Source of the DNA: Acidobacteriota bacterium
GTDB lineage: Bacteria; Acidobacteriota; UBA890; WLXD01
Reading direction: 5' to 3'
Assembly (NCBI GenBank): GCA_965248695.1
Contig: CBDFKD010000002.1
Span: 3,040,001 to 3,104,000 of the forward strand
DNA length: 64,000 nucleotides
In this document: positions 1 to 64,000 of the stretch, one piece after another
How the letters are laid out: every line of letters starts with the position of its first letter
Position numbering within the stretch: the first letter of the stretch is position 1
Translations under genes and position numbers: made by a program
Notes under the pieces: model-generated
What the model saw: only the letters and a program-made list of their open reading frames with translations
The model's database searches: none
Told to the model about the DNA's origin: nothing

Positions 1-753
1 CTGGCGAATGGGGACCGGCACGGTCTGGATGAGCCCGGCCATCGGGTTTGCCTGCATCGCCCGCACCAGGTCGACCAGCGACTGTCCGCTCATGACGCTG
101 TCGGCATCGAGCACCACCATGAAGTCGTAGTGCGCCCCCCAGCAATGGCAGAAATCAGCGATGTTGCCGGCCTTGCGTCCGACGTTGGCTTGCCGGCGCC
201 GATAGTGCAATGAAATGGCGCTCGCCCAGTGCTTCGAGAGCTCCACCCAGGCCGCCCGTTCGTCGCGGGCGATCGCTTCGTCGGTCGTATCACTCAGGAC
301 GTGGACGGCGAAGCCTACTGCCTCCCCGGTCGCCACCAGCGAGCCGATGGTCGCCGATAGGCGGCGCATGACGCGAGCCGGATTCTCGTTGTGGATCGGC
401 ATGACGAGCGCCGTGAGGGAGACAGCGGCCTCATCGTGCGCGTCGTGCATCTGCAATGACGGCGGCGACAGCGCATCGCGGCCGGTGGCGCGCAAGACGA
501 ACCCGATGACCCCATTCCAGAAGGCGATGCAGATCCAGGTGAACGTCGCCGCGAACAGCAGGAGGATAGCGATCTCGAGCAACGTCAGGCCAGCGGTGCG
601 GACGATATCGAGCATCATGCCGGTACCGGTCAGCGCCGTCAGCCCGACGAGCGCGAAGAACAGCCAGCGGCGAGCACGAATGCGTCCAGCGCTGACGCCG
701 CTCGGGCAGCCTGGCGCGGACTCGCTATTGCGAAACGTCGGGGTACCAGACAT
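1..753 (-). CDS. opgH: Glucans biosynthesis glucosyltransferase OpgH/MdoH (GT2), runs off window start
   Basis: Not in ORF track. Manual minus-strand translation gives two TM helices then ...VMPIHNENP...VLSDTTD...HYRRRQANVGRKAGNIADF...MVVLDADSVMSG...GLIQTVP, typical MdoH motifs. Candidate ATG at 753 overlaps the opgG 3' end. Confidence 0.9.
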   Translation of the reverse strand, partial: MSGTPTFRNSESAPGCPSGVSAGRIRARRWLFFALVGLTALTGTGMMLDIVRTAGLTLLEIAILLLFAATFTWICIAFWNGVIGFVLRATGRDALSPPSLQMHDAHDEAAVSLTALVMPIHNENPARVMRRLSATIGSLVATGEAVGFAVHVLSDTTDEAIARDERAAWVELSKHWASAISLHYRRRQANVGRKAGNIADFCHCWGAHYDFMVVLDADSVMSGQSLVDLVRAMQANPMAGLIQTVPVPIRQ

Positions 754-2392
754 AGGTCCAGGTCTCGGTCAGCCTCGCACCGCCAGCCGTGAGGAACATC
801 CGCATGTCGGCCGCTCGGCTCCCATCCGGCTGCAAATCGAAGCTCGCGCGCCACCCCGTAGCGTCGGGAAGCGGTTGCACGCTCAGGTTCGAGGTCTGTC
901 CGTTCGAGATCTCCAGGACGGCCGCGACGCGCTCGCCGTCTTGGATCGCCGCCACCGTTGCACCGCCGAAATCGACCACGAAGTGCCGCTGGCGGCGTGG
1001 CGGCGGGTCGCTGTCGCCGGGCAAAGCATCCCACCCGATCCGGGTGCGCTCAACTTGCATCAACGTCTGCGTAGGCAGCCGGCGATCGAAGGTCGTAGCG
1101 CGATACCTGTAGCGGCGTGCCTGCCCGGCACGGAAGGGTTCATCCGGAGCCCAGTAGGCAACGATGTTGTCGTTGAACTCGGCGCCCGTCGGAATCTCCA
1201 CCAACTCCACACCACCGCCTCCCCAGGCGCCGTCTTCGACTTCAATCCAGAGGCTGGGTCGGCGATGATAAACAGCCTCTAGGTCGAGGTAGCTGTCGAA
1301 CCGCCGATCTCGCTGAACCAGGCCGAAGCCTTGCGGGTCGCGGTCGCGCAACGAGGTGACGCGCAGCCGGCGACGATTGCTCAGCGGACGGAGGATCCAC
1401 TCGCCGGCGCGCGTGAGCATCAGCAGGCCGTCGGAATCGTGCACCTGCGGACGATAGTCATCCCACTCGCGGGCACGATTCGGGCCATACAGGAACATGC
1501 TCGTCAGCGGAGCGACGCCGAGCTTGGCAATGTCCCGGCGGGCATGGAGACGGGCATCAACGCGCAGCACGGTGCTCTCGCCCGGCTGCAAATCGAAGCG
1601 GTAGGCGCCAGTTACGGAGGGGCTATCGAGCAAGGCGAAGAACACGAGCGTGTCGTCGCCCGGGGCTGGCTGCAGAAGCCAGAACTCACGGAAGACCGGA
1701 AACTCCTCGCTGCCGGGCGGCACCACATCAACGGCGAGGCCGCGACCCGACAGCCCGTGAGCCTGGTGACCGCCCAGCAATCGAAAGTACGACGCGCCGA
1801 GAAACACGGCCGCCTCCTGGCTCTGTCCCGAGTGCCCGAACGGATAGTGGACGCGGAAGCCAGCGTAGCCGAGCTCCGGCGAGAGCTCCGCGGCGGTAGC
1901 GGCAAGCGTCTCGGGGTAGCGAAAAAGCTCCCGATCGAGCAGCAGCTCTCTGGCCCGGCCGTCTTCGACCAGGTGAATGCGTACCCGATCTTGATAGAGC
2001 GACCCCGGGTGGAAGAGCTGCAGCTCGAACGGCGACTCGCCACGCCACAGGGCCGCCTGCGGACGAAACTCGATCGAGCGATACTGCGCGTAGTCGAGCC
2101 GCTCGAGGGCCGCCGGCACGGTGCGCTCGTACGGCGTGTACGGCAGCCGCGCTGACCTCAGCGCACGCTCGTTGACGTAGGTATGCAACGAATCGGCCGT
2201 GACCGAGGTAGGTGGCGGTACAGACGCGTCTGCAGCGCGCTGCCGATCCGCCGTCGCCAGCGCCGGGCCGTCTTCGACCGGCTTGGTGTCGCGGCCCTGC
2301 GTAGATAGTGTGGGGTCCGACCCACACGCCGCACCGATCAGCAACAGAGAGAGCACGGCGAGCGGCCACGCACACAACCGACCGAGTTGCAT
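725..2392 (-). CDS. opgG: Periplasmic glucan biosynthesis protein OpgG/OpgD family, possible lipoprotein
   Basis: LDYAQYRSI, VFLGASYFR, GLSGRGLAVD, EEFPVFREFW, GVAPLTSMF, DYRPQVHDSDGL, NDNIVAYW, ETWTYVW. Start placed at MQLGRL...LLLIGAAC (lipobox-like). Confidence 0.92.
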   Translation of the reverse strand: MQLGRLCAWPLAVLSLLLIGAACGSDPTLSTQGRDTKPVEDGPALATADRQRAADASVPPPTSVTADSLHTYVNERALRSARLPYTPYERTVPAALERLDYAQYRSIEFRPQAALWRGESPFELQLFHPGSLYQDRVRIHLVEDGRARELLLDRELFRYPETLAATAAELSPELGYAGFRVHYPFGHSGQSQEAAVFLGASYFRLLGGHQAHGLSGRGLAVDVVPPGSEEFPVFREFWLLQPAPGDDTLVFFALLDSPSVTGAYRFDLQPGESTVLRVDARLHARRDIAKLGVAPLTSMFLYGPNRAREWDDYRPQVHDSDGLLMLTRAGEWILRPLSNRRRLRVTSLRDRDPQGFGLVQRDRRFDSYLDLEAVYHRRPSLWIEVEDGAWGGGGVELVEIPTGAEFNDNIVAYWAPDEPFRAGQARRYRYRATTFDRRLPTQTLMQVERTRIGWDALPGDSDPPPRRQRHFVVDFGGATVAAIQDGERVAAVLEISNGQTSNLSVQPLPDATGWRASFDLQPDGSRAADMRMFLTAGGARLTETWTYVWYPDVSQ

Positions 2393-4016
2393 GTCCACGA
2401 TCGCGTCGACGACACGTCTCCGAGCCGTTGCTCTCCGATTCTTGCTCGCGTGGTTGCTCATCAACGCCATCTTGCTAGCCCCGCGCTGGTTGGCGACCGG
2501 CAGCCTCGGCGGCGCTTGGGTGACGGCGGAGTCAGGGCTGGTGGTCGGACTCGTCGCGTTGCTGCCCGTTCGCCATTGGAGCCAGCTGCTCGCCCGGTTC
2601 GCTGCGGTCGTTCTGGTCAGTCTGAGCATCGTCGTGCTTGCCGACACGGTGGCACGGCAAATTCTCGCACGTCCGCTGAGCCTCTACCTCGATCTGAGCT
2701 TACTGGGCGCGGTGCTCAACCTGCTACGCGGCACGCTCGGCACCTTCGTCGCGACCCTTGCCGTGCCCCTGGCGCTCATCGTAGCCGGCCTGCTCACCTG
2801 GGGCCTGGCACGTCTGCTGCAGCCAGAAGCCGTTCCGCGTGGCTCGTGGATCCTGCGCGGCGCCGGCGTCGCCATGATCACGGTGTCGGCTCTCGGCCTG
2901 CTCGACAGGCCGCCGCCAGGGATCGCCGAGAGGATGGCTCGACCGGCAGTGCTGGTCGCCGGGCAGCAAACGAGGCACCTGCAGCGAATGCTCACTGAGC
3001 GCCAGCGCTTCGAGGCCGAGATGGCAGCGGTCCAGGCGAGCTACGCGCACGTTCCGGGCTTGCTGCAACGACTCGAGGGACGCGATGTCGTGCTCGGCTT
3101 CATCGAGTCATACGGCTTGTCAGCGATCACCGATCCGCGCTACGCGGGCATCGTCGTACCCCGGCTTCAAGAGCTCGGAGCGCGGCTGCAGGCCGCAGAT
3201 CTGTATCTGGCTACCGGGGCGCTGGTGGCGCCCGTCCAGGGAGGGCAATCGTGGCTCGGGCGTGGATCGTTGCTCGGCGGCCTGTGGCTGGAGAACCAGC
3301 TGCGCTATGACCTGCTGCTGGCGGGGGGGCGCGAGACGCTGGTCGACGACTTCCGTCGCGCCGGCTACCGCACCGTGGCGCTGATGCCGGCGATCACCCA
3401 CGCCTGGCCCGAAGGCGAACGCCTCGGCTACGACGAGATCTATGCCCACAAGGACATCGACTACGCCGGTCCGGCGCTCAACTGGGTCACCATGCCGGAT
3501 CAGTTCACCTGGTCGTTCCTGCAGCGGCACATCCGCAGCGGCGACGATCCCCGGCCGCTGTTCGCCGAGCTCGGCCTGATCAGCAGTCATGCACCGTGGA
3601 CGCCGATTCTGACGGTGCTCGACGACTGGGACTCGATCGGCAACGGAGAGGTGTTCTCCAAATGGGAAGGGGTGGGCGAGCGGCCGGTCGACCTGTGGCG
3701 CGATCACGACCGGGTGCGCCAGCACTACGCCTTGTCTATCGACTATGCGCTTCAAGTCGCCACCGCGTACGCCGAGCGCTACGTCGATGAGCGCACGCTG
3801 CTACTGGTGCTCGGCGACCATCAACCCGCCCCGATGATTACCGGAGACGATGCCAGCCGCGCCTCGCCGGTCCACGTGATCGCCGCCGACCCGACGCTGC
3901 TGGAGCCCTTCGTGGCCTGGGGCTTCGTCGAGGGCGCCATTCCGGCCTCGGCTCACTCGGCACCTCGGATGGACGCGTTCCGCGACTGGTTCGTGCGCGC
4001 CTTCAGCCTGCCATGA
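2391..4016 (+). CDS. Membrane-anchored alkaline phosphatase/sulfatase-fold protein
   Basis: About 5 N-terminal TM helices followed by FIESYG, GGQSWL, ISSHAPW and LGDHQP metal-site-like motifs. Confidence 0.75.
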   Translation: MSTIASTTRLRAVALRFLLAWLLINAILLAPRWLATGSLGGAWVTAESGLVVGLVALLPVRHWSQLLARFAAVVLVSLSIVVLADTVARQILARPLSLYLDLSLLGAVLNLLRGTLGTFVATLAVPLALIVAGLLTWGLARLLQPEAVPRGSWILRGAGVAMITVSALGLLDRPPPGIAERMARPAVLVAGQQTRHLQRMLTERQRFEAEMAAVQASYAHVPGLLQRLEGRDVVLGFIESYGLSAITDPRYAGIVVPRLQELGARLQAADLYLATGALVAPVQGGQSWLGRGSLLGGLWLENQLRYDLLLAGGRETLVDDFRRAGYRTVALMPAITHAWPEGERLGYDEIYAHKDIDYAGPALNWVTMPDQFTWSFLQRHIRSGDDPRPLFAELGLISSHAPWTPILTVLDDWDSIGNGEVFSKWEGVGERPVDLWRDHDRVRQHYALSIDYALQVATAYAERYVDERTLLLVLGDHQPAPMITGDDASRASPVHVIAADPTLLEPFVAWGFVEGAIPASAHSAPRMDAFRDWFVRAFSLP

Positions 4017-4813
4017 CCGCATGGCTGGGGTTGATCCGCTCGCTGGTGGTGTACTGGCGCCCGGGCCGTCAGCGGGCGCTGCGAGCGCTGTATCGTCCCT
4101 TCGTCGAACTCGACGATCTCGTTTTTGACGTCGGCGCCCACCTGGGTGACCGATCGGTGGCGTTCGCGGCCCTGGGCGCCCGGGTCGTCGCGCTCGAGCC
4201 GCAGCCACGAGTCGCCCGCTGGCTGAGACGATTGGTCGGGCACAGCGATCGAATCACGGTGCGACAAGAGGCCGTCGGCCGCAGGACAGGGATCGGCGAC
4301 CTTGCCATAAGCCGTCGAACCCCTGCTGTTTCGACGCTGGCCCACGGCTGGAGATCGCGTCTTCCCGACGTCAACAGGAGCTTTAGAAACGTGCGCTGGG
4401 ATGAGACGGTGAGCGTCACCGTCAACACCCTGGACGCGCTGATCGCCACCTATGGGGTACCGGCCTTCTGCAAGATCGACGTCGAAGGGCATGAGGCAGA
4501 CGTGCTCGCCGGACTCAGTCAGCCGCTACCGAGCCTGTCGTTCGAGTTTGTCGCCGGCGCACTGGATGTAGCCACCGACTGCATCGGTGAGCTCCGTGGG
4601 CTCGGGCGATACGAGTTCAACGCTATCGCGGTCGAGCAGCGCCGCTACCTGTTCGACGCCTGGCGCAGCGGTGACGAGGTAGTGCAGTGGCTGGCGGCCG
4701 GTGCCGACGGATGCTCGTCCGGTGACCTGTACGCCGTTCTGGTGCATCCTTCCACCGGCGCGCTACCGAACACGGCCGACGCGTCCGAACTCGGCGACAA
4801 CGGAGCACCGTGA
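4013..4813 (+). CDS. FkbM family SAM methyltransferase
   Basis: VFDVGAHLG, VALEPQP, CKIDVEGHE. ATGA overlap with the upstream gene. Confidence 0.88.
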   Translation: MTAWLGLIRSLVVYWRPGRQRALRALYRPFVELDDLVFDVGAHLGDRSVAFAALGARVVALEPQPRVARWLRRLVGHSDRITVRQEAVGRRTGIGDLAISRRTPAVSTLAHGWRSRLPDVNRSFRNVRWDETVSVTVNTLDALIATYGVPAFCKIDVEGHEADVLAGLSQPLPSLSFEFVAGALDVATDCIGELRGLGRYEFNAIAVEQRRYLFDAWRSGDEVVQWLAAGADGCSSGDLYAVLVHPSTGALPNTADASELGDNGAP

Positions 4814-5655
4814 GCATCCCGATCGACGAACGTACAGCCTGGCACCTGGTTGGCGCGATCTCACCAGGATCGGTGCGGCCCGATGCCCCGGTGCGCGTTC
4901 AACACGAGACCCGGTCCGACGTCTGGCTCGAGGTCGACGCGTCGGGAGCCTGGCGAGCTTCGGCGCCGACGACCGACGACGCCCGCGACGTGTTCGAGCT
5001 GTACCTGCCGCTTCAGGTGCGCGATCGGTTCGTGATCGGGCAAATGGCGCAGAGTCTCGACGGTCGTATAGCGACCGTCGCCGGGAACTCCCAGTTCTTG
5101 ACCGGACCGGCCGACATTCGCAGGCTCCATCGACTGCGGGCGCTGGTCGACGCGGTTGTCATTGGCGCCAGCACGGTAGCCTCCGACGATCCGCAGCTGA
5201 CCGTTCGCGAAGCCGAGGGCGACGACCCGGTCAGGGTGGTACTCGACCCGAACGGACGCCTCGACCCGGCAAGCACGGTGTTCACCGACGGCGCAGCACC
5301 CACCATCGTGCTGCGCCAGGCAGCCAACGACCATGGACCGAGTGCTGCTGCGGGCGAAGTCATCGAGCTTCCGGTGGATGGCCCAAACGGGTTCGACACG
5401 CGCACCGTTCTGTCGCTGCTCCGAGACCGTGGGCTGAAACGGGTGCTCGTCGAGGGTGGCGGGATCACGGTGTCGCGCTTCCTGCAGGCGGGCGCGCTGG
5501 ATCGCCTACACGTAACGGTGGCGCCGGTGTTGTTGGGATCGGGCTGCCGAGGCTTCACGCTCGACCCGATCGTTGCGCTCGACGAGGCAATCCGACCGCC
5601 AGCGCGGCGCTTCAACCTGGGCGAAGACGTCGTATTCGATCTCGATCTCAGCTGA
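4810..5655 (+). CDS. RibD C-terminal-type pyrimidine reductase (no deaminase domain)
   Basis: GQMAQSLDGRIAT, DAVVIGASTVASDDPQLTVR, VLVEGGG, APVLLGSG. Confidence 0.88.
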   Translation: MSIPIDERTAWHLVGAISPGSVRPDAPVRVQHETRSDVWLEVDASGAWRASAPTTDDARDVFELYLPLQVRDRFVIGQMAQSLDGRIATVAGNSQFLTGPADIRRLHRLRALVDAVVIGASTVASDDPQLTVREAEGDDPVRVVLDPNGRLDPASTVFTDGAAPTIVLRQAANDHGPSAAAGEVIELPVDGPNGFDTRTVLSLLRDRGLKRVLVEGGGITVSRFLQAGALDRLHVTVAPVLLGSGCRGFTLDPIVALDEAIRPPARRFNLGEDVVFDLDLS

Positions 5656-6578
5656 ACCGCGCCGCCGGCCTGGTCATCAAGATCACGGCCCCCGGAAGGC
5701 TGGCCGTCAGCACCAACAGACCATAGGCGACGGAGATCGCCACGCCATCGGCCACCGGCAGACCGGCTGCTTCCCACAGCAGGGCGGCCGCCGCCTCGCG
5801 CACGCCCCAGCCGGCGATGGTAGCGGGAATCAGCATGGCCACCAGCACCGGGGCGACGAGCGGCAATAGCGTGCTCGACGGTGTTTCCACCCCGACGGCA
5901 CGCGCCATCAAGAGATAGACGGTGATGTACGAGGCGACTAGCAGGCCGGAGCTGATCAGCTGCGCCGGCAGCGCTCCCGGCGACAGGAGTCCCGCACGCG
6001 AGTCGTGCCAGACGCGTCGTGCGAGCGAATCCGTAACCCCCGATCGCGACATTGCCCCAGGCGAGCAACCCGGACACGACGACCACCAGCAACCCCATAC
6101 CCAGCAGCGGCACCGCTATCGGAGCCAGGGGCGTCGACAGCCAGATGAGCGATCCGCCGGCGACCACCAACATCACGACCTGCCCCGACGCCCGTTCCAG
6201 CATCACGGCGCGCAATGCCCGCCCGCCGAGACCCGGCGGAAGCGCGCGTCCATGGCGCCAGGCGCGGCCGAGGTCACCGCCCACTCCACCCGGGAGCACC
6301 TGGTTCAAAAAGCTGGCGATCGCGTACTCACGCAGGGCGGCGACGAAGGGCAGGCGGATGCCGAGCCGGTCGGCGGTGAATCGCCAGCGCCAGGCTGAAA
6401 GCACCACCTGGAGCAGCGAGATGGCAGCGGCGGGCACCACCCAGCGCGCCTCCAGCTTGCCGAGGCGATCGATCACCCGGTCAAAGTCGAGGTACACCGC
6501 CAGGATGACCAGCAACGCGATGCTGAGGCCGAATCGCGCCAGCAAGAGCCCGACTCGCGCCCCCGCCGCCGATTTCAC
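5648..6578 (-). CDS. Lysylphosphatidylglycerol synthase TM domain (flippase-like) protein, frameshifted near 6055
   Basis: N-half (SAWRWR, FLNQVLPGGVGGDLGRA, VMLER) is in ORF 5013..6788. C-half (IPATIAGWGVREAAAA, SVAYG) is in ORF 5648..6052. Removing one base near the C4 run at 6055-6058 joins them. GTGA overlap with the upstream gene. Confidence 0.8.
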
Positions 6579-8542
6579 GACTGACCGGCCAACTCGTCCG
6601 CCGGCAGCGCCAACAAGTCTGTGTGGCCGACGCTGAGCTCGAACGATCGGCGCTCGATCGTGATCCTGCGACGCCCGGCCCAGGCTTCGATTCGCCGCCT
6701 GCTTGCTGGTCGCTCCTGGCTCGCAGCCTGCCGCCATCCGTCTACCAGGGCGAGCGCCAGCGCTGCGTCGGCGAGGCCAAGCTGCCAAACGCTCGGCTGT
6801 AGGCAGGTACGGTACCCGGCACGGCGGAAGAGCTCCTCAGCCACCCGCCCAGCAGCCGGTCCGAGCGCCGGGCCCAGGCCCTTGTCGCTCAGTTGATGGG
6901 CGCTCACCGCCTCTCGCACGAGCTCGTCGTCCGGGTCGACATCAGCGGTAGGGGCCCCGCTGGCGGTCGAAAAGAAGTGGAACTCCCCGTCGTAGCTCAG
7001 CGCAAAATAGGCGGCGCGTTCTGCCTGCTTGCATACGTTCACCAGGCGACGTAGCCACGCTTCCGAAACCAGGTCCAGCAGGGCGGAACCGGTCACCAGA
7101 TGGGCGCTGGCGACCGCCTCCAGGCCGCGATCGGCAAGGTCTCCATGCTGGCGGCAGAGACGACAATGGGGGCCGGGGCTCACCGCTCGGCCGAGCAATC
7201 CGGCGTCATGATCGACCAGCGTCCAGGCTTGAGGCAGCGTTAGCCGTGGCGACAGGAAGCGGAAGTTGGAGCCAGTACCGCTACCCAGATCGACGATCCG
7301 CGACCATCCTCTCTGCTGCCAGGTCAGCCGCAGCCGGTCGACGAGGTCGTAGGCCCGCGAGCGATGATCGACCGGCTCGCGCAACGACAGCCAGTCGGCG
7401 GCAAAACGATCGATGACCGGCGGCCGGTGCGCCACGGCTGAGTCAAAGGCTCTCGGCGACGCTCCACCGCCGAGCGGCGTCAGCTCGAGGACCGAGGCGG
7501 CGAGCGCATGACCGCCCTGATCCCAGGTTGGCAGACGCGGCGCCACGAGGCGAGCCGCGGCGGCCATATCAGCCAGCCTCTGTGCTCCGTCCGGATCGCC
7601 GAGCACACCCTCCAGGGCGCCGGCCAGCGCCTCGGCTTCACCGGGGGCTACCAGCACGGCGGCGCCGTCCGGCATCGCTTCCGGGATCGCACCGCCCGTG
7701 GTGCTGACCACCGGGAGCCCGCGCGCTAGCGCTTCCGTTAGCACCATGCCGAAGCCCTCATAGTGCGAGGCCAGCACGAACAGCGAGGCGGAGTCGTAGT
7801 AACGGTCCAAGTGCTCCGCGTCGCACTCACCGACGAATTCGATCCTGTCGCCAAGCCCGGCCGCTGCCGCTTGATCGAGCACTGCCTGACCATGGGCGGG
7901 ATGGTCTCGTAGGCTCCCGACACACACACAGCTCCACGAAAGGTGCTGCAGTCGTTGCAACGCACCAATCAGAACGTCGTGACCCTTGCGCGGAGTCACC
8001 GAGCCAACACACAGCAGTCGAGGCGACGCCCCGGCGCTCGGACCTGTAGCCGTCTTGGCGGGGTCGGTCCCCGGGGGCACTGCCCGCACCCGGTCCTGCG
8101 CGACTCCGAGAGCCTTCAGCCGCGACGCCGTGAACTCGCTGGTGGTCACGATCCCGGCGCAGCAGCGTAGGGCGGCACGCTCTGTTTGGCGGAACCGCTC
8201 CTGATCAGCGCTCGACAGGCCGGTCTCGTCGGCCAGCGGGTGATGCACCAAGGCGAGGATCCGCAGCCGATCGCCGTGGGCGTGCACGACGTCGGGAAGG
8301 GCGCCCATCGCCAGCCCGTCGATCAGCGCCCGAACCCCTTCCGGTATCTTCGAAAGCGCCTTCGCCAGCGCCCGCCGCGCCGTTGTGTCGGCATCGGGAA
8401 AACGACCGTCGAGCTCGTGGACCGTGACCCGCCACCCCAGCCGCTGCAGCGCGGCCGCCATGCGAGCGTCGTAGATACTGCCACCGGTGTGTCGCGCCAG
8501 GGATCCCGGAACAACCAGGTGCAGCTCGAAGTCCTCAGGCAT
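6575..8542 (-). CDS. GT4 glycosyltransferase fused to class I SAM methyltransferase
   Basis: [39 protein letters not shown] (GT4), then [32 protein letters not shown] (methyltransferase), all in one frame. Start MPEDFEL. Confidence 0.87.
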
Positions 8543-8933
8543 CTCCCTCGTAGCTGGCCCAGGCGACGTGCGACTCGCTGAGGGTGACGCGAACACGAGT
8601 GATCCGGCGCGCCCCTTCACCCAACTCGCCCCGGTGCAGCGCTGCAACCAGGCGATCGAAGATCTCCCGCGCCAGGAACTCGGTGGTCGTGTTCTTGCCG
8701 TCGAACGCGGGATCCTCGTCGAGGTTGGTGTAGTTCAGCTGGCTGAGGATCGAACCCAGCTGCTGGCTGGCGAGGCCGATGTCGACTACCAGGCCGTCGG
8801 CATCGAGATCGGGTCGGCAGAAGGTGGCATCCACCACGTAGGTCGCCCCGTGCAGTGCCTGCGCCGGGCCGAAGGCCTCGCCGTCGAAGCTGTGGGCGAT
8901 CATGAAGTGGTCTCGAACGTTCAGGCTGTACAC
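8535..8933 (-). CDS. 6-pyruvoyl-tetrahydropterin synthase/QueD-like (COG0720) protein, PTPS-IV-like
   Basis: DHFMIAHSF...[28 protein letters not shown]. Lacks the catalytic CxxxHGH of QueD. Confidence 0.88.
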
Positions 8934-9005
8934 AGTAAGTGTCTCCCGTCGTCGGATCCGATCCGGCTCGCTACGCCGGCGCTATCAACGACAAGCTCAA
9001 CGCTT

Positions 9006-9992
9006 TCATGGTGTGGGATAGCAGATACGGTGGCACAGTGCCGCGCCCGGATCAGCGCTCAGTCGCTCCAGCACCTGTGGCAGGTCCTCGAAGTCGTCCT
9101 CGCCGGTGATGAGCACGTCGAGCTTCGGATCAGCAAGGAGCTCGAGCGCCAGGCGCATGCGTCGTCCGTGGCTCCAGCGGGGGATGCGCTCCGGCGGAAG
9201 GCGGCCCACCTGACTGCTCTTGATGGTCAACCTGCGGGCGTGGAACGCCTCTCCCAGCGGCAGGTCGACGTCGCGACTGCCGTACCAGCTGAGGTCTACG
9301 ATCGTGCCCTCCAAGCCGGCCACCGCCAGCGCGGTCCGCAGCCCAGCGGGCCGGCCGCTAGCGTGGACAACGAGGTCGGCATCGGCGTCATCGGGGGCTT
9401 CGCCGCGAAACCTGATGCCGAGCTCCCGGGCAGCAGCCTCACGCCCGGGGTTGGTATCGATCACCGTCACTTTCGTGCCCGGAACTTGACGGCACAGAAA
9501 CCCGACCAACAGACCCAGTACGCCGGCGCCAACGACGACCACCCGGTCGCCGACACGGGGGCATGCATCCCACAACACATTGACCGCGGCTTCCATGTTC
9601 GCCGCCAGCACGGCGCGCTCGAGGGGAACGTTGTCGGGCACCAGCGTGACGTTGACGGCGGGCACGCAGTAGAGATCCTGATGCGGGAACAGGGAGAAGA
9701 CTCGTCGCCCCAGAAGCGACCCTTCTCCTTCGACCACCTCGCCAACGTTGATGTAGCCGTACTTGACTGGCGCCGGAAAATCGCCCTCTTGGAACGGGGC
9801 GCGCATCGTCTCATATTGGGACGGCGGAACCTCGCCGCGGAACACGATGGACTCGGTCCCGCGGCTGATCGCCGAGTAGCGTGTGCGTACGAGGACGTGG
9901 CCGTCGCAGACCGCCGGTATGGAGGCCTGGCGAATCTCGCCCTGTCCGGGCGCCCGTATCCAGAATTGGCGAGCAGTGTAGGTTCCTGGCAT
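9006..9992 (-). CDS. Zinc-binding alcohol dehydrogenase (MDR) family protein
   Basis: SAISRGTE, FPAPVKYGY, PHQD, VVGAGVLG, FHARRLTIKSSQVG. Start MPGTYTAR. Confidence 0.87.
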   Translation of the reverse strand: MPGTYTARQFWIRAPGQGEIRQASIPAVCDGHVLVRTRYSAISRGTESIVFRGEVPPSQYETMRAPFQEGDFPAPVKYGYINVGEVVEGEGSLLGRRVFSLFPHQDLYCVPAVNVTLVPDNVPLERAVLAANMEAAVNVLWDACPRVGDRVVVVGAGVLGLLVGFLCRQVPGTKVTVIDTNPGREAAARELGIRFRGEAPDDADADLVVHASGRPAGLRTALAVAGLEGTIVDLSWYGSRDVDLPLGEAFHARRLTIKSSQVGRLPPERIPRWSHGRRMRLALELLADPKLDVLITGEDDFEDLPQVLERLSADPGAALCHRICYPTP

Positions 9993-10016
9993 CGTTCGTG
10001 GGCAACCGTAGCAGGT

Positions 10017-10793
10017 ATGAGGTCGCTGACTACCGTCGAGGATCCCGTGAGCGCAACCGTGCCATCGACTGGCGCCGCACGCCGCGCCAGCAACGATCTT
10101 GCGTTCGCGCTCCCAGCGTTGATTGCCGCGGCCGTCGGCTTTCGGGTCGCCATCGACCTTCCGTTCGACTACTTGCTGGTCGCGTTCACACTCTACGCGC
10201 TTCAGGGCGCAGCGGTGGTGTGGGCCGCTCCTGCCGAGCTGCCCGTCCCGGGAGTAGGCGTGGCGAACCGCGTCACGCTGGTCCGGTCCACTCTGGTGAT
10301 GCCGGTGGCGGCGCTGACGCCCTACTCGACTGTGCTCGGCGATCGCGCGTACTGGTGCATCATCCTCGCGGGCACGGTGGCGTTGATGCTCGACGGCGTC
10401 GACGGGTGGCTGGCCCGTCGCACCGGCACCTGCACGGATTTCGGCGGCCGCTACGACATGGAGCTTGACGCCTTCTTCATGCTGGCGCTGTCGGTGCTGG
10501 TGTGGAGAAGCAACAAGGTCGGGGCGTGGGTGCTGTTCATCGGCGTGCTCCGTTACCTCTTCGTCGCCGCGGCCCGGGTCTGGCCAGCTCTGCGGCGCGA
10601 GCTGCAACCCAGCTGGCGGCGCAAGACGATCTGTGTTGTCCAGGGCCTGGCGCTGCTCGCTTGCCTGGGCCCGGGCGTTCCGCCCGCCCTGGCGTCGGCG
10701 GGCGCCGCTGGCGCGCTCGTGCTATTGACTTACTCGTTCGCCGTCGACATTCGGCGACTCGTAGCGGACTCATCACGACAAACCGAGGTCTGA
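10017..10793 (+). CDS. CDP-alcohol phosphatidyltransferase family protein
   Basis: ANRVTLVR and LDGVDGWLARRTGTCTDFGGRYDMELD match DGx2ARx7-8Gx3Dx3D. 3' part of ORF 8487..10793. Confidence 0.92.
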   Translation: MRSLTTVEDPVSATVPSTGAARRASNDLAFALPALIAAAVGFRVAIDLPFDYLLVAFTLYALQGAAVVWAAPAELPVPGVGVANRVTLVRSTLVMPVAALTPYSTVLGDRAYWCIILAGTVALMLDGVDGWLARRTGTCTDFGGRYDMELDAFFMLALSVLVWRSNKVGAWVLFIGVLRYLFVAAARVWPALRRELQPSWRRKTICVVQGLALLACLGPGVPPALASAGAAGALVLLTYSFAVDIRRLVADSSRQTEV

Positions 10794-10830
10794 AGTTCCA
10801 GTGACCTCGAGAGCGAGGCAAAGAGGAACG

Positions 10831-11655
10831 ATGGGCACTCTAGAGGGCAAGGTGGCGCTGGTCTCGGGAAGCGGGCGAGGCATCGGCAGGTCGATCGCCT
10901 GTAAGCTCGCAAGCGAGGGCGCGCGCGTGGTCGTGAACGATCTCGACGAGGGGCCCGCCCTGGAGACCGTGGCGCAGATCCAGACCGCTGGAGGGCAGGC
11001 AGTAGCGTGCATCGGCAACGTCACCGACGACGACTTCGGCGAACGCTTCGTGGCGACGGCGGTCGACACCTACGACGGGCTCGACATCATCGTTAACAAT
11101 GCCGGCTACACATGGGACGGCGTCATCCAGAAGATGATCGATGAGCAGTGGGAGGCGATCCTCGAGGTTCATCTGACGGCGCCGTTTCGCATCCTGCGAG
11201 CCGCTGCGGAGTACATCCGACCGAACGCCAAGGCCGAGGCCGCGGCTGGGGCCGAGGTGCACCGGAAGGTGGTGAACATCTCCTCGATCGCCGGCACCGG
11301 GGGCGGCGCCGGACAGGCCAACTACTCCACCGCCAAGGCCGGCATCCTCGGCCTGACACGGGCCATGGCCAAGGAATGGGGGCGCTATAAGGTCAACGTC
11401 AACGCGGTGGCATTCGGGCTGATCTCCACGCGGCTGACGAAGCCATGGGGCGACGAGGATGCCCAGATCGAGATCGATGGGCGCACGATCAAGGCCGGTG
11501 CGAACCGGCAACTACTTGAAGCCGCTCCGCAGTTGATCCCGCTGGGACGGCCGGGGACCCCCGAGGAGGCCGCCGGCGCCGTCTATCTGCTGTGCACCCC
11601 GGATTCAAACTACATCACCGGCCAGCTGCTGATCTGCGGCGGTGGGCTCGTATAG
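10831..11655 (+). CDS. Short-chain dehydrogenase/reductase (FabG-like)
   Basis: SGSGRGIG, NNAG, YSTAK catalytic motif. Confidence 0.92.
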   Translation: MGTLEGKVALVSGSGRGIGRSIACKLASEGARVVVNDLDEGPALETVAQIQTAGGQAVACIGNVTDDDFGERFVATAVDTYDGLDIIVNNAGYTWDGVIQKMIDEQWEAILEVHLTAPFRILRAAAEYIRPNAKAEAAAGAEVHRKVVNISSIAGTGGGAGQANYSTAKAGILGLTRAMAKEWGRYKVNVNAVAFGLISTRLTKPWGDEDAQIEIDGRTIKAGANRQLLEAAPQLIPLGRPGTPEEAAGAVYLLCTPDSNYITGQLLICGGGLV

Positions 11656-11715
11656 AGAGCCACGCCAGGCGACTCGACGAACAAGACTTAGGTACGGCGA
11701 GACAGCTGAAGCAGG

Positions 11716-13149
11716 CTACTCTCCCTCGCCCTCCATCGCCTCCACCGCGACAGCGCGCCGCGCGACGATCTCGTCGTACTCCTCCTGCGACATGTACGTC
11801 AGGTCGACCCACGCGTGCGCCATCTCGTCGACGGTACGATCGCCCCAGCCAACCCATTGCTCGTGATCGGGGTTGTTGGGGTTGTCGACCGTATTGTCGT
11901 GCCAGGCGGTGATCTTGATGATCGTGCCGGCGGGCACGACCGGGGCAACGTGGTCGGCGTAGATGTAGTTGACGTGCCAGTTCCACTGGAAGTTGTCGAC
12001 CTGGCTGAGGACCTCCTCGCGCCCATCGGGATAGATGGCCGTCATCTGCATGGCCTTGCCGCGCATGTGCATGTGCGGCTGGAAATTCTCCAGTCGCGCC
12101 GGCCACTTGATCGTGTGGAGTTGCTGGGTCACGGCAATCTCGCCGGGGGAAATGTCGATGCCGGTATCACCGCGCGCGTCCCAGAACTGCAGCCGCGTGC
12201 GGTTCCAGGGTTTGTTGTCCTTATCGTAGAACCACATCCCGATCTCGACCTGGCTGTCCTCCACCTGCTTTCCCATGGCGTGCATGTGGACCTCCCAGCG
12301 GATGCTCGAGCCGGGGAGCATCACCTTGCCGGCGCCGTCCGGAAAGATCTCTCCTGTCTTACCGACTGCCCACTCCATGAACAAACCGGGACCGCCCATG
12401 GCACTGCGACTGGTCGCCACTACCGGACCCGTGCTCATGGGTCCCGCTTCTTCGTCCTGCTCTAGAAACGCCAGCACGTGGTGGGTGATGGTAAGGGCGT
12501 CGTTGCCGACCGGGCGGATCTCGATCGCCTTCACCCAGCGCGGCTCGGTGAGGCCGGTCGGCGTCACCGGGCGGAACCACTTGTCCTGCGTCACCGCCTC
12601 CAGCGTGTAGGGCTCGGAGGCCACGATCAGGTCGGGCTCGCGACCGAAGGTGTCGAGTAGCTGCCACGAGTTGGGATCGGGAAAATCGGCCGGCGGCGGC
12701 AGGTCGGCAGCATCGCCCAGGGGGGCGCCGGCGTCGACCCACGCAACGATCGTATCGATTTGCTCGGCGTTTAGGCCCGTGTCGTTCTTGAACTCCTTGA
12801 TGCCGATGCTGCGGTTGATGTGCCAGGGAGGCATGACCCGGTTCTGGACCTTCGCCTTGATCATGGGCGCGTACGTGCGCGCCTCTTCGTAGGTCAGCAG
12901 CGACATCGGCGCGATGGACCCGGGCTGGTGGCATGCCTGGCACTTGGCGCGAAAGATCGGCGCGACGTGCTTGGCGAAGGTGACTGCGTCCGGGACCTCG
13001 TCAGCCCGCGGCAGCGCCGCCGCCAGGGGACCTGTCGAGTCGGCCTGAGCAAGTACCGCGCTGGGGATGACCGCGGTTGCCATGATCGCCATCACGATGC
13101 ACGAGCCCGCCCAGGTCCGACCACGGCTCGAAATCACTGTTTTCATCAT
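11716..13149 (-). CDS. Exported heme c + type II copper monooxygenase-like (PHM/DBM fold) protein
   Basis: Signal peptide, CQACH heme motif, THHV, EVHMH, FQPHMHMRGK and DEM in the order of the CuH/CuM ligands. Confidence 0.72.
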   Translation of the reverse strand: MMKTVISSRGRTWAGSCIVMAIMATAVIPSAVLAQADSTGPLAAALPRADEVPDAVTFAKHVAPIFRAKCQACHQPGSIAPMSLLTYEEARTYAPMIKAKVQNRVMPPWHINRSIGIKEFKNDTGLNAEQIDTIVAWVDAGAPLGDAADLPPPADFPDPNSWQLLDTFGREPDLIVASEPYTLEAVTQDKWFRPVTPTGLTEPRWVKAIEIRPVGNDALTITHHVLAFLEQDEEAGPMSTGPVVATSRSAMGGPGLFMEWAVGKTGEIFPDGAGKVMLPGSSIRWEVHMHAMGKQVEDSQVEIGMWFYDKDNKPWNRTRLQFWDARGDTGIDISPGEIAVTQQLHTIKWPARLENFQPHMHMRGKAMQMTAIYPDGREEVLSQVDNFQWNWHVNYIYADHVAPVVPAGTIIKITAWHDNTVDNPNNPDHEQWVGWGDRTVDEMAHAWVDLTYMSQEEYDEIVARRAVAVEAMEGEGE

Positions 13150-13162
13150 GCTTCTCCCGTTC

Positions 13163-14011
13163 TTATTCGATGACGGTCACTTTGACGAATCCGTTGCTCC
13201 AGCAGCACTGGGCGTGGCCCGCGCTGGCGACCCCGGAGGAATCGTTGGCTCGTACTCGGAGCACATACTCACCGGGGGTCGCGAAAACCACCGTCGTGGT
13301 CGTCTCGCCGCCGGCCGCCGGCACCTCGGCAGTGGTCTCACTGAACATCACGTCGCCGGGCCCCTGATGCTTGAACCAGGTCAGGGTGACCGGCATCCCC
13401 GCTTCTCCGAACCGCTGCACGCTACCCCGGCCCCTGCCGTCGTCGCGCGCGGCCACCATGACGCGCAGCGGCTGGGCAAGAGTCGCGGTGAGGGCCTCGC
13501 CCGTGACACCGCCCGGTCCTGCGCCCTCGCGGTCGCCGAATCGAAGCACGGGCGGCGTGTTGCCTGAATCGACCTCACCGTCGAGCGCGTCGATCTTCCA
13601 GTCCGTTTTCAGGTGCCCCGGTATCGAAAAGGTCTCGCCGCGGTTCTTGAGCGTCCAGTAAACCTTGGCGTCGCCGAAATCCGCCGGAACGCTCACGGTG
13701 AACACGCCCCAGTGTTGCCGCGCGTGGAAACGGGTCGGCTGATCGCCATCGAACTCGGCCGGCTCCATGAAGTTGTCGGGTCCGAGCGGAATCTCGAGGA
13801 TCTCCTCGGTGTTGCGGTTGTAGTAGCCGAAGGAAAGCGCGTACGTACCGTCTGGGTTCTCGTACCAGCCCTCGAACGACGGCGTGACGGTCGATCCGGC
13901 CCCGGTCGACGGCGCAAACGGCAACTGCGGTATCGGCGCCGAGCCCATGGCGGCACTCGCGCCGATCAGGGCACAGGTCGCCGCGACGGCGACCACGGTC
14001 GGTTTGCGCAT
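13163..14011 (-). CDS. Conserved exported hypothetical protein with C-terminal vicinal Cys-Cys
   Basis: Signal peptide, VTPSFEGWYENPDG...FGYYNRN, C-terminal beta-rich part, GHAQCCWSNG. RBS (caggag) upstream. Confidence 0.75.
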   Translation of the reverse strand: MRKPTVVAVAATCALIGASAAMGSAPIPQLPFAPSTGAGSTVTPSFEGWYENPDGTYALSFGYYNRNTEEILEIPLGPDNFMEPAEFDGDQPTRFHARQHWGVFTVSVPADFGDAKVYWTLKNRGETFSIPGHLKTDWKIDALDGEVDSGNTPPVLRFGDREGAGPGGVTGEALTATLAQPLRVMVAARDDGRGRGSVQRFGEAGMPVTLTWFKHQGPGDVMFSETTAEVPAAGGETTTTVVFATPGEYVLRVRANDSSGVASAGHAQCCWSNGFVKVTVIE

Positions 14012-14118
14012 GGTTCTCCTGAAAGCTCACCCGGCGTGCCGCGACCACCGCGAAAGCGGCACGCGCACAGCTATACCTCGGAGGGTCATCGGTCCGGCAC
14101 GGGAAGTCAATAGGCGCC

Positions 14119-16071
14119 TCACTCCAACGCCAGCGCCACCAGCTCACCGGCATGCCCGGTGGCGCCGACGGCGAGCACGATGTACTGCTTGCCCTCGTGC
14201 ATGTAGGTGATGGGCACACCGCTTTGGTTCGCCGGCAGCTCGATCTCCGCCAGGACCTCGCCGGTGAGCTTGTCGTAGGCGCGCAGCTTGTTGCCGCCGG
14301 CCCCGAAGCCCCCGAACAGACCTGCGCCTTCGCCGACGAAAAGCAGCGTCTTGGTAACCAGCGGCGCGCCGTGATCGGGGCGGCCAGTCGGCGGGATATC
14401 CAGTCCACGGAGCGCCGGATGCTCGCGCACGTAGTCCGGAGTCTCGCCATTGGGTCGCATCCAGGTGTGCTCGCCGGTGTTCAGATCGATGGCCGTGATA
14501 CGGCCCCACGGCGGCTTGAGCAACGGCAGACCGCGCGGCCCTCCTCCCTCGGGTAGTCGTATGCCGGTCCCTATCACGTACCGCATGTTGGAGGTGTCGG
14601 GGTCGGTCCACAGCCCGTAAACACTGGGCCTGGTAATCGAGCTGACGTAGAGAATGCCGCTCTCCGGATCCGCCGCCGCGCTGGGCCAGTTGGCGCCGCC
14701 AACGCTTCCCGGTACCGCCAGGGTTCCCTTCGTTCCGCCCTCTTCGATCAACGATGGCGGCGTGAACAGCGGTCCGAGACGAAAGCTCGCCGCCTGCTCC
14801 TTGGCCTCCTCGAAGAGCTCGGGAGTGAAGTCGATCAGGTCGTCGATCGTCACCCCCTGCCGGTCGAACGGCGCCGGCCTGGTCGGAAACGGCTGCGTCG
14901 CCGCGGTGCGCTCGCCTGGAACGTCGGTCTGCCCGACGGGGCGATCCTCGATCGGCCACACCGGTTGACCGGTGACACGGTCGAACACGAAGGTGAACGC
15001 CTGCTTGGTGACCTGAGCGACCGCCTTGATCAGGCGTCCGTCGACGTCGATGTCGAGAAGGATCGGGGCCGCGGGCAGATCGTAGTCCCAGATCCCATGA
15101 CGGACCGTCTGGAAGTGCCACACGCGCTCACCGGTGCGGGCGTCCAGACACACGAGGCTCTGTGAGAAGAGGTTGTCACCGGGACGGTGACCGCCGTAGT
15201 AGTCGCCGGTCGGGGCCTCCAGCGGCAGATAGAGGTAGCCGAGCTCGAGATCAGCGGAGAACGTCGTCCATACGCCAGCGTTCCCCGTGTAGCTGGAGGA
15301 TCCCTCGTCCCAGGTCTCGTGACCGAACTCGCCGGGCTCGGGGATCGTGTGGAAGATCCACAGGCGCTCGCCGGTACGAACGTCATAGCCGCGGATATGG
15401 CCGGCCGGCATCTCCTTGGTAGGGGGCCTGCTACCGGACGGAAAGGCCGCGCCGACGACGACCACGTCACCGACTACGACCGCCGGCGAGCTCGACCCGA
15501 TGGTGGCCGTGTCGATGTCGAAATCGCGGTCAAGCTCGCGCCTCAGGTCCACCGTGCCGTCGACGCCGAAGTCCGGCAACCGCCTGCCCGTCTTGGCGCT
15601 CAGCGCCACCAGGTGGTAGGCCGGCGTGATCAGAAAGATGGTCTCTTGATCGCCGTTCGACCAGTAAGCGACCCCGCGCCCCGAATTGGGACGCGGCGCG
15701 GTCCCACCGCGCCGCCCTTCGTCCATGCGGTACGCCCACAGCGTCTCGCCGGTGGCGGCATCGATCGCGACCACTGCGCGCCGGGTTCCCGCCGTCGCGT
15801 AGAGCACGCCGTTCACCATGAGCGGCGTCGTGCGGTAGTTGAACTCCGGTCGCGGGCCGAAGTTGTCGGCTTTCCACCGCCAGACGATCTGGAGATCGTT
15901 CACGTTGTCGCGATCGATCTGATCGAGTGGCGCATATCTGGTGCTCGCCGCGTCGCCGCCGTAGTAGTGCCACCCGACCTCGCCGTCACCGGACTGCGCG
16001 ACACCGGTCGCGGCGCTGGCAAGGGCCGCCATCATCACCAGGCCAACGCGAGTCGCCTGCGCGCTCATCAC
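14119..16071 (-). CDS. PQQ-dependent dehydrogenase (quinoprotein glucose dehydrogenase-like, periplasmic)
   Basis: YYGGDAASTRYAPLDQI, TPLMVNG, RGVAYW, HFQTVRHGIWDYDLP, GGANW, PITYMHEGKQY. Confidence 0.92.
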   Translation of the reverse strand: MMSAQATRVGLVMMAALASAATGVAQSGDGEVGWHYYGGDAASTRYAPLDQIDRDNVNDLQIVWRWKADNFGPRPEFNYRTTPLMVNGVLYATAGTRRAVVAIDAATGETLWAYRMDEGRRGGTAPRPNSGRGVAYWSNGDQETIFLITPAYHLVALSAKTGRRLPDFGVDGTVDLRRELDRDFDIDTATIGSSSPAVVVGDVVVVGAAFPSGSRPPTKEMPAGHIRGYDVRTGERLWIFHTIPEPGEFGHETWDEGSSSYTGNAGVWTTFSADLELGYLYLPLEAPTGDYYGGHRPGDNLFSQSLVCLDARTGERVWHFQTVRHGIWDYDLPAAPILLDIDVDGRLIKAVAQVTKQAFTFVFDRVTGQPVWPIEDRPVGQTDVPGERTAATQPFPTRPAPFDRQGVTIDDLIDFTPELFEEAKEQAASFRLGPLFTPPSLIEEGGTKGTLAVPGSVGGANWPSAAADPESGILYVSSITRPSVYGLWTDPDTSNMRYVIGTGIRLPEGGGPRGLPLLKPPWGRITAIDLNTGEHTWMRPNGETPDYVREHPALRGLDIPPTGRPDHGAPLVTKTLLFVGEGAGLFGGFGAGGNKLRAYDKLTGEVLAEIELPANQSGVPITYMHEGKQYIVLAVGATGHAGELVALALE

Positions 16072-16514
16072 TGGGCGGCAGCAGCGGTGAGACGGATCTC
16101 GAACAACGCCTCCTGATCCGGAGCCAGCTCCTCGTCCCCTGCCGGCATGCGGTTGGCGCGCAGCATCATCGCTATGAGGTCGACCGTCTCGCGACCTGAC
16201 AAGCGGCCCGGATCGTCCTCCGGCATGGTCTCTTGAATGATCGCGTACAGGATGCCGAGGGATTCCTCACGCCAGTACTGCATGAAGTCCCGGCCCATGA
16301 GGCTGATGGAGGTTTCACCACCACGCAGGTCGACCCCGTGACAGGTACCGCATTCACGCTCGTACGTACGCAGACCTCGCTCGGCTTGCTCGTCGGTGTA
16401 GACACCGTCCTCGGCGCTGACCTGCGGCATCCCGGTGATCGTCACGTCCGCGGCCAGCGTCGCCCCGGCAAGGGCGAGCGTGCCAGCCAGCGCGCTCAGC
16501 ACCGTCTTCGTCAC
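16068..16514 (-). CDS. Monoheme cytochrome c
   Basis: Signal peptide, GVYTDEQAERG, CGTCHG, distal TMP. Stop overlaps the PQQ dehydrogenase start. Confidence 0.88.
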   Translation of the reverse strand: MTKTVLSALAGTLALAGATLAADVTITGMPQVSAEDGVYTDEQAERGLRTYERECGTCHGVDLRGGETSISLMGRDFMQYWREESLGILYAIIQETMPEDDPGRLSGRETVDLIAMMLRANRMPAGDEELAPDQEALFEIRLTAAAAQ

Positions 16515-16727
16515 CTGCGTCGTCTCCGATTCGGATGGCGGCAATCCGCCAACTCCGATGCCAAACCCGGAAACACTACCCTACTGCGCCGCGGGGCCGG
16601 TAGACGATCCGGCTCGCCGTCGAGTTCACCAACGCCGATGCCTTCGAGGCCGAGCGCGCCTCGACAACAGGACGCCGACACACCGATCCGACTCGAAAGA
16701 AGTAGCGTTGGAGTCGGAGATGATGCC

Positions 16728-17675
16728 GTGAGAATCACCGAGCGAATCGCGACCGCGACCGAGCCCTTCTTCAGCTTCGAGCTGCTGCCGCCGCTGCGCG
16801 GCGGGACCATCGCGCCCTTGCTGGAGACCGTCGAGGCACTGCTGCCCTATCGCCCCGCCTTCATCGACGTCACCAGCCATGCTGGCGTGGTGACTTATGA
16901 AGAGAGCCCCGACGGGCTACAGCGACATATTGTCCGCCGTCGACCCGGGACACTCGCCGCCAGCACGCTGATTCAGCACAAGTACGGCATCGCCACCGTC
17001 CCGCATGTCGTATGCAAGGGGTTCACGTGTCAGGAGACCGAGGACTTCCTCATCGACGCGAGCTATGTCGGAATCGAAACCCTGCTGGCGATAGCAGGTG
17101 ACGATCACGGCTACGACAAGCCGCTTACCGACAACCGAACCCGCAACGAGAACGCCCTCGAGCTCGTGCAGCAGATCCGTGCTCTCGGCGCTGGTAAGTA
17201 CGTCTCAACGCCGCGTGAGGGAGCACCTATCGGGTTCGAGGTCGGCGTCGCCGGCTACCCGGAAAAGCACATCCAGAGCCCCAACATGGAATCCGACGTC
17301 CGCTGGCTGAAGCGCAAGCTCGATGCTGGCGCCGATTACGTCGTCACTCAGATGTTCTTCAACAACCAGAGCTATCACGACTTCGTCCAGCTGTGTCGCG
17401 ACACGGGGATCGACGCGCCGATCATCCCGGCGTTGAAAGTCCTGACCGCCAAGCGGCAGCTGACGATGCTGCCGAAGACGTTCTTCATCCACCTGCCCCC
17501 GGAGCTCGTGGACGCGGTGGAATCCGCAGCCGACGACGAGGTGCCCGAAGTCGGTATCGAATGGGCCCGGCGACAGATCGAGGATCTGCTGATCCACGAC
17601 GCCCCGGCGATCCATCTGTACGTGATGCAGAACCCACGCCCGACGCTGCGACTGCTGGAGATGCTGCGGCGCTGA
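16728..17675 (+). CDS. metF: 5,10-methylenetetrahydrofolate reductase
   Basis: FSFELLPP, FIDVT, GVAGYPEKH, KLDAGADYVVTQMFF. GTG start after GGAG. Confidence 0.93.
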   Translation: MRITERIATATEPFFSFELLPPLRGGTIAPLLETVEALLPYRPAFIDVTSHAGVVTYEESPDGLQRHIVRRRPGTLAASTLIQHKYGIATVPHVVCKGFTCQETEDFLIDASYVGIETLLAIAGDDHGYDKPLTDNRTRNENALELVQQIRALGAGKYVSTPREGAPIGFEVGVAGYPEKHIQSPNMESDVRWLKRKLDAGADYVVTQMFFNNQSYHDFVQLCRDTGIDAPIIPALKVLTAKRQLTMLPKTFFIHLPPELVDAVESAADDEVPEVGIEWARRQIEDLLIHDAPAIHLYVMQNPRPTLRLLEMLRR

Positions 17676-17765
17676 CGTCACCGGACGGTGCGTCTCGCGA
17701 CCGCTCACCGGCCGGCCGGCTGTCGCGGCCGCGTCAACCACTTCCCGGCTTGATAGAGTCGGCCG

Positions 17766-19451
17766 GTGGTCGAGCACACGCCGAGCAAGGAACAAACCTG
17801 GGACGTCATCATCGTCGGTGGCGGCTCAGCCGGCTGCGTCCTGGCCAACCGCCTCAGCGACGACCCCACGATCCGCGTGCTGATGCTCGAAGCGGGACCG
17901 GTGGACCACGGTTGGGATTTCCGCCTCCACATGCCCGCCGCCCTGGCCTGGCCGCTGGCCGGGCGTACGTACAACTGGTGGTACGAGTCCGATCCGGAGC
18001 CCGGCATGGGCGGTCGTCGTATCTACCAGCCTCGCGGCAAGGTGCTCGGCGGCTCCAGCTCGATCAACGGCATGGTCTGGATTCGCGGCAACCCGCTCGA
18101 CTTCGACCGATGGGGGAGCGAACCGGGGCTGGCAAGCTGGGACTTCGCCCACTGTCTGCCCTACTTCCGGCGCCTGGAGCAGCGGCTCGCCGGCGGCGAC
18201 GAGTACCGCGGCGACACCGGCCCGGTGTATGTGACAACGCCGCGTGGCGGCAACCCCCTCGGGGCGGCCTTCCTCGCTGCGGCACAACAGGCCGGGCACG
18301 CGCTCAGCGACGATGTGAACGGCTACCGGCAAGAGGGCTTCTCGACCTTCGATCGCACTACCTACCGCGGCCGCCGCTGGAGTGCGGCGCGCGCCTACTA
18401 CCATCCCGTCAGGCGACGCCAGAATCTGACCCTCAAGAGTGGGGCGCTGACGACGCGCATCCTCTTCGAGGGGCGCCGCGCGGTGGGAGTGGTGTATCGG
18501 AGCGGCGGCCGCCAACACACCGCTCACGGCAGCGAGATCATCTGCTGCGGTGGCGCCATCAACTCGCCCCAGTTGCTGCAGCTCTCGGGCGTCGGTTCCG
18601 CCGAGCGTCTGCAGGCGCTCGGGATCGAGGTGGTCCAGGATCTACCCGGCGTCGGCGAGGATCTCCAGGACCATCTGGAGGTCTACGTACAGTACGCCTG
18701 CACGCAGCCGGTGAGCCTGTACCCGGCGCTGGCCTGGTGGCGACAGCCATGGATAGGCGCCAAGTGGCTCTTCGGCCGCAGCGGCATCGGGGCCAGCAAC
18801 CAGTTCGAGGGCGGCGGCTTCATCCGCAGCAACGACAACGTGGACATTCCGAACGTGCAGTTTCACTTTCTTCCCATCGCCATCCGCTACGACGGCTTAG
18901 CCCCCAACCCCGGCCATGGCTATCAGGTTCACGTCGGACCGACGCTCTCCGACGCTCGTGGGTGGGTGCGGATCCGTTCCTCGGATCCCGACGAGCACCC
19001 TTCGATCCGCTTCAACTACCTCTCCACGGAGCAGGACCGGCGCGAGTGGGTCGAGTCGGTCCGCTGCGCGCGCGACATCATGACCCAGCCGGCGTTCGAG
19101 CCGTTCCGCGGCGCGGAGCTCGTGCCCGGCGATGACGTCGAGACGGACGAGGAAATCCTCGACTTCGTCGCTCGCGACGGTGAGAGCGCCTACCACCCCA
19201 GCTGCACCTGCCGAATGGGCACGGACCCCGATGCCGTGACCGACGCCGAGCTACGAGTGCGTGGCCTGGAGGGACTTCGCGTCGTCGACGCCTCGATCAT
19301 GCCTTCGATCACCAACGGCAACATCTACGCGCCGGTGCTGATGATCGCCGAGAAGGCCGCCGACATCATCCGCGGTGATACGGCTCTGGATCCCTCGACT
19401 GCCCGGTTCTACCGGCATGAAGTGGCCCCCGAGCCCCGGGCGTCGTCGTAG
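17766..19451 (+). CDS. betA: Choline dehydrogenase (GMC oxidoreductase)
   Basis: GGGSAGCVLANRLS, RGKVLGGSSSINGM, LQDHLEVYVQYAC, SNQFEGGGF, SAYHPSCTC, NGNIYAPV. Confidence 0.9.
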   Translation: MVEHTPSKEQTWDVIIVGGGSAGCVLANRLSDDPTIRVLMLEAGPVDHGWDFRLHMPAALAWPLAGRTYNWWYESDPEPGMGGRRIYQPRGKVLGGSSSINGMVWIRGNPLDFDRWGSEPGLASWDFAHCLPYFRRLEQRLAGGDEYRGDTGPVYVTTPRGGNPLGAAFLAAAQQAGHALSDDVNGYRQEGFSTFDRTTYRGRRWSAARAYYHPVRRRQNLTLKSGALTTRILFEGRRAVGVVYRSGGRQHTAHGSEIICCGGAINSPQLLQLSGVGSAERLQALGIEVVQDLPGVGEDLQDHLEVYVQYACTQPVSLYPALAWWRQPWIGAKWLFGRSGIGASNQFEGGGFIRSNDNVDIPNVQFHFLPIAIRYDGLAPNPGHGYQVHVGPTLSDARGWVRIRSSDPDEHPSIRFNYLSTEQDRREWVESVRCARDIMTQPAFEPFRGAELVPGDDVETDEEILDFVARDGESAYHPSCTCRMGTDPDAVTDAELRVRGLEGLRVVDASIMPSITNGNIYAPVLMIAEKAADIIRGDTALDPSTARFYRHEVAPEPRASS

Positions 19452-19519
19452 GCCTGCGGTCGGCGAGCACCGCGGAAGCCCTATGCTTCCGGCAGGTCTT
19501 CGCGTGGGCGCCTCAGACG

Positions 19520-20827
19520 CTACCGCGTCTCGCGATCGTCCCGGTAGACCTCGCCGCCCTTCATGACGAACATCACGCGCTCCATGACGGTGATGTTGTC
19601 GAGCGGGTTGCCGGAAACGGCAATCACGTCGGCGAGCTTGCCTGCCTCGAGGCTACCGACGCGATCGTCCCAGCCTATGATCATCGCCGAGGCGCTAGTG
19701 GCCGAAGTGATCGAGTCCATCTCGCTCTCGCCGTTCTCGACGCGCTCCTGGAACTCACGGGCATTGAGCCCATGCTCGAAGACACCGGCGTCGGTGCCGA
19801 ACCCGATGGTCAGCCCACGCTCCACGGCGCGCCGGAAGGTGGCGTTGCGGAACCGCATCATCTCGCGCGACCGTTGGATCTGCGCCTCGGGAATCCCCAG
19901 GCTGGCCCCGTCGCGCGGGATGATCACCCCGACGTACAGGGTCGGCACGTAGAAGGTCGAGTCGCTCGCGGCGAGCATCTCGAGGCCTTCCTCATCCATC
20001 ATCGAGCCGTGATCGACGGTCCGCACACCGGCTCGGATGGCGGCGTTGATGCCTTCAGCGCCGTGAGCGTGCGCCGCAACAAAGCCCTCGCGACGGGTCG
20101 TCTCCTCCACCGCTGCGGCGATCTCTTCGTCGGAGTACTGCTGCGCGCCGGGTGAGATGCCGCGCGATAGCACCGCACCCGTGGCAAGGATCTTGGTGAA
20201 GTTGGCGCCGTGCTTGAAGTTGGTTCGAATGACGGCGCGCACCGCATCAGCCCCGTCGGCCAGATTGCGCACTGTGGGCACGTCGACGTAGATGGAGAAC
20301 TGGCGGGCGTCTCCCGCCCCACCGGTCGCCGACACATAGTTGCCGGCTACCTGCATGCGCGGGCCCGGAAGCACCCCGGCGTCGATGACATTTCGCAGAT
20401 CCACATCGGTGTAGGGCCATTCCGGGCCCATGTCGCGAACCGTCGTGAACCCGGCGCGCAGCGTCGCCAACGCGTTGGCCGCCCCGTACAGGGCCGACTC
20501 ACCGGGAGTCGTGGTGAGCAACACCGACTCCCAGTGGACTCCGACCTCGGAGGTCAGGTGCGTGTGTAGATCGATCAGGCCAGGCATCAGGGTGGCATCA
20601 CCCAGATCGATGGTGCGGGTGCCCCCGGGGACAGCGAGCGCCGCGCCAACCGCGGCGATGCTTTCGCCCTCGATGAGGATCTGTCCCGGCTCCACCAGGT
20701 TGCCGACGCCGTCAATCAGCCGGGCTGCCGTCAGGAGGGTCAGCTCGGCCTGCTGGGCGAGACCCGAACCGCCGGAGACAAGAGCGGCGAGAACCGCGAC
20801 GAGGAGGCTACGAGAGCTCGGCATCAT
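19520..20827 (-). CDS. Exported amidohydrolase (Xaa-Pro dipeptidase-like)
   Basis: Signal peptide, MPGLIDLHTH, GFTTVRD, AAHAHG, DHG, FGTDAG, GKLADVIAV. Confidence 0.9.
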   Translation of the reverse strand: MMPSSRSLLVAVLAALVSGGSGLAQQAELTLLTAARLIDGVGNLVEPGQILIEGESIAAVGAALAVPGGTRTIDLGDATLMPGLIDLHTHLTSEVGVHWESVLLTTTPGESALYGAANALATLRAGFTTVRDMGPEWPYTDVDLRNVIDAGVLPGPRMQVAGNYVSATGGAGDARQFSIYVDVPTVRNLADGADAVRAVIRTNFKHGANFTKILATGAVLSRGISPGAQQYSDEEIAAAVEETTRREGFVAAHAHGAEGINAAIRAGVRTVDHGSMMDEEGLEMLAASDSTFYVPTLYVGVIIPRDGASLGIPEAQIQRSREMMRFRNATFRRAVERGLTIGFGTDAGVFEHGLNAREFQERVENGESEMDSITSATSASAMIIGWDDRVGSLEAGKLADVIAVSGNPLDNITVMERVMFVMKGGEVYRDDRETR

Positions 20828-21294
20828 TGTTGATCGCCTTTGAATTCGGTCAGGACGGAGGCACAGGGACTCCCCTGTGGTCTGGATGGGTGCCGCCAGG
20901 CGAATACAAGGCCCAGCAGACCGATCACCGTCATCGTACCCGCGGCCAGAACCGGGGTCGCGCCGCTCATGGACTCGCTGAACAACTCCACCCCCGCCCG
21001 GTCGGGATACATCTCGCGCTCGAACTCGGCGTTGCCCGAGTAGTGGAGCCACTGGCCGACCGCGCCGCTGAGAACGCAGGCCCACATAACCACCCGCAAT
21101 GCCAGCAACACACCGCGGGCGGGCACGAACCACGCTGCGGCGGACACGACGAGCACCGCCACGAGTAGTGCCAGCGGCAGAAGCTGCCACCAGTCTTCTG
21201 TGTGACCGATCAGCAGCAACTCGACGAGAGCCCCGAGACTGCCGAATAACGCGACCGCCAGCACGCCGCGCCGGAGTCCGCCGTCCGTAGACAC
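20824..21294 (-). CDS. Conserved 4-TM membrane protein
   Basis: Four hydrophobic segments, ELLLIGHTEDWWQ, LHYSGNAEFERE. Overlaps the amidohydrolase start. Confidence 0.7.
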   Translation of the reverse strand: MSTDGGLRRGVLAVALFGSLGALVELLLIGHTEDWWQLLPLALLVAVLVVSAAAWFVPARGVLLALRVVMWACVLSGAVGQWLHYSGNAEFEREMYPDRAGVELFSESMSGATPVLAAGTMTVIGLLGLVFAWRHPSRPQGSPCASVLTEFKGDQQ

Positions 21295-21307
21295 GACCCC
21301 GGCTGGC

Positions 21308-21942
21308 CTACGAGCCGGCGATGGTCACGTAGCGCTCGAATCGCGCCACCTCGTCATCGTCGACGTATTTTCCGATCTCGCGACGAAACTGTTCGATCCC
21401 CACGTAGGGACGGTACTCCTCGAACTCGTGGATCATGCGTGGCCCATGCCGGGGATCGTTCCGAGGTCCTCCGACGAGGCGGCGTTCAGGTCGAGCGGCA
21501 CGAAGACGTACTGCTCCAGGCGCGCGACCTCGTCATCGTCGACGTACTTGCCGATCTCGCGACGAAACTGTGCCAGCGACGCGTACGGTCGATACTCCTC
21601 GAACTCGTGCGCCATACGGCGGCCGACTCCGGGAATCAGCTGGATCTCGGCGTCGGTCACGTCGTTCAGATTGATCGGTAGCCAGAGGCGGGAGTAGATA
21701 GCCGCGCGCTGCTCGTCGCTTAGCCCGGCACCGATCGCCGCGTCCAATGCCGCCACGTTCGCCCACGGTCGGCCGCCGATGATGGTCGCCGCGCCGGCAG
21801 CACCGACGTGCGGCACGCCGGCCAGATCCTCCTCGGTGCCCAGGTTGGGATTGAGCAGGTCGGGGCTGGTTCCCACCTGTGCTGAAACCGATGTGGCAAC
21901 AAGAACAATTGCCGCGGTGAGCACGATACGGCGGTGACGCAT
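21308..21942 (-). CDS. Exported helix-hairpin-helix (ComEA-like) repeat protein, frameshifted near 21443
   Basis: Three HhH-like units. The ORF stops at GMGHA, but an adjacent frame continues PRMIHEFEEYRPYVGIEQFRREIGKYVDDDEVARFERYVTIAGS*, a near copy of repeat 2. Confidence 0.8.
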
Positions 21943-21969
21943 TGCAGACTCCTCGGGCACTCGAGAACA

Positions 21970-21987
21970 TGAACAATTGCTTGTTCA
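21970..21987. promoter_or_regulatory. Palindrome TGAACAA-N4-TTGTTCA, candidate operator
   Basis: Perfect 7-bp inverted repeat about 28 bp upstream of the HhH gene start. Confidence 0.4.
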
Positions 21988-22010
21988 GGCGGATCGTTGC
22001 TGAAGTATAT

Positions 22011-22037
22011 CGATATTGAGACGCAGTCTCAATATCG
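22011..22037. promoter_or_regulatory. Perfect 12-bp inverted repeat CGATATTGAGAC-GCA-GTCTCAATATCG, Fur-family-like operator or terminator
   Basis: AT-rich dyad whose core TGAGACGCAGTCTCA resembles the 7-1-7 Fur box TGAGAATnATTCTCA. Lies directly after the iorB-like stop and upstream of the HhH operon. Confidence 0.6.
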
Positions 22038-24236
22038 TCACCCCGCCAGTGCTTCGCGCACCCGTTGCCGATTGAACGGCATGTGTCGAAGCCGCCGCCC
22101 GGTCATCGCGCCGAACGCGTTGGCGATCGCCGGAGCCACCCCGAGCACGGCCCGATCGCCGATCCCTACCGGGGAACGATCGGTGCCAAGCAGCTCGGCG
22201 TGCACCTCCGGCGCATCGGCCATCCGCATCACCGTGTAGTCGTGAAAGTTGGACTGCTCTACCTGACCGCCCTTCATGGTGATGCGCTCGTACAGAGCGT
22301 TGCTGGCACCGTAGATGACAGCGCCTTCGATCTGACCGATAACGTTTCTGGGCTGCACCGCGATCCCGAGATCAACCGCCATCCAGACGTTGGGTACGCG
22401 GATCGCGCCGCTGGTCTCGTCGACCGTGACCTCGGCAATCGTCGCCATGATCGTTCCGAACGATGGCGTATAGGCCACGCCGAGCGCGCGCCCAGCGGCA
22501 GCTCCCCAGTCCGCCATGTCGGCAGCCGCCCGCAATACCCGGCGTGCCCGCTCTGAGCTCAGGTACTGCAGACGGAATTCCAGCGGATTCGCCCCCTCGG
22601 CGACAGCCACCTCGTCGAGGAAGCACTCGGAGGCGAACGCCTGCTGCGCCGACGCGACGCCGCGCATCCAGGACACCCGCACTGGGATCGAGCGGCGGAT
22701 GCGCTGCGTACGACCGCCGAAGTCGTAGGCGAACTCCGCGCCCATGCCCCAGGTCACCGCTGCGTGCTGCTCGGGCGAACCGTCGCGCACGGCGGCCGCC
22801 AGCCGCGGGTCCGCCCGGCTCGCCACGTCCTCCCCTACGGCACGGTGCCTCCAGTCGACGATCCCGCCCTGATCGTCGACGCCACAGTGCAGGCAGTGGG
22901 CGCTGACGGGCTTGAAGCGGCCGAACTGAACGTCGTGCTCGCGAGTCCAGATCGCCTTCACCGGTCGGCCGACGGCGCGCGACAACAGCACCGCATCGAG
23001 GGCCCAGTCGTGGTCCATATCGCTGCGCCGACCGAACCCGCCACCGAGGAACATGCGATGCAGCGTTACGTCAGCCGTCGGAATTCCGAGGCTCTCGGCG
23101 GCGACGTGAACTAGGTGCGTCGGGGCTTGCGTACCGGCCCATATCTCAACGCGCCGAGCCTCTGAGTCGAACAGCGCAACGGCGTTGAGGGGTTCCATCT
23201 GCGCCTGATATATGAAGTCGGTACGGTACTCCTGCTCGTGGATGCTCGCGCCCGCGGTGCCCTCCTGGGGTGGCTGATCGCGGGCGATTTCCATGTGCGC
23301 CTCGAGCTCGGCGGCCGAATCGAGCCTATCGCCGTCGGCGGCGCTCCAATCGATCTGCAGCAGCTCACCGGCAGCAATGGCGCCCTCGTACGTCTCGCTC
23401 ACCACGCCGATCCCGTCCGGCAGCGCCACCACGTCGAGCACCCCCGGAACGGCGAGGGCGGGCGCATCGTCGACCCGCACCACCGTGGCTCCTGGTACCG
23501 GCGAGCGGGTCACCGTCGCGTAGACCATGCCCGGGAGGCTGACGTCGATGCTGTAATGCGCCTCCCCGGTAACCTTGGACGGAATGTCGCGGCGCGGCTG
23601 GTCGTGGCCGATGAGCCGGAAGCTGGCCGGATCCTTGAGGTCGGCATCGGAGATCTCCGGCATGGTCGCGGGCAGCTGGGCTGCAGCGGCAACCTCCCCA
23701 TAGCTAATGCGACGACCGCTACGTGCGTGGATCACCACGCTGGGCTCGGTGCCAAGCTCCTCGATCGGCACAGCCCAGGCAGCCGCAACGTGGTCCAGCA
23801 GCACACGCCGCGCCTGGGCGCCCTGGCGCCGCAGTAGATCGTAATAGCCGGCGACCGCCGCGCTGGACTCGGTCATCAGCAACCCGTAGTACCCCGGATT
23901 GCCGTAGGGCTCGTCGAGCGACGGGCTGAGCTCGATGCGGACATCGTTCCAGTCGGCATCGAGCTCCTCGGCGAAGATGATCGGCAGGGCGGTCATCGAT
24001 CCCTGCCCCATCTCGTCGGCAGGGGCGAGGATGGTGACGGTCCCGTCCGCTGCGATGTTTGCCCAGACGTTGGGGACGAGTGGCTCCGTCACCGCAGCGG
24101 CCGCGGCGGTCGCCCGGAACGGGTTGCCCGGCACCGTCACGACAAGCCCGAACGTCAGCCCGGCAGCACTCCGCAAGACGCTCCGCCGGTTCAGCAGCGA
24201 GTTCGCCTCGAGACCTCGGGTTTCCTGGTCCGCCAT
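22038..24236 (-). CDS. Isoquinoline 1-oxidoreductase beta-like molybdopterin subunit (XDH family), Tat-exported
   Basis: NRRSVL Tat motif, EMGQG, AEELDADW, QMEPLNA, LGGGFGRR, WTREHD, QSNFHDY. Confidence 0.88.
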   Translation of the reverse strand: MADQETRGLEANSLLNRRSVLRSAAGLTFGLVVTVPGNPFRATAAAAAVTEPLVPNVWANIAADGTVTILAPADEMGQGSMTALPIIFAEELDADWNDVRIELSPSLDEPYGNPGYYGLLMTESSAAVAGYYDLLRRQGAQARRVLLDHVAAAWAVPIEELGTEPSVVIHARSGRRISYGEVAAAAQLPATMPEISDADLKDPASFRLIGHDQPRRDIPSKVTGEAHYSIDVSLPGMVYATVTRSPVPGATVVRVDDAPALAVPGVLDVVALPDGIGVVSETYEGAIAAGELLQIDWSAADGDRLDSAAELEAHMEIARDQPPQEGTAGASIHEQEYRTDFIYQAQMEPLNAVALFDSEARRVEIWAGTQAPTHLVHVAAESLGIPTADVTLHRMFLGGGFGRRSDMDHDWALDAVLLSRAVGRPVKAIWTREHDVQFGRFKPVSAHCLHCGVDDQGGIVDWRHRAVGEDVASRADPRLAAAVRDGSPEQHAAVTWGMGAEFAYDFGGRTQRIRRSIPVRVSWMRGVASAQQAFASECFLDEVAVAEGANPLEFRLQYLSSERARRVLRAAADMADWGAAAGRALGVAYTPSFGTIMATIAEVTVDETSGAIRVPNVWMAVDLGIAVQPRNVIGQIEGAVIYGASNALYERITMKGGQVEQSNFHDYTVMRMADAPEVHAELLGTDRSPVGIGDRAVLGVAPAIANAFGAMTGRRLRHMPFNRQRVREALAG

Positions 24237-24688
24237 CAGGCCGAGTCCGACGCGACGCGCTGGATGGCGCGAATGACGCGCGGGTAGGTTCCGCAGCGGC
24301 AGATGTTCTGCATGTGGGCGACGATCTCGCCGCGGCTGGGCTGCGGGTTGCGCGCCAGCAGATCAGCGGCGCTCATGATCATCCCCGGCTGACAGTAGCC
24401 ACACTGGGGCACCTGCTCGTCAACCCAGGCATCGAGCAGCGCGTGACGCATCGCTGCCAGACCCTCGATGGTCGTGATCTCGTGGCCGGCAGCAGCGCTG
24501 ATCGGCGTCTGACAGCTCAGCGCGCGCCCGCCGTCAATGTGAACCGTGCACGCACGGCAGACTCCCAATCCGCAGCCGAACTTCGTGCCCGTAAGCCCGA
24601 TGTGATCGCGCAACACCCAGAGGAGCGGCGCGTCAGGCTCGGCTTCGACGGCCTGGGAGCTGCCGTTGACGGTGATGGTGAACCGCAT
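24236..24688 (-). CDS. Isoquinoline 1-oxidoreductase alpha-like [2Fe-2S] subunit
   Basis: [43 protein letters not shown]. Confidence 0.92.
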
Positions 24689-24712
24689 CTGCCCTGTACC
24701 TCTGAATTGCGC

Positions 24713-25861
24713 CTATTCGTTGCGTAACGCCACCACCGGATCAACCCGCGTGGCGCGACGGGCGGGCAACAAGGAGGCGACGAAGCCGACGGTCATGATC
24801 AGCAGCGTTACTGCCACGTAGGTAGGCGCATCGGTCGGCGCTAGACCGAACAGCATCCCGGTCAGGAACCGAGACAGGATCAACGCCACACCGATCCCGA
24901 GTACCGCGCCACCCACCACCAGCGCCATCGCCTGTCGGATGACCATCCAGGCGGTCGTCTGGGCATCGGCTCCGATCGCCGTCCGCACACCGATCTCACC
25001 GCTCCGTTGCGCAACGCTGTGATTGACCACTCCATAGACGCCCACTGCTGCCAACACTGCAGCGCAGAGCGCCAGGCCGACCAAGAGGGCGGTGTTGAAC
25101 CGCGGCAGCGCCACCGATTCCCACAGCAGATCACTGATCCGCGCCACCTCGGTCGGAACCAGCTCGGGATCGATGGCAAGGATGGCGTCGCCCACCGCGC
25201 GCGTCACCGCCGCCAGCTCCAGATCCGAGCGCACCGCCAGGTGCATGTCGCTGAGCGCGAGCTGGCTGTACGGAACGTAGAGCTCGGGACCGACCTCCGA
25301 TTGCAACCCGCCATGTCGGGTGCTGCCAACCACACCGACGATCTCGAGCTCGCCCGCCATCGGCATCTGCAGTGTCTTCCCGATCGGCTCGCCTTCCGGG
25401 AAGTAACGCTCCAGGAGGGCGTCGTTGATAATCGTCACCTCACGGCCCTCCTCGCCATCCAGACGGTCGAAGAGGCGACCGTTGACAAGCGGGATGCCCA
25501 TCGCCGAGACGTAGTCCGGAATCACGCCCCGAAAGTCGGCCCGCGGGCGTTCGGTCGGCGACGCAGCGTCGAGGCCGAGAATCGTAAACGGCATTTCGAA
25601 TGCGTTGCCGACCTCGCTCATTGGCAGGTCAGACACGGCGCCGGCTTCGATGACGCCGGGCAACTCGCGCACGCGATCCGTCAGCTCGGCGAAGAAACCG
25701 CGGCGATCCATCGAATCCGGGTAACGCGACGGTGGCAACTGCACCGCGAAGGCGACGACTCCATCACGCCGGAATCCGGGATCCGTGTCGCCGAGCCGAT
25801 TGAAGCTGCGAACCATCAGACCGGCACCGACCAGCAGCGCCAGCGCCAACGAAACCTCGGC
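24713..25861 (-). pseudogene. C-terminal half of an ADOP/MacB-FtsX-type ABC permease (5' half missing)
   Basis: Begins abruptly at AEVSLALALLVGAGLMVRSF...DPGF, then GVYGVV..SVAQRSGEIGVRTAIGA and PARRATRVDPVVALRNE. No N-terminal half or plausible start. Confidence 0.82.
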
Positions 25862-25975
25862 GTGGTGCGCGCCGAGGACTGGCCTGTTCTGCCGACCACA
25901 CGGAGTGGCTTCGAGCTGCGCCCCTTCGATTTCTTCTCCCGTAATCCGGCCCTCGACATTCCTGCACAGGAGTGA
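25862..25975 (+). pseudogene. C-terminal remnant of a copper amine oxidase
   Basis: VVRAEDWPVLPTTRSGFELRPFDFFSRNPALDIPAQE* matches the copper amine oxidase C-terminal pattern (R.EDWPVMP...F.L.P..FF..NP.LD). Confidence 0.75.
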
Positions 25976-26001
25976 GGCGGTCCGAGATCGAGGCATGAGC
26001 G

Positions 26002-26920
26002 ATGCGTGACCAACGCGAGCAACGAACAAGTCCTGAGACAAGGAGACGACCGTATGCGCCGATCGCGTTCGCGGTTCTATTGTTCGTTCTGACGGCCAGT
26101 GTCGCGCACTCGCACGATATCTGGCTCCACGCCGACCGGTTCCGGCTCGACGTTGGAGACACATTGATCATCCGGCAGCTGCTCGGCGCCGAACTCGAGA
26201 CCGATCTGTCGCAACCCGAGGCGACGCAGGAGCTGCCGCTCATGCGAAGCATGACGTCACGGCTGTCGATGCTTGACTGACAAGGGCTCGATGGATCTGC
26301 TCGCAGAGCTGCCGGATATGAGAACCCGACCGTCGATTACGCCGGTGGTCGAACGGACAGTCGATTTCGAGGGCCTGGCTCTGGTGACCATGGAGCACTA
26401 TCCGCTGTACACCGAGTTCACCAACGACGAGTTTCGCGAGTATCTGGACCACGAGGGACTCGACATCCGGGACTTCCGCGAAGGCATGGGCTCGAGGTCA
26501 GAGCAGGCTGAGGCATACGTACGAACGCTCAAGTGTCTCGTGCAGGTCGGAGAAGACGACCCCGACGCGAACCCGAGCGAGCTACACCGGCGGGTCCTGG
26601 GTCAGAGAATCGAGATCGTGCTGTTGCAGAACCCGTACCGGCTGAACCCCGGCGACGAGCTCGACGTGCAGGTGTTGGCCAACGGTGAGCCGGTTCAAGG
26701 CCAGCTCGTAAACGCCTACAACGGCAGCTCGCACGCGCCGGTCTCGAAGCAGCAGGCACACACCGATGCCGGGGGTGTCGCGCGCTTCGTACTCGACGGT
26801 TCAGGGCTCTGGCTGATTCGCCTCGTCAACCTGACGCCGTGCTCGGGCCGCACGGACGGAGAGTGTGAAGACGCCGACTGGGACAGCGCCTGGGCCGCCT
26901 ACAGCTTCGAGTTGGACTAG
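26002..26920 (+). CDS. DUF4198-like exported protein, frameshifted near 26273
   Basis: Signal peptide then HDIWL. Second frame has EFREYLDHEGL, EAYVRTLK, LGQRIEIVLLQNPY, TDAGG, GLWLIR, DWDSAWA. One extra T (ATGCTTGACTGA) splits the gene. Confidence 0.75.
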
Positions 26921-26946
26921 TCAGACGGCGCAGTACGCCGATGCTC

Positions 26947-27300
26947 TCAGAAAGGGTCGGTGCAGGCCGGCGTCACGTTGACCGCGCTCAGCGCAGAAGG
27001 AACGTCGCTCGGTGCGCCGGTAGCGTCGCAGAATCCATCGCCGTTGGCGTCGGTGGCATCGCACTCCCCGCCCGGGAGGAAGATGTACTGAGTGATGACG
27101 CTGTCATCAGCAACATCGTTGAACGCGCAGGCGGTCAGACGGCATGCACCTTTGCCCATCAGCTTTTGCAGCATCTTCCCGTCAACGTTCTTGACCTTGC
27201 CGCTCTTCTTGCAAACCTGGGCATAGCCCAAGGGCACATGCGCCTTGCCTACAAGCGTACCCGGGATCAACAGCAAAAGTGCCCCTACAAAAGACAACAT
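26947..27300 (-). CDS. Small exported cysteine-rich orphan protein
   Basis: Signal-like MLSFVGALLLLIPG, six Cys, DANGDG Ca-binding-like loop. Confidence 0.55.
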   Translation of the reverse strand: MLSFVGALLLLIPGTLVGKAHVPLGYAQVCKKSGKVKNVDGKMLQKLMGKGACRLTACAFNDVADDSVITQYIFLPGGECDATDANGDGFCDATGAPSDVPSALSAVNVTPACTDPF

Positions 27301-27562
27301 CAACGATCGTCGCGTGTGCTCTCCACTCCCGAATGAGGTGAGGTGGCCGAACGCAAGGCCCGAGCCCTGGAATACGCAGCGCGTACCGTAGCACGCTTTT
27401 GTCGGCATTTGAAAATGTCAACGGTTAGCGGCGGTACACTCAGGCGCAAGAAGCCGATGAGTATGGAATAGTGGTCCCACGATCCACCGAAGAGTCATCG
27501 ATCTGAGCCGGGCGGCGACGGCCCGCCTGTTGACACTCCATACAGCCCAGGAGCGGAGCCAG

Positions 27563-30019
27563 ATGAAAGCGCGCGCCGCGATACTCGCGGCTATGGGCCT
27601 GTTCCTCGCCGACGCCGGCGCTGCAACCGGAACCAGAGAGCTCGGAACGGCACGGATTGGAGACCCCGCCAGTGCCGCATTCGGGCGCACTGTAGAAGGC
27701 TCGCGGCCGTCCGCTGAAGACGAGCTGATCCAGCGATACTGTCTGCGCTGTCACAATGACCAGCTGCTGCGCGGCAACATGTCGCTAGAACGCTTCGATG
27801 CAGCGTCGCCGGAGGGCAGCGCCGAGCTGGCCGAGAAGATGATCGTCAAGCTGCGTGCAGGGATGATGCCGCCCCCGAACGCGTGGCGCCCGCCCAACGA
27901 GGCCGTCTTCGCGCTGGTGGAGTTGCTCGAGTCACGCTTGGACGCGGCCGATGCCGCGGCCCCGAACCCTGGCAGCCGATCGTTTCAACGCCTCAACCAG
28001 GCGGAGTACTCGCAGTCCGTGCGCCATCTGCTCGGGCTGGAGATCGACGCCGCCGACTATCTGCCGCTGGATACCAAGAGCGCCAACTTCGACAACATTG
28101 CCGATGTCCAGATGCTGTCGCCGATGCTGCTCGACGCCTACATGAACGCCGCCGCCGAGATCAGTCGACTGGCGGTGGGCGATGCCCGCACGACACCGAC
28201 GTCGGCGACCTACACCAACCCCGGCTACACCTCGCAATGGGACCGTGTCGAGGGCGCGCCGTTCGGCACCCGCGGCGGGATCAGCGTCAGCCACATCTTC
28301 CCGGCCGACGGTGACTACGAGTTCCGCCTGGCCTTCGAGCACACCACGACCGGGGGCTACTTCGGCGGCGTGACCAAGGGGGAGCAGATCGAGGTTTCGA
28401 TCGACGGTGCCCGCGCCGCGCTCCTCGATGTCGACCGCTGGATGAGCGTCGCGGATCCCAATGGCGTCAACATGCGCACCGAGCCGATCTTCGTGCGTGC
28501 CGGACCCCGCCGGGTAACTGCGGCGTTCATCAAGCAGAGCGAGGGGCCGCTGGAGGACCTGCTGTCACCGCACGACTGGTCGCTGACCGACCGCCAGATC
28601 GGGGTGAGCGGCTACGGCGTCACCTCGCTGGCGCACCTGAAGGACCTCGTGGTGGCCGGGCCGTTCCGAGCCACCGGGGTGTCCGACAACCCCGTGCGCC
28701 GGCAGCTCTTCAGCTGCCGGCCGACGGTGCGTGAGGAACAACGCCCCTGCGCCAGCGAGATCGTTTCCCGTCTCGCCTCCCGGGCGTTCCGCAGATCGCT
28801 GACCGACGGCGACCTCGACGCGCTGATGGGGTTCTACGAGGCAGGCGCCGATCTCGGCGGCTTCGAACAGGGCATCCGTCATGCGCTGGAGGCGATCCTC
28901 GCCAGTCCGGACTTCATCTTCCGCTTCGAGGAGGCACCGGCGAGCGTCACGCCCGGCGCGGTGTATCGCCTCAGTGACGAGGATCTCGCCGCCAGGCTTT
29001 CGTTCTTCCTGTGGGGCTCACCACCCGACGACGAACTGTCGGAGCTGGCGGCCGACGACGGGCTGTCGGTTCCCGAGACGCTCGAGGCACAGGTGCGTCG
29101 GATGCTGGCCGACCGCCGCGCCGAGGCGCTCGGCACGCGCTTCGCGGCGCAGTGGCTGCGCCTCGACGACCTCGATGCGGTGCACCCGGATCGGCTGCTC
29201 TACCCCGACTTTCACCAGCAACTGGCCGATGCGATGCGGCGCGAGACGGAGCTGTTCTTCAGCGGCCTGGTGGAGAACGATCGCAGCGTTCTCGATCTGT
29301 ACCGTGCCGACTACTCGTACCTGAACGGGCGTCTGGCGCGGCACTACGGCATACCGGGGGTCATCGGCGAACACTTCCGCCAGGTCGCCTATCCCGACGA
29401 CACGCGGCGCGGCCTGCTCGGTCACGGCAGCATCTTGACGCTGACCTCGCACGCTGGCCGCACCTCGCCGGTGCTGCGCGGCAAGTGGGTCATGGAAGTG
29501 CTGCTCGGCACGCCGCCTCCTCCTCCCCCGCCCGGCATCCCGGACTTCGACGAGACCGCAAGCGTGGCCAACGGGCGCGTTCTGACCACGCGCGAGCGCA
29601 TGGAAGAGCATCGCTCGAACCCGTCGTGTAGCTCCTGCCATCGATTCATCGACCCCATCGGGCTGGCGCTGGACAACTACGACGTCACCGGCCGCTGGCG
29701 GATTCGCGAGCACGGCGTCCCGCTGGATACCCACGGCGAGATGTATGACGGAACACCGGTCGACAGCCCGGCCTCGCTGCAGGACGCTTTGCTGATGCGC
29801 CCGGTGCCCTTAGTGCGGAATTTCACCACGAATTTGATGGCCTACGCCCTCGGGCGGCGCCTGGAGTATTACGATCAACCAACAGTGCGACGGATCGCTC
29901 GCGGTGCGGAGCTCCAGGGCTATCGCATTTCGGCGTTCATCCTGGGGGTCGTTCAGAGCGACGCCTTCCAGATGCAGCGCGCCGGCGCCGTTGCCGACGA
30001 CACGTCATCACATGAGTAG
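27563..30019 (+). CDS. DUF1592/DUF1588/DUF1587/DUF1595/DUF1585 multidomain cytochrome c protein
   Basis: CLRCH, KLRAGMMPP, RLNQAEY, LAARLSFFLWGSPPD, FAAQWL, RTSPVLRGKWV, PPPPPP, CSSCH...DPIGLALDNYD, YALGR. Confidence 0.9.
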   Translation: MKARAAILAAMGLFLADAGAATGTRELGTARIGDPASAAFGRTVEGSRPSAEDELIQRYCLRCHNDQLLRGNMSLERFDAASPEGSAELAEKMIVKLRAGMMPPPNAWRPPNEAVFALVELLESRLDAADAAAPNPGSRSFQRLNQAEYSQSVRHLLGLEIDAADYLPLDTKSANFDNIADVQMLSPMLLDAYMNAAAEISRLAVGDARTTPTSATYTNPGYTSQWDRVEGAPFGTRGGISVSHIFPADGDYEFRLAFEHTTTGGYFGGVTKGEQIEVSIDGARAALLDVDRWMSVADPNGVNMRTEPIFVRAGPRRVTAAFIKQSEGPLEDLLSPHDWSLTDRQIGVSGYGVTSLAHLKDLVVAGPFRATGVSDNPVRRQLFSCRPTVREEQRPCASEIVSRLASRAFRRSLTDGDLDALMGFYEAGADLGGFEQGIRHALEAILASPDFIFRFEEAPASVTPGAVYRLSDEDLAARLSFFLWGSPPDDELSELAADDGLSVPETLEAQVRRMLADRRAEALGTRFAAQWLRLDDLDAVHPDRLLYPDFHQQLADAMRRETELFFSGLVENDRSVLDLYRADYSYLNGRLARHYGIPGVIGEHFRQVAYPDDTRRGLLGHGSILTLTSHAGRTSPVLRGKWVMEVLLGTPPPPPPPGIPDFDETASVANGRVLTTRERMEEHRSNPSCSSCHRFIDPIGLALDNYDVTGRWRIREHGVPLDTHGEMYDGTPVDSPASLQDALLMRPVPLVRNFTTNLMAYALGRRLEYYDQPTVRRIARGAELQGYRISAFILGVVQSDAFQMQRAGAVADDTSSHE

Positions 30020-30060
30020 GCTACCGAGACCATGAGGTTGTTGCCCCGGCGGAGTCGAGG

Positions 30061-31470
30061 ATGCTGATCACCGGAAAGCACGTTCAACGCCGCACGTTCC
30101 TACGTGGCGCCGGAGCAACCCTTGCTCTGCCGTTCCTGGACGCCATGGTGCCCGCCGGCCGCCTGGCTACGGCGGCGACCCGAGAGGCCGAAAAGACCCG
30201 CCTGGTGGCAATCGAGATGGTGCACGGCGCCGCCGGCTGCAATCAGTGGGGCGCGACCCAGAACCTCTGGTCACCGGCCGCCGCGGGTGGAGACTTCGAT
30301 CTCGACCCGACAGCCCTGGTGTCGCTCGATCCGTGGCGCGACTACCTGACGATCATCAGCAACACCGACGTGCGCATGGCGGAGGCCTTCCGGCCACACG
30401 AGATCGGCGGCGACCACTTCCGCTCCAGCGCCGTGTTCCTCACGCAGTCGCATCCGAAGCAGACCGAAGGCTCCGACGTGCTCGTGGGTACCTCGCTGGA
30501 CCAGTTGTACGCCCAGCGGTTCGGGCAGGACACGCCGATTCCCTCGATGCAGCTGTGCATCGAGAACATCAACCAGTCCGGCGGATGTGCATACGGGTAC
30601 ACGTGTGTCTATACGGACTCGATCAGCTGGGCGTCGCCGACCGAGCCACTGCCGGTGATCCGCGACCCGCGCGTAGCCTTCGAGCAGTTGTTCGGGGCCG
30701 GCGGCACGCCAGAGGAGCGCGCAGCGCGGCGGCGCGCGAGCCGCAGCATCCTCGATTGGGTCACCGGGCGAGTCGCCGAGCTGCGGCGAGATCTGGGCCC
30801 CAACGATCGCCATCGATTGGATCGCTACCTGGAGAACGTGCGCGAGATCGAGCGCCGCATACAACGCACCGAGGCACGCAACACCAGCGGCGCCGAACGC
30901 GCCATCCCCGAAGCCCCGGCCGGCGTGCCCGACTCGTTCGAAGCGCACACCAAGCTCATGTTCGACCTGCAGGCACTAGCGTTCGCCTCCGATACCACGC
31001 GCGTCTTTTCCTTCAAGATGGGACGCGACTCCTCGGCGCGCGTGTTCCCGGAGAGCGGTACCGACAAGCCGTTCCACCCGGCGTCACACCATGGCGGCAA
31101 AGAAGACGCGATCCGCGACTTCTACTTGCTCAACCGCTACCACGTCAGCATGTTGCCGTACTTCCTCGAGAAGCTGGCCAGTATCGATGAAGGTGGCACC
31201 CATCTGCTGGACAAGACGATGATCGTCTACGGGTCGCCGATGGCAGATAGCAACCTGCACAACCACCGACGGGCTCCGCTGATCGTGCTCGGGGGCGCCG
31301 GCGGCAAGCTCGACGGCAACCTGCACGTCGAAGCGCCGGACGGTACGCCGATGGCCAACGCCATGTTGACCCTGCTGCACAAGCTGGGACATGAGGATCT
31401 CGCCAGCTTTGGCGACTCGTCCGGCGAGTTGTCCCTGTCGCTGTCAGCCACCTCCGCATCGGCGGACTGA
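30061..31470 (+). CDS. DUF1552 (HXXSHH) protein, Tat-exported
   Basis: RRTFLRGAGATLALPFLDAMVP, SLDQ, CAYGYTCVY, HPASHH, LLDKTMIVYGS, NLHNH. Confidence 0.9.
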   Translation: MLITGKHVQRRTFLRGAGATLALPFLDAMVPAGRLATAATREAEKTRLVAIEMVHGAAGCNQWGATQNLWSPAAAGGDFDLDPTALVSLDPWRDYLTIISNTDVRMAEAFRPHEIGGDHFRSSAVFLTQSHPKQTEGSDVLVGTSLDQLYAQRFGQDTPIPSMQLCIENINQSGGCAYGYTCVYTDSISWASPTEPLPVIRDPRVAFEQLFGAGGTPEERAARRRASRSILDWVTGRVAELRRDLGPNDRHRLDRYLENVREIERRIQRTEARNTSGAERAIPEAPAGVPDSFEAHTKLMFDLQALAFASDTTRVFSFKMGRDSSARVFPESGTDKPFHPASHHGGKEDAIRDFYLLNRYHVSMLPYFLEKLASIDEGGTHLLDKTMIVYGSPMADSNLHNHRRAPLIVLGGAGGKLDGNLHVEAPDGTPMANAMLTLLHKLGHEDLASFGDSSGELSLSLSATSASAD

Positions 31471-31492
31471 TCCGCAACGAGTGCCGGCTTTG

Positions 31493-33391
31493 ATGAGGAC
31501 CCGCGCCCGCGTCACCGTAGCCGCCATGCTCGGGGCGTTGCTGACCCTGGGGCTGGCGCCCGCGGATCCACCGGTGGCGGACGCCGCCATGCACGACGAC
31601 CTCGACCTGGTTCGGTCGCTGCTCAAGGGCGGCGCTGACGTCAACGCAGCACAAGGCGACGGCATGACGGCGCTGCACTGGGCCGCCAGGACCGGCAACA
31701 CCGAGCTCGCAGAGATGCTCATCTACGCGGGCGCGAACCTCGTCGCGACGACGCGCATCGGCGGCTACACGCCGCTGCATCTGGCGGCCGCCGGAGGGCA
31801 GGCGGTGATGGTGGAGGCGCTCCTTCGGGCCGGTGCCGGGCCGGCGCAGCGAACCACCAGCGGCGGTGCCGTAGCGCTTCACCTGGCGGCCGGCGCCGGC
31901 AGCGTTGCGACGGTCGACGCCCTGCTGAAGCACGGAGCCGACGTCGACGCGCGCGAGGCACGGTGGGGGCAGACACCGCTCATGTTCGCCACCTCGAGAG
32001 GTCGACTCGATGCGGCGCGGACGCTCATCGCCGCCGGCGCCGATCTGTCCGTGACAACCGACGCCGAGGATCTTCCCGCCCTGGCGGCCGAGAGGCGGGT
32101 CGGGGCCAAGGTGCGCGACCAGGTGCTGGCGTCGTTTCGTGGCGACGAACCGTCGGGTACGTCGTGGCGACCCACCCCGGCCGAGGTTCAGATCGCGGTG
32201 CGCGCCGCCAACGACCCGCCGCCGGGAGCCGGCGATGACGCCCCTGCGACGCTCGACGACTTCGGGTTCCCGATCGATCAGGATCTCGGCGCCCTTGGTG
32301 CCGTACCCGATCAGGACCTCGGCGAGCAAGATGAAGGGTCGGAAGCGCCGGTCGACCCTGCCGAGGGACAACCCGCGGATGACTACAGCACATCCTTTCC
32401 GAATCTGGTCGGCACCCACGGTGGACTGACGGCGTTGCTGCACGCCATCCGCGAAGGCCACGCGGAGACCGCGCTGGCGCTGATCGAAGCGGGGGCCGAT
32501 CTCGACCAGCCGAGCGCTGGCGACCACACTACGCCGCTGTTGATGGCGACCGTGAACGGGCATTTCGACCTGGCGATGACGCTGCTGGAGCTCGGCGCCG
32601 ACCCCGACATCGGCAGTGTCGCCGGCGCCACCCCGCTGTTCGCGGCGATCAACACCCACTGGGCGCCCAAGGCCCGCTACCCGCAGCAACGCGCCTACCT
32701 GCAGCAGGAAACCACCTACCTGGAGCTCATGAGCGTGCTGCTAGCCGCCGGCGCCGACCCCGATGCGCGGCTGTCCAAGCACCTCTGGTACATGGAGTAC
32801 ACGTTCAGCCACCTGGGCGTCGACACGCGCGGCGCCACCCCGTTTTGGCGGGCGGCGCACGCACTCGATGTCGAGGCGATGCGGTTGTTGGTGGAGCACG
32901 GCGCCGATCCTCATATTCCGACCCGCAAGCCGCCGAAGCGGCGGTACGGATCCGAGGAGACTGGCGAAAAGGACGTCGAGGAAGACCCGTCCGGGCTGCC
33001 GCCGATCGACGTCGGCGAACCGGCGACCTGGCCGATCCACGCGGCCTCGGGTCATGGCTACGGGACCGGCTTCGCCGGCAACTCACACCGCCACGTTCCT
33101 GATGGTTGGATACCGGCGATCCGCTACCTGGTCGATGAGCTCGGGGCGGACGTCAACGCGCGCGACCACGAGGGCCACTCGCCGGTGCACAACGCAGCCG
33201 CCCGCGGCGACAACGCGATGATTCGATTCCTGGTGCAGCGCGGTGCCGACGTCACGTTGATCAACCGCGCCGGGCAAACGACAGCCGACATGGCCAACGG
33301 ACCGCAGCAACGCACCCAGGCATTCACCGAGACGGTGGCACTGCTCGAAAGCCTGGGTTCGAAGAACAACGACAACTGCGTATCCTGCTGA
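31493..33391 (+). CDS. Exported ankyrin repeat protein
   Basis: Signal peptide, many G-T-A/P-LH-AA...GADVNA ankyrin units, C-terminal CVSC. Confidence 0.9.
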   Translation: MRTRARVTVAAMLGALLTLGLAPADPPVADAAMHDDLDLVRSLLKGGADVNAAQGDGMTALHWAARTGNTELAEMLIYAGANLVATTRIGGYTPLHLAAAGGQAVMVEALLRAGAGPAQRTTSGGAVALHLAAGAGSVATVDALLKHGADVDAREARWGQTPLMFATSRGRLDAARTLIAAGADLSVTTDAEDLPALAAERRVGAKVRDQVLASFRGDEPSGTSWRPTPAEVQIAVRAANDPPPGAGDDAPATLDDFGFPIDQDLGALGAVPDQDLGEQDEGSEAPVDPAEGQPADDYSTSFPNLVGTHGGLTALLHAIREGHAETALALIEAGADLDQPSAGDHTTPLLMATVNGHFDLAMTLLELGADPDIGSVAGATPLFAAINTHWAPKARYPQQRAYLQQETTYLELMSVLLAAGADPDARLSKHLWYMEYTFSHLGVDTRGATPFWRAAHALDVEAMRLLVEHGADPHIPTRKPPKRRYGSEETGEKDVEEDPSGLPPIDVGEPATWPIHAASGHGYGTGFAGNSHRHVPDGWIPAIRYLVDELGADVNARDHEGHSPVHNAAARGDNAMIRFLVQRGADVTLINRAGQTTADMANGPQQRTQAFTETVALLESLGSKNNDNCVSC

Positions 33392-33534
33392 GACGCGCGA
33401 CTGGCCGCCGCCGGGAGGGTCGCGCTGCCCCTTGACGGCCCCACACTGCGGCGCGCAGACTTGCCGTTCCTCAACGCGAACGCACCTCCGCGGCACCCGT
33501 GCCGCGGCCTGAAGACAGCACCACCGGAGGCACG

Positions 33535-34002
<468 letters not shown>

Positions 34003-34007
34003 CTGCG

Positions 34008-36365
<2,358 letters not shown>

Positions 36366-36376
36366 AGGAGAGCACG

Positions 36377-37171
36377 ATGCAAGACTTCAACTTCCATCGT
36401 CCGGGCTCGATCGACGAGGCCAAGCAGGCGCTCCAGCAGGCGGTCGAAGGCAAGCTGCTAGCGGGTGGTCAAAGTCTGCTGCCGGTGATGAAGCTCGATC
36501 TGGCGGCGCCGAGCGATCTGATCAGCCTGCGCGACGTCCCCGCCCTAGGAGGCATCGAGGTCCAGGGCGATCAGCTGTTCATCGGTGCAGCTGCCACCCA
36601 CTCGGAGGTCGCCGCATCGGACGTCGTCAGGGGAGCGATCCCGGCGCTGGCCGATCTGGCCGGCGGCATCGGCGATCCACAGGTGCGCAACCGCGGCACC
36701 CTCGGTGGCTCGGTGGCGCATGCGGATCCGGCCGCCGACTACCCGGCGGCGCTGCTGGCACTCGATGCCACCGTGGTGACCGACGCCAGGGAGATCGCTG
36801 CGCACGAGTTCCTCGGCGGGATGTTCGAGACGCCGCTGGCGGATGACGAGATCATCACAGCGGTGCGTTTCAACGTGCCGCAGGCGGCCGCCTATGCGAA
36901 GTTCGCCAACCCGGCGTCGAAGTACGCCCTGGTCGGCGTGATGGTGTCGCGCACAGGCGACGGTGTCCGCGTCGGTGTGACCGGGGCCGGCTACGGCGCG
37001 TTCCGAGCCGCAGCGCTCGAGGCCGCGCTCGACGCCGATTTCAGCGCCGCAGGAATCGACGGCGTGGCCATCGACAGCACTGACCTGGCCGACGACGGCG
37101 ATGCCAGCGCCGAGTACCGGGCCCATTTGATCAAGGTGATGACCCAGCGAGCGGTGGAGGCGTGCGGGTAG
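36377..37171 (+). CDS. coxM: CoxM-like FAD subunit
   Basis: [38 protein letters not shown]. Confidence 0.9.
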
Positions 37172-38097
37172 GCGCACTGCCGGAATCGGTCGACGCGACG
37201 TCCGAGCTGCTGCTGCAGCATGACTACATCGCCGACCGATCGCTCGCCACGGCGGTGTACCTGTCGCTTGCCCTCGGCCGCCCGTTGTTCGTCGAGGGCG
37301 AGGCCGGCGTTGGCAAGACCGAGATCGCCAAGGTGCTGGCGGAGGCGCTCGACCGACGTCTGATCCGGCTGCAGTGCTACGAGGGGCTCGACGTCGCCGC
37401 CGCCGTCTACGAGTGGAACTACGCCCGGCAGATGATAGAGATCCGTCTCGCCGAGGCTGCCGGCGACACCGATCGCGCCGAGTTGGAGGCGGGCATCTTC
37501 TCGGAGCGCTTCCTGATCCGACGGCCACTGCTGGAGGCACTGGAGCCGCACGAGGAAGGGCCCCCGGTACTGCTGATCGACGAGCTCGATCGTGCCGACG
37601 AGCCCTTCGAGGCGTTTCTGCTGGAGGTACTGTCGGAGTTCCAGGTAACCGTCCCGGAGCTCGGCGCGTTTCGCGCCGAGACCCCGCCGGTAGTGGTGAT
37701 CACCTCCAACCGCACGCGCGAGATCCATGACGCGCTCAAGCGCCGCTGCCTGTACTGCTGGATCGACTACCCGGATGCTGCCCGCGAGCTGAAGATCCTG
37801 CGGGCTCGTGCCCCCGAGGCGCGCGAGGGACTGACGCGCCAGGTCGTCGGCTTCGTGCAGGCGCTGCGAGAGCGCGAGCTGTTCAAGCTGCCCGGGGTGG
37901 CCGAATCGATCGACTGGACGCGCGCGCTGCAGGTGCTCGACCGCACCACTCTCGATGCCGACAGCGTCGATGACACCCTGGGCGTGCTGCTCAAGTACGA
38001 AGATGATCTGTCGCGCATTCGGGGCGAGGAGGCCGCGGGCATTCTCCGTCAGGTCGAGGCGGAGCTCGCGGCGGCCCCCGTAGAGCCCGGGGCGTGA
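37162..38097 (+). CDS. coxD: CoxD MoxR-type AAA+ ATPase
   Basis: [43 protein letters not shown]. Confidence 0.9.
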
Positions 38098-39344
38098 GCG
38101 ACGATCTCACCGCGCTGAACCCCGGCGGCCAGCTTCCGGCGCACGTGATGGGTTTTGGACGGCTGCTGCGCCAGCTGGGCCTGGCCGTGGGACCGGAGCG
38201 TAGCCTGGCGGCGCTGCGCGCCATGGCGATGATCGACATCACGCGCCGCGCCGACTTCTATTGGACGCTGCACGCAGTGTGGGTGCACCGCGAGGAGCAT
38301 CGGGCGCTGTTCGACCTGGCGTTCCGCCGCTTCTGGCAGGATCCGGAGCGGGCCGTGCTCGACCCGATGCTCGCCGATCTGTTGTCGCAGTCGCGCGTCC
38401 CCTCGACCGCCGAACAGCGTCCGGGCGAACGACGTCTAGCCGAGGCCCGGGACGCAACGCAGCCGGAAACCTCTGAACCGGAGAGTCCACTCCATGAGCT
38501 CGCCGCCCACATGAGCTGGTCGCGACGCGAGCTGTTGCGCCGCAAGGACTTCGAACAGATGAGCGCCCACGAGGTGGCGCAAGCCAAGGCGATGGTCTCG
38601 CGATTGCGCCCACCCTGGCGCCAGCTCTCTACGCGTCGAATGCGCCCGGTGGCAGGTGGCCGACGTGCCGATCTGCGCGCCACGATCCGGGCCAGCCTGC
38701 GCGGGGGCGGCGACCACATTCCCCTGCGGTGGCGAGCACCGCGGCACCGCCCACCGGCGCTCGTCGTGCTCTGCGACATCTCCGGCTCGATGAGCACCTA
38801 CAGTCGTATGCTGCTGCACTTCGCCCACGCGCTCAGCAGCGATCGGGATCGCGTGCATACGTTCGTGTTCGCCACCCGCCTGACCAACGTGACCCGCACG
38901 CTGCGGCATCGCGACATCGACGCAGCGCTCGCGAGCCTCGGTCGCGACGTGCCCGACTGGGACGGCGGCACCCGCATCGCCGCTTGCCTACGTGAGTTCA
39001 ACTACCGGTGGTCACGGCGCGTGCTGGCCCAAGGAGCCGTGGTGCTGCTGATCACCGACGGCCTGGACCGCGACGACGGCGAGGGACTCCAGCACGAGAT
39101 GTCGCGGTTGCGGCGCTCGTGCCGGCAGCTCGTGTGGCTTAATCCCCTGCTGCGCTATGAGGCGTTCGAGCCCCGGGCGGCCGGAATCCGCGCCATGCTG
39201 CCGCACGTCGACGAGATGCGCGCCGCCCACCATCTGGCCTCACTGGAGGACCTGGGCGAAGCGCTGTCGCGCCCGGCGAACCGCTTTCTCACGCGTACTC
39301 ACCCGGCGAGCCGCTCAAAGGCTTCCGCCGAGCCGCGGCTCTAA
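38094..39344 (+). CDS. coxE: CoxE vWA-domain protein
   Basis: CDISGSM MIDAS, FATRLT, WDGGTRI, WLNPL. Confidence 0.9.
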   Translation: MSDDLTALNPGGQLPAHVMGFGRLLRQLGLAVGPERSLAALRAMAMIDITRRADFYWTLHAVWVHREEHRALFDLAFRRFWQDPERAVLDPMLADLLSQSRVPSTAEQRPGERRLAEARDATQPETSEPESPLHELAAHMSWSRRELLRRKDFEQMSAHEVAQAKAMVSRLRPPWRQLSTRRMRPVAGGRRADLRATIRASLRGGGDHIPLRWRAPRHRPPALVVLCDISGSMSTYSRMLLHFAHALSSDRDRVHTFVFATRLTNVTRTLRHRDIDAALASLGRDVPDWDGGTRIAACLREFNYRWSRRVLAQGAVVLLITDGLDRDDGEGLQHEMSRLRRSCRQLVWLNPLLRYEAFEPRAAGIRAMLPHVDEMRAAHHLASLEDLGEALSRPANRFLTRTHPASRSKASAEPRL

Positions 39345-39886
39345 TCGTCGGAACGCCTGAGCTTCCCGGCGATCGTCCGCAGTAGAAGCTTGCCGCCGTC
39401 GAGCGCCGCACCGCCGTCGTCGGCAACCGGCGTCTCCCCCTGGAGCTTCGCAGACAGCCGCGCGGCGAACTCCGCCAGTAACTGCTTCGACACCGCCTGG
39501 AACATGCCGCGTCCGAAGCGCACCAGCTTGCCGGCGATCTGAACGTCCGCGTCCATGCTCACCCGGCTGCCGTCCTCGTGCTCGGTCACCGCGCTGTGCA
39601 TGGTGACCGAGGCGGATCCGCCGCCGCGCTGGTCGCTGCCGTTGCCGGCCATGCTGAGGCGCATGTTGTCCTCGTCGATCTCGGTGAAACGAATCCGCCC
39701 GTTGTAGTTGACCGTCACCGGCCCCACCTTCACTCGCACCGTGCCGACGTAGTCATCGCCGTCGACCGATTCAAGCTGCGCACCGGGCAGGCAATCAGCA
39801 ACCCGGGTCGGATCCTTGAGCAGCGGCCAGACGCTCTCCGGAGATCCCGGTAGGTCGAACGACTCGCTGATCTTGAACGACGCCAT
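39341..39886 (-). CDS. coxG: CoxG/SRPBCC family protein
   Basis: VWPLLKDP...CLPGA, VKVGPV, GKLVRFGRG. Confidence 0.85.
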   Translation of the reverse strand: MASFKISESFDLPGSPESVWPLLKDPTRVADCLPGAQLESVDGDDYVGTVRVKVGPVTVNYNGRIRFTEIDEDNMRLSMAGNGSDQRGGGSASVTMHSAVTEHEDGSRVSMDADVQIAGKLVRFGRGMFQAVSKQLLAEFAARLSAKLQGETPVADDGGAALDGGKLLLRTIAGKLRRSDD

Positions 39887-39928
39887 TACGACTACCCCCG
39901 TTGGCCGGCGCTCTCGGCTCGCGGCACT

Positions 39929-40543
39929 CTAGTGGCCTGGTCCCGGCAACTGGTCCGACTCGTCTACGTCCCGGACTACACCGGCGTCGCCGAATGGCAC
40001 TCCGTGCACCCAGGCGGCGTGCTGATCGAGCAGAGCACGGGCGCCCACATCTCCAGAAACCTCGCCGATCTGCTCAAAATAGCTCGCCGCCCAAAGGACG
40101 GGGTTACCACGCCTGCGATCGTACACCGGCGCACAGATCGGGCGTCCACCGGCAGGATCGAACGCTTCGATCAGCGCATCGAGATGCTCCGCCCGCACCC
40201 AGGGCATGTCCGCCAGGCAGATCAACGCCCCGTCCACCGGCGGCACGGGACCGCTGGCCAGGGTCGCGACACCGACACGCAGCGTGGTGCTCATTCCCGA
40301 CGCGTAGTCCGGGTTGTGGACCACATCGACGGCCAGCCCGGCAACCGCCTCGGCGACGCGATCGCCATCGTGTCCGGTGACCACGATGATCGGTTCGGCG
40401 CGCGACCGCAACAACGCGCGAGCGGTGTGTCGGACCATCGGCCGCCCACCGACGTCGGCAAGCAGCTTGTTGGGTTGTCCGAAGCGCCTGGACTCACCCG
40501 CCGCCAGCAGCACCGCGCCAACCCTGTAGTCGGCAACGCTCAC
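39929..40543 (-). CDS. Molybdenum cofactor cytidylyltransferase (MocA-like)
   Basis: LLAAGESRRFG..NKLL, NPDYASGM, LADMP, GNPV, GDVGAR, DVD. Confidence 0.87.
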   Translation of the reverse strand: MSVADYRVGAVLLAAGESRRFGQPNKLLADVGGRPMVRHTARALLRSRAEPIIVVTGHDGDRVAEAVAGLAVDVVHNPDYASGMSTTLRVGVATLASGPVPPVDGALICLADMPWVRAEHLDALIEAFDPAGGRPICAPVYDRRRGNPVLWAASYFEQIGEVSGDVGARALLDQHAAWVHGVPFGDAGVVRDVDESDQLPGPGH

Positions 40544-41265
40544 GACTCACGCCGCTTTCGCAGCTGCTCGATCAGCTGCGACAGAATCGCCGTAGCGATC
40601 TCGGCTGGCGTCCTGGCGCCAATGTCGAGTCCGATCGGCCCGTGCACGCGCGCCAGCGCGGCACCCTCACACCCGGCCTCTGCCAGCCGCTCCATGCGTG
40701 CCGCGTGGTTGCGCTTGCTACCCAGCGCCCCGATGTAGAACGCCGGCGTCGTGACCGCGTGTTCGAGCGCCGGATCGTCGATCTTGGGGTCGTGACTCAA
40801 CACCACCACCGCCGTGCGATGGTCGATGCACAGTTCGGGGAGCGCCTGCTGCGGCCACTGGCGCCGCATCTCCACCTGCGGAAACCGATCCACCGTGGCA
40901 AAGGCCCGGCGCGGGTCCACCACGACCACTTCGTAGCCGTTGAGCGTCGCCATCGCCACCAGCGCCTGAGCGATGTGCGCCGCACCGACAACGACTACGC
41001 GGACCGGCGGGTTGAACACGTCCAGCAACAGCTTGCGCCCGTGATGGCCGACGACACCCGAGCGATCGTCGCGCACGGCCACCCGCGCCCCTTCGATCAG
41101 CAGATCGTCCACCGGCACCCCGTTGTCCGGCCCCGGAGCCGATTCTCTTTCCGTCGAAATAGGATACAGCAGCCGTTGATTGCCCGATTGCAGATCGGTA
41201 ACCAGGACGACCGTGCGCTTGGCGGCACGGTCGGCGACGATCTGCTCCAGCAGCGCGGCCTTCAA
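40540..41265 (-). CDS. XdhC/CoxF-family maturation factor (C-terminal type)
   Basis: VVGAAHIA, DPR, SHDPKIDD, YIGALGS, PIGLDIGARTPAEIA. TTG start overlaps the upstream stop. Confidence 0.87.
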   Translation of the reverse strand: MKAALLEQIVADRAAKRTVVLVTDLQSGNQRLLYPISTERESAPGPDNGVPVDDLLIEGARVAVRDDRSGVVGHHGRKLLLDVFNPPVRVVVVGAAHIAQALVAMATLNGYEVVVVDPRRAFATVDRFPQVEMRRQWPQQALPELCIDHRTAVVVLSHDPKIDDPALEHAVTTPAFYIGALGSKRNHAARMERLAEAGCEGAALARVHGPIGLDIGARTPAEIATAILSQLIEQLRKRRES

Positions 41266-41594
41266 TCGACGCGCTCGACCCAGATATCGACCTGCCCGCC
41301 ACACGCCAAGCCGACGGCCCAGGCCTCCTCGTCAGTGACACCGAACTCGAGCAGTCGCGGCGCGCCACTATCGATGACGTCGCGCGCCGCCGACACCACC
41401 GCGCCTTCGACGCAGCCGCCGGAGACCGAGCCCACGAAGTGGCCACCGGCCTCGATCGCCATGTGGCTGCCCGGCTGACGCGGCGCCGATCCCCAGGTGC
41501 GCACCACGGTGGCAAGCGCGACGGGCATGCCGTCGCGTACCCACTCGGCGGCCTGATCCAGCACCCCACCGGCGACGCGGTCGATCTCAGTCAC
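41262..41594 (-). CDS. XdhC/CoxI N-terminal domain protein
   Basis: ALATVVRTWGSAPR, GSVSGGCVE, AWAVGLACGG. Confidence 0.88.
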   Translation of the reverse strand: MTEIDRVAGGVLDQAAEWVRDGMPVALATVVRTWGSAPRQPGSHMAIEAGGHFVGSVSGGCVEGAVVSAARDVIDSGAPRLLEFGVTDEEAWAVGLACGGQVDIWVERVD

Positions 41595-41597
41595 GCG

Positions 41598-42890
41598 TCA
41601 GCTTCCCTCGAACCCCCAGAGCGCCAGGCTGGAGAGATCCTTGATCAGGAATCCGCCGCTGGTAGCCACTGGATGAGCCCAAGTCTGGCTATCAGCGACG
41701 GTGTACCGGCGCACGGGAGCAAACTCATCCGCCTCCGGTGGCAGCAGCATCAGCTCCCCGGAGTCGGTGAGGATAGCCAGCACGTCGCCGAGCACCAGGA
41801 ACGACGCATTGTCGCCCTCGCGTCCCTCGCTGGTCCAGATCATCTCCCCCGACTCCACGTCCATGGCGAAGAACTGGCCCTTGCGACGATGCGACATGCC
41901 GAAGAGCCGATCGCCTACCAGGACCGGCGTGCTCATGTAGAGCGATGCGGAGGGAATACTCCAGAGCTCCTGCGGCGCCCACTGGTCGCCGTCGCGCTCC
42001 AGCCGAATGGCGAACAGCGGTTGATTGAGCCCCGAGAGGATGAGCTTGTCGCCGTGCAACGCCGGAGTGACGACGTTCTGGTCGAACTCCGTGCGGAACG
42101 GAATGCGCCATAGCAATCGACCCGTGTCGACCGCCACGCCGACGATGTTCGCATCCGTCTGCGTCACCAGCTGGCGTTGCCCATCCACCGAGACGATCAT
42201 CGGCGAGACGTAGCTCGGGCCGTCTCCATCCAGCGACCAAACGACCTCGCCGGTCGCCGGGTCGAGCGCCACGATGGCCCCCTCGTCGGGCCCACCAGCG
42301 TGGACGATGAGCCTGTTGCCTTCGAGGATCGGCGACATCCCTGCACCGTACAGCGGGAACTTGGCAGCGAACTGGCCACCGAAGTCCGTCTGCCAGAGGC
42401 GCTCGCCGGACTCGAGCGCGTAGCTGGTCAGCGCCCCTCCCTTGCCGAACGTGTACAGGCGGCCGCCGGCAACCAGCGGGGTCGACACTGGGCCCTTGCC
42501 GAATGCCCGCCCGGCCGGATGCATCCGATAGGGCACCGGGTAGGAGTCCTCCCAGATGACCTGCCCGTCCGACAACTGCAGCGCGCGCACCACCTCCGCA
42601 TCGGCCTCGACATTGCGCGTGTGCACGTAGATCCGATCGCCGACAACCACGGGCGTGGAGTGGCCGGTGCCAACCTCGACGATCCACCGCCGGTAGAGCT
42701 GCTCGGGCCATTCCTCCGGAGCAACGAAACCGTGCACCACCCCGTCGCGATCGCGGCCGCGCCACTGACTCCATTCCTGGGCCAGTGCAGCGGGCGCCAC
42801 GGCCGCCAGCAGTGCGACCGCCGCGACCAACCGTCTGCGGCGCCAGCTGGGATCTACACGCTCCGCCAACACTGCCACCTCAGCGGTCAT
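41598..42890 (-). CDS. Exported PQQ-binding-like beta-propeller protein
   Basis: EWSQWRG, repeated SP/TP...G...W blades, TWAHPV. Confidence 0.85.
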   Translation of the reverse strand: MTAEVAVLAERVDPSWRRRRLVAAVALLAAVAPAALAQEWSQWRGRDRDGVVHGFVAPEEWPEQLYRRWIVEVGTGHSTPVVVGDRIYVHTRNVEADAEVVRALQLSDGQVIWEDSYPVPYRMHPAGRAFGKGPVSTPLVAGGRLYTFGKGGALTSYALESGERLWQTDFGGQFAAKFPLYGAGMSPILEGNRLIVHAGGPDEGAIVALDPATGEVVWSLDGDGPSYVSPMIVSVDGQRQLVTQTDANIVGVAVDTGRLLWRIPFRTEFDQNVVTPALHGDKLILSGLNQPLFAIRLERDGDQWAPQELWSIPSASLYMSTPVLVGDRLFGMSHRRKGQFFAMDVESGEMIWTSEGREGDNASFLVLGDVLAILTDSGELMLLPPEADEFAPVRRYTVADSQTWAHPVATSGGFLIKDLSSLALWGFEGS

Positions 42891-43920
42891 GGTCGAGCTC
42901 CATCACGTAGATCTCGCGATTGCCGTCGCGGCTGGTAACGAAGGCGATGCGCTCACCGTCCGGCGACCAGACCGGTCCATCGTCGCGCGACGAGTCATTC
43001 GTGAGGTTGACGAGGTGGGTGCCGTCGGGGCGCATCGCATAGATCTCGCGGTTGCCGTCGCGGTCGGAGACGAAGGCGATACGCTCGCCGTCCGGCGACC
43101 ACGCAGGGCCCTCGTTGCTCGACGCGTGGTCGGTCAGGTTGCTGGCTCCCGTGCCGTCCTCGTTTATCACCCAGATATCGCTGAACCCCACTCCGTGAGC
43201 CGACACGAAGGCGATCCTGGATCCGTCGGGCGACCAGGCGGGATGATCGTCGTCGGCCGGACTGTTGGTCAGGTTCTCCTGCTCGGCGCCGTCCTCGTAC
43301 ATGGCGTAGATCTCGCCGTTGCCATCGCGCTGGCTGGAGAAAGCGATGCGCATGCTGTCCGGCGACCAGGCGGGGTTGCGGTTGCCGAGGCCGTTCTGCG
43401 TCAGGTTCAGGTACTTGCCGTACCAGGCGACATACTCTGTGCCCTCGGAGTCCATGATGGAGATATCACCGTTCCCGAGACGCCCGCTGCTGGTGTAGAA
43501 GCTGATCCACTCTCCATCTGGAGACCATCGTGGGTCGCCGTTGATGTAGCCATTGCTCGACAGGACGTCCGCTTCGCTGCCGTCGGCGTTCATGATGAAA
43601 TTCCATGCCGATGTGCGCCCGTGGCGATCGGACTCGAACGCAATCTGGTTGCCGTCCGTCGACCAGACCGGATCCCATTCGTCATATTCCGGGTTTGTGG
43701 TGAGATTCTTAGCATCGGAACCATCGGCGTTCATGATGTAGACCTCGCGATCGCCGTCGCGGTTGGTCACAAAGGCGATCCTGCTGCCGTCGGGCGACCA
43801 GGCAGGCGTACCGTCGAAGGCCGGGTTGCCCGTGAGGTTCGTTTCGTTGGCGACCGCACCGGCAACTGCGACGGTCGCCAGCACGACGCATCCAGCGGCG
43901 CCGAAAACGCGGTTGGTCAA
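42880..43920 (-). CDS. TolB-like PD40-repeat beta-propeller protein
   Basis: Seven P-WSPDG-RIAF-S-RDG-type repeats after a signal peptide. No TolB N-terminal domain. Confidence 0.85.
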   Translation of the reverse strand: MTNRVFGAAGCVVLATVAVAGAVANETNLTGNPAFDGTPAWSPDGSRIAFVTNRDGDREVYIMNADGSDAKNLTTNPEYDEWDPVWSTDGNQIAFESDRHGRTSAWNFIMNADGSEADVLSSNGYINGDPRWSPDGEWISFYTSSGRLGNGDISIMDSEGTEYVAWYGKYLNLTQNGLGNRNPAWSPDSMRIAFSSQRDGNGEIYAMYEDGAEQENLTNSPADDDHPAWSPDGSRIAFVSAHGVGFSDIWVINEDGTGASNLTDHASSNEGPAWSPDGERIAFVSDRDGNREIYAMRPDGTHLVNLTNDSSRDDGPVWSPDGERIAFVTSRDGNREIYVMELDHDR

Positions 43921-44050
43921 CTCTTCAACCTCTCGATGGTGGCAAACAGGATGAGCGTTCCGAACCGGAACCGTGGCAGCGTAACCTCACAGACTGGTTG
44001 GCGGAAGGGGCCGTGCGGGGCCGGCCTGAGGTCTGGTAGGCTTGCCGGCC

Positions 44051-44548
44051 ATGTGTCGCTCCGAAGTCAAAGTGCTGTTGCTCGTCTGCCTGGCCGTGGT
44101 CGCCGGGTGCGCCTCCGAACCACCGCCGCCTCCGCAACCGGTCGCGTTCAGCCACAAGGCACACGTCGACAACGACATCTCCTGTACCAACTGTCATCCG
44201 GGCGCGGAGACCCAAGCGCAAGCGGGTCTCACGCCGCTCGCCGGCTGCGCCACCTGCCATCGGCGCGCCATCATCCCCGATCATCCGGAGGTGATGAAGG
44301 TCATCGAGCATTTCCGCAACCGCGAGACGCTCGCCTGGAACCGCGTCAACGTGATCCCGGACACGGCGATGGTGCACTTCAAGCACAAGCCGCATGCGCG
44401 CGCCGGCGTGACCTGTGATCGCTGCCATGGGGACGTCGGCGAGATGACGGTGGCACGCCAGGCGGTCGATGTCGCGGATATGGGGTGGTGCGTGAACTGC
44501 CATCAGCAACAGGGAGCCAGTATCGGCTGCCTCACCTGCCATCACTGA
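44051..44548 (+). CDS. Pentaheme cytochrome c, ActA/QrcA-like
   Basis: QPVAFSHKAH and five CxxCH (CTNCH, CATCH, CDRCH, CVNCH, CLTCH), MGWC. Confidence 0.88.
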   Translation: MCRSEVKVLLLVCLAVVAGCASEPPPPPQPVAFSHKAHVDNDISCTNCHPGAETQAQAGLTPLAGCATCHRRAIIPDHPEVMKVIEHFRNRETLAWNRVNVIPDTAMVHFKHKPHARAGVTCDRCHGDVGEMTVARQAVDVADMGWCVNCHQQQGASIGCLTCHH

Positions 44549-44562
44549 GATGAGCACGCCGA

Positions 44563-46800
44563 ATGCGTAGACGAGACTTCCTGAAAGCAACGACTCTGGC
44601 CGCCGGCGTCTCCTTGCTGGAAGGCTGCTCACGACGGGAAGACGAGGTACTGCTGCAGCCCGCCACGCGCCCCGACCAGCTTGCGGGAGTGACTGATTGG
44701 CGATACGGCGTCTGCCAGCAGTGCACCGCGGGATGCGGCATTCAGGTACGTGTGGTGGACGGCAACGTCAAGAAAATCGAGGGCAACCCCGACCACCCGG
44801 TGAACCTAGGTGGCGTGTGCGCGCTTGGCCAGTCGTTGCCCCAGGCGTTGTACGACCCAGACCGGGTGTTGGTACCGCAACGGCGCAGCGGGGGGCGCGG
44901 CGCAGGGCAGTTCGAGGCGCTGTCGTGGGAAGACGCCCTCGCCGAGCTCGTCGAGACGATTGCCACCACGCCCGCCGAACGGCTGGCGATCATCGGCTCG
45001 GAACGCGCCGGCCTGGTCGGCGCGCTGTGGCAGCGCTTTGCCGCGGCGCGCGGCGCGCCGGCGCCCGTCTTCGCCGAAGCTCCGGAGCTCGAGATCGAAC
45101 GCCGGGCGGCGACGATCAGCCTCGGCGTGGACGATATGCCGTACTTCGACCTCGGACGCACCGACTACGCTCTTTCGATCGGCGCCCCGTTTCTCGATCG
45201 CTGGCGCAGCCCAGTGCACTACGCGCGCATGCTGGCGCGCATGCGTCGGGGACGGCCCGGACGGCGCGGCAAGCTGGTGCACGCTGAGCCACGCATGTCA
45301 CTCACCGCCGCAAACGCCGACGAGTGGCTGGCGCCTCGCCCGGGTACCGAGGGGGTGCTGGCGCGCACGATTGCCGGTGTCTTGCTGACCGGCGAGTCCG
45401 TCGGTGAAGCGGCGGCCAGTCGCTATCGATCGCTCTTTCCCGCCGACCCGCCAACGCTGGAAGAAGGCGCCGCGGCGTGTGATCTGTCGGCCGACAAGGT
45501 CCACCGCATCGGTCAGGAGCTCATCGCGGCGGACCGCGGCGTGGTCATCGCCGGCGGATCGGCGGCGGCGCATTCCAACGGGCTGTTCAACGTCGTGGCA
45601 GCGCTGGCGCTAAACCTTCTCCTCGACAACCTCGGACGCCCCGGCGGCGTGTTCTCTCCCACCGCGTTCCGGCTCGCCAACGGCGTCGGGCCCGTCGACG
45701 CAGCCGACGGCTCGATGACCGATTTGTTGGCCCGCCTGCGCGGCGAGTCCGCCGACCCGGTCGGGGCACTGGTCATCGCCGCGGACGACCCTCTGCATAC
45801 GCTGCCCCGCGGCCAAGGGCTCGCCGAGGCGTTGGCCGGAGCAGGCAAGATCATCGCCCTGAGCAGCTCCATGGACGACACCGCGATGTACGCCGACCTG
45901 CTACTACCCCTGCGTACCGAGCTCGAACGATTCAACGCCGTCGAGCCGGCGTCGACTATAGGAGTTCCGGTGCTCGGCCTGGCCAGACCGGTCGTCGATC
46001 CCCTCGGCGAGGGACACCACGTGGGCGACGTGATCCTGGCTACCGCCGCGGCTCTCGGCGAGCCAATGGCCTCTGAGCTTCCATGGACGAGCTTCGCGGC
46101 GCTGGCGCAGGCACGGGTGGACGAGGAACTGGCTCGATCGGCCGGCGACGCGGGGCCGGGGATCAGCGTGACTTCCAGCGAGGCGCTATCTCGCGGCGGC
46201 GTATTCCCGGCCGGCGCACCCTCAGACACCCCGCCGGGCCCAGCGGCGACCGCGCCCGCCGCCACCGAGCCGGCGTTCGACGGCGACGCGGCGCGCTTTC
46301 CGTTCCTGCTGCAACCCTTCGAATCCGTGAAGCTCGGCGATGGCCGGGGCGCGAACCGACCTTGGTTGCAAGAGCTGCCGGATCCGCTCTCTACCGTGAT
46401 GTGGGACAGCTGGGCAGAGCTGTCGCCGGCGGACGCAACCGAGCTCGGTATTCTCGATGGTGACCGCCTCCGAATCGAGTCGCCCAGCGGCTCGATCGAG
46501 GTCGGCGCGGTCATCGATCCGGCAGTAAGGCCCGGACTGGTCGGCGTCCCCAGAGGTCAAGGACATCGCGACCACGGACGCTACGCTCGGGGGCGCGGAG
46601 CCAACCCACTCGACTTGATCGGCCCGCTCCAGGTCGAAGGGCAAGGGGTCTCGGCATGGGCCGCGACGCGGGTACGCATCGAGCGCCTGGGACCTGGCAA
46701 GCTGACGCGCCACGGTGCCCGGCTGGCGGATCGCGGCGCCGGCGAGCACATTCCCGTTGGCTGGGCTCCCAACCCGGCGCCCCCGGAGAATCTGGCATGA
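44563..46800 (+). CDS. Molybdopterin oxidoreductase-like subunit, ActB1/QrcB-like
   Basis: Tat/lipoprotein leader RRRDFLK...LEGC, CQQCTAGC...C, KIEGNPDHP, ANRPWLQELPDPLS. Confidence 0.82.
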   Translation: MRRRDFLKATTLAAGVSLLEGCSRREDEVLLQPATRPDQLAGVTDWRYGVCQQCTAGCGIQVRVVDGNVKKIEGNPDHPVNLGGVCALGQSLPQALYDPDRVLVPQRRSGGRGAGQFEALSWEDALAELVETIATTPAERLAIIGSERAGLVGALWQRFAAARGAPAPVFAEAPELEIERRAATISLGVDDMPYFDLGRTDYALSIGAPFLDRWRSPVHYARMLARMRRGRPGRRGKLVHAEPRMSLTAANADEWLAPRPGTEGVLARTIAGVLLTGESVGEAAASRYRSLFPADPPTLEEGAAACDLSADKVHRIGQELIAADRGVVIAGGSAAAHSNGLFNVVAALALNLLLDNLGRPGGVFSPTAFRLANGVGPVDAADGSMTDLLARLRGESADPVGALVIAADDPLHTLPRGQGLAEALAGAGKIIALSSSMDDTAMYADLLLPLRTELERFNAVEPASTIGVPVLGLARPVVDPLGEGHHVGDVILATAAALGEPMASELPWTSFAALAQARVDEELARSAGDAGPGISVTSSEALSRGGVFPAGAPSDTPPGPAATAPAATEPAFDGDAARFPFLLQPFESVKLGDGRGANRPWLQELPDPLSTVMWDSWAELSPADATELGILDGDRLRIESPSGSIEVGAVIDPAVRPGLVGVPRGQGHRDHGRYARGRGANPLDLIGPLQVEGQGVSAWAATRVRIERLGPGKLTRHGARLADRGAGEHIPVGWAPNPAPPENLA

Positions 46801-47486
46801 CGCGCTGGGGGATGGTCATCGACACCGACATCTGCACCGGCTGCGAGGCGTGCGTGGTCGCCTGCACGGCTGAAAACAACGTCCAATCCGTGGGTCCCGA
46901 AGAGGCCGCCAACGGCCGCGCCATGCACTGGCTTCGGATCGAGCGCGAGTACGAGGGGACCTTCCCCGACATCAAGGTTCGTTTCCGGCCCGTCCTGTGC
47001 CAGCAATGCGGCGAAGCGCCGTGCGAGCCGGTGTGCCCGGTCTACGCCACCTACCACACGGACGAGGGCCTCAATGCGATGGTCTATAGCCGTTGCATCG
47101 GCACCCGCTACTGCGCCAACAACTGTCCCTACACCGTGCGCGTGTTCAACTTTCATACTGCCGACTGGCCGGCTCCCCTGGACCGGCAGCTGAACCCGGA
47201 TGTGAGCCCGCGGCCGGCTGGCGTCATGGAGAAGTGCACCTTCTGCGTGCAACGCATCCAGGACGGGCAGGACCACGCCAAAGACGAAGAGCGCGAGGTC
47301 GCCGATGGGGAGATTCAGCCTGCTTGCGCGCAATCTTGTCCGGCGCAGGCGATCGTCTTCGGCAACCTCGAGGACCCTGAGAGCCGCGTTGCGCGACTCG
47401 CCCGCAGCGACCGCGCCTATCACCTGCTCGAAGACCTCGACACGAAGCCCGCGGTGATCTACCTGCAGGGAGACGACTGGGGGTGA
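46797..47486 (+). CDS. 4Fe-4S dicluster subunit, ActB2/QrcC-like
   Basis: CTGCEACVVAC, MHWLRI, CQQCGEAPCEPVCP, CIGTRYCANNCPY, GVMEKCTFCVQRI. Confidence 0.9.
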   Translation: MTRWGMVIDTDICTGCEACVVACTAENNVQSVGPEEAANGRAMHWLRIEREYEGTFPDIKVRFRPVLCQQCGEAPCEPVCPVYATYHTDEGLNAMVYSRCIGTRYCANNCPYTVRVFNFHTADWPAPLDRQLNPDVSPRPAGVMEKCTFCVQRIQDGQDHAKDEEREVADGEIQPACAQSCPAQAIVFGNLEDPESRVARLARSDRAYHLLEDLDTKPAVIYLQGDDWG

Positions 47487-48877
47487 GCACAACATCCGTG
47501 CACCGTGACGCGCCCATCCCGGGCCGCCCTGATGAGGAAGCGATCTTCCGCCCCTTGGTCGGCGTGCGGCCCGGACTGATCGCCGGCAGTCTGGTCACCG
47601 GGGCGCTCGTGGGCCTGCTGCTCTACTGCTGGAGCTATCAGGTTCGCAACGACATCGGCGTGGCCGGAATCAACCGACCGGTGTTCTGGGGGTTCTACAT
47701 CACCAACTTCGTCTTCTGGATCGGCATCAGCCATGCCGGGACCCTGATCTCGGCGATCCTGCGCGTGACAGCGGCGGAATGGCGCCGACCGGTCACCCGT
47801 TGCGCCGAGGCGATCACCGTGTTCGCGCTGAGCATCGGTGGGCTGTTCCCGCTCATCCATCTGGGCCGGGTGTGGAACTTCTACTACATGATCCCGCTGC
47901 CGAATTCTCGCGGGCTATGGCCGAACTTCAGATCACCGCTGATGTGGGACATGGTGGCGATCAACGCGTACCTGCTCGGCAGCGTGCTCTACCTGGCACT
48001 GCCGCTGCTACCGGACATGGCCATCCTGCGCGACCGTGTGATGGCTGAACAGCCTGGCAGCGCACGTGCGTTTCTGTACCGCCTGTTAGCGATGGGATGG
48101 CGTGGAACACCGCAACAGTGGCACTCGCTGGAAGCTGGCATTCGTGTCATGGCGGTGGTCATCATCCCGGTTGCCATCTCGGTCCACACGATCGTCTCGT
48201 GGGACTTCGCCATGTCGCTGACTCCCATGTGGCACAGCACCATCTTCGGACCGTACTTCGTGGTCGGCGCCATCTACTCCGGCATTGCGGTGCTCATGGT
48301 GGCAATGTACCTGCTGCGGTCCGGATTGCGGCTCGAGCGCTATCTCGACGATCGGGTGTTCGCCAACCTTGGGCTGCTGTTCGTGACCATGACGCTGCTC
48401 TGGAGCTACTTCACCTACGCCGAGCATCTGACCGTCTGGTACGGTGATCAGGCGGCGGAGATCGCGGTGTTCAACGAGCGCATCTGGGGGCAATTCGCCC
48501 CGTATTTCTGGACGATGCTGGTCTTCAACACGGTGATACCGCTCGCAGTGTTGCCGTTTCGATGGGGCCGACAACCAGTGTGGACCGCGGTAGTCGGCAT
48601 GTTCGTGCTGGTCGGCATGTGGCTGGAACGCTACCTCATCGTGGTCGGCTCGCTGAGCGTGCCCCGCCTCGAGTTCACCGTCGGCCACTACCAGGCAACG
48701 TGGGTGGAGTGGGGCATCCTGCTCGGCTCGTTCGGACTCTTCGGGTTCCTCTACTTCGTGTTCCTGCAGGCGGCCCCGATCGTGTCGATCTGGGAGGTAC
48801 GCGAGGGCGAGCACCTCGCCGGCAGGCAAGTAGCCGAAGGTGAGCCGACGCTCCAGGCCCTGGGCGGGGAGTCGTAG
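47483..48877 (+). CDS. actC: NrfD/PsrC-family membrane subunit ActC
   Basis: ITNFVFWIGISHAGTLISAIL, WRRPVTRCAE, HLGR, NFRSPLMWD, SVHTIVSWDF, WHSTIFGPYFV. Confidence 0.9.
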   Translation: MSTTSVHRDAPIPGRPDEEAIFRPLVGVRPGLIAGSLVTGALVGLLLYCWSYQVRNDIGVAGINRPVFWGFYITNFVFWIGISHAGTLISAILRVTAAEWRRPVTRCAEAITVFALSIGGLFPLIHLGRVWNFYYMIPLPNSRGLWPNFRSPLMWDMVAINAYLLGSVLYLALPLLPDMAILRDRVMAEQPGSARAFLYRLLAMGWRGTPQQWHSLEAGIRVMAVVIIPVAISVHTIVSWDFAMSLTPMWHSTIFGPYFVVGAIYSGIAVLMVAMYLLRSGLRLERYLDDRVFANLGLLFVTMTLLWSYFTYAEHLTVWYGDQAAEIAVFNERIWGQFAPYFWTMLVFNTVIPLAVLPFRWGRQPVWTAVVGMFVLVGMWLERYLIVVGSLSVPRLEFTVGHYQATWVEWGILLGSFGLFGFLYFVFLQAAPIVSIWEVREGEHLAGRQVAEGEPTLQALGGES

Positions 48878-48879
48878 GA

Positions 48880-49398
48880 ATGGCGATTGATACCACTGCG
48901 ACCCACGCCGTCTTCGACTCCGGGTCGGAGGTGCGCAAAGCATTGACCGTGCTACGGCGTGACGGCATCGACCCCGACGACATCGAGATCCGCAGCTCGA
49001 TCCCGATCGACGCGGGAAGCCTCGCACCGATGGGAGCGCCCCAACGGTCCCGGGCGCCAGCGATGGCAGTGCTCGGCGGCGCGCTCGGTGCCACTGCCGC
49101 GTATCTGCTGGTGGCATTGACGTCGCGCGCCTACCCGATGGTGACTGGAGGGATGCCCATCGTTCCGTTGATGTCGACTGCGATCATCGTCTTCGAGGGA
49201 GCCGCGATGGGGTGCATCCTGCTGACCGTCGCGACGGTGCTGCTCGAATGCCGACTACCGCGACTGGCGTGGAAGCCAGGACCGTTCGACGCGGAGCTCG
49301 CCGCCGGACAGATCGTCGTCGCCGTGCGCGGGGACCCGAGCCCCGAATGGACGGTCAACGCTCTGGCCACCTCACCCGATGCCGCGGGCGGCGAGTAG
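48880..49398 (+). CDS. ActD-like (DUF3341) subunit
   Basis: Two TM helices, YPMVTGGMP..P...IIVFE, directly after actC. Confidence 0.75.
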   Translation: MAIDTTATHAVFDSGSEVRKALTVLRRDGIDPDDIEIRSSIPIDAGSLAPMGAPQRSRAPAMAVLGGALGATAAYLLVALTSRAYPMVTGGMPIVPLMSTAIIVFEGAAMGCILLTVATVLLECRLPRLAWKPGPFDAELAAGQIVVAVRGDPSPEWTVNALATSPDAAGGE

Positions 49399-49413
49399 TC
49401 GTACTCACCGGTT

Positions 49414-49468
49414 CTAGTGGCCTGTAACAGACGATCGTTGCCTATCGCGCCGGCAGATGGTTTTCTTG
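49414..49468. mobile_element. IS630/MITE-like terminal remnant (CTAGTGGCCTGTAACAGA...)
   Basis: 18 bp identical to 62306-62323. Intergenic, with a CTAG end. Confidence 0.5.
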
Positions 49469-51466
49469 CTAGGCGATCGGCGGCTTGGCTATCGCCGGCA
49501 TCGCCCGTCGCTGCAACACCTCCTGAACGGCGCGGTGCGCCTCCAGGATCGCCGCATCGGTGTGCGGGCTGGCAGCGGCGTCCGAGTTGGCGATGGTGAT
49601 CGAGCCGAATGGCTGACGCGCGATCACGCACGGGCGCTCGTCGGTGCTGGTGAAGGCCCACTCCATGGGGTCGTAGAGGGTGTTGTAGGTGTAGGAGTAG
49701 CCGTGCGGCCAACGATTGACGGCGATCGCCACGATGTCTTCCGCCGGATCGAAGCCGCCGCCACCCAGCATCCGCCCGAGTTGGTCGCGGATCTTTTCCT
49801 CCCAGGTCTCGAACGGGGTCACCAGGAGCTCCTCGCGGCCCATGACGTGCTGCCGCTTGCGCCGTTCGCCCGGATAGTTGAGGTAACGGTAGAGCGACAA
49901 CACGATGGGCTCCTCGGGTGACTCGGCATGCCTCAGGTCACCCAGGCTCACCGCCTCATCGAGACCCACCCCGGCGTGGTACATGGTCGGCGCGCTGATG
50001 TAGCTCACGCCGAGCTTCTCGAACGCGGTCCAGTTGCGGATCGCGACGCTGGTGTATACCAGCGGGCCTTTCATGGCGAACTCGAGCGCTTCCTTCTGCT
50101 TCGTCGGCAGCTCGGGCACGAGATACGGAATGACGCGGTTGTAGCACGCCATGACGCAGTGGCGTCCGCGGACGTGGTAGGTGCGACCGTCGTGTACGTA
50201 GCTGACCTCGACCGCCTCCTTGCCTGCAGAATCGGTGTGCCGTGCGCGCACCACGGTGCTGTTGAGCCGGATGCGCGCTGACTGGCCTTCACGATCCAGC
50301 AGCCCGTAGTTCACCCGGGCCATCCCGACGTCTTCCTGCGTGGTGCCGGGGACGGCGTCCGGGATCAACCAGCGGACCATCAACCGGGTGACGGTGGCGT
50401 TGCCGTCCGGGAAATGAACCGATCCGGGGCCAGGCCGCTGGCGACCGTGATGGCCACCGGGCAAGTCGGCGAGCAGGCCGTCGGACATCGGCTCCAGGCC
50501 CATGCCGTCGAACCCCGGCTGACCCATGCCCCAGGCATACAGCGCCGGCAACGCGTCGGCGCCGACCGCGAAGCTGCCGTTGCCGGTGCCGGCGAAGAAC
50601 CACATGACCTCCGGGTCGACCTTCGCCACCTCGAGCATGAAGTCGGTGTAGGTCATCTTCGCCAGCCGCTCCTTCTTGTCGGCCGACGACAGGCCCGGGA
50701 AATAGTCCGGCTGATGGTCGGAGTAGAGCGCCAGATAGTCCTTCTGTGCCTTGGCCGAAAGGGGTGTCTGGGCGATGAACTCGGCGTTCGAGCCGCGCCG
50801 GCCCCCGGACCGTTTGACCAGTCGATCCTCCCCCCACGTCTCGGAGTCGAAGAAGTACGACGACCCGAGACCCATGCGGCGGTACATCTGCCGGCTGTCG
50901 GCGTTGTCCTCCAGGAAACGATCGAGATCGATGCCGATGTCCGCCAGCAACCGCTGGGAAGGCTGGTTGTAGCGTCCCGGAGATTCGATGTTGAGCGTGC
51001 CCCCGTTGAGGGCCAGGGTGCGCCCGTTGTAGTGGAACTCGTTGCGCTTGGCGTGACCGCCGAAGTCATCGTGATTATCGAGGATCAGCACGCGCGCCTC
51101 GCGGCCCACGTTCTTGATGAACATCTGCGCCGCTGCCAGGCCGCTGATACCGCCGCCGACGACCACGAGGTCATAGCGCTCGCCGGAGTCGACGGCGTCG
51201 GAGAAATCCCAGCCGCGCTGGTCACGCATCTGGTGCGCAACCTCGAAGGCGCCATCGTGGGTGCCGCGCAGTCCATGTCGCAGCGGCGGATAGTCGGCCG
51301 GGGACTGATGCGCGCTCCCGAGACCGTGGCTACTGGGAGCCTCCACGCGGTTGCTGCGACCGAGGCCACCCAGCGCCAGTGCGCCGCTGACCGGAACCGC
51401 CATGCCGTTGACGAAGTCGCGCCGTGTGATTTGACGATCCATGCCCAGGTCACGCCTACGTCCCAC
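49469..51466 (-). CDS. Spermidine dehydrogenase SpdH-like FAD oxidoreductase, Tat-exported
   Basis: LGMDRQITRRDF, YPPLRHGLRGTH, VVGGGISG, DNHDDFGGHAKRNEF, HFPDGNA, VNRWPHGY, IANSDA. Confidence 0.85.
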   Translation of the reverse strand: MGRRRDLGMDRQITRRDFVNGMAVPVSGALALGGLGRSNRVEAPSSHGLGSAHQSPADYPPLRHGLRGTHDGAFEVAHQMRDQRGWDFSDAVDSGERYDLVVVGGGISGLAAAQMFIKNVGREARVLILDNHDDFGGHAKRNEFHYNGRTLALNGGTLNIESPGRYNQPSQRLLADIGIDLDRFLEDNADSRQMYRRMGLGSSYFFDSETWGEDRLVKRSGGRRGSNAEFIAQTPLSAKAQKDYLALYSDHQPDYFPGLSSADKKERLAKMTYTDFMLEVAKVDPEVMWFFAGTGNGSFAVGADALPALYAWGMGQPGFDGMGLEPMSDGLLADLPGGHHGRQRPGPGSVHFPDGNATVTRLMVRWLIPDAVPGTTQEDVGMARVNYGLLDREGQSARIRLNSTVVRARHTDSAGKEAVEVSYVHDGRTYHVRGRHCVMACYNRVIPYLVPELPTKQKEALEFAMKGPLVYTSVAIRNWTAFEKLGVSYISAPTMYHAGVGLDEAVSLGDLRHAESPEEPIVLSLYRYLNYPGERRKRQHVMGREELLVTPFETWEEKIRDQLGRMLGGGGFDPAEDIVAIAVNRWPHGYSYTYNTLYDPMEWAFTSTDERPCVIARQPFGSITIANSDAAASPHTDAAILEAHRAVQEVLQRRAMPAIAKPPIA

Positions 51467-51693
51467 GCCGCACCTCCTGCTGATTGTCGTCGATCGTTCG
51501 AGCTATCGCGTTGGCATTGCCAGCCGTCGCGCAGCCTATCATCGGAGCCAGGGCGGGCCCCAGCCGGGCCCACCCACCCCCGGTTGCAACTGGGCCGCTC
51601 AGAGCTGTCGTCCGGACGTCTGCTCGACTGTACAGTGCCGGACAGCGAGCTCATTTTTCACGATCCGGATCGACGACCTACACAGGAGGAGCG

Positions 51694-52905
51694 ATGCAGA
51701 TAGCGAGGGTACCCATGGGCGTCCGCTCTTTCCTCTCGCCCCGTCTCGTGGCCGCGCTCGCAGCGACGATCGCGATCGCACCGACGGCGACTCGATCCAA
51801 CCAGGAGGCCGACCAGGAGGTCATCGACGCCTTCGCCCGGCGGATCACGGCCGATGTGGCCACCGACGGCACCGGCGGCATGACCGCGGCTATGTTCCAC
51901 GGAGATCAGCTGTTGTGGGCTCAGGGGTTCGGATGGGCCGACCCGGCGGCCAAAGTGCCCGCCGGAGTGCGAACGATCTACCGCACTGGCTCGATCTCGA
52001 AATCGTTTACCGCTGTGTTGCTGGCGGACCTGGTCGAAGAAGGAACCGTCGAGCTCGACGATGCGGTGGCATCGGTATTGCCGGAGGTGGCGGGTTTCGG
52101 TGCCCTCCCGGCCGGCTCGGCACCGGTGACCTTCCGGCAGCTAGCAAGCCACACGGCAGGACTGATCCGCGAGCCGGAGCTCGAGGGGGCCGCGTCAGGC
52201 GCTATCCAGGACTGGGGGCACAAGATCCTCTTGTCGATCGAGCACACGCGCTACTTCGCGGCGCCGGGCACCGAGTACCGCTACTCCAACATTGGCTTTG
52301 GCGTGCTCGGCTACGCGCTGCAGCGAGCCACCGGAACATCGTTCATGGAGCTCGTCCGCAGGCGCATCTTCGAGCCCCTGGGAATGAGCTCCTCGGCCTT
52401 CATCGTCGGACCGGGGCTGCGGCGACGCCTCGCCGTCGGAATTGCCAATCGCAGCTACGTGGAGGGCGAGGAGGCCCGAACGGACACCGAGTTGCCGGCA
52501 CTGGAGCACGCCGGCCGCGGCTACAAAATACCGAACGGCGGCGTCTACTCGACCGTTGGCGACCTGGCAACGTTCGCTGCGGCGGTCATGGGACGCACGG
52601 AGCACGCGTTGCTGCACCCTGAGACCCGCGACGAGATGACGCGGCCACAAACGCCCCCGGGCTCGGCGACAACCTACGGCCTCGGCTTCAGTATCGACGA
52701 CGTGGTGCTCGCCAATGGCGCCACCGCCCGCCTCGTGGGGCACGGCGGATCCGTCGCCGGCTACACCGCTCATCTCGTGTTTGACTCAGCAAGCGGCTTC
52801 GGGGTGGTGCTGTTGCGCAACTACAACGGTGGCGCGACGAACCTCGCCGAGGCGGCCAACGGTCTGCTCGCGACCTTGTTGGAGGCCCACGCGGCTGGCG
52901 ACTAG
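51694..52905 (+). CDS. Serine hydrolase (class C beta-lactamase/PBP-like family)
   Basis: SISK (SxxK), LASHTAG, YSN, HGG. RBS GGAGGAG. Confidence 0.88.
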   Translation: MQIARVPMGVRSFLSPRLVAALAATIAIAPTATRSNQEADQEVIDAFARRITADVATDGTGGMTAAMFHGDQLLWAQGFGWADPAAKVPAGVRTIYRTGSISKSFTAVLLADLVEEGTVELDDAVASVLPEVAGFGALPAGSAPVTFRQLASHTAGLIREPELEGAASGAIQDWGHKILLSIEHTRYFAAPGTEYRYSNIGFGVLGYALQRATGTSFMELVRRRIFEPLGMSSSAFIVGPGLRRRLAVGIANRSYVEGEEARTDTELPALEHAGRGYKIPNGGVYSTVGDLATFAAAVMGRTEHALLHPETRDEMTRPQTPPGSATTYGLGFSIDDVVLANGATARLVGHGGSVAGYTAHLVFDSASGFGVVLLRNYNGGATNLAEAANGLLATLLEAHAAGD

Positions 52906-52981
52906 CGAACGTTCTGCTATGTTGCTGGCCGACCGTCGCCAAGTGCACCACCGCGCCGGCGCGCGCACCAGGGAGAAGCCC

Positions 52982-54496
52982 ATGTCATCTGCCTCCAAAC
53001 GATTCGTGCTCAGTGTGCTCATCCTCGCGGTCGTTGCCTTCACCGCGTCCATACAGGCGCAGACCGGCGAGAGCTTCGACATCGTTCTTTCCGGTGGTCG
53101 CGTGCTGGATCCCGAGACCGGCCTCGACGCGGTGCGCAATATCGGTATCCGCGGTGACCGCATCGACGCGATCTCGGAGGGCTCGCTCGACGGCAACATC
53201 GTCGTCGACGTCAGCGGCCTGGTGGTGACCCCGGGGTTCGTCGACCTGCATGCGCATGGGCAGAGCATGGAGGCCAACGAGTACCAGGCGCACGATGGAG
53301 TCACGACGGCGCTCGAGCTCGAAGGCGGTGTCGGCGATGTGGAGCGCTTCATCGCCCGCCGCACCGGCAACGCGATGCTCAACTTCGGTGCGTCTGTGGC
53401 GCACAACTTCAACCGTGTCTGGGCGATGCCCGAGAGGGCCGCGGAGGTGGCGCGCCTCGAGGAGCTGTTCGCCGCCGGCTCCGACAACGACGCCGGGCTG
53501 ACCGAGGTCATGCAGAGCCTGCGGCGCGCCGGCTACGAACCCATCGACCGCAACGCCATCGGCCGACTGCGGGAACGTTTCGAGCTCGGTCTGCGGGCCG
53601 GCGGGCTGGGACTCGGGGTACCGCATCAGTACTACCCCGGCGCCGACTACGACGAGATCTTCCGGGTCTTCGAGATGGCCGCCGAGTGGGACGTGCCGAT
53701 CTATACCCACGTCCGCAGCATGGAGGTCGGCGCTTTCCAGGAGGTCATCGCCAACGCCGCCGCTACCGGCGCGCCGCTTCACATCGTGCACGTCAACAGC
53801 ATGAGCCTGGGCAACATCGCGACGGTGCTCGACATCATCGGTGCGGCGCAAGCGCGCGGTTTGGACGTCACCACCGAGGCCTATCCCTACACCGCCGGCT
53901 CAACGGGCATCGGCTCGGCAATCTTCGATGACGGGTGGCAGGAGCTTCTCGGGGTGAGCTACGGCGACATCCAGTGGGAGGACACCGGCGAGCGCCTCAC
54001 CGAGGAGACTTTCAACAAGTACCGCGCCGAGGGCGGTACGGTGATCATTCACGTCATGAAACCCGAGTGGATCGAGCTGGCGATGCGCACCCCGTTCGTG
54101 ATGGTGGCGTCGGACGGCATGCCGTACGCGCCCGGCGCCCACCCGCGCAGCGCCGGGACGTACTCGCGGTTCCTGGGCTACTACGTGCGCGAGCTCGAGC
54201 TCATGCCGCTGATCGAGGCGGTCGCCAAGATCTCGTTGATGCCGGCGCAGCGCCTCGAGAAGGTCGCCCCCGCAATGGCGCGCAAAGGACGTCTTCAGGT
54301 CGGAGCCGATGCCGATGTCACTGTCTTCGCGCCCGGACGGATCATCGACACCGCCACTTTCGAGGACGACCTGTCGTTTGCCGAGGGCGTCGAGCACGTG
54401 CTGGTGAACGGTACTTTCGTGGTGCGAGATGGGGAAACCGTCGAAGGTGCGCGACCCGGGCGACCGGTGCTCGGGAAGATGTACTCCGGTAGCTAG
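52982..54496 (+). CDS. Exported N-acyl-D-amino acid deacylase family amidohydrolase
   Basis: GGRVLDPETGLD, PGFVDLHAH, TTEAYPY, ASDG, HPRSAGT, GADAD. Confidence 0.87.
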   Translation: MSSASKRFVLSVLILAVVAFTASIQAQTGESFDIVLSGGRVLDPETGLDAVRNIGIRGDRIDAISEGSLDGNIVVDVSGLVVTPGFVDLHAHGQSMEANEYQAHDGVTTALELEGGVGDVERFIARRTGNAMLNFGASVAHNFNRVWAMPERAAEVARLEELFAAGSDNDAGLTEVMQSLRRAGYEPIDRNAIGRLRERFELGLRAGGLGLGVPHQYYPGADYDEIFRVFEMAAEWDVPIYTHVRSMEVGAFQEVIANAAATGAPLHIVHVNSMSLGNIATVLDIIGAAQARGLDVTTEAYPYTAGSTGIGSAIFDDGWQELLGVSYGDIQWEDTGERLTEETFNKYRAEGGTVIIHVMKPEWIELAMRTPFVMVASDGMPYAPGAHPRSAGTYSRFLGYYVRELELMPLIEAVAKISLMPAQRLEKVAPAMARKGRLQVGADADVTVFAPGRIIDTATFEDDLSFAEGVEHVLVNGTFVVRDGETVEGARPGRPVLGKMYSGS

Positions 54497-54510
54497 ACGC
54501 CGAGGCGAGA

Positions 54511-55515
54511 TCACGGGCTGCAGCTCCCGGTGCCGCGGTCGGTCTCGCCGCGTCCGGGGACGGGCACGAACTCCCAGTCGTAGCCGTCCACATGCAGCTG
54601 GAACTTCAGCACCCCCGAGACTTCGTACTGCAGCGCGGCGCTGAGGTCACCGGGCTCGCCACCTCGCTGGCCGCCGCTCTGGCCACCGGTGCCAGCGATG
54701 AACCGGCGGATGCCACGATCCGGATCGCGGTCACCGGCCGGAGACAGGGGCACAAAGCGCTCGTAGTGATGGTCATGCCCGTTGACGATGACGTCGGCCC
54801 CATGCTCGTAGAGCACTTCCCAGAAACCGCGCACACGTTCCTGGCGGCTATGGCCGCCCGACGAGAAGAGCGGATGGTGCCAATAGGCCAGCAGACACTT
54901 GCCGGCGTTGCTCGCCAGGTCCTGCTGCAACCAATCCAGCTGTACGGAGTGCGCATGGCCTTCGAGCACGCTGTTCAATGCAACGACGTGCCAGTCGCCG
55001 AGGGCGTAGCTGTAGTACCCCTGGCCAAGCATCCCGGCGGTCTGCCCGAAGTAGGCATGGTAACCGGCCCCCGGCCCATTCGTGTAATCGTGGTTGCCTG
55101 GCGCTGGCCTGGTCCGGCTCTTGTGTCGGCCCCACGAAGGGTCGTAGCAATCCAGGAAATCGCGTGCTGACCCGTCGGGGTAGGCGTTGTCCCCGGCAGT
55201 GAAGATCGTGCCGTCGAGCTCGTCGAGCAGCAGCGCGGTGCGCTCGTCTCCGCGCGAGTTGCAAGAGGCGATATCGCCGGCGCCGACGAGTACGTGGCTC
55301 GTCTGATAAATCGGCGCGACGCCACACGACAGTGCCGCCAGTAGGGCTACCAGGACGGATGCGGCGGCCCGGGCCGAGGCCGATGCAATGCGGCGCCTCT
55401 CGGGGGCTTGGCTCACGAGAACCCCCCGATCGGCACTGGACTCGACACCAACCTCGACCCTGCGACCTCCATGGAGAAGGAAATCGCACGTCGCGCTCCT
55501 CGCTTCATCGGCCAA
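54511..55515 (-). CDS. Metallophosphoesterase (calcineurin-like), probably lipoprotein; start uncertain
   Basis: GAGDIA, GDNAY, PGNHDY, YWHHP, GHDHHYER, GTGG. LAALSC lipobox. Confidence 0.85.
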   Translation of the reverse strand: MADEARSATCDFLLHGGRRVEVGVESSADRGVLVSQAPERRRIASASARAAASVLVALLAALSCGVAPIYQTSHVLVGAGDIASCNSRGDERTALLLDELDGTIFTAGDNAYPDGSARDFLDCYDPSWGRHKSRTRPAPGNHDYTNGPGAGYHAYFGQTAGMLGQGYYSYALGDWHVVALNSVLEGHAHSVQLDWLQQDLASNAGKCLLAYWHHPLFSSGGHSRQERVRGFWEVLYEHGADVIVNGHDHHYERFVPLSPAGDRDPDRGIRRFIAGTGGQSGGQRGGEPGDLSAALQYEVSGVLKFQLHVDGYDWEFVPVPGRGETDRGTGSCSP

Positions 55516-55694
55516 ACCGCCTAGTGCACGCGGTCACGCCCTGTACTCTCGACCTACGCCCTCTGTCGGATGGCGGCGCAACGGCCTTCTGCCTAGTGTT
55601 CCGCTATGCTTTGTAGATTCGTGGCTGCGACGGTCGCCTTTGGCCACCGGACGACAGCGCCGCAACCCGGTACGCCCTGACCCAGGCGGTTGCA

Positions 55695-56456
55695 ATGCTG
55701 CTAAACGAATTGCGGCAACAGGGTGACAAGCTGTATCGGTGGAGGAGCTATCTGCCGGTACCACTGACTCTGTTGCTATTCGCCGCCATCGCCATGCCGC
55801 CGGATCGCATCTGGCCGCTGGGCGTCTGGTGGGACTGGGTCGCCCTGGCGATGAGCCTGACGGGCCTGGCGCTGCGGATCTACACCATCGGTCACGCGCC
55901 GCCGTTCACGTCCGGCGGGAACGTCCGTAAGCAAGTTGCCGGCGAGCTCAATACGACCGGGGCCTACTCACTCGTGCGGCACCCCTTGTACCTCGGGAAC
56001 CTGCTGATGTGGCTCGGGCCGACGCTTTTCGTGCGATCGCTCTGGGTAGCGGTCGTCTGTGTGCTGGTGTTCTGGCTCTATTACGAACGCATCATGTTCG
56101 CCGAGGAGGACTTCCTCGAGGAACGCTTCGGCAACGACTTCCGAGCCTGGTCCTCGGCGACACCGGCGGTGCTGCCGTCAATCGCGGCCTGGCGACGACC
56201 GAGCGCGTCCTTCTCGCTGCGCCGCGTTCTGCGGCGTGAGTACAACGCGCTTCTGGCAACCATTGCTCTGTTCTCTCTGCTCGTCGTCTGGCGATCGTGG
56301 CTGCATGGCCCCGGGTTGGCGCTGCCCCCGAGCTGGACAGTCCTGCTCGCCGGCGCCTCGACGATCTTCCTCGTATGTCTTGGAATCAAGAAGGGCACCA
56401 CTCTCTTGGAAAGCAAACCACAGCCGCGACTAGAGAAGGTGGGAGATGCGCGCTAG
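55695..56456 (+). CDS. ICMT-family membrane methyltransferase, lipid A phosphate methyltransferase LmtA-like
   Basis: LYRWRSYLP, LNTTGAYSLVRHPLYLGN, YYERIMFAEE..L...FG, VLRREY. Confidence 0.78.
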   Translation: MLLNELRQQGDKLYRWRSYLPVPLTLLLFAAIAMPPDRIWPLGVWWDWVALAMSLTGLALRIYTIGHAPPFTSGGNVRKQVAGELNTTGAYSLVRHPLYLGNLLMWLGPTLFVRSLWVAVVCVLVFWLYYERIMFAEEDFLEERFGNDFRAWSSATPAVLPSIAAWRRPSASFSLRRVLRREYNALLATIALFSLLVVWRSWLHGPGLALPPSWTVLLAGASTIFLVCLGIKKGTTLLESKPQPRLEKVGDAR

Positions 56457-57109
56457 AGAACGCTGTTTGAGTCGGCTCACGGTCCCAGCAATCCGGTTCG
56501 CGGCGGCGAGCGTGCTTGTGTTCTCCGCATCCGGGGCGCTCGCCGGACAAGGCGGCCCCATAGCGGCCGAGGACGACTGCGGTGACGACGCAATCGAGAT
56601 GGATGGCAGAGACCTTGTGACGTTGGCTCGGCTGAGCGTGGTCGACGCCATCGCGGCGGCGGAGCAACACACCGCCGGGGACGCGGTCGAAGCCGAGCTC
56701 GAAGGATGCCAGGGTGCCGCCGGCAACCACGCATGGTTCGAGATCGCCTTGATGGACGACGGAGCTCTGCGCGAGGTGCGAGTTGACGCCTCGAACGGTG
56801 ACGTCATCGGCACGGCGGAAGACGACCATGACGGTGGCGAGTTTGCCGGATACGCACGCGCTCTGCGCCACAGCGAGCTCAGCCTCGAGCAGCTGATTGC
56901 CAGCGCTCAGGCGGTGCTCAACGGCACCCTGGTCGAGGCCGAGCTTGAGTTCGATGAAGGTCAACCCGTCGCCGAGCTGCTGTTCGCCAACGGCCCGCGC
57001 GTTGATCGAGGTCGAGGTCGAGGCAAGAGCGGGACACATCGTCGAGATCGAGCTCAAAGAGCTCGGGGCGGATGACGACGACGATGGGGATCATGACCAC
57101 CGCCAATAG
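56446..57109 (+). CDS. Exported tandem PepSY-like protein, frameshifted near 56995
   Basis: Repeat 1: LSVVDAI..A...AVEAELE...EVRVDASNGDV. Repeat 2 continues in another frame as ALIEVEVEARAGHIVEIE...DDDDDGDHDHRQ*. Confidence 0.7.
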
Positions 57110-57135
57110 GCGCGGCGTCCTGTCGAGCTGTCGTC

Positions 57136-57675
57136 TTAGCGCTCGTTTGCCGGCAGCAGCAAGTCTTCCAGAAAGAACGCCGAGAGCGCGGTACGACCGC
57201 TGAGGTTGGCTTTCCGATAGATGGCCTGCGCTTGCTGTCGCACGGTGCGCTCGCTGGTGTCACGCACGGCGCCGATCTCGCGGTGGCTCAGTCCCTTCAG
57301 CATCAGCATTGCCACTTCACGCTCGGCGTCGGTGAGCTCCCAGCGATCGAACTGCGCGTCGATCGCCGCGCCCAGGCCGCGAAGCAGATCGGTCATCTCC
57401 GAGCGCCACTGTGCGCCCTCGACGCGAGCCACCCGCAGATCGGCCAACAAAGCATGCCGGTCGGCCTCCTGATGGCTCACGCGGCCGAACAGATAAGCCA
57501 CCATAGCCGCGATCGAAACCAGGAGGATCGGCTCGATCGATTCGATCACCGCCTCGCCCAGGGTAAGCTCGGGCTCCTCGAGGATCTCGGTCGTGACCAG
57601 CGCCGCGGCCGCCGCAATCGCCACGGCGGGGCCGAGCCAGCGAGAGCCCGTTAGCTTCTTTAGCAGTTCAGACAT
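57136..57675 (-). CDS. Membrane-anchored LuxR-type HTH regulator
   Basis: Two N-terminal TM helices, then IDAQFDRWELTDAEREVAMLMLKGLSHREI...SERTVRQQ. Confidence 0.88.
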   Translation of the reverse strand: MSELLKKLTGSRWLGPAVAIAAAAALVTTEILEEPELTLGEAVIESIEPILLVSIAAMVAYLFGRVSHQEADRHALLADLRVARVEGAQWRSEMTDLLRGLGAAIDAQFDRWELTDAEREVAMLMLKGLSHREIGAVRDTSERTVRQQAQAIYRKANLSGRTALSAFFLEDLLLPANER

Positions 57676-57715
57676 GGTGGGTAGCGTTACATGCGGTCGC
57701 CGTTACCGGCAAGGT

Positions 57716-59170
57716 TCAGTCGGGCGTCCCCGCCGCCGACGCGGCGCGAATCGACCAGAGATGCTGCTGGGTGCGAACCAACAAGCGATCACCGACCATC
57801 GCCGGGGTGGCCAGCGCGAACTCCTCGAGCTTGTTGACCCCGAGCAGCTCGAGCTCGTCGCCGGTGCCGAGAACGTAGGTGTCGCCCTCTTCGCTCAGGC
57901 AGAAGATCTTGCCGTTGTACGCCCACGGCGAGGCCGTGAACGCCGAGGCGCCGGGACCGATCCGGGCTCGATACACGCGCTCGCCGTTGCTGGCGTCGTA
58001 CTTGGCGATAATGCCCTTGTCCTGTAGCACGTACAGATGCCCGTCGTAGAGGACCGGGGTGCTGAGGTAAGTACCGCCGCGCCAGTCATACCAGACGACG
58101 TGCTCACTGCTGGTCTCCCCCTCCGGGAGTGTGATGTCACCGCTCGCCCCGGGGGTCAGCGCGGCGATCGGCCACGAGCCCGCTCCGGGCGGCCCGGCGA
58201 TCAGGTACAGCACGTCGCCGGACGCAAAGGGTGTCGGGATGGGCATGAAGGACATTTTCTTCATGCGCCATAGCTCGTCGCCGTCGAGATCGTAGCTGAT
58301 CGCTGTCTCCGGCCCCATGGTGATGAGCTCGGTGCGCTGCGAGTTGGCCCAGACGAACGGTGACGACCAGCCCGAGTTTCGGTGCTCACCCAGCGCGACC
58401 CGGGATCGGCGCCAGATCTCCTTGCCGTTCCGCTTGTCGAATGCGGCGACGAATCCCGATTCTTCATTGTCGTTGAGGATGTAGATCCGGTCACCATGCA
58501 GCGCCGGAGAGGTACCGCCACCGAAATCCAGGTACACCTGATACGGGTTCAACGGCGTCGACCAAAGCTCGTTGCCATCGAAGTCGTAGGCGTACAGGCC
58601 CTGGTGAGCGAAGTAGACGTACACCGCTTCGCCGTCGGTTACGGGCGTTTCCGACGCGAAGCTGTTCTTGCGGTGCCGGCCGACGGCCGGGTTGCCGTGA
58701 TGCGCCTCACGCCGCCAGAGGATCTCGCCGGTCTCCAGGTCGAGGCAATAGAGCACTAGCTTGATGACGATCTCTTCGGTGGTCTCGGTATCGCGTTCCT
58801 CGACTCGCCGCATGACCTCGTCCATCTCGAGGCCTTGCTCCATGAGCTCGGCCACGTAGTCGTTGGAGAAGTCGACGCCGAAGCTCGGCTGCTTCATGGC
58901 CTGATCGCTAGTCGCAGCGGTGACGAAGACCCTGCCACCCCAGACAATCGGCGAGGACCATCCCATGCCCGGTATCTCCGCCGACCACTCGACGTTCTCC
59001 GTGCGCGACCAGGTGTCCGGCAAATCGGGGTTGTCAGCGACCGGTGTTCCTTCGGGTCCGAGAAACCCGGGCCAGTTCGGTTCCTGCTGCGCGGGCGCAA
59101 TGCCTGCGATCGAGAGCAGGCTGACGGTCAGCGTTATTGCCACACGGGGTGCGATCCGGTGAGAATTCAC
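57716..59170 (-). CDS. Exported PQQ-binding-like beta-propeller protein
   Basis: NWPGFLGP, GWSSPIVWG, NSFASETPVTDG, FTASP, ATPA. GTG start before a signal peptide. Confidence 0.85.
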   Translation of the reverse strand: MNSHRIAPRVAITLTVSLLSIAGIAPAQQEPNWPGFLGPEGTPVADNPDLPDTWSRTENVEWSAEIPGMGWSSPIVWGGRVFVTAATSDQAMKQPSFGVDFSNDYVAELMEQGLEMDEVMRRVEERDTETTEEIVIKLVLYCLDLETGEILWRREAHHGNPAVGRHRKNSFASETPVTDGEAVYVYFAHQGLYAYDFDGNELWSTPLNPYQVYLDFGGGTSPALHGDRIYILNDNEESGFVAAFDKRNGKEIWRRSRVALGEHRNSGWSSPFVWANSQRTELITMGPETAISYDLDGDELWRMKKMSFMPIPTPFASGDVLYLIAGPPGAGSWPIAALTPGASGDITLPEGETSSEHVVWYDWRGGTYLSTPVLYDGHLYVLQDKGIIAKYDASNGERVYRARIGPGASAFTASPWAYNGKIFCLSEEGDTYVLGTGDELELLGVNKLEEFALATPAMVGDRLLVRTQQHLWSIRAASAAGTPD

Positions 59171-59321
59171 GGTGGGTTTCCTTGCATCGGGGCGCGGTTC
59201 GGACGGACACGGCGTGTTCGGCGACGCGGCCGGAAACACTTGTACGATACCCGCAGCGGACGTCGTCCGCGAAGAAGACACTGCGCCAGCGGACTCGACC
59301 GGGCGCGAAGGGAGCATCGAA

Positions 59322-60665
59322 TTGACGCTACGCCAAGCCGCGTTGGTGATGAGTTGCTGCATCGCCGCAGTCTCGGCAGGTACCGAGTTTGTGGCCGAGG
59401 CCAAGCACGTAGTGGTCGTTGGCGGTGGCGTCGCGGGGCTGGCCGCGGCGCGAGATCTGCACGACGCCGGCTACGAAGTCACCGTCCTGGAAGCGAAGGA
59501 TCACCTCGGCGGCCGGGTATGGACAGATCGCGGCACTGGAACAGCGCTCGACATGGGGGCCAACTGGATCCACGGAATCACTGGTAACCCACTCACCGAT
59601 CTGGCGAACGAGCTCGGGCTCACAAGAGCAACGACCGACTACGAGAACAGCGCGGAGTACGACTCCGACGGCACCCCGGAGCCCTTGACCGATCTCCAGT
59701 TCAACAGTTGGGAGAAAACCCTCACCGCGTATGCCCGTGACTACTTGCGTCGTCGTCCAAACGCCACGGTCCAGGCGATGATCGATGCGGCTCGCAGCGC
59801 CGGAGATCTCGACTTTCTGAGTGATCGAGAGCTCGCCTTCCTGATCAATACGGGGCTGGAGCACGAGTTCGCCGCAGACGCGACGCAGATGTCCGTGCGC
59901 GCCCTCGATGAGGGCAGAGAGTTCCGCGGCGCCGACGTGATCTTCCCCGACGGCTACGACGCCATCATCACGGCGCTAGCGGACGGCCTCGCGGTCGAGC
60001 TCAACACCGTCGTCGCGGCAATCGAGCACGGCAACTTCGGTGTACGGGTGAAGACCAACCGCGGCACGTTCGAGACCGATCGGGTCGTCGTGACGCTCCC
60101 GCTCGGAGTACTCAAGTCCGGCGACGTCTCCTTCGACCCCGTGTTGCCGCGCCAGAAGCGCAAGGCGATCGATGCACTGGCGATGGGCGTGCTGAACAAG
60201 GTGTGGTTGGTGTTCCCGACGGTCTTCTGGAACGCCGACGTGCATCTGCTCGGGTACGTCAGCGCGACCAAGGGTCACTTCTCCGAGTGGGTGAGCCTGT
60301 CGAGACATACCGGCGACCCGGTATTGGTGGCCTTCAACGCCGGAGCCTACGGCGCGGAGATAGAAACGCACACCGATGCGGAGATCATCGAGGAGGCCAT
60401 GCAAGTGCTGCGCACAATGTACGGCGCCGGCATTCCGGAGGCGGTGGCGACGCGCATCACACGCTGGAATTCGGACCCGTACGCCTACGGGTCATATTCC
60501 TATCTGCCGCCGCTAGCAAAATCTGTACACCGTCGCCGCCTGGCGCGTACCGTGAAGGGTCGCCTGTTCTTCGCCGGCGAGGCCACCAGCCACCAGTATC
60601 CGGCTACTGTCCACGGCGCCTACCTCTCCGGCCTGCGCGCGGCGAAGGAGGTCAAAGGTCGATGA
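59322..60665 (+). CDS. Flavin amine/polyamine oxidase family protein
   Basis: VVGGGVAGLAAA, GGRVWT, DMGANWIHG, VTLPLGVLK, TRWNSDPY, FFAGEAT, TVHGAYLSG. Confidence 0.88.
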   Translation: MTLRQAALVMSCCIAAVSAGTEFVAEAKHVVVVGGGVAGLAAARDLHDAGYEVTVLEAKDHLGGRVWTDRGTGTALDMGANWIHGITGNPLTDLANELGLTRATTDYENSAEYDSDGTPEPLTDLQFNSWEKTLTAYARDYLRRRPNATVQAMIDAARSAGDLDFLSDRELAFLINTGLEHEFAADATQMSVRALDEGREFRGADVIFPDGYDAIITALADGLAVELNTVVAAIEHGNFGVRVKTNRGTFETDRVVVTLPLGVLKSGDVSFDPVLPRQKRKAIDALAMGVLNKVWLVFPTVFWNADVHLLGYVSATKGHFSEWVSLSRHTGDPVLVAFNAGAYGAEIETHTDAEIIEEAMQVLRTMYGAGIPEAVATRITRWNSDPYAYGSYSYLPPLAKSVHRRRLARTVKGRLFFAGEATSHQYPATVHGAYLSGLRAAKEVKGR

Positions 60666-60691
60666 CCATCAGCACAGCAGGAGAACGGACG

Positions 60692-61093
60692 ATGGCGATT
60701 GCCTACTCGAGCTCGCGGCAACCCACTCTGGATCAAGTAATCGATCTGTATCGAGCCTCGACGCTCGGCCAACGGCGGCCGGTCGACAGCCGCCACGTGA
60801 TGCAAGGCATGGTAGATAACGCCGACCTCATGGTCACCGCCTGGGACGGGGACGTCGTCGTCGGCATCGCGCGCACGCTCACAGACTTCACGTACTGCGC
60901 CTACCTCGCCGATCTGGCCGTGCACCTCGACTGGCAGCGGCAAGGGATCGGAACCGAGCTGATCGAGGCTACCAAGCGACTCCTGGAACCCACCTGTTTC
61001 GTGACCCTGCTGTCGGCGCCGGCCGCCAACGACTACTACCCGCGTGTCGGTTTCGATCACCACCCACGCGCCTGGATGTGGGCGCCGGACTGA
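60692..61093 (+). CDS. GNAT N-acetyltransferase
   Basis: VGIARTLTDF..CAYLADLAV...QRQGIG, YYPRVGF. Confidence 0.88.
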   Translation: MAIAYSSSRQPTLDQVIDLYRASTLGQRRPVDSRHVMQGMVDNADLMVTAWDGDVVVGIARTLTDFTYCAYLADLAVHLDWQRQGIGTELIEATKRLLEPTCFVTLLSAPAANDYYPRVGFDHHPRAWMWAPD

Positions 61094-61144
61094 GCGATCG
61101 CCACCGAGTGGCTTCCATTTGCTCTTGTCGCTTCGTTTCGTTTG

Positions 61145-61176
61145 AACTAATATTAAGTCTTCCTAACTAACTAGTT
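61145..61176. promoter_or_regulatory. AT-rich imperfect dyad, candidate autoregulatory operator/promoter
   Basis: AACTAATATTAAGTCTTCCTAACTAACTAGTT in a GC-rich background, directly upstream of a MarR-type gene. Confidence 0.45.
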
Positions 61177-61215
61177 GCCTGATCTTGACACCCCGAAGAA
61201 CACCTCGAGATCGTC

Positions 61216-61707
61216 ATGAGCCGTAAGACATCGCCGATTCAGCTGAGCGAGTCGCTCGAACATCTGCAGCGCCATTTGGCGAGGAGCTGGGAGCGCGGAG
61301 CGGACTCCGGCGGAAAGCGCCTGCCGAGCCACAGTGAGTACGAGTATCTGCGGGCGGTCGACACCCTCGACAACAAGTGGCCGACGAGCTTGCCCGACGA
61401 CGCCGGCGATGGGCATCACATCTCCGAAGTTGCCGCCGAGATGGCGGTGCGCAAAGCGTCCGCCAGCGCCATGGTGCAGAAGCTCGAGAAGCGAGGGATG
61501 CTGCATCGGGTCGCCTGCCGCTACGACGCACGCGCGCAACACGTCATGCTGACCGACGAGGGGCGAGCCCTGCTGAACGGCGGACATGAAGTGTATGGAC
61601 GCGCCGCGGCCCGGATCAAGGAGCAACTCGACCCCGAGGAGTACCGCGCACTGGAGCGTGCACTCGCCAAGGTGACGGCGCCTGACGGGGCGGAACTCAG
61701 GAGGTAG
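61216..61707 (+). CDS. MarR-family winged-helix regulator
   Basis: HISEVAAEMAVRKASASAMVQKLEKRG...DAR...LTDEGR. Confidence 0.85.
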   Translation: MSRKTSPIQLSESLEHLQRHLARSWERGADSGGKRLPSHSEYEYLRAVDTLDNKWPTSLPDDAGDGHHISEVAAEMAVRKASASAMVQKLEKRGMLHRVACRYDARAQHVMLTDEGRALLNGGHEVYGRAAARIKEQLDPEEYRALERALAKVTAPDGAELRR

Positions 61708-61709
61708 AC

Positions 61710-62309
61710 GTGAGCACGGCCGGCGATCACGAGCATGACCAGGGCCCCGATTGGACCGACGAGACCGTCGCCTGGTACGCCCGCGAATATGGAGAGTGGG
61801 CCAGCAATCGGATGACCGTCGCAGCGATCGAATGGCGCCCGGACGATATCGTGGTGGATGTCGGTTGTGGCACCGGGTGTGCGCTACGCCACGCCGTCGA
61901 GCACGTTACCGAGGGCCGCCTGGTCGGCGTCGATCCGGTACCGGGAATGATCCGGATCGCGCGACAGCAGACGACGGACCATCCGGCTCAGGAACGCATC
62001 GAGCTACTCGAGTGCGGCGCCGACGCCCTGCAGCTCGACGATGCGCTGGTCACCGTGGCGATGTCGATCAACTCGCTACATCACTGGGACGACATTGCTG
62101 GCGGCCTGGCGGAGCTGATGCGCGTGCTCGTCCCAGCCGGTCGTCTATACGTAGCAGAGGACCACGACATCCAGGAGATGCACGGATGGAGGGCCGACGA
62201 CGTGCAGGCGGCGCTGGCCACTGCCGGCTTCGTCGAAGGCAGCGTGCGGGTCCTGACGGAGGACGAGGTGGTGCTGGATCTGCACCATGCGCGGAAACCG
62301 GCTCGCTAG
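61710..62309 (+). CDS. Class I SAM-dependent methyltransferase
   Basis: VVDVGCGTG, GVDP, SLHHW, RVLVPAG. Confidence 0.88.
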   Translation: MSTAGDHEHDQGPDWTDETVAWYAREYGEWASNRMTVAAIEWRPDDIVVDVGCGTGCALRHAVEHVTEGRLVGVDPVPGMIRIARQQTTDHPAQERIELLECGADALQLDDALVTVAMSINSLHHWDDIAGGLAELMRVLVPAGRLYVAEDHDIQEMHGWRADDVQAALATAGFVEGSVRVLTEDEVVLDLHHARKPAR

Positions 62310-62503
62310 TGGCCTGTAACAGATGAATCGATAGTGCCGTGGTGGCGAAATGGGGTCGGACGCAAGGCGCTCCGACGAGTCGATGTTGGTGCATCTCCGA
62401 GCAGGAGCAACAGAGCAGGCGGCCCGATTTCGCCACTGTTGCTCTGGTTGGCCTGCGGACAGATAGGCAGTTGCGGGCGAACTCCGCGTTGCGACTCGTC
62501 GAC
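62306..62503. mobile_element. Truncated IS630-like MITE with internal hairpin
   Basis: CTAGTGGCCTGTAACAGA end (second copy at 49414). Internal arms 62342-62358 and 62420-62436 are near-complementary. The minus strand ends in SVTGH*, an IS630-like terminus. Confidence 0.55.
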
Positions 62504-64000
62504 GCGCGCTTCGGCGCGCCCGATGTCGGCAGTGATCTGATCGCGATGTGCCGTCAGCTTCCGGAGCCGCTTTTTGACATCCGGGCTTGGCCGCGCACCG
62601 TCGTCGCGCGTCGCGGTCGACCTGTCCTTGCGCTTCTTCTTGCGCGCCCGCAGGACGACGTTGTCGACATCCAGATGATCGTCGCCGCAATAGTGCACGT
62701 ACTCGTCGTAGCTGCCCTGGTAGTCAAGTATGGCGTCCGACTTGATCTCGACGATGCGCGTCGCCAGCTGGGCAACGAACCAGCGGTCATGCGACACGAA
62801 GATCAGCGTGCCCTCGTAGTTTCGTAGCCCCTCGACCAGTGCCTCGATCGACTCCAGGTCGAGATGGTTGGTGGGCTCGTCGAGCACGAGGACGTTGGGC
62901 TGTTGCACCGCTAGCCGGCAGAACACCAGGCGCGCCGCCTCACCACCGGAGAGCGAGCCGAGACGCTTCTTGGCTTCGTCGCCCGAGAACAACACCAGGC
63001 CGAGCTGGGCGCGGACGGAACCGATGGTTTCGCCCGGGCAAGCGTCGTGAATCGCCGCCTCGGCCGTCTGCTCTTCGGGCTTGAGCTGTTCTCGATGATC
63101 CTGCGCGAAGTAACCGGGGTAGGTCTCGTAGCCCCACTCGATTTCACCAGCGTCGGCGGCAAGCTCACCGACGATGATCTTCAACAAGGTCGACTTGCCG
63201 ATGCCGTTGGGCCCCATGATCGCCAGCCGGTCACCGCGCCGCACGGTGAGGTCAACACCGTTCAGGACCTGGTTGTCGCCGAATGCCTTGGCGACGCCTT
63301 CGGTCTTGAGCGTCTCTCGCCCACTCGGGCGGACCTGCTGAAACCGGAACGTCGGGTAGCGTCGCGAGCTCGGCGGCAGCGTCGACAGGCTCTCCGCCTT
63401 CTTCTCGATCATCCGCACCTTGCTCTGCGCCTGCCGCGCCTTGCTTGCCTTGGCGCGGAAGCGATCGATGAAGGCCTGATGGTGGGCGATCTCCTTCTCG
63501 CGCTTGCCGATCTCCTTCTCCTTGCGATCGCGCTCGGCCTGCTTGGCGTCACGGAAGGCAGTGTAGTTGCCGCTATACAAGGTCACCGTCTGGTAATCGA
63601 CGTCGAGGATGTTGGTGCAAACGTTGTCCAGGAACCGGTGATCGTGAGAGATCACCACCACCGGCCCGGCGAAGTTCTGCAGAAACTTCTCCAACCAGCG
63701 AATCGACAGGATGTCGAGATGGTTGGTGGGCTCATCGAGCAGAAGAATGTCGGGGTCGCCGGCGAGGACCTGGGCCAGCAAGACCCTCAACTTGAAGCCA
63801 CCGGACAGTGTGGAGAGCGCATCGCGATGGCACGCGGTCTGCAGCCCGAGTCCCTCGAGAATCTCGGAGCCACGCGCTTCGGCGGAGTAGCCATCGTGGC
63901 GCACGATGATGTCTTCGAGCTCCGAGTAGCGGTCACCATCGAAGTCAGCCTCGGCATTCGCCAGCAGCGCGTCCTTCTCGACGATCGCCTCCCAGAGCTC
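62306..64000 (-). CDS. ABC-F family ATPase (YbiT/Uup-like); N-terminus outside window, C-terminus apparently replaced by MITE sequence
   Basis: LSGGFK, LLLDEPTNHLD, ISHD, linker ASKARQAQSK, GPNGIGKST, LSGGE, second DEPTNHLD. No TM domain. Confidence 0.9.
   Translation of the reverse strand, partial: ELWEAIVEKDALLANAEADFDGDRYSELEDIIVRHDGYSAEARGSEILEGLGLQTACHRDALSTLSGGFKLRVLLAQVLAGDPDILLLDEPTNHLDILSIRWLEKFLQNFAGPVVVISHDHRFLDNVCTNILDVDYQTVTLYSGNYTAFRDAKQAERDRKEKEIGKREKEIAHHQAFIDRFRAKASKARQAQSKVRMIEKKAESLSTLPPSSRRYPTFRFQQVRPSGRETLKTEGVAKAFGDNQVLNGVDLTVRRGDRLAIMGPNGIGKSTLLKIIVGELAADAGEIEWGYETYPGYFAQDHREQLKPEEQTAEAAIHDACPGETIGSVRAQLGLVLFSGDEAKKRLGSLSGGEAARLVFCRLAVQQPNVLVLDEPTNHLDLESIEALVEGLRNYEGTLIFVSHDRWFVAQLATRIVEIKSDAILDYQGSYDEYVHYCGDDHLDVDNVVLRARKKKRKDRSTATRDDGARPSPDVKKRLRKLTAHRDQITADIGRAEARVDESQRGVRPQLPICPQANQSNSGEIGPPALLLLLGDAPTSTRRSALRPTPFRHHGTIDSSVTGH

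Follow-up and report, generated by a model that had tools for sequence, protein, structure and literature searches.

A conserved exported protein pair with a c-type cytochrome fused to a predicted PHM/DBM-like copper fold, and an occasional PQQ dehydrogenase neighbor, in an Acidobacteriota bacterium

The 64,000-nucleotide stretch of Acidobacteriota DNA analyzed here (the window) contains four neighboring genes whose products include two proteins with c-type heme motifs, a PQQ dehydrogenase and a protein with a Cys-Cys motif. The first-pass annotation read the four as a possible PQQ-driven copper monooxygenase chain, which raises the question of which of these genes belong together. All four open reading frames are co-oriented on the minus strand, as are the spacers and domains of this locus described below, and all four proteins were judged by eye to have signal-peptide-like (Sec) N termini, in agreement with the earlier description of four exported proteins bearing these motifs. 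The gene for a small exported monoheme cytochrome c (16068..16544; CGTCH at aa 65-69, nt 16338-16352) has an alternative GTG start at 16514, the end coordinate used in the first-pass annotation. Its stop codon does overlap the start of the gene for a soluble PQQ-dependent dehydrogenase of the eight-bladed propeller family (14119..16071), by 4 nt (GTGA) or, with the following ATG as the start, by 1 nt. A 107-nt gap (14012..14118), also as annotated, precedes the gene for p282 (13163..14011), an exported protein of 282 aa with two predicted beta-sandwich domains. Only 13 nt (13150..13162), with GGGAG ahead of the ATG, separate it from the gene for p477 (11716..13149; 477 aa), a tight spacing that suggests translational coupling. 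Farther along the window lies the coding region of an alternative complex III (44042-49398).

The predicted structure of p477 resembles PHM and DBH. When the AF2 (AlphaFold) model (pLDDT 88.1, pTM 0.83) was searched against the PDB with Foldseek, the top ~30 matches were all PHM or DBH (human DBH), with E values of 9e-13 to 6e-9, a probability of 1.00, target TM scores of 0.56 to 0.65 and ~300 aligned columns at ~14 to 16% identity. A profile of 62 family sequences likewise matched DBH (7.8e-11) and PHM (1.2e-10) in the PDB, and the alignment covers six copper ligands, CuH-type H223/H224/H288 and CuM-type H359/H361/M443. The paired motifs are HHvlaf with VHHMLLF, qvHy with QVHY, PHmHlrGk with HTHHLGK, and dem with DEM, such that H223 and H224 align with the HH of PHM VHHMLLF, H288 with the H of QVHY, H359 and H361 with the HTH of PHM, and M443 with the M of DEMC. 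The earlier observation that HH...H...HMH...EM follows the ligand order of the CuH and CuM sites is therefore upheld by both the profile alignment and the fold. The homology is visible only by these two routes; a single-sequence PDB search with p477 found nothing, and the Pfam Cu2 models PF01082 and PF03712 gave no match to p477 itself even at E <= 10. The PHM/DBM-like two-domain copper region spans 11785..12642 (~aa 170-455).

Ahead of this region lies a predicted heme c domain (12715..12987, ~aa 55-145) with CQACH at aa 70-74 (nt 12928-12942), which scored 19.8 bits against Pfam Cytochrome_CBB3, under the cut-off of 27. This motif and those of the copper region (HH 223-224, HMH 288-290, HMH 359-361 and EM 442-443) are not chance occurrences, because their columns are conserved across the 62 sequences, which extend to ~30% identity. 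C70, C73, H74, M106, H223, H288, H359 and H361 are invariant in this alignment and H224 and M443 are retained in at least 90% of it; the invariance of H290 is confined to the close clade of p477. The invariant M106, in MPPWH, is a candidate for the distal Met ligand that class I c-type cytochromes have besides CxxCH, and the invariant fused CxxCH...M domain suggests a protein electron donor rather than ascorbate. Judged from sequence and model, p477 is an exported fusion of an N-terminal c-type cytochrome with a PHM/DBM-fold, putatively dicopper, domain. More than 7,900 homologues were found, none of which carries a functional name. R240, N316 and Y318, which we take to be the peptidylglycine-binding positions of PHM, align to Q357, H445 and W447 of p477, all invariant in its close clade. 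Since the PHM residues are not kept, the substrate of p477 is predicted not to be peptidylglycine, and oxygenase chemistry is assumed here by analogy.

The partner of p477 is p282. By tblastn, p282 lies directly upstream of the p477 homologue in 77 of 80 related loci and in all 78 that could be assessed (the p282 of L052 is a partial open reading frame, and a contig end truncates L057 and L067). Single-chain fusions occur in the order p282 then p477 (P0391, P0401 and P0126) and in the reverse order (P0402, P0134 and P0132), and P0124 is a split form of the fusion. Complex prediction, proposed in the first-pass annotation, gave an ipSAE of 0.80 for p282 with p477 in each of three runs versus 0.00 for the best of three controls. 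In calibration, 116 of the 157 solved complexes attained that mark, as did 2 of the 215 mismatched pairs; these counts apply only roughly here because our own alignments were used as input. The three runs share at least 85% of contacts, with a partner pLDDT of at least 82. On the p477 side the predicted interface includes residue 291, beside H288/H290, and residues 436-440, just before M443; on the p282 side it includes residues 265-267 of a loop near the C terminus, GHAQCCW(S/T)N (aa 265-273; HAQCCW at nt 13199-13216). Modeled alone, p282 is poorly predicted (pLDDT 55.8, with the N-terminal domain and residues 260-269 below 50), and searches of Pfam, NCBIfam and PDB families returned no match for it except a weak PKD hit. 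The Cys-Cys loop is present in 76 of 77 orthologous p282 reading frames and is absent from the p477-then-p282 fusions and the split form; given those fusions, it is not essential to the partnership. The conserved unit is thus p282 plus p477, not the four-gene set, and the Cys-Cys protein, previously placed as one link among four, is instead the obligate partner of the copper protein.

The PQQ dehydrogenase matched Pfam PQQ (PF01011) over its full length (634.7 bits, 2.3e-190, profile positions 1-595 of 595). Its best PDB matches, quinohemoprotein alcohol dehydrogenases (5.6e-36), cover only the N-terminal half, and the small cytochrome c scored 27.3 bits against Cytochrome_CBB3 (cut-off 27). 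We rejected assignment to the membrane-bound glucose/quinate/shikimate PQQ dehydrogenases (NCBIfam TIGR03074), since the score of 384.5 bits is under the cut-off of 832.65, the match begins at profile position 149, and a signal-peptide-like N terminus stands in place of the N-terminal membrane domain.

The dehydrogenase gene adjoins the p282-p477 pair in 5 of the 80 loci, and in all five cases in which it lies within 8 kb it directly adjoins the pair and points the same way. The remaining 75 loci have neither the dehydrogenase nor this cytochrome c within 8 kb, and no PQQ homologue was found elsewhere in their 8-kb flanks. L001 and L002 have the four genes in the order of the window, whereas L076-L078 have the order p282, p477, PQQ dehydrogenase, cytochrome c; the two orders fall in two separate clades of the p477 tree and require at least two changes. 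The cytochrome c accompanies the dehydrogenase in four of the five loci, and the fifth, L077, ends inside the PQQ gene. Other neighbors of the pair, upstream and downstream, vary between lineages. The PQQ/cytochrome c genes therefore joined the core pair at least twice, and these separate joinings in different orders mean that in some lineages they may supply the pair with electrons as an optional extra or may use up its product. The PQQ-driven chain of the first-pass annotation did not hold as a co-conserved four-gene unit; what stands is the weaker form, a PQQ module that joined the pair more than once. Since the pair stands alone in 75 of 80 loci, p282-p477 may have its own promoter within the 107-nt gap. 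No terminator-like or sigma-70-like site was found in this gap, and its predicted fold is no stabler than that of shuffled sequence (z = +1.0).

On balance, and with some reserve, we favor reading the p282-p477 operon as a periplasmic two-subunit heme c/dicopper redox enzyme with the fold of the noncoupled binuclear copper monooxygenases (PHM/DBM), fed by cytochrome c instead of ascorbate, with the PQQ module as a lineage-specific addition. The place of the PHM/DBM ligands, after a fused c-type heme domain in the chain, makes it reasonable to read p477 as a copper oxygenase that draws its electrons from a cytochrome and is independent of ascorbate. With heme and copper presumably bound, a periplasmic electron carrier would reduce the fused heme, which would in turn reduce the CuH-type site (H223/H224/H288) in place of ascorbate. 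From there the electron would pass over the cleft between the two domains and arrive at the CuM-type site (H359/H361/M443), where O2 would be activated and a C-H bond of the substrate hydroxylated. p282, bound across the mouth of the cleft, would probably shape or gate the substrate site. In the window, the PQQ dehydrogenase encoded upstream, together with its own cytochrome c, might feed electrons to p477 or might oxidize an alcohol product and return electrons.

A tighter arrangement, in which electrons pass from the PQQ dehydrogenase through the small cytochrome c and the fused heme to the Cu centers as one dedicated system, would account for the co-orientation of all four genes, the overlap of the cytochrome c stop with the PQQ start, the lack of a terminator-like site in the gap, the recurrence of the four genes in both orders and in two separate p477 clades, and the failure to find PQQ homologues elsewhere in the flanks of the other 75 loci. 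We consider it unlikely, since those 75 loci have the pair without either gene within 8 kb, the surrounding genes differ by lineage, and the overlap marks cytochrome c and PQQ dehydrogenase as a unit of their own, as is usual for quinoprotein dehydrogenases. Nor does a fused cytochrome c by itself fix the direction of electron flow, as it could just as well drain electrons from a copper oxidase or dehydrogenase. p477 might thus be such an enzyme, passing electrons from Cu through heme c to the respiratory chain, or a reductase of some small oxidant (nitrite, NO or peroxide, for example) working from heme c to Cu; copper nitrite reductases with fused cytochromes c exist. The alternative complex III of the window would connect the quinol pool with cytochromes c in the periplasm, and nitrite- and azide-bound PHM crystal structures are among the fold matches, although these show only that the ligands fit. 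An N-terminal AhpC/TSA-redoxin domain in 8 of 30 distant relatives could indicate thiol or peroxide chemistry, but a role in cytochrome c maturation is equally plausible, since the best score of the redoxin domain of P0173, 37 bits and so far under the cut-off of 170, is with ResA, a reductase of that maturation pathway. That p477 keeps all the His3 and His2Met ligands of PHM/DBM enzymes, which activate O2, argues against these nonoxygenase roles, and we doubt them.

The Cys-Cys loop allows p282 to be viewed as the substrate, with p477 modifying the H-A-Q-C-C-W segment, for instance through hydroxylation or cross-linking of Cys or Trp, so that a cofactor derived from the protein or a redox site based on a vicinal disulfide results. 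The strict one-to-one pairing and the near-universal motif among orthologues are consistent with this, as is the placement of residues 265-267 in a confident predicted interface facing the region beside the Cu ligands. A His also stands next to Cys-Cys in the paired or p282-then-p477 forms (GHAQCC, GYHCC) and is missing from the QCCW modules carried by other enzymes (GFQCC, PDQCC). However, the p477-then-p282 fusions and the split form lack the loop, bicupins, NHL propellers and an amidohydrolase without any PHM-like domain carry fused QCCW modules, and the loop is predicted with low confidence in the stand-alone model, which makes modification of p282 very improbable in our estimation. The same distribution prompts a broader reading that we hold to be quite improbable, namely that the QCCW module is an all-purpose accessory domain of the periplasm that covers or maintains the active sites of metalloenzymes, with its vicinal Cys pair as a redox or metal-handling element. 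p282/p477 would then be a new bacterial two-subunit class of heme-copper monooxygenase, which either needs the loop for its chemistry or places a Cys/Trp-derived cofactor there.

PHM and DBH, both textbook examples of neuroendocrine enzymes in animals, have two separated coppers, and the electron route to and across these is still debated. p282/p477 is an uncharacterized, widespread form of this known kind of enzyme. The p477-type branch comprises 14,155 representative clusters at E <= 1e-3, 1,508 of them at E <= 1e-30, and at least 585 stretches of species-representative genomes match it. We found no name or publication for a bacterial cytochrome c-PHM-like branch with a partner. The PHM/DBH fold has a large bacterial branch that has its cytochrome c donor built in and comes with a constant partner protein. 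If its copper sites are active, it would offer a soluble, ascorbate-free bacterial system for studies of heme-to-CuH-to-CuM electron transfer and would point to an unrecognized oxygenase activity that is widespread among Acidobacteriota and Gemmatimonadota, with Candidatus Palauibacter lineages among them.

Several known systems bear comparison with this locus. In fungal pairs of a dehydrogenase (cellobiose dehydrogenase or PQQ pyranose dehydrogenase) with an LPMO, a cytochrome domain feeds a copper monooxygenase, and the logic of dehydrogenase to heme to mononuclear copper oxygenase is alike (PMC5960967, abstract). The folds are unrelated, with an LPMO histidine brace versus PHM sites and heme b versus heme c, and the dehydrogenase is only an optional neighbor here (5 of 80 loci), so this is a working analogy rather than family membership. 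A PQQ propeller and a translationally coupled small cytochrome c gene are shared with quinoprotein dehydrogenases of the methanol/ethanol dehydrogenase type, which have a cytochrome c of their own, whereas the dehydrogenase at this locus most resembles the soluble propeller portion of the glucose/quinate/shikimate enzymes, though it scores under their cut-off. Bacterial AhpC/TSA (redoxin)-cytochrome c-Cu2_monoox proteins have the cytochrome c and PHM-like core in common with p477 (33-41% identity, E of ~1e-52 to 1e-109); further domains are attached to them, including TPR, ankyrin, EF-hand or hydrolase tails in some cases, whereas p477 has no redoxin domain. Among 30 distant relatives scanned, Cu2_monoox_C (PF03712) matches 14, three of them above cut-off (P0169, P0173 and P0207), and Cu2_monooxygen (PF01082) matches 7, none above cut-off. 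The closest comparison is with the copper type II ascorbate-dependent monooxygenases PHM (PDB 1PHM/1OPM/1SDW) and DBH (PDB 4ZEL). PHM/DBM hold two mononuclear coppers ~11 Å apart across a solvent cleft. With PHM and DBH, p477 shares two beta-sandwich domains, six aligned Cu ligands (His-His...His and His-x-His...Met) and the local motifs HHxxxF, xVHY, HxHxxGK and DEM. Unlike PHM, which is disulfide-rich, p477 has no Cys beyond CxxCH and the signal peptide, and it differs from both animal enzymes in being bacterial and periplasmic, in having an N-terminal c-type heme domain that would replace soluble ascorbate, and in its obligate beta-sandwich partner, p282.

The 477-aa exported protein p477 (11716-13149, minus strand) matched neither a copper-monooxygenase family nor a PDB structure when its sequence was searched alone. 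Pfam returned only a weak Cytochrome_CBB3 match (19.8 bits against a cut-off of 27), with no match to the Cu2-monooxygenase families even at E ≤ 10. NCBIfam held no family for p477 searched alone, and a phmmer search of the PDB with the single sequence gave chance matches near E = 1 and no relative. Homology is visible only by profile and by fold. An alignment of 62 sequences (A2) was assembled from p477, 15 of 120 close matches and 46 of 150 representatives; the representatives were 406 to 515 aa long, mostly with one long match, and longer and fragmentary ones were omitted. The A2 profile matched human dopamine beta-hydroxylase (DBH; 7.8e-11) and rat peptidylglycine alpha-hydroxylating monooxygenase (PHM; 1.2e-10) in the PDB. 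The HH pair of p477 aligned opposite the HH of PHM VHHMLLF, H288 opposite the histidine of QVHY, H359 and H361 opposite HTH, and M443 opposite the methionine of DEMC. The aligned PHM residues are those that we take to be its copper ligands: H107, H108 and H172 at the CuH site and H242, H244 and M314 at the CuM site. Across A2, no variation is seen at C70, C73, H74, M106, H223, H288, H359 or H361, and at least 90% of the sequences keep H224 and M443. The AlphaFold model made from A2 had a pLDDT of 88.1 and a pTM of 0.83, with low values only at residues 1 to 46, and its top 30 or so PDB fold matches were all PHM or DBH (E from 9e-13 to 6e-9; target TM scores of 0.56 to 0.65). Judged from the profile alignment and the predicted fold, p477 appears to join a c-type cytochrome to a domain of the PHM/DBM fold in which all six ligands are present, and this assignment of fold and ligands is very probably correct. 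The order of CuH- and CuM-type ligands that the first-pass annotation had read in this protein is thereby supported.

p477 belongs to a very large unnamed family. Nearly all scored candidates (7,979 of 8,000) fell at E ≤ 1e-3, and the family comprises 14,155 representatives at 50% identity at that threshold and 1,508 at E ≤ 1e-30. The 120 homologues listed are 61 to 100% identical, and the few named ones are from Gemmatimonadota and Acidobacteriota. Source records label the family's proteins hypothetical or "cytochrome c," and neither the family nor its fused forms are covered by an NCBIfam model. Weak Pfam matches are present in the relatives: among 30 distant ones, Cu2_monoox_C was detected in 14 (above the cut-off in three, P0169, P0173 and P0207) and Cu2_monooxygen in 7, none above the cut-off. 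Some of these 30 carry TPR, ankyrin, EF-hand or hydrolase tails, and eight (P0123, P0173, P0182, P0194, P0210, P0216, P0225 and P0229) have an AhpC/TSA-redoxin domain N-terminal to the cytochrome c/PHM-like core. The best NCBIfam score of the P0173 redoxin domain, far below the cut-off, was to ResA, a thiol-disulfide oxidoreductase of cytochrome c maturation.

The gene context of p477 was surveyed by scanning one genome per species. At least 592 pattern matches were obtained. Of these, 585 proved to be relatives, and the 80 best served as loci, a sample skewed to close relatives. QPHMHMRG was among the scan patterns, so ligand conservation inside these 80 loci is partly circular. Searches by tblastn with the window proteins located p282, a 282-aa Cys-Cys protein (13163-14011, minus strand), immediately upstream of p477 and in the same orientation in 77 of the 80 loci. 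Another locus (L052) has p282 as a partial ORF and two contigs (L057 and L067) end before it, so that the two genes adjoin in all 78 assessable loci. Of the 77 orthologous p282 ORFs, 76 carry the motif H[AS]QCCW[TS]N; in the exception (L007, 7130-8101), the QCCW motif is lost and the 3' end runs out of frame into unrelated residues, which suggests a frameshift or an assembly error.

We also searched for fusions among longer proteins and by running a p282 profile over 150 p477 representatives. Single chains were found with p282 followed by p477 (P0391, P0401 and P0126) and with p477 followed by p282 (P0402, P0134 and P0132). In the 697-aa P0124, the cytochrome c/PHM-like part separates the N-terminal domain of p282 from the C-terminal one, making a split or permuted fusion, and the fragments P0164 and P0171 also hold a piece of p282. 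Of the complex predictions with partners that the first-pass annotation had proposed, that for the p282/p477 pair was positive: it scored 0.80 in three of three runs versus 0.00 for the best of three controls. In calibration, this mark was attained by 116 of 157 solved complexes and by just 2 of 215 pairs that were mismatched; as our own alignments were used for the prediction, these counts apply only roughly. The contacts agreed by at least 85% between runs, with a partner pLDDT of at least 82. The confident interface on p477 comprises residues 186 to 189, 291, several of 328 to 335 and most of 427 to 440; it adjoins H288/H290 and lies shortly ahead of M443. The p282 side of the interface takes in residues 265 to 267 of the GHAQCCW loop. 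We read this predicted interface as placing p282 across the mouth of the p477 interdomain cleft. These data indicate that p282 and p477 probably form a complex.

On its own, p282 resembled little. A 24-sequence profile found no relative in the PDB, and the clusters retrieved from the protein atlas were all either unnamed or labelled PKD. The AF2 model (pLDDT 55.8) was confident only in a C-terminal Ig-like domain, and its fold matches, all to generic Ig or macroglobulin-like beta-sandwiches, are given no interpretation. Modules of the p282 type with QCCW(T/S)N also form the N-terminal part of other proteins, whose C-terminal part is a bicupin (P0392 to P0397), an NHL/SGL beta-propeller (P0398 and P0399) or an amidohydrolase (P0400), typically metal-dependent enzymes. 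The Cys-Cys loop is missing from the p477-then-p282 fusions and from the split form. These loop-less fusions, together with the QCCW modules on other enzymes, temper the role that can be given to the loop. The NHL propeller of P0398 matched the PAL domain of PAM (3fvz, 9.3e-18); generic NHL proteins scored better (1.6e-32), and no PHM/PAL parallel is drawn for that reason.

In the window, four ORFs are arranged head to tail on the minus strand, and every motif that the first-pass annotation listed in their products was found. A cytochrome c gene (16068-16544, 158 aa, CGTCH at residues 65 to 69) has a GTG at 16514, the end coordinate of the earlier annotation, and its stop codon overlaps the start of a PQQ dehydrogenase gene (14119-16071, 650 aa). 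There are 107 nt between the PQQ gene and p282, and a 13-nt spacer containing GGGAG separates p282 from p477. All four N-termini resemble Sec signal peptides as judged by eye. No terminator-like or promoter-like site was detected in a scan of 11400-17000, and the predicted folding of the 107-nt gap was not better than that of shuffled sequence. Divergent from the cytochrome c gene are genes for methylenetetrahydrofolate reductase and choline dehydrogenase (16233-19451; BetA scores 848 bits, cut-off 605), and both also border the cluster in loci L001 and L002. In its longest form (480 aa), the reductase ORF runs into the cytochrome c gene, and roughly 170 residues at its N-terminus fall outside the Pfam match; translation therefore probably begins further downstream.

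Further conserved neighbours were sought by clustering the ORFs of the 80 loci and scanning them with Pfam. Among those recovered were a sodium:sulfate symporter, an amidase, a creatininase-family protein, a thioredoxin-like protein, a thioesterase, a metallo-beta-lactamase-fold protein and an ankyrin/DUF1552/DUF1592 trio; all of them are limited to part of the tree, and none is as universal as p282. In 16 to 18 loci, most of them from Gemmatimonadota of the Palauibacter type, homologues of the trio are encoded on the strand opposite to the p282-p477 pair, no more than 8 kb downstream of it. The window's own trio lies about 14 kb from the pair (27530-33391) and encodes a PSD/PSCyt3 multi-DUF protein (DUF1592/1588/1585/1587/1595, 829 aa), a DUF1552 "HXXSHH" protein (469 aa) and an ankyrin-repeat protein (666 aa). 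The regions 33666-39886 and 22038-24688 of the window carry a CO-dehydrogenase/xanthine-dehydrogenase-type cluster (a large molybdopterin subunit, an FAD-binding subunit, an AAA protein, a VWA CoxE-like protein and a CoxG-like protein), along with a second molybdopterin subunit that is accompanied by a 2Fe-2S subunit. At 44042-49398, an operon resembling alternative complex III encodes a cytochrome c7-type protein, a molybdopterin-family subunit, a 4Fe-4S protein, an NrfD-type membrane subunit and ActD.

The first-pass annotation had joined the four genes into one obligatory chain, with the PQQ dehydrogenase driving the copper protein. At 634.7 bits in Pfam, the 650-aa dehydrogenase is a PQQ propeller over its full length, nearest in NCBIfam to the propeller part of the glucose/quinate/shikimate group, under that family's cut-off; PDB matches to quinohemoprotein alcohol dehydrogenases cover its N-terminal half. 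A small cytochrome c tightly coupled to the dehydrogenase is the usual quinoprotein arrangement. Two loci, L001 and L002, share the window's gene order, PQQ genes included, and in L002 two tandem PQQ dehydrogenase paralogues (2868-6979), 84% and 79% identical to that of the window, lie between the cytochrome c gene and p282. In three others (L076, L077 and L078), the genes run p282, p477, PQQ, cytochrome c. However, a PQQ homologue is near the pair in only these 5 of 80 loci, and synteny thus rules out the four genes as a co-conserved system, by the condition for refutation that the first-pass annotation had itself set. A FastTree phylogeny was made from the window's p477 and 79 locus sequences, with L019 omitted because its ORF lacks the heme motif. 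The PQQ-bearing loci form two well-supported separate clades, requiring at least two changes. Where present, the PQQ homologue always directly adjoins the pair, and none was found in the flanks of the remaining 75 loci. This pattern gives modest support to a functional PQQ link in some lineages; a dedicated PQQ link is unlikely.

The conserved machine consists of p282 and p477. In the likeliest mechanism, a periplasmic donor would pass electrons to the c heme of p477; these would reduce the CuH-type site and move on to the CuM-type site, where O2 would be activated and a substrate hydroxylated in the cleft that p282 completes. The cytochrome c of the PQQ dehydrogenase is a plausible donor candidate in this genome, and the alternative complex III of the window would connect quinol oxidation to periplasmic cytochromes c. 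We put the chances of such cytochrome-fed monooxygenase chemistry at about even. A rival reading makes p477 a copper oxidase or reductase whose heme works in the opposite direction or feeds a small oxidant, and another makes p282 the substrate of a cofactor-forming modification.

The fold and copper ligands of the p477/p282 enzyme are already known from PHM and DBH. Full-text searching, at the level of listings and abstracts and outside subscription journals, turned up no publication describing PHM-like proteins of bacteria that are fused to a cytochrome c. The putative enzyme is of real interest to copper enzymology. PHM R240, N316 and Y318, which we take to hold the carboxylate and backbone of peptidylglycine, align in the A2 profile alignment with Q357, H445 and W447 of p477, all three invariant in its close clade. 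Its only cysteines are those of CxxCH and one in the signal peptide. Because of these replacements and this cysteine content, p477 is not taken to be a peptidylglycine hydroxylase. In contrast to the known PHM-type enzymes, p477 has a heme c fusion and an obligate QCCW partner and has lost the peptidylglycine-binding residues, and it is this combination that sets it apart from them.
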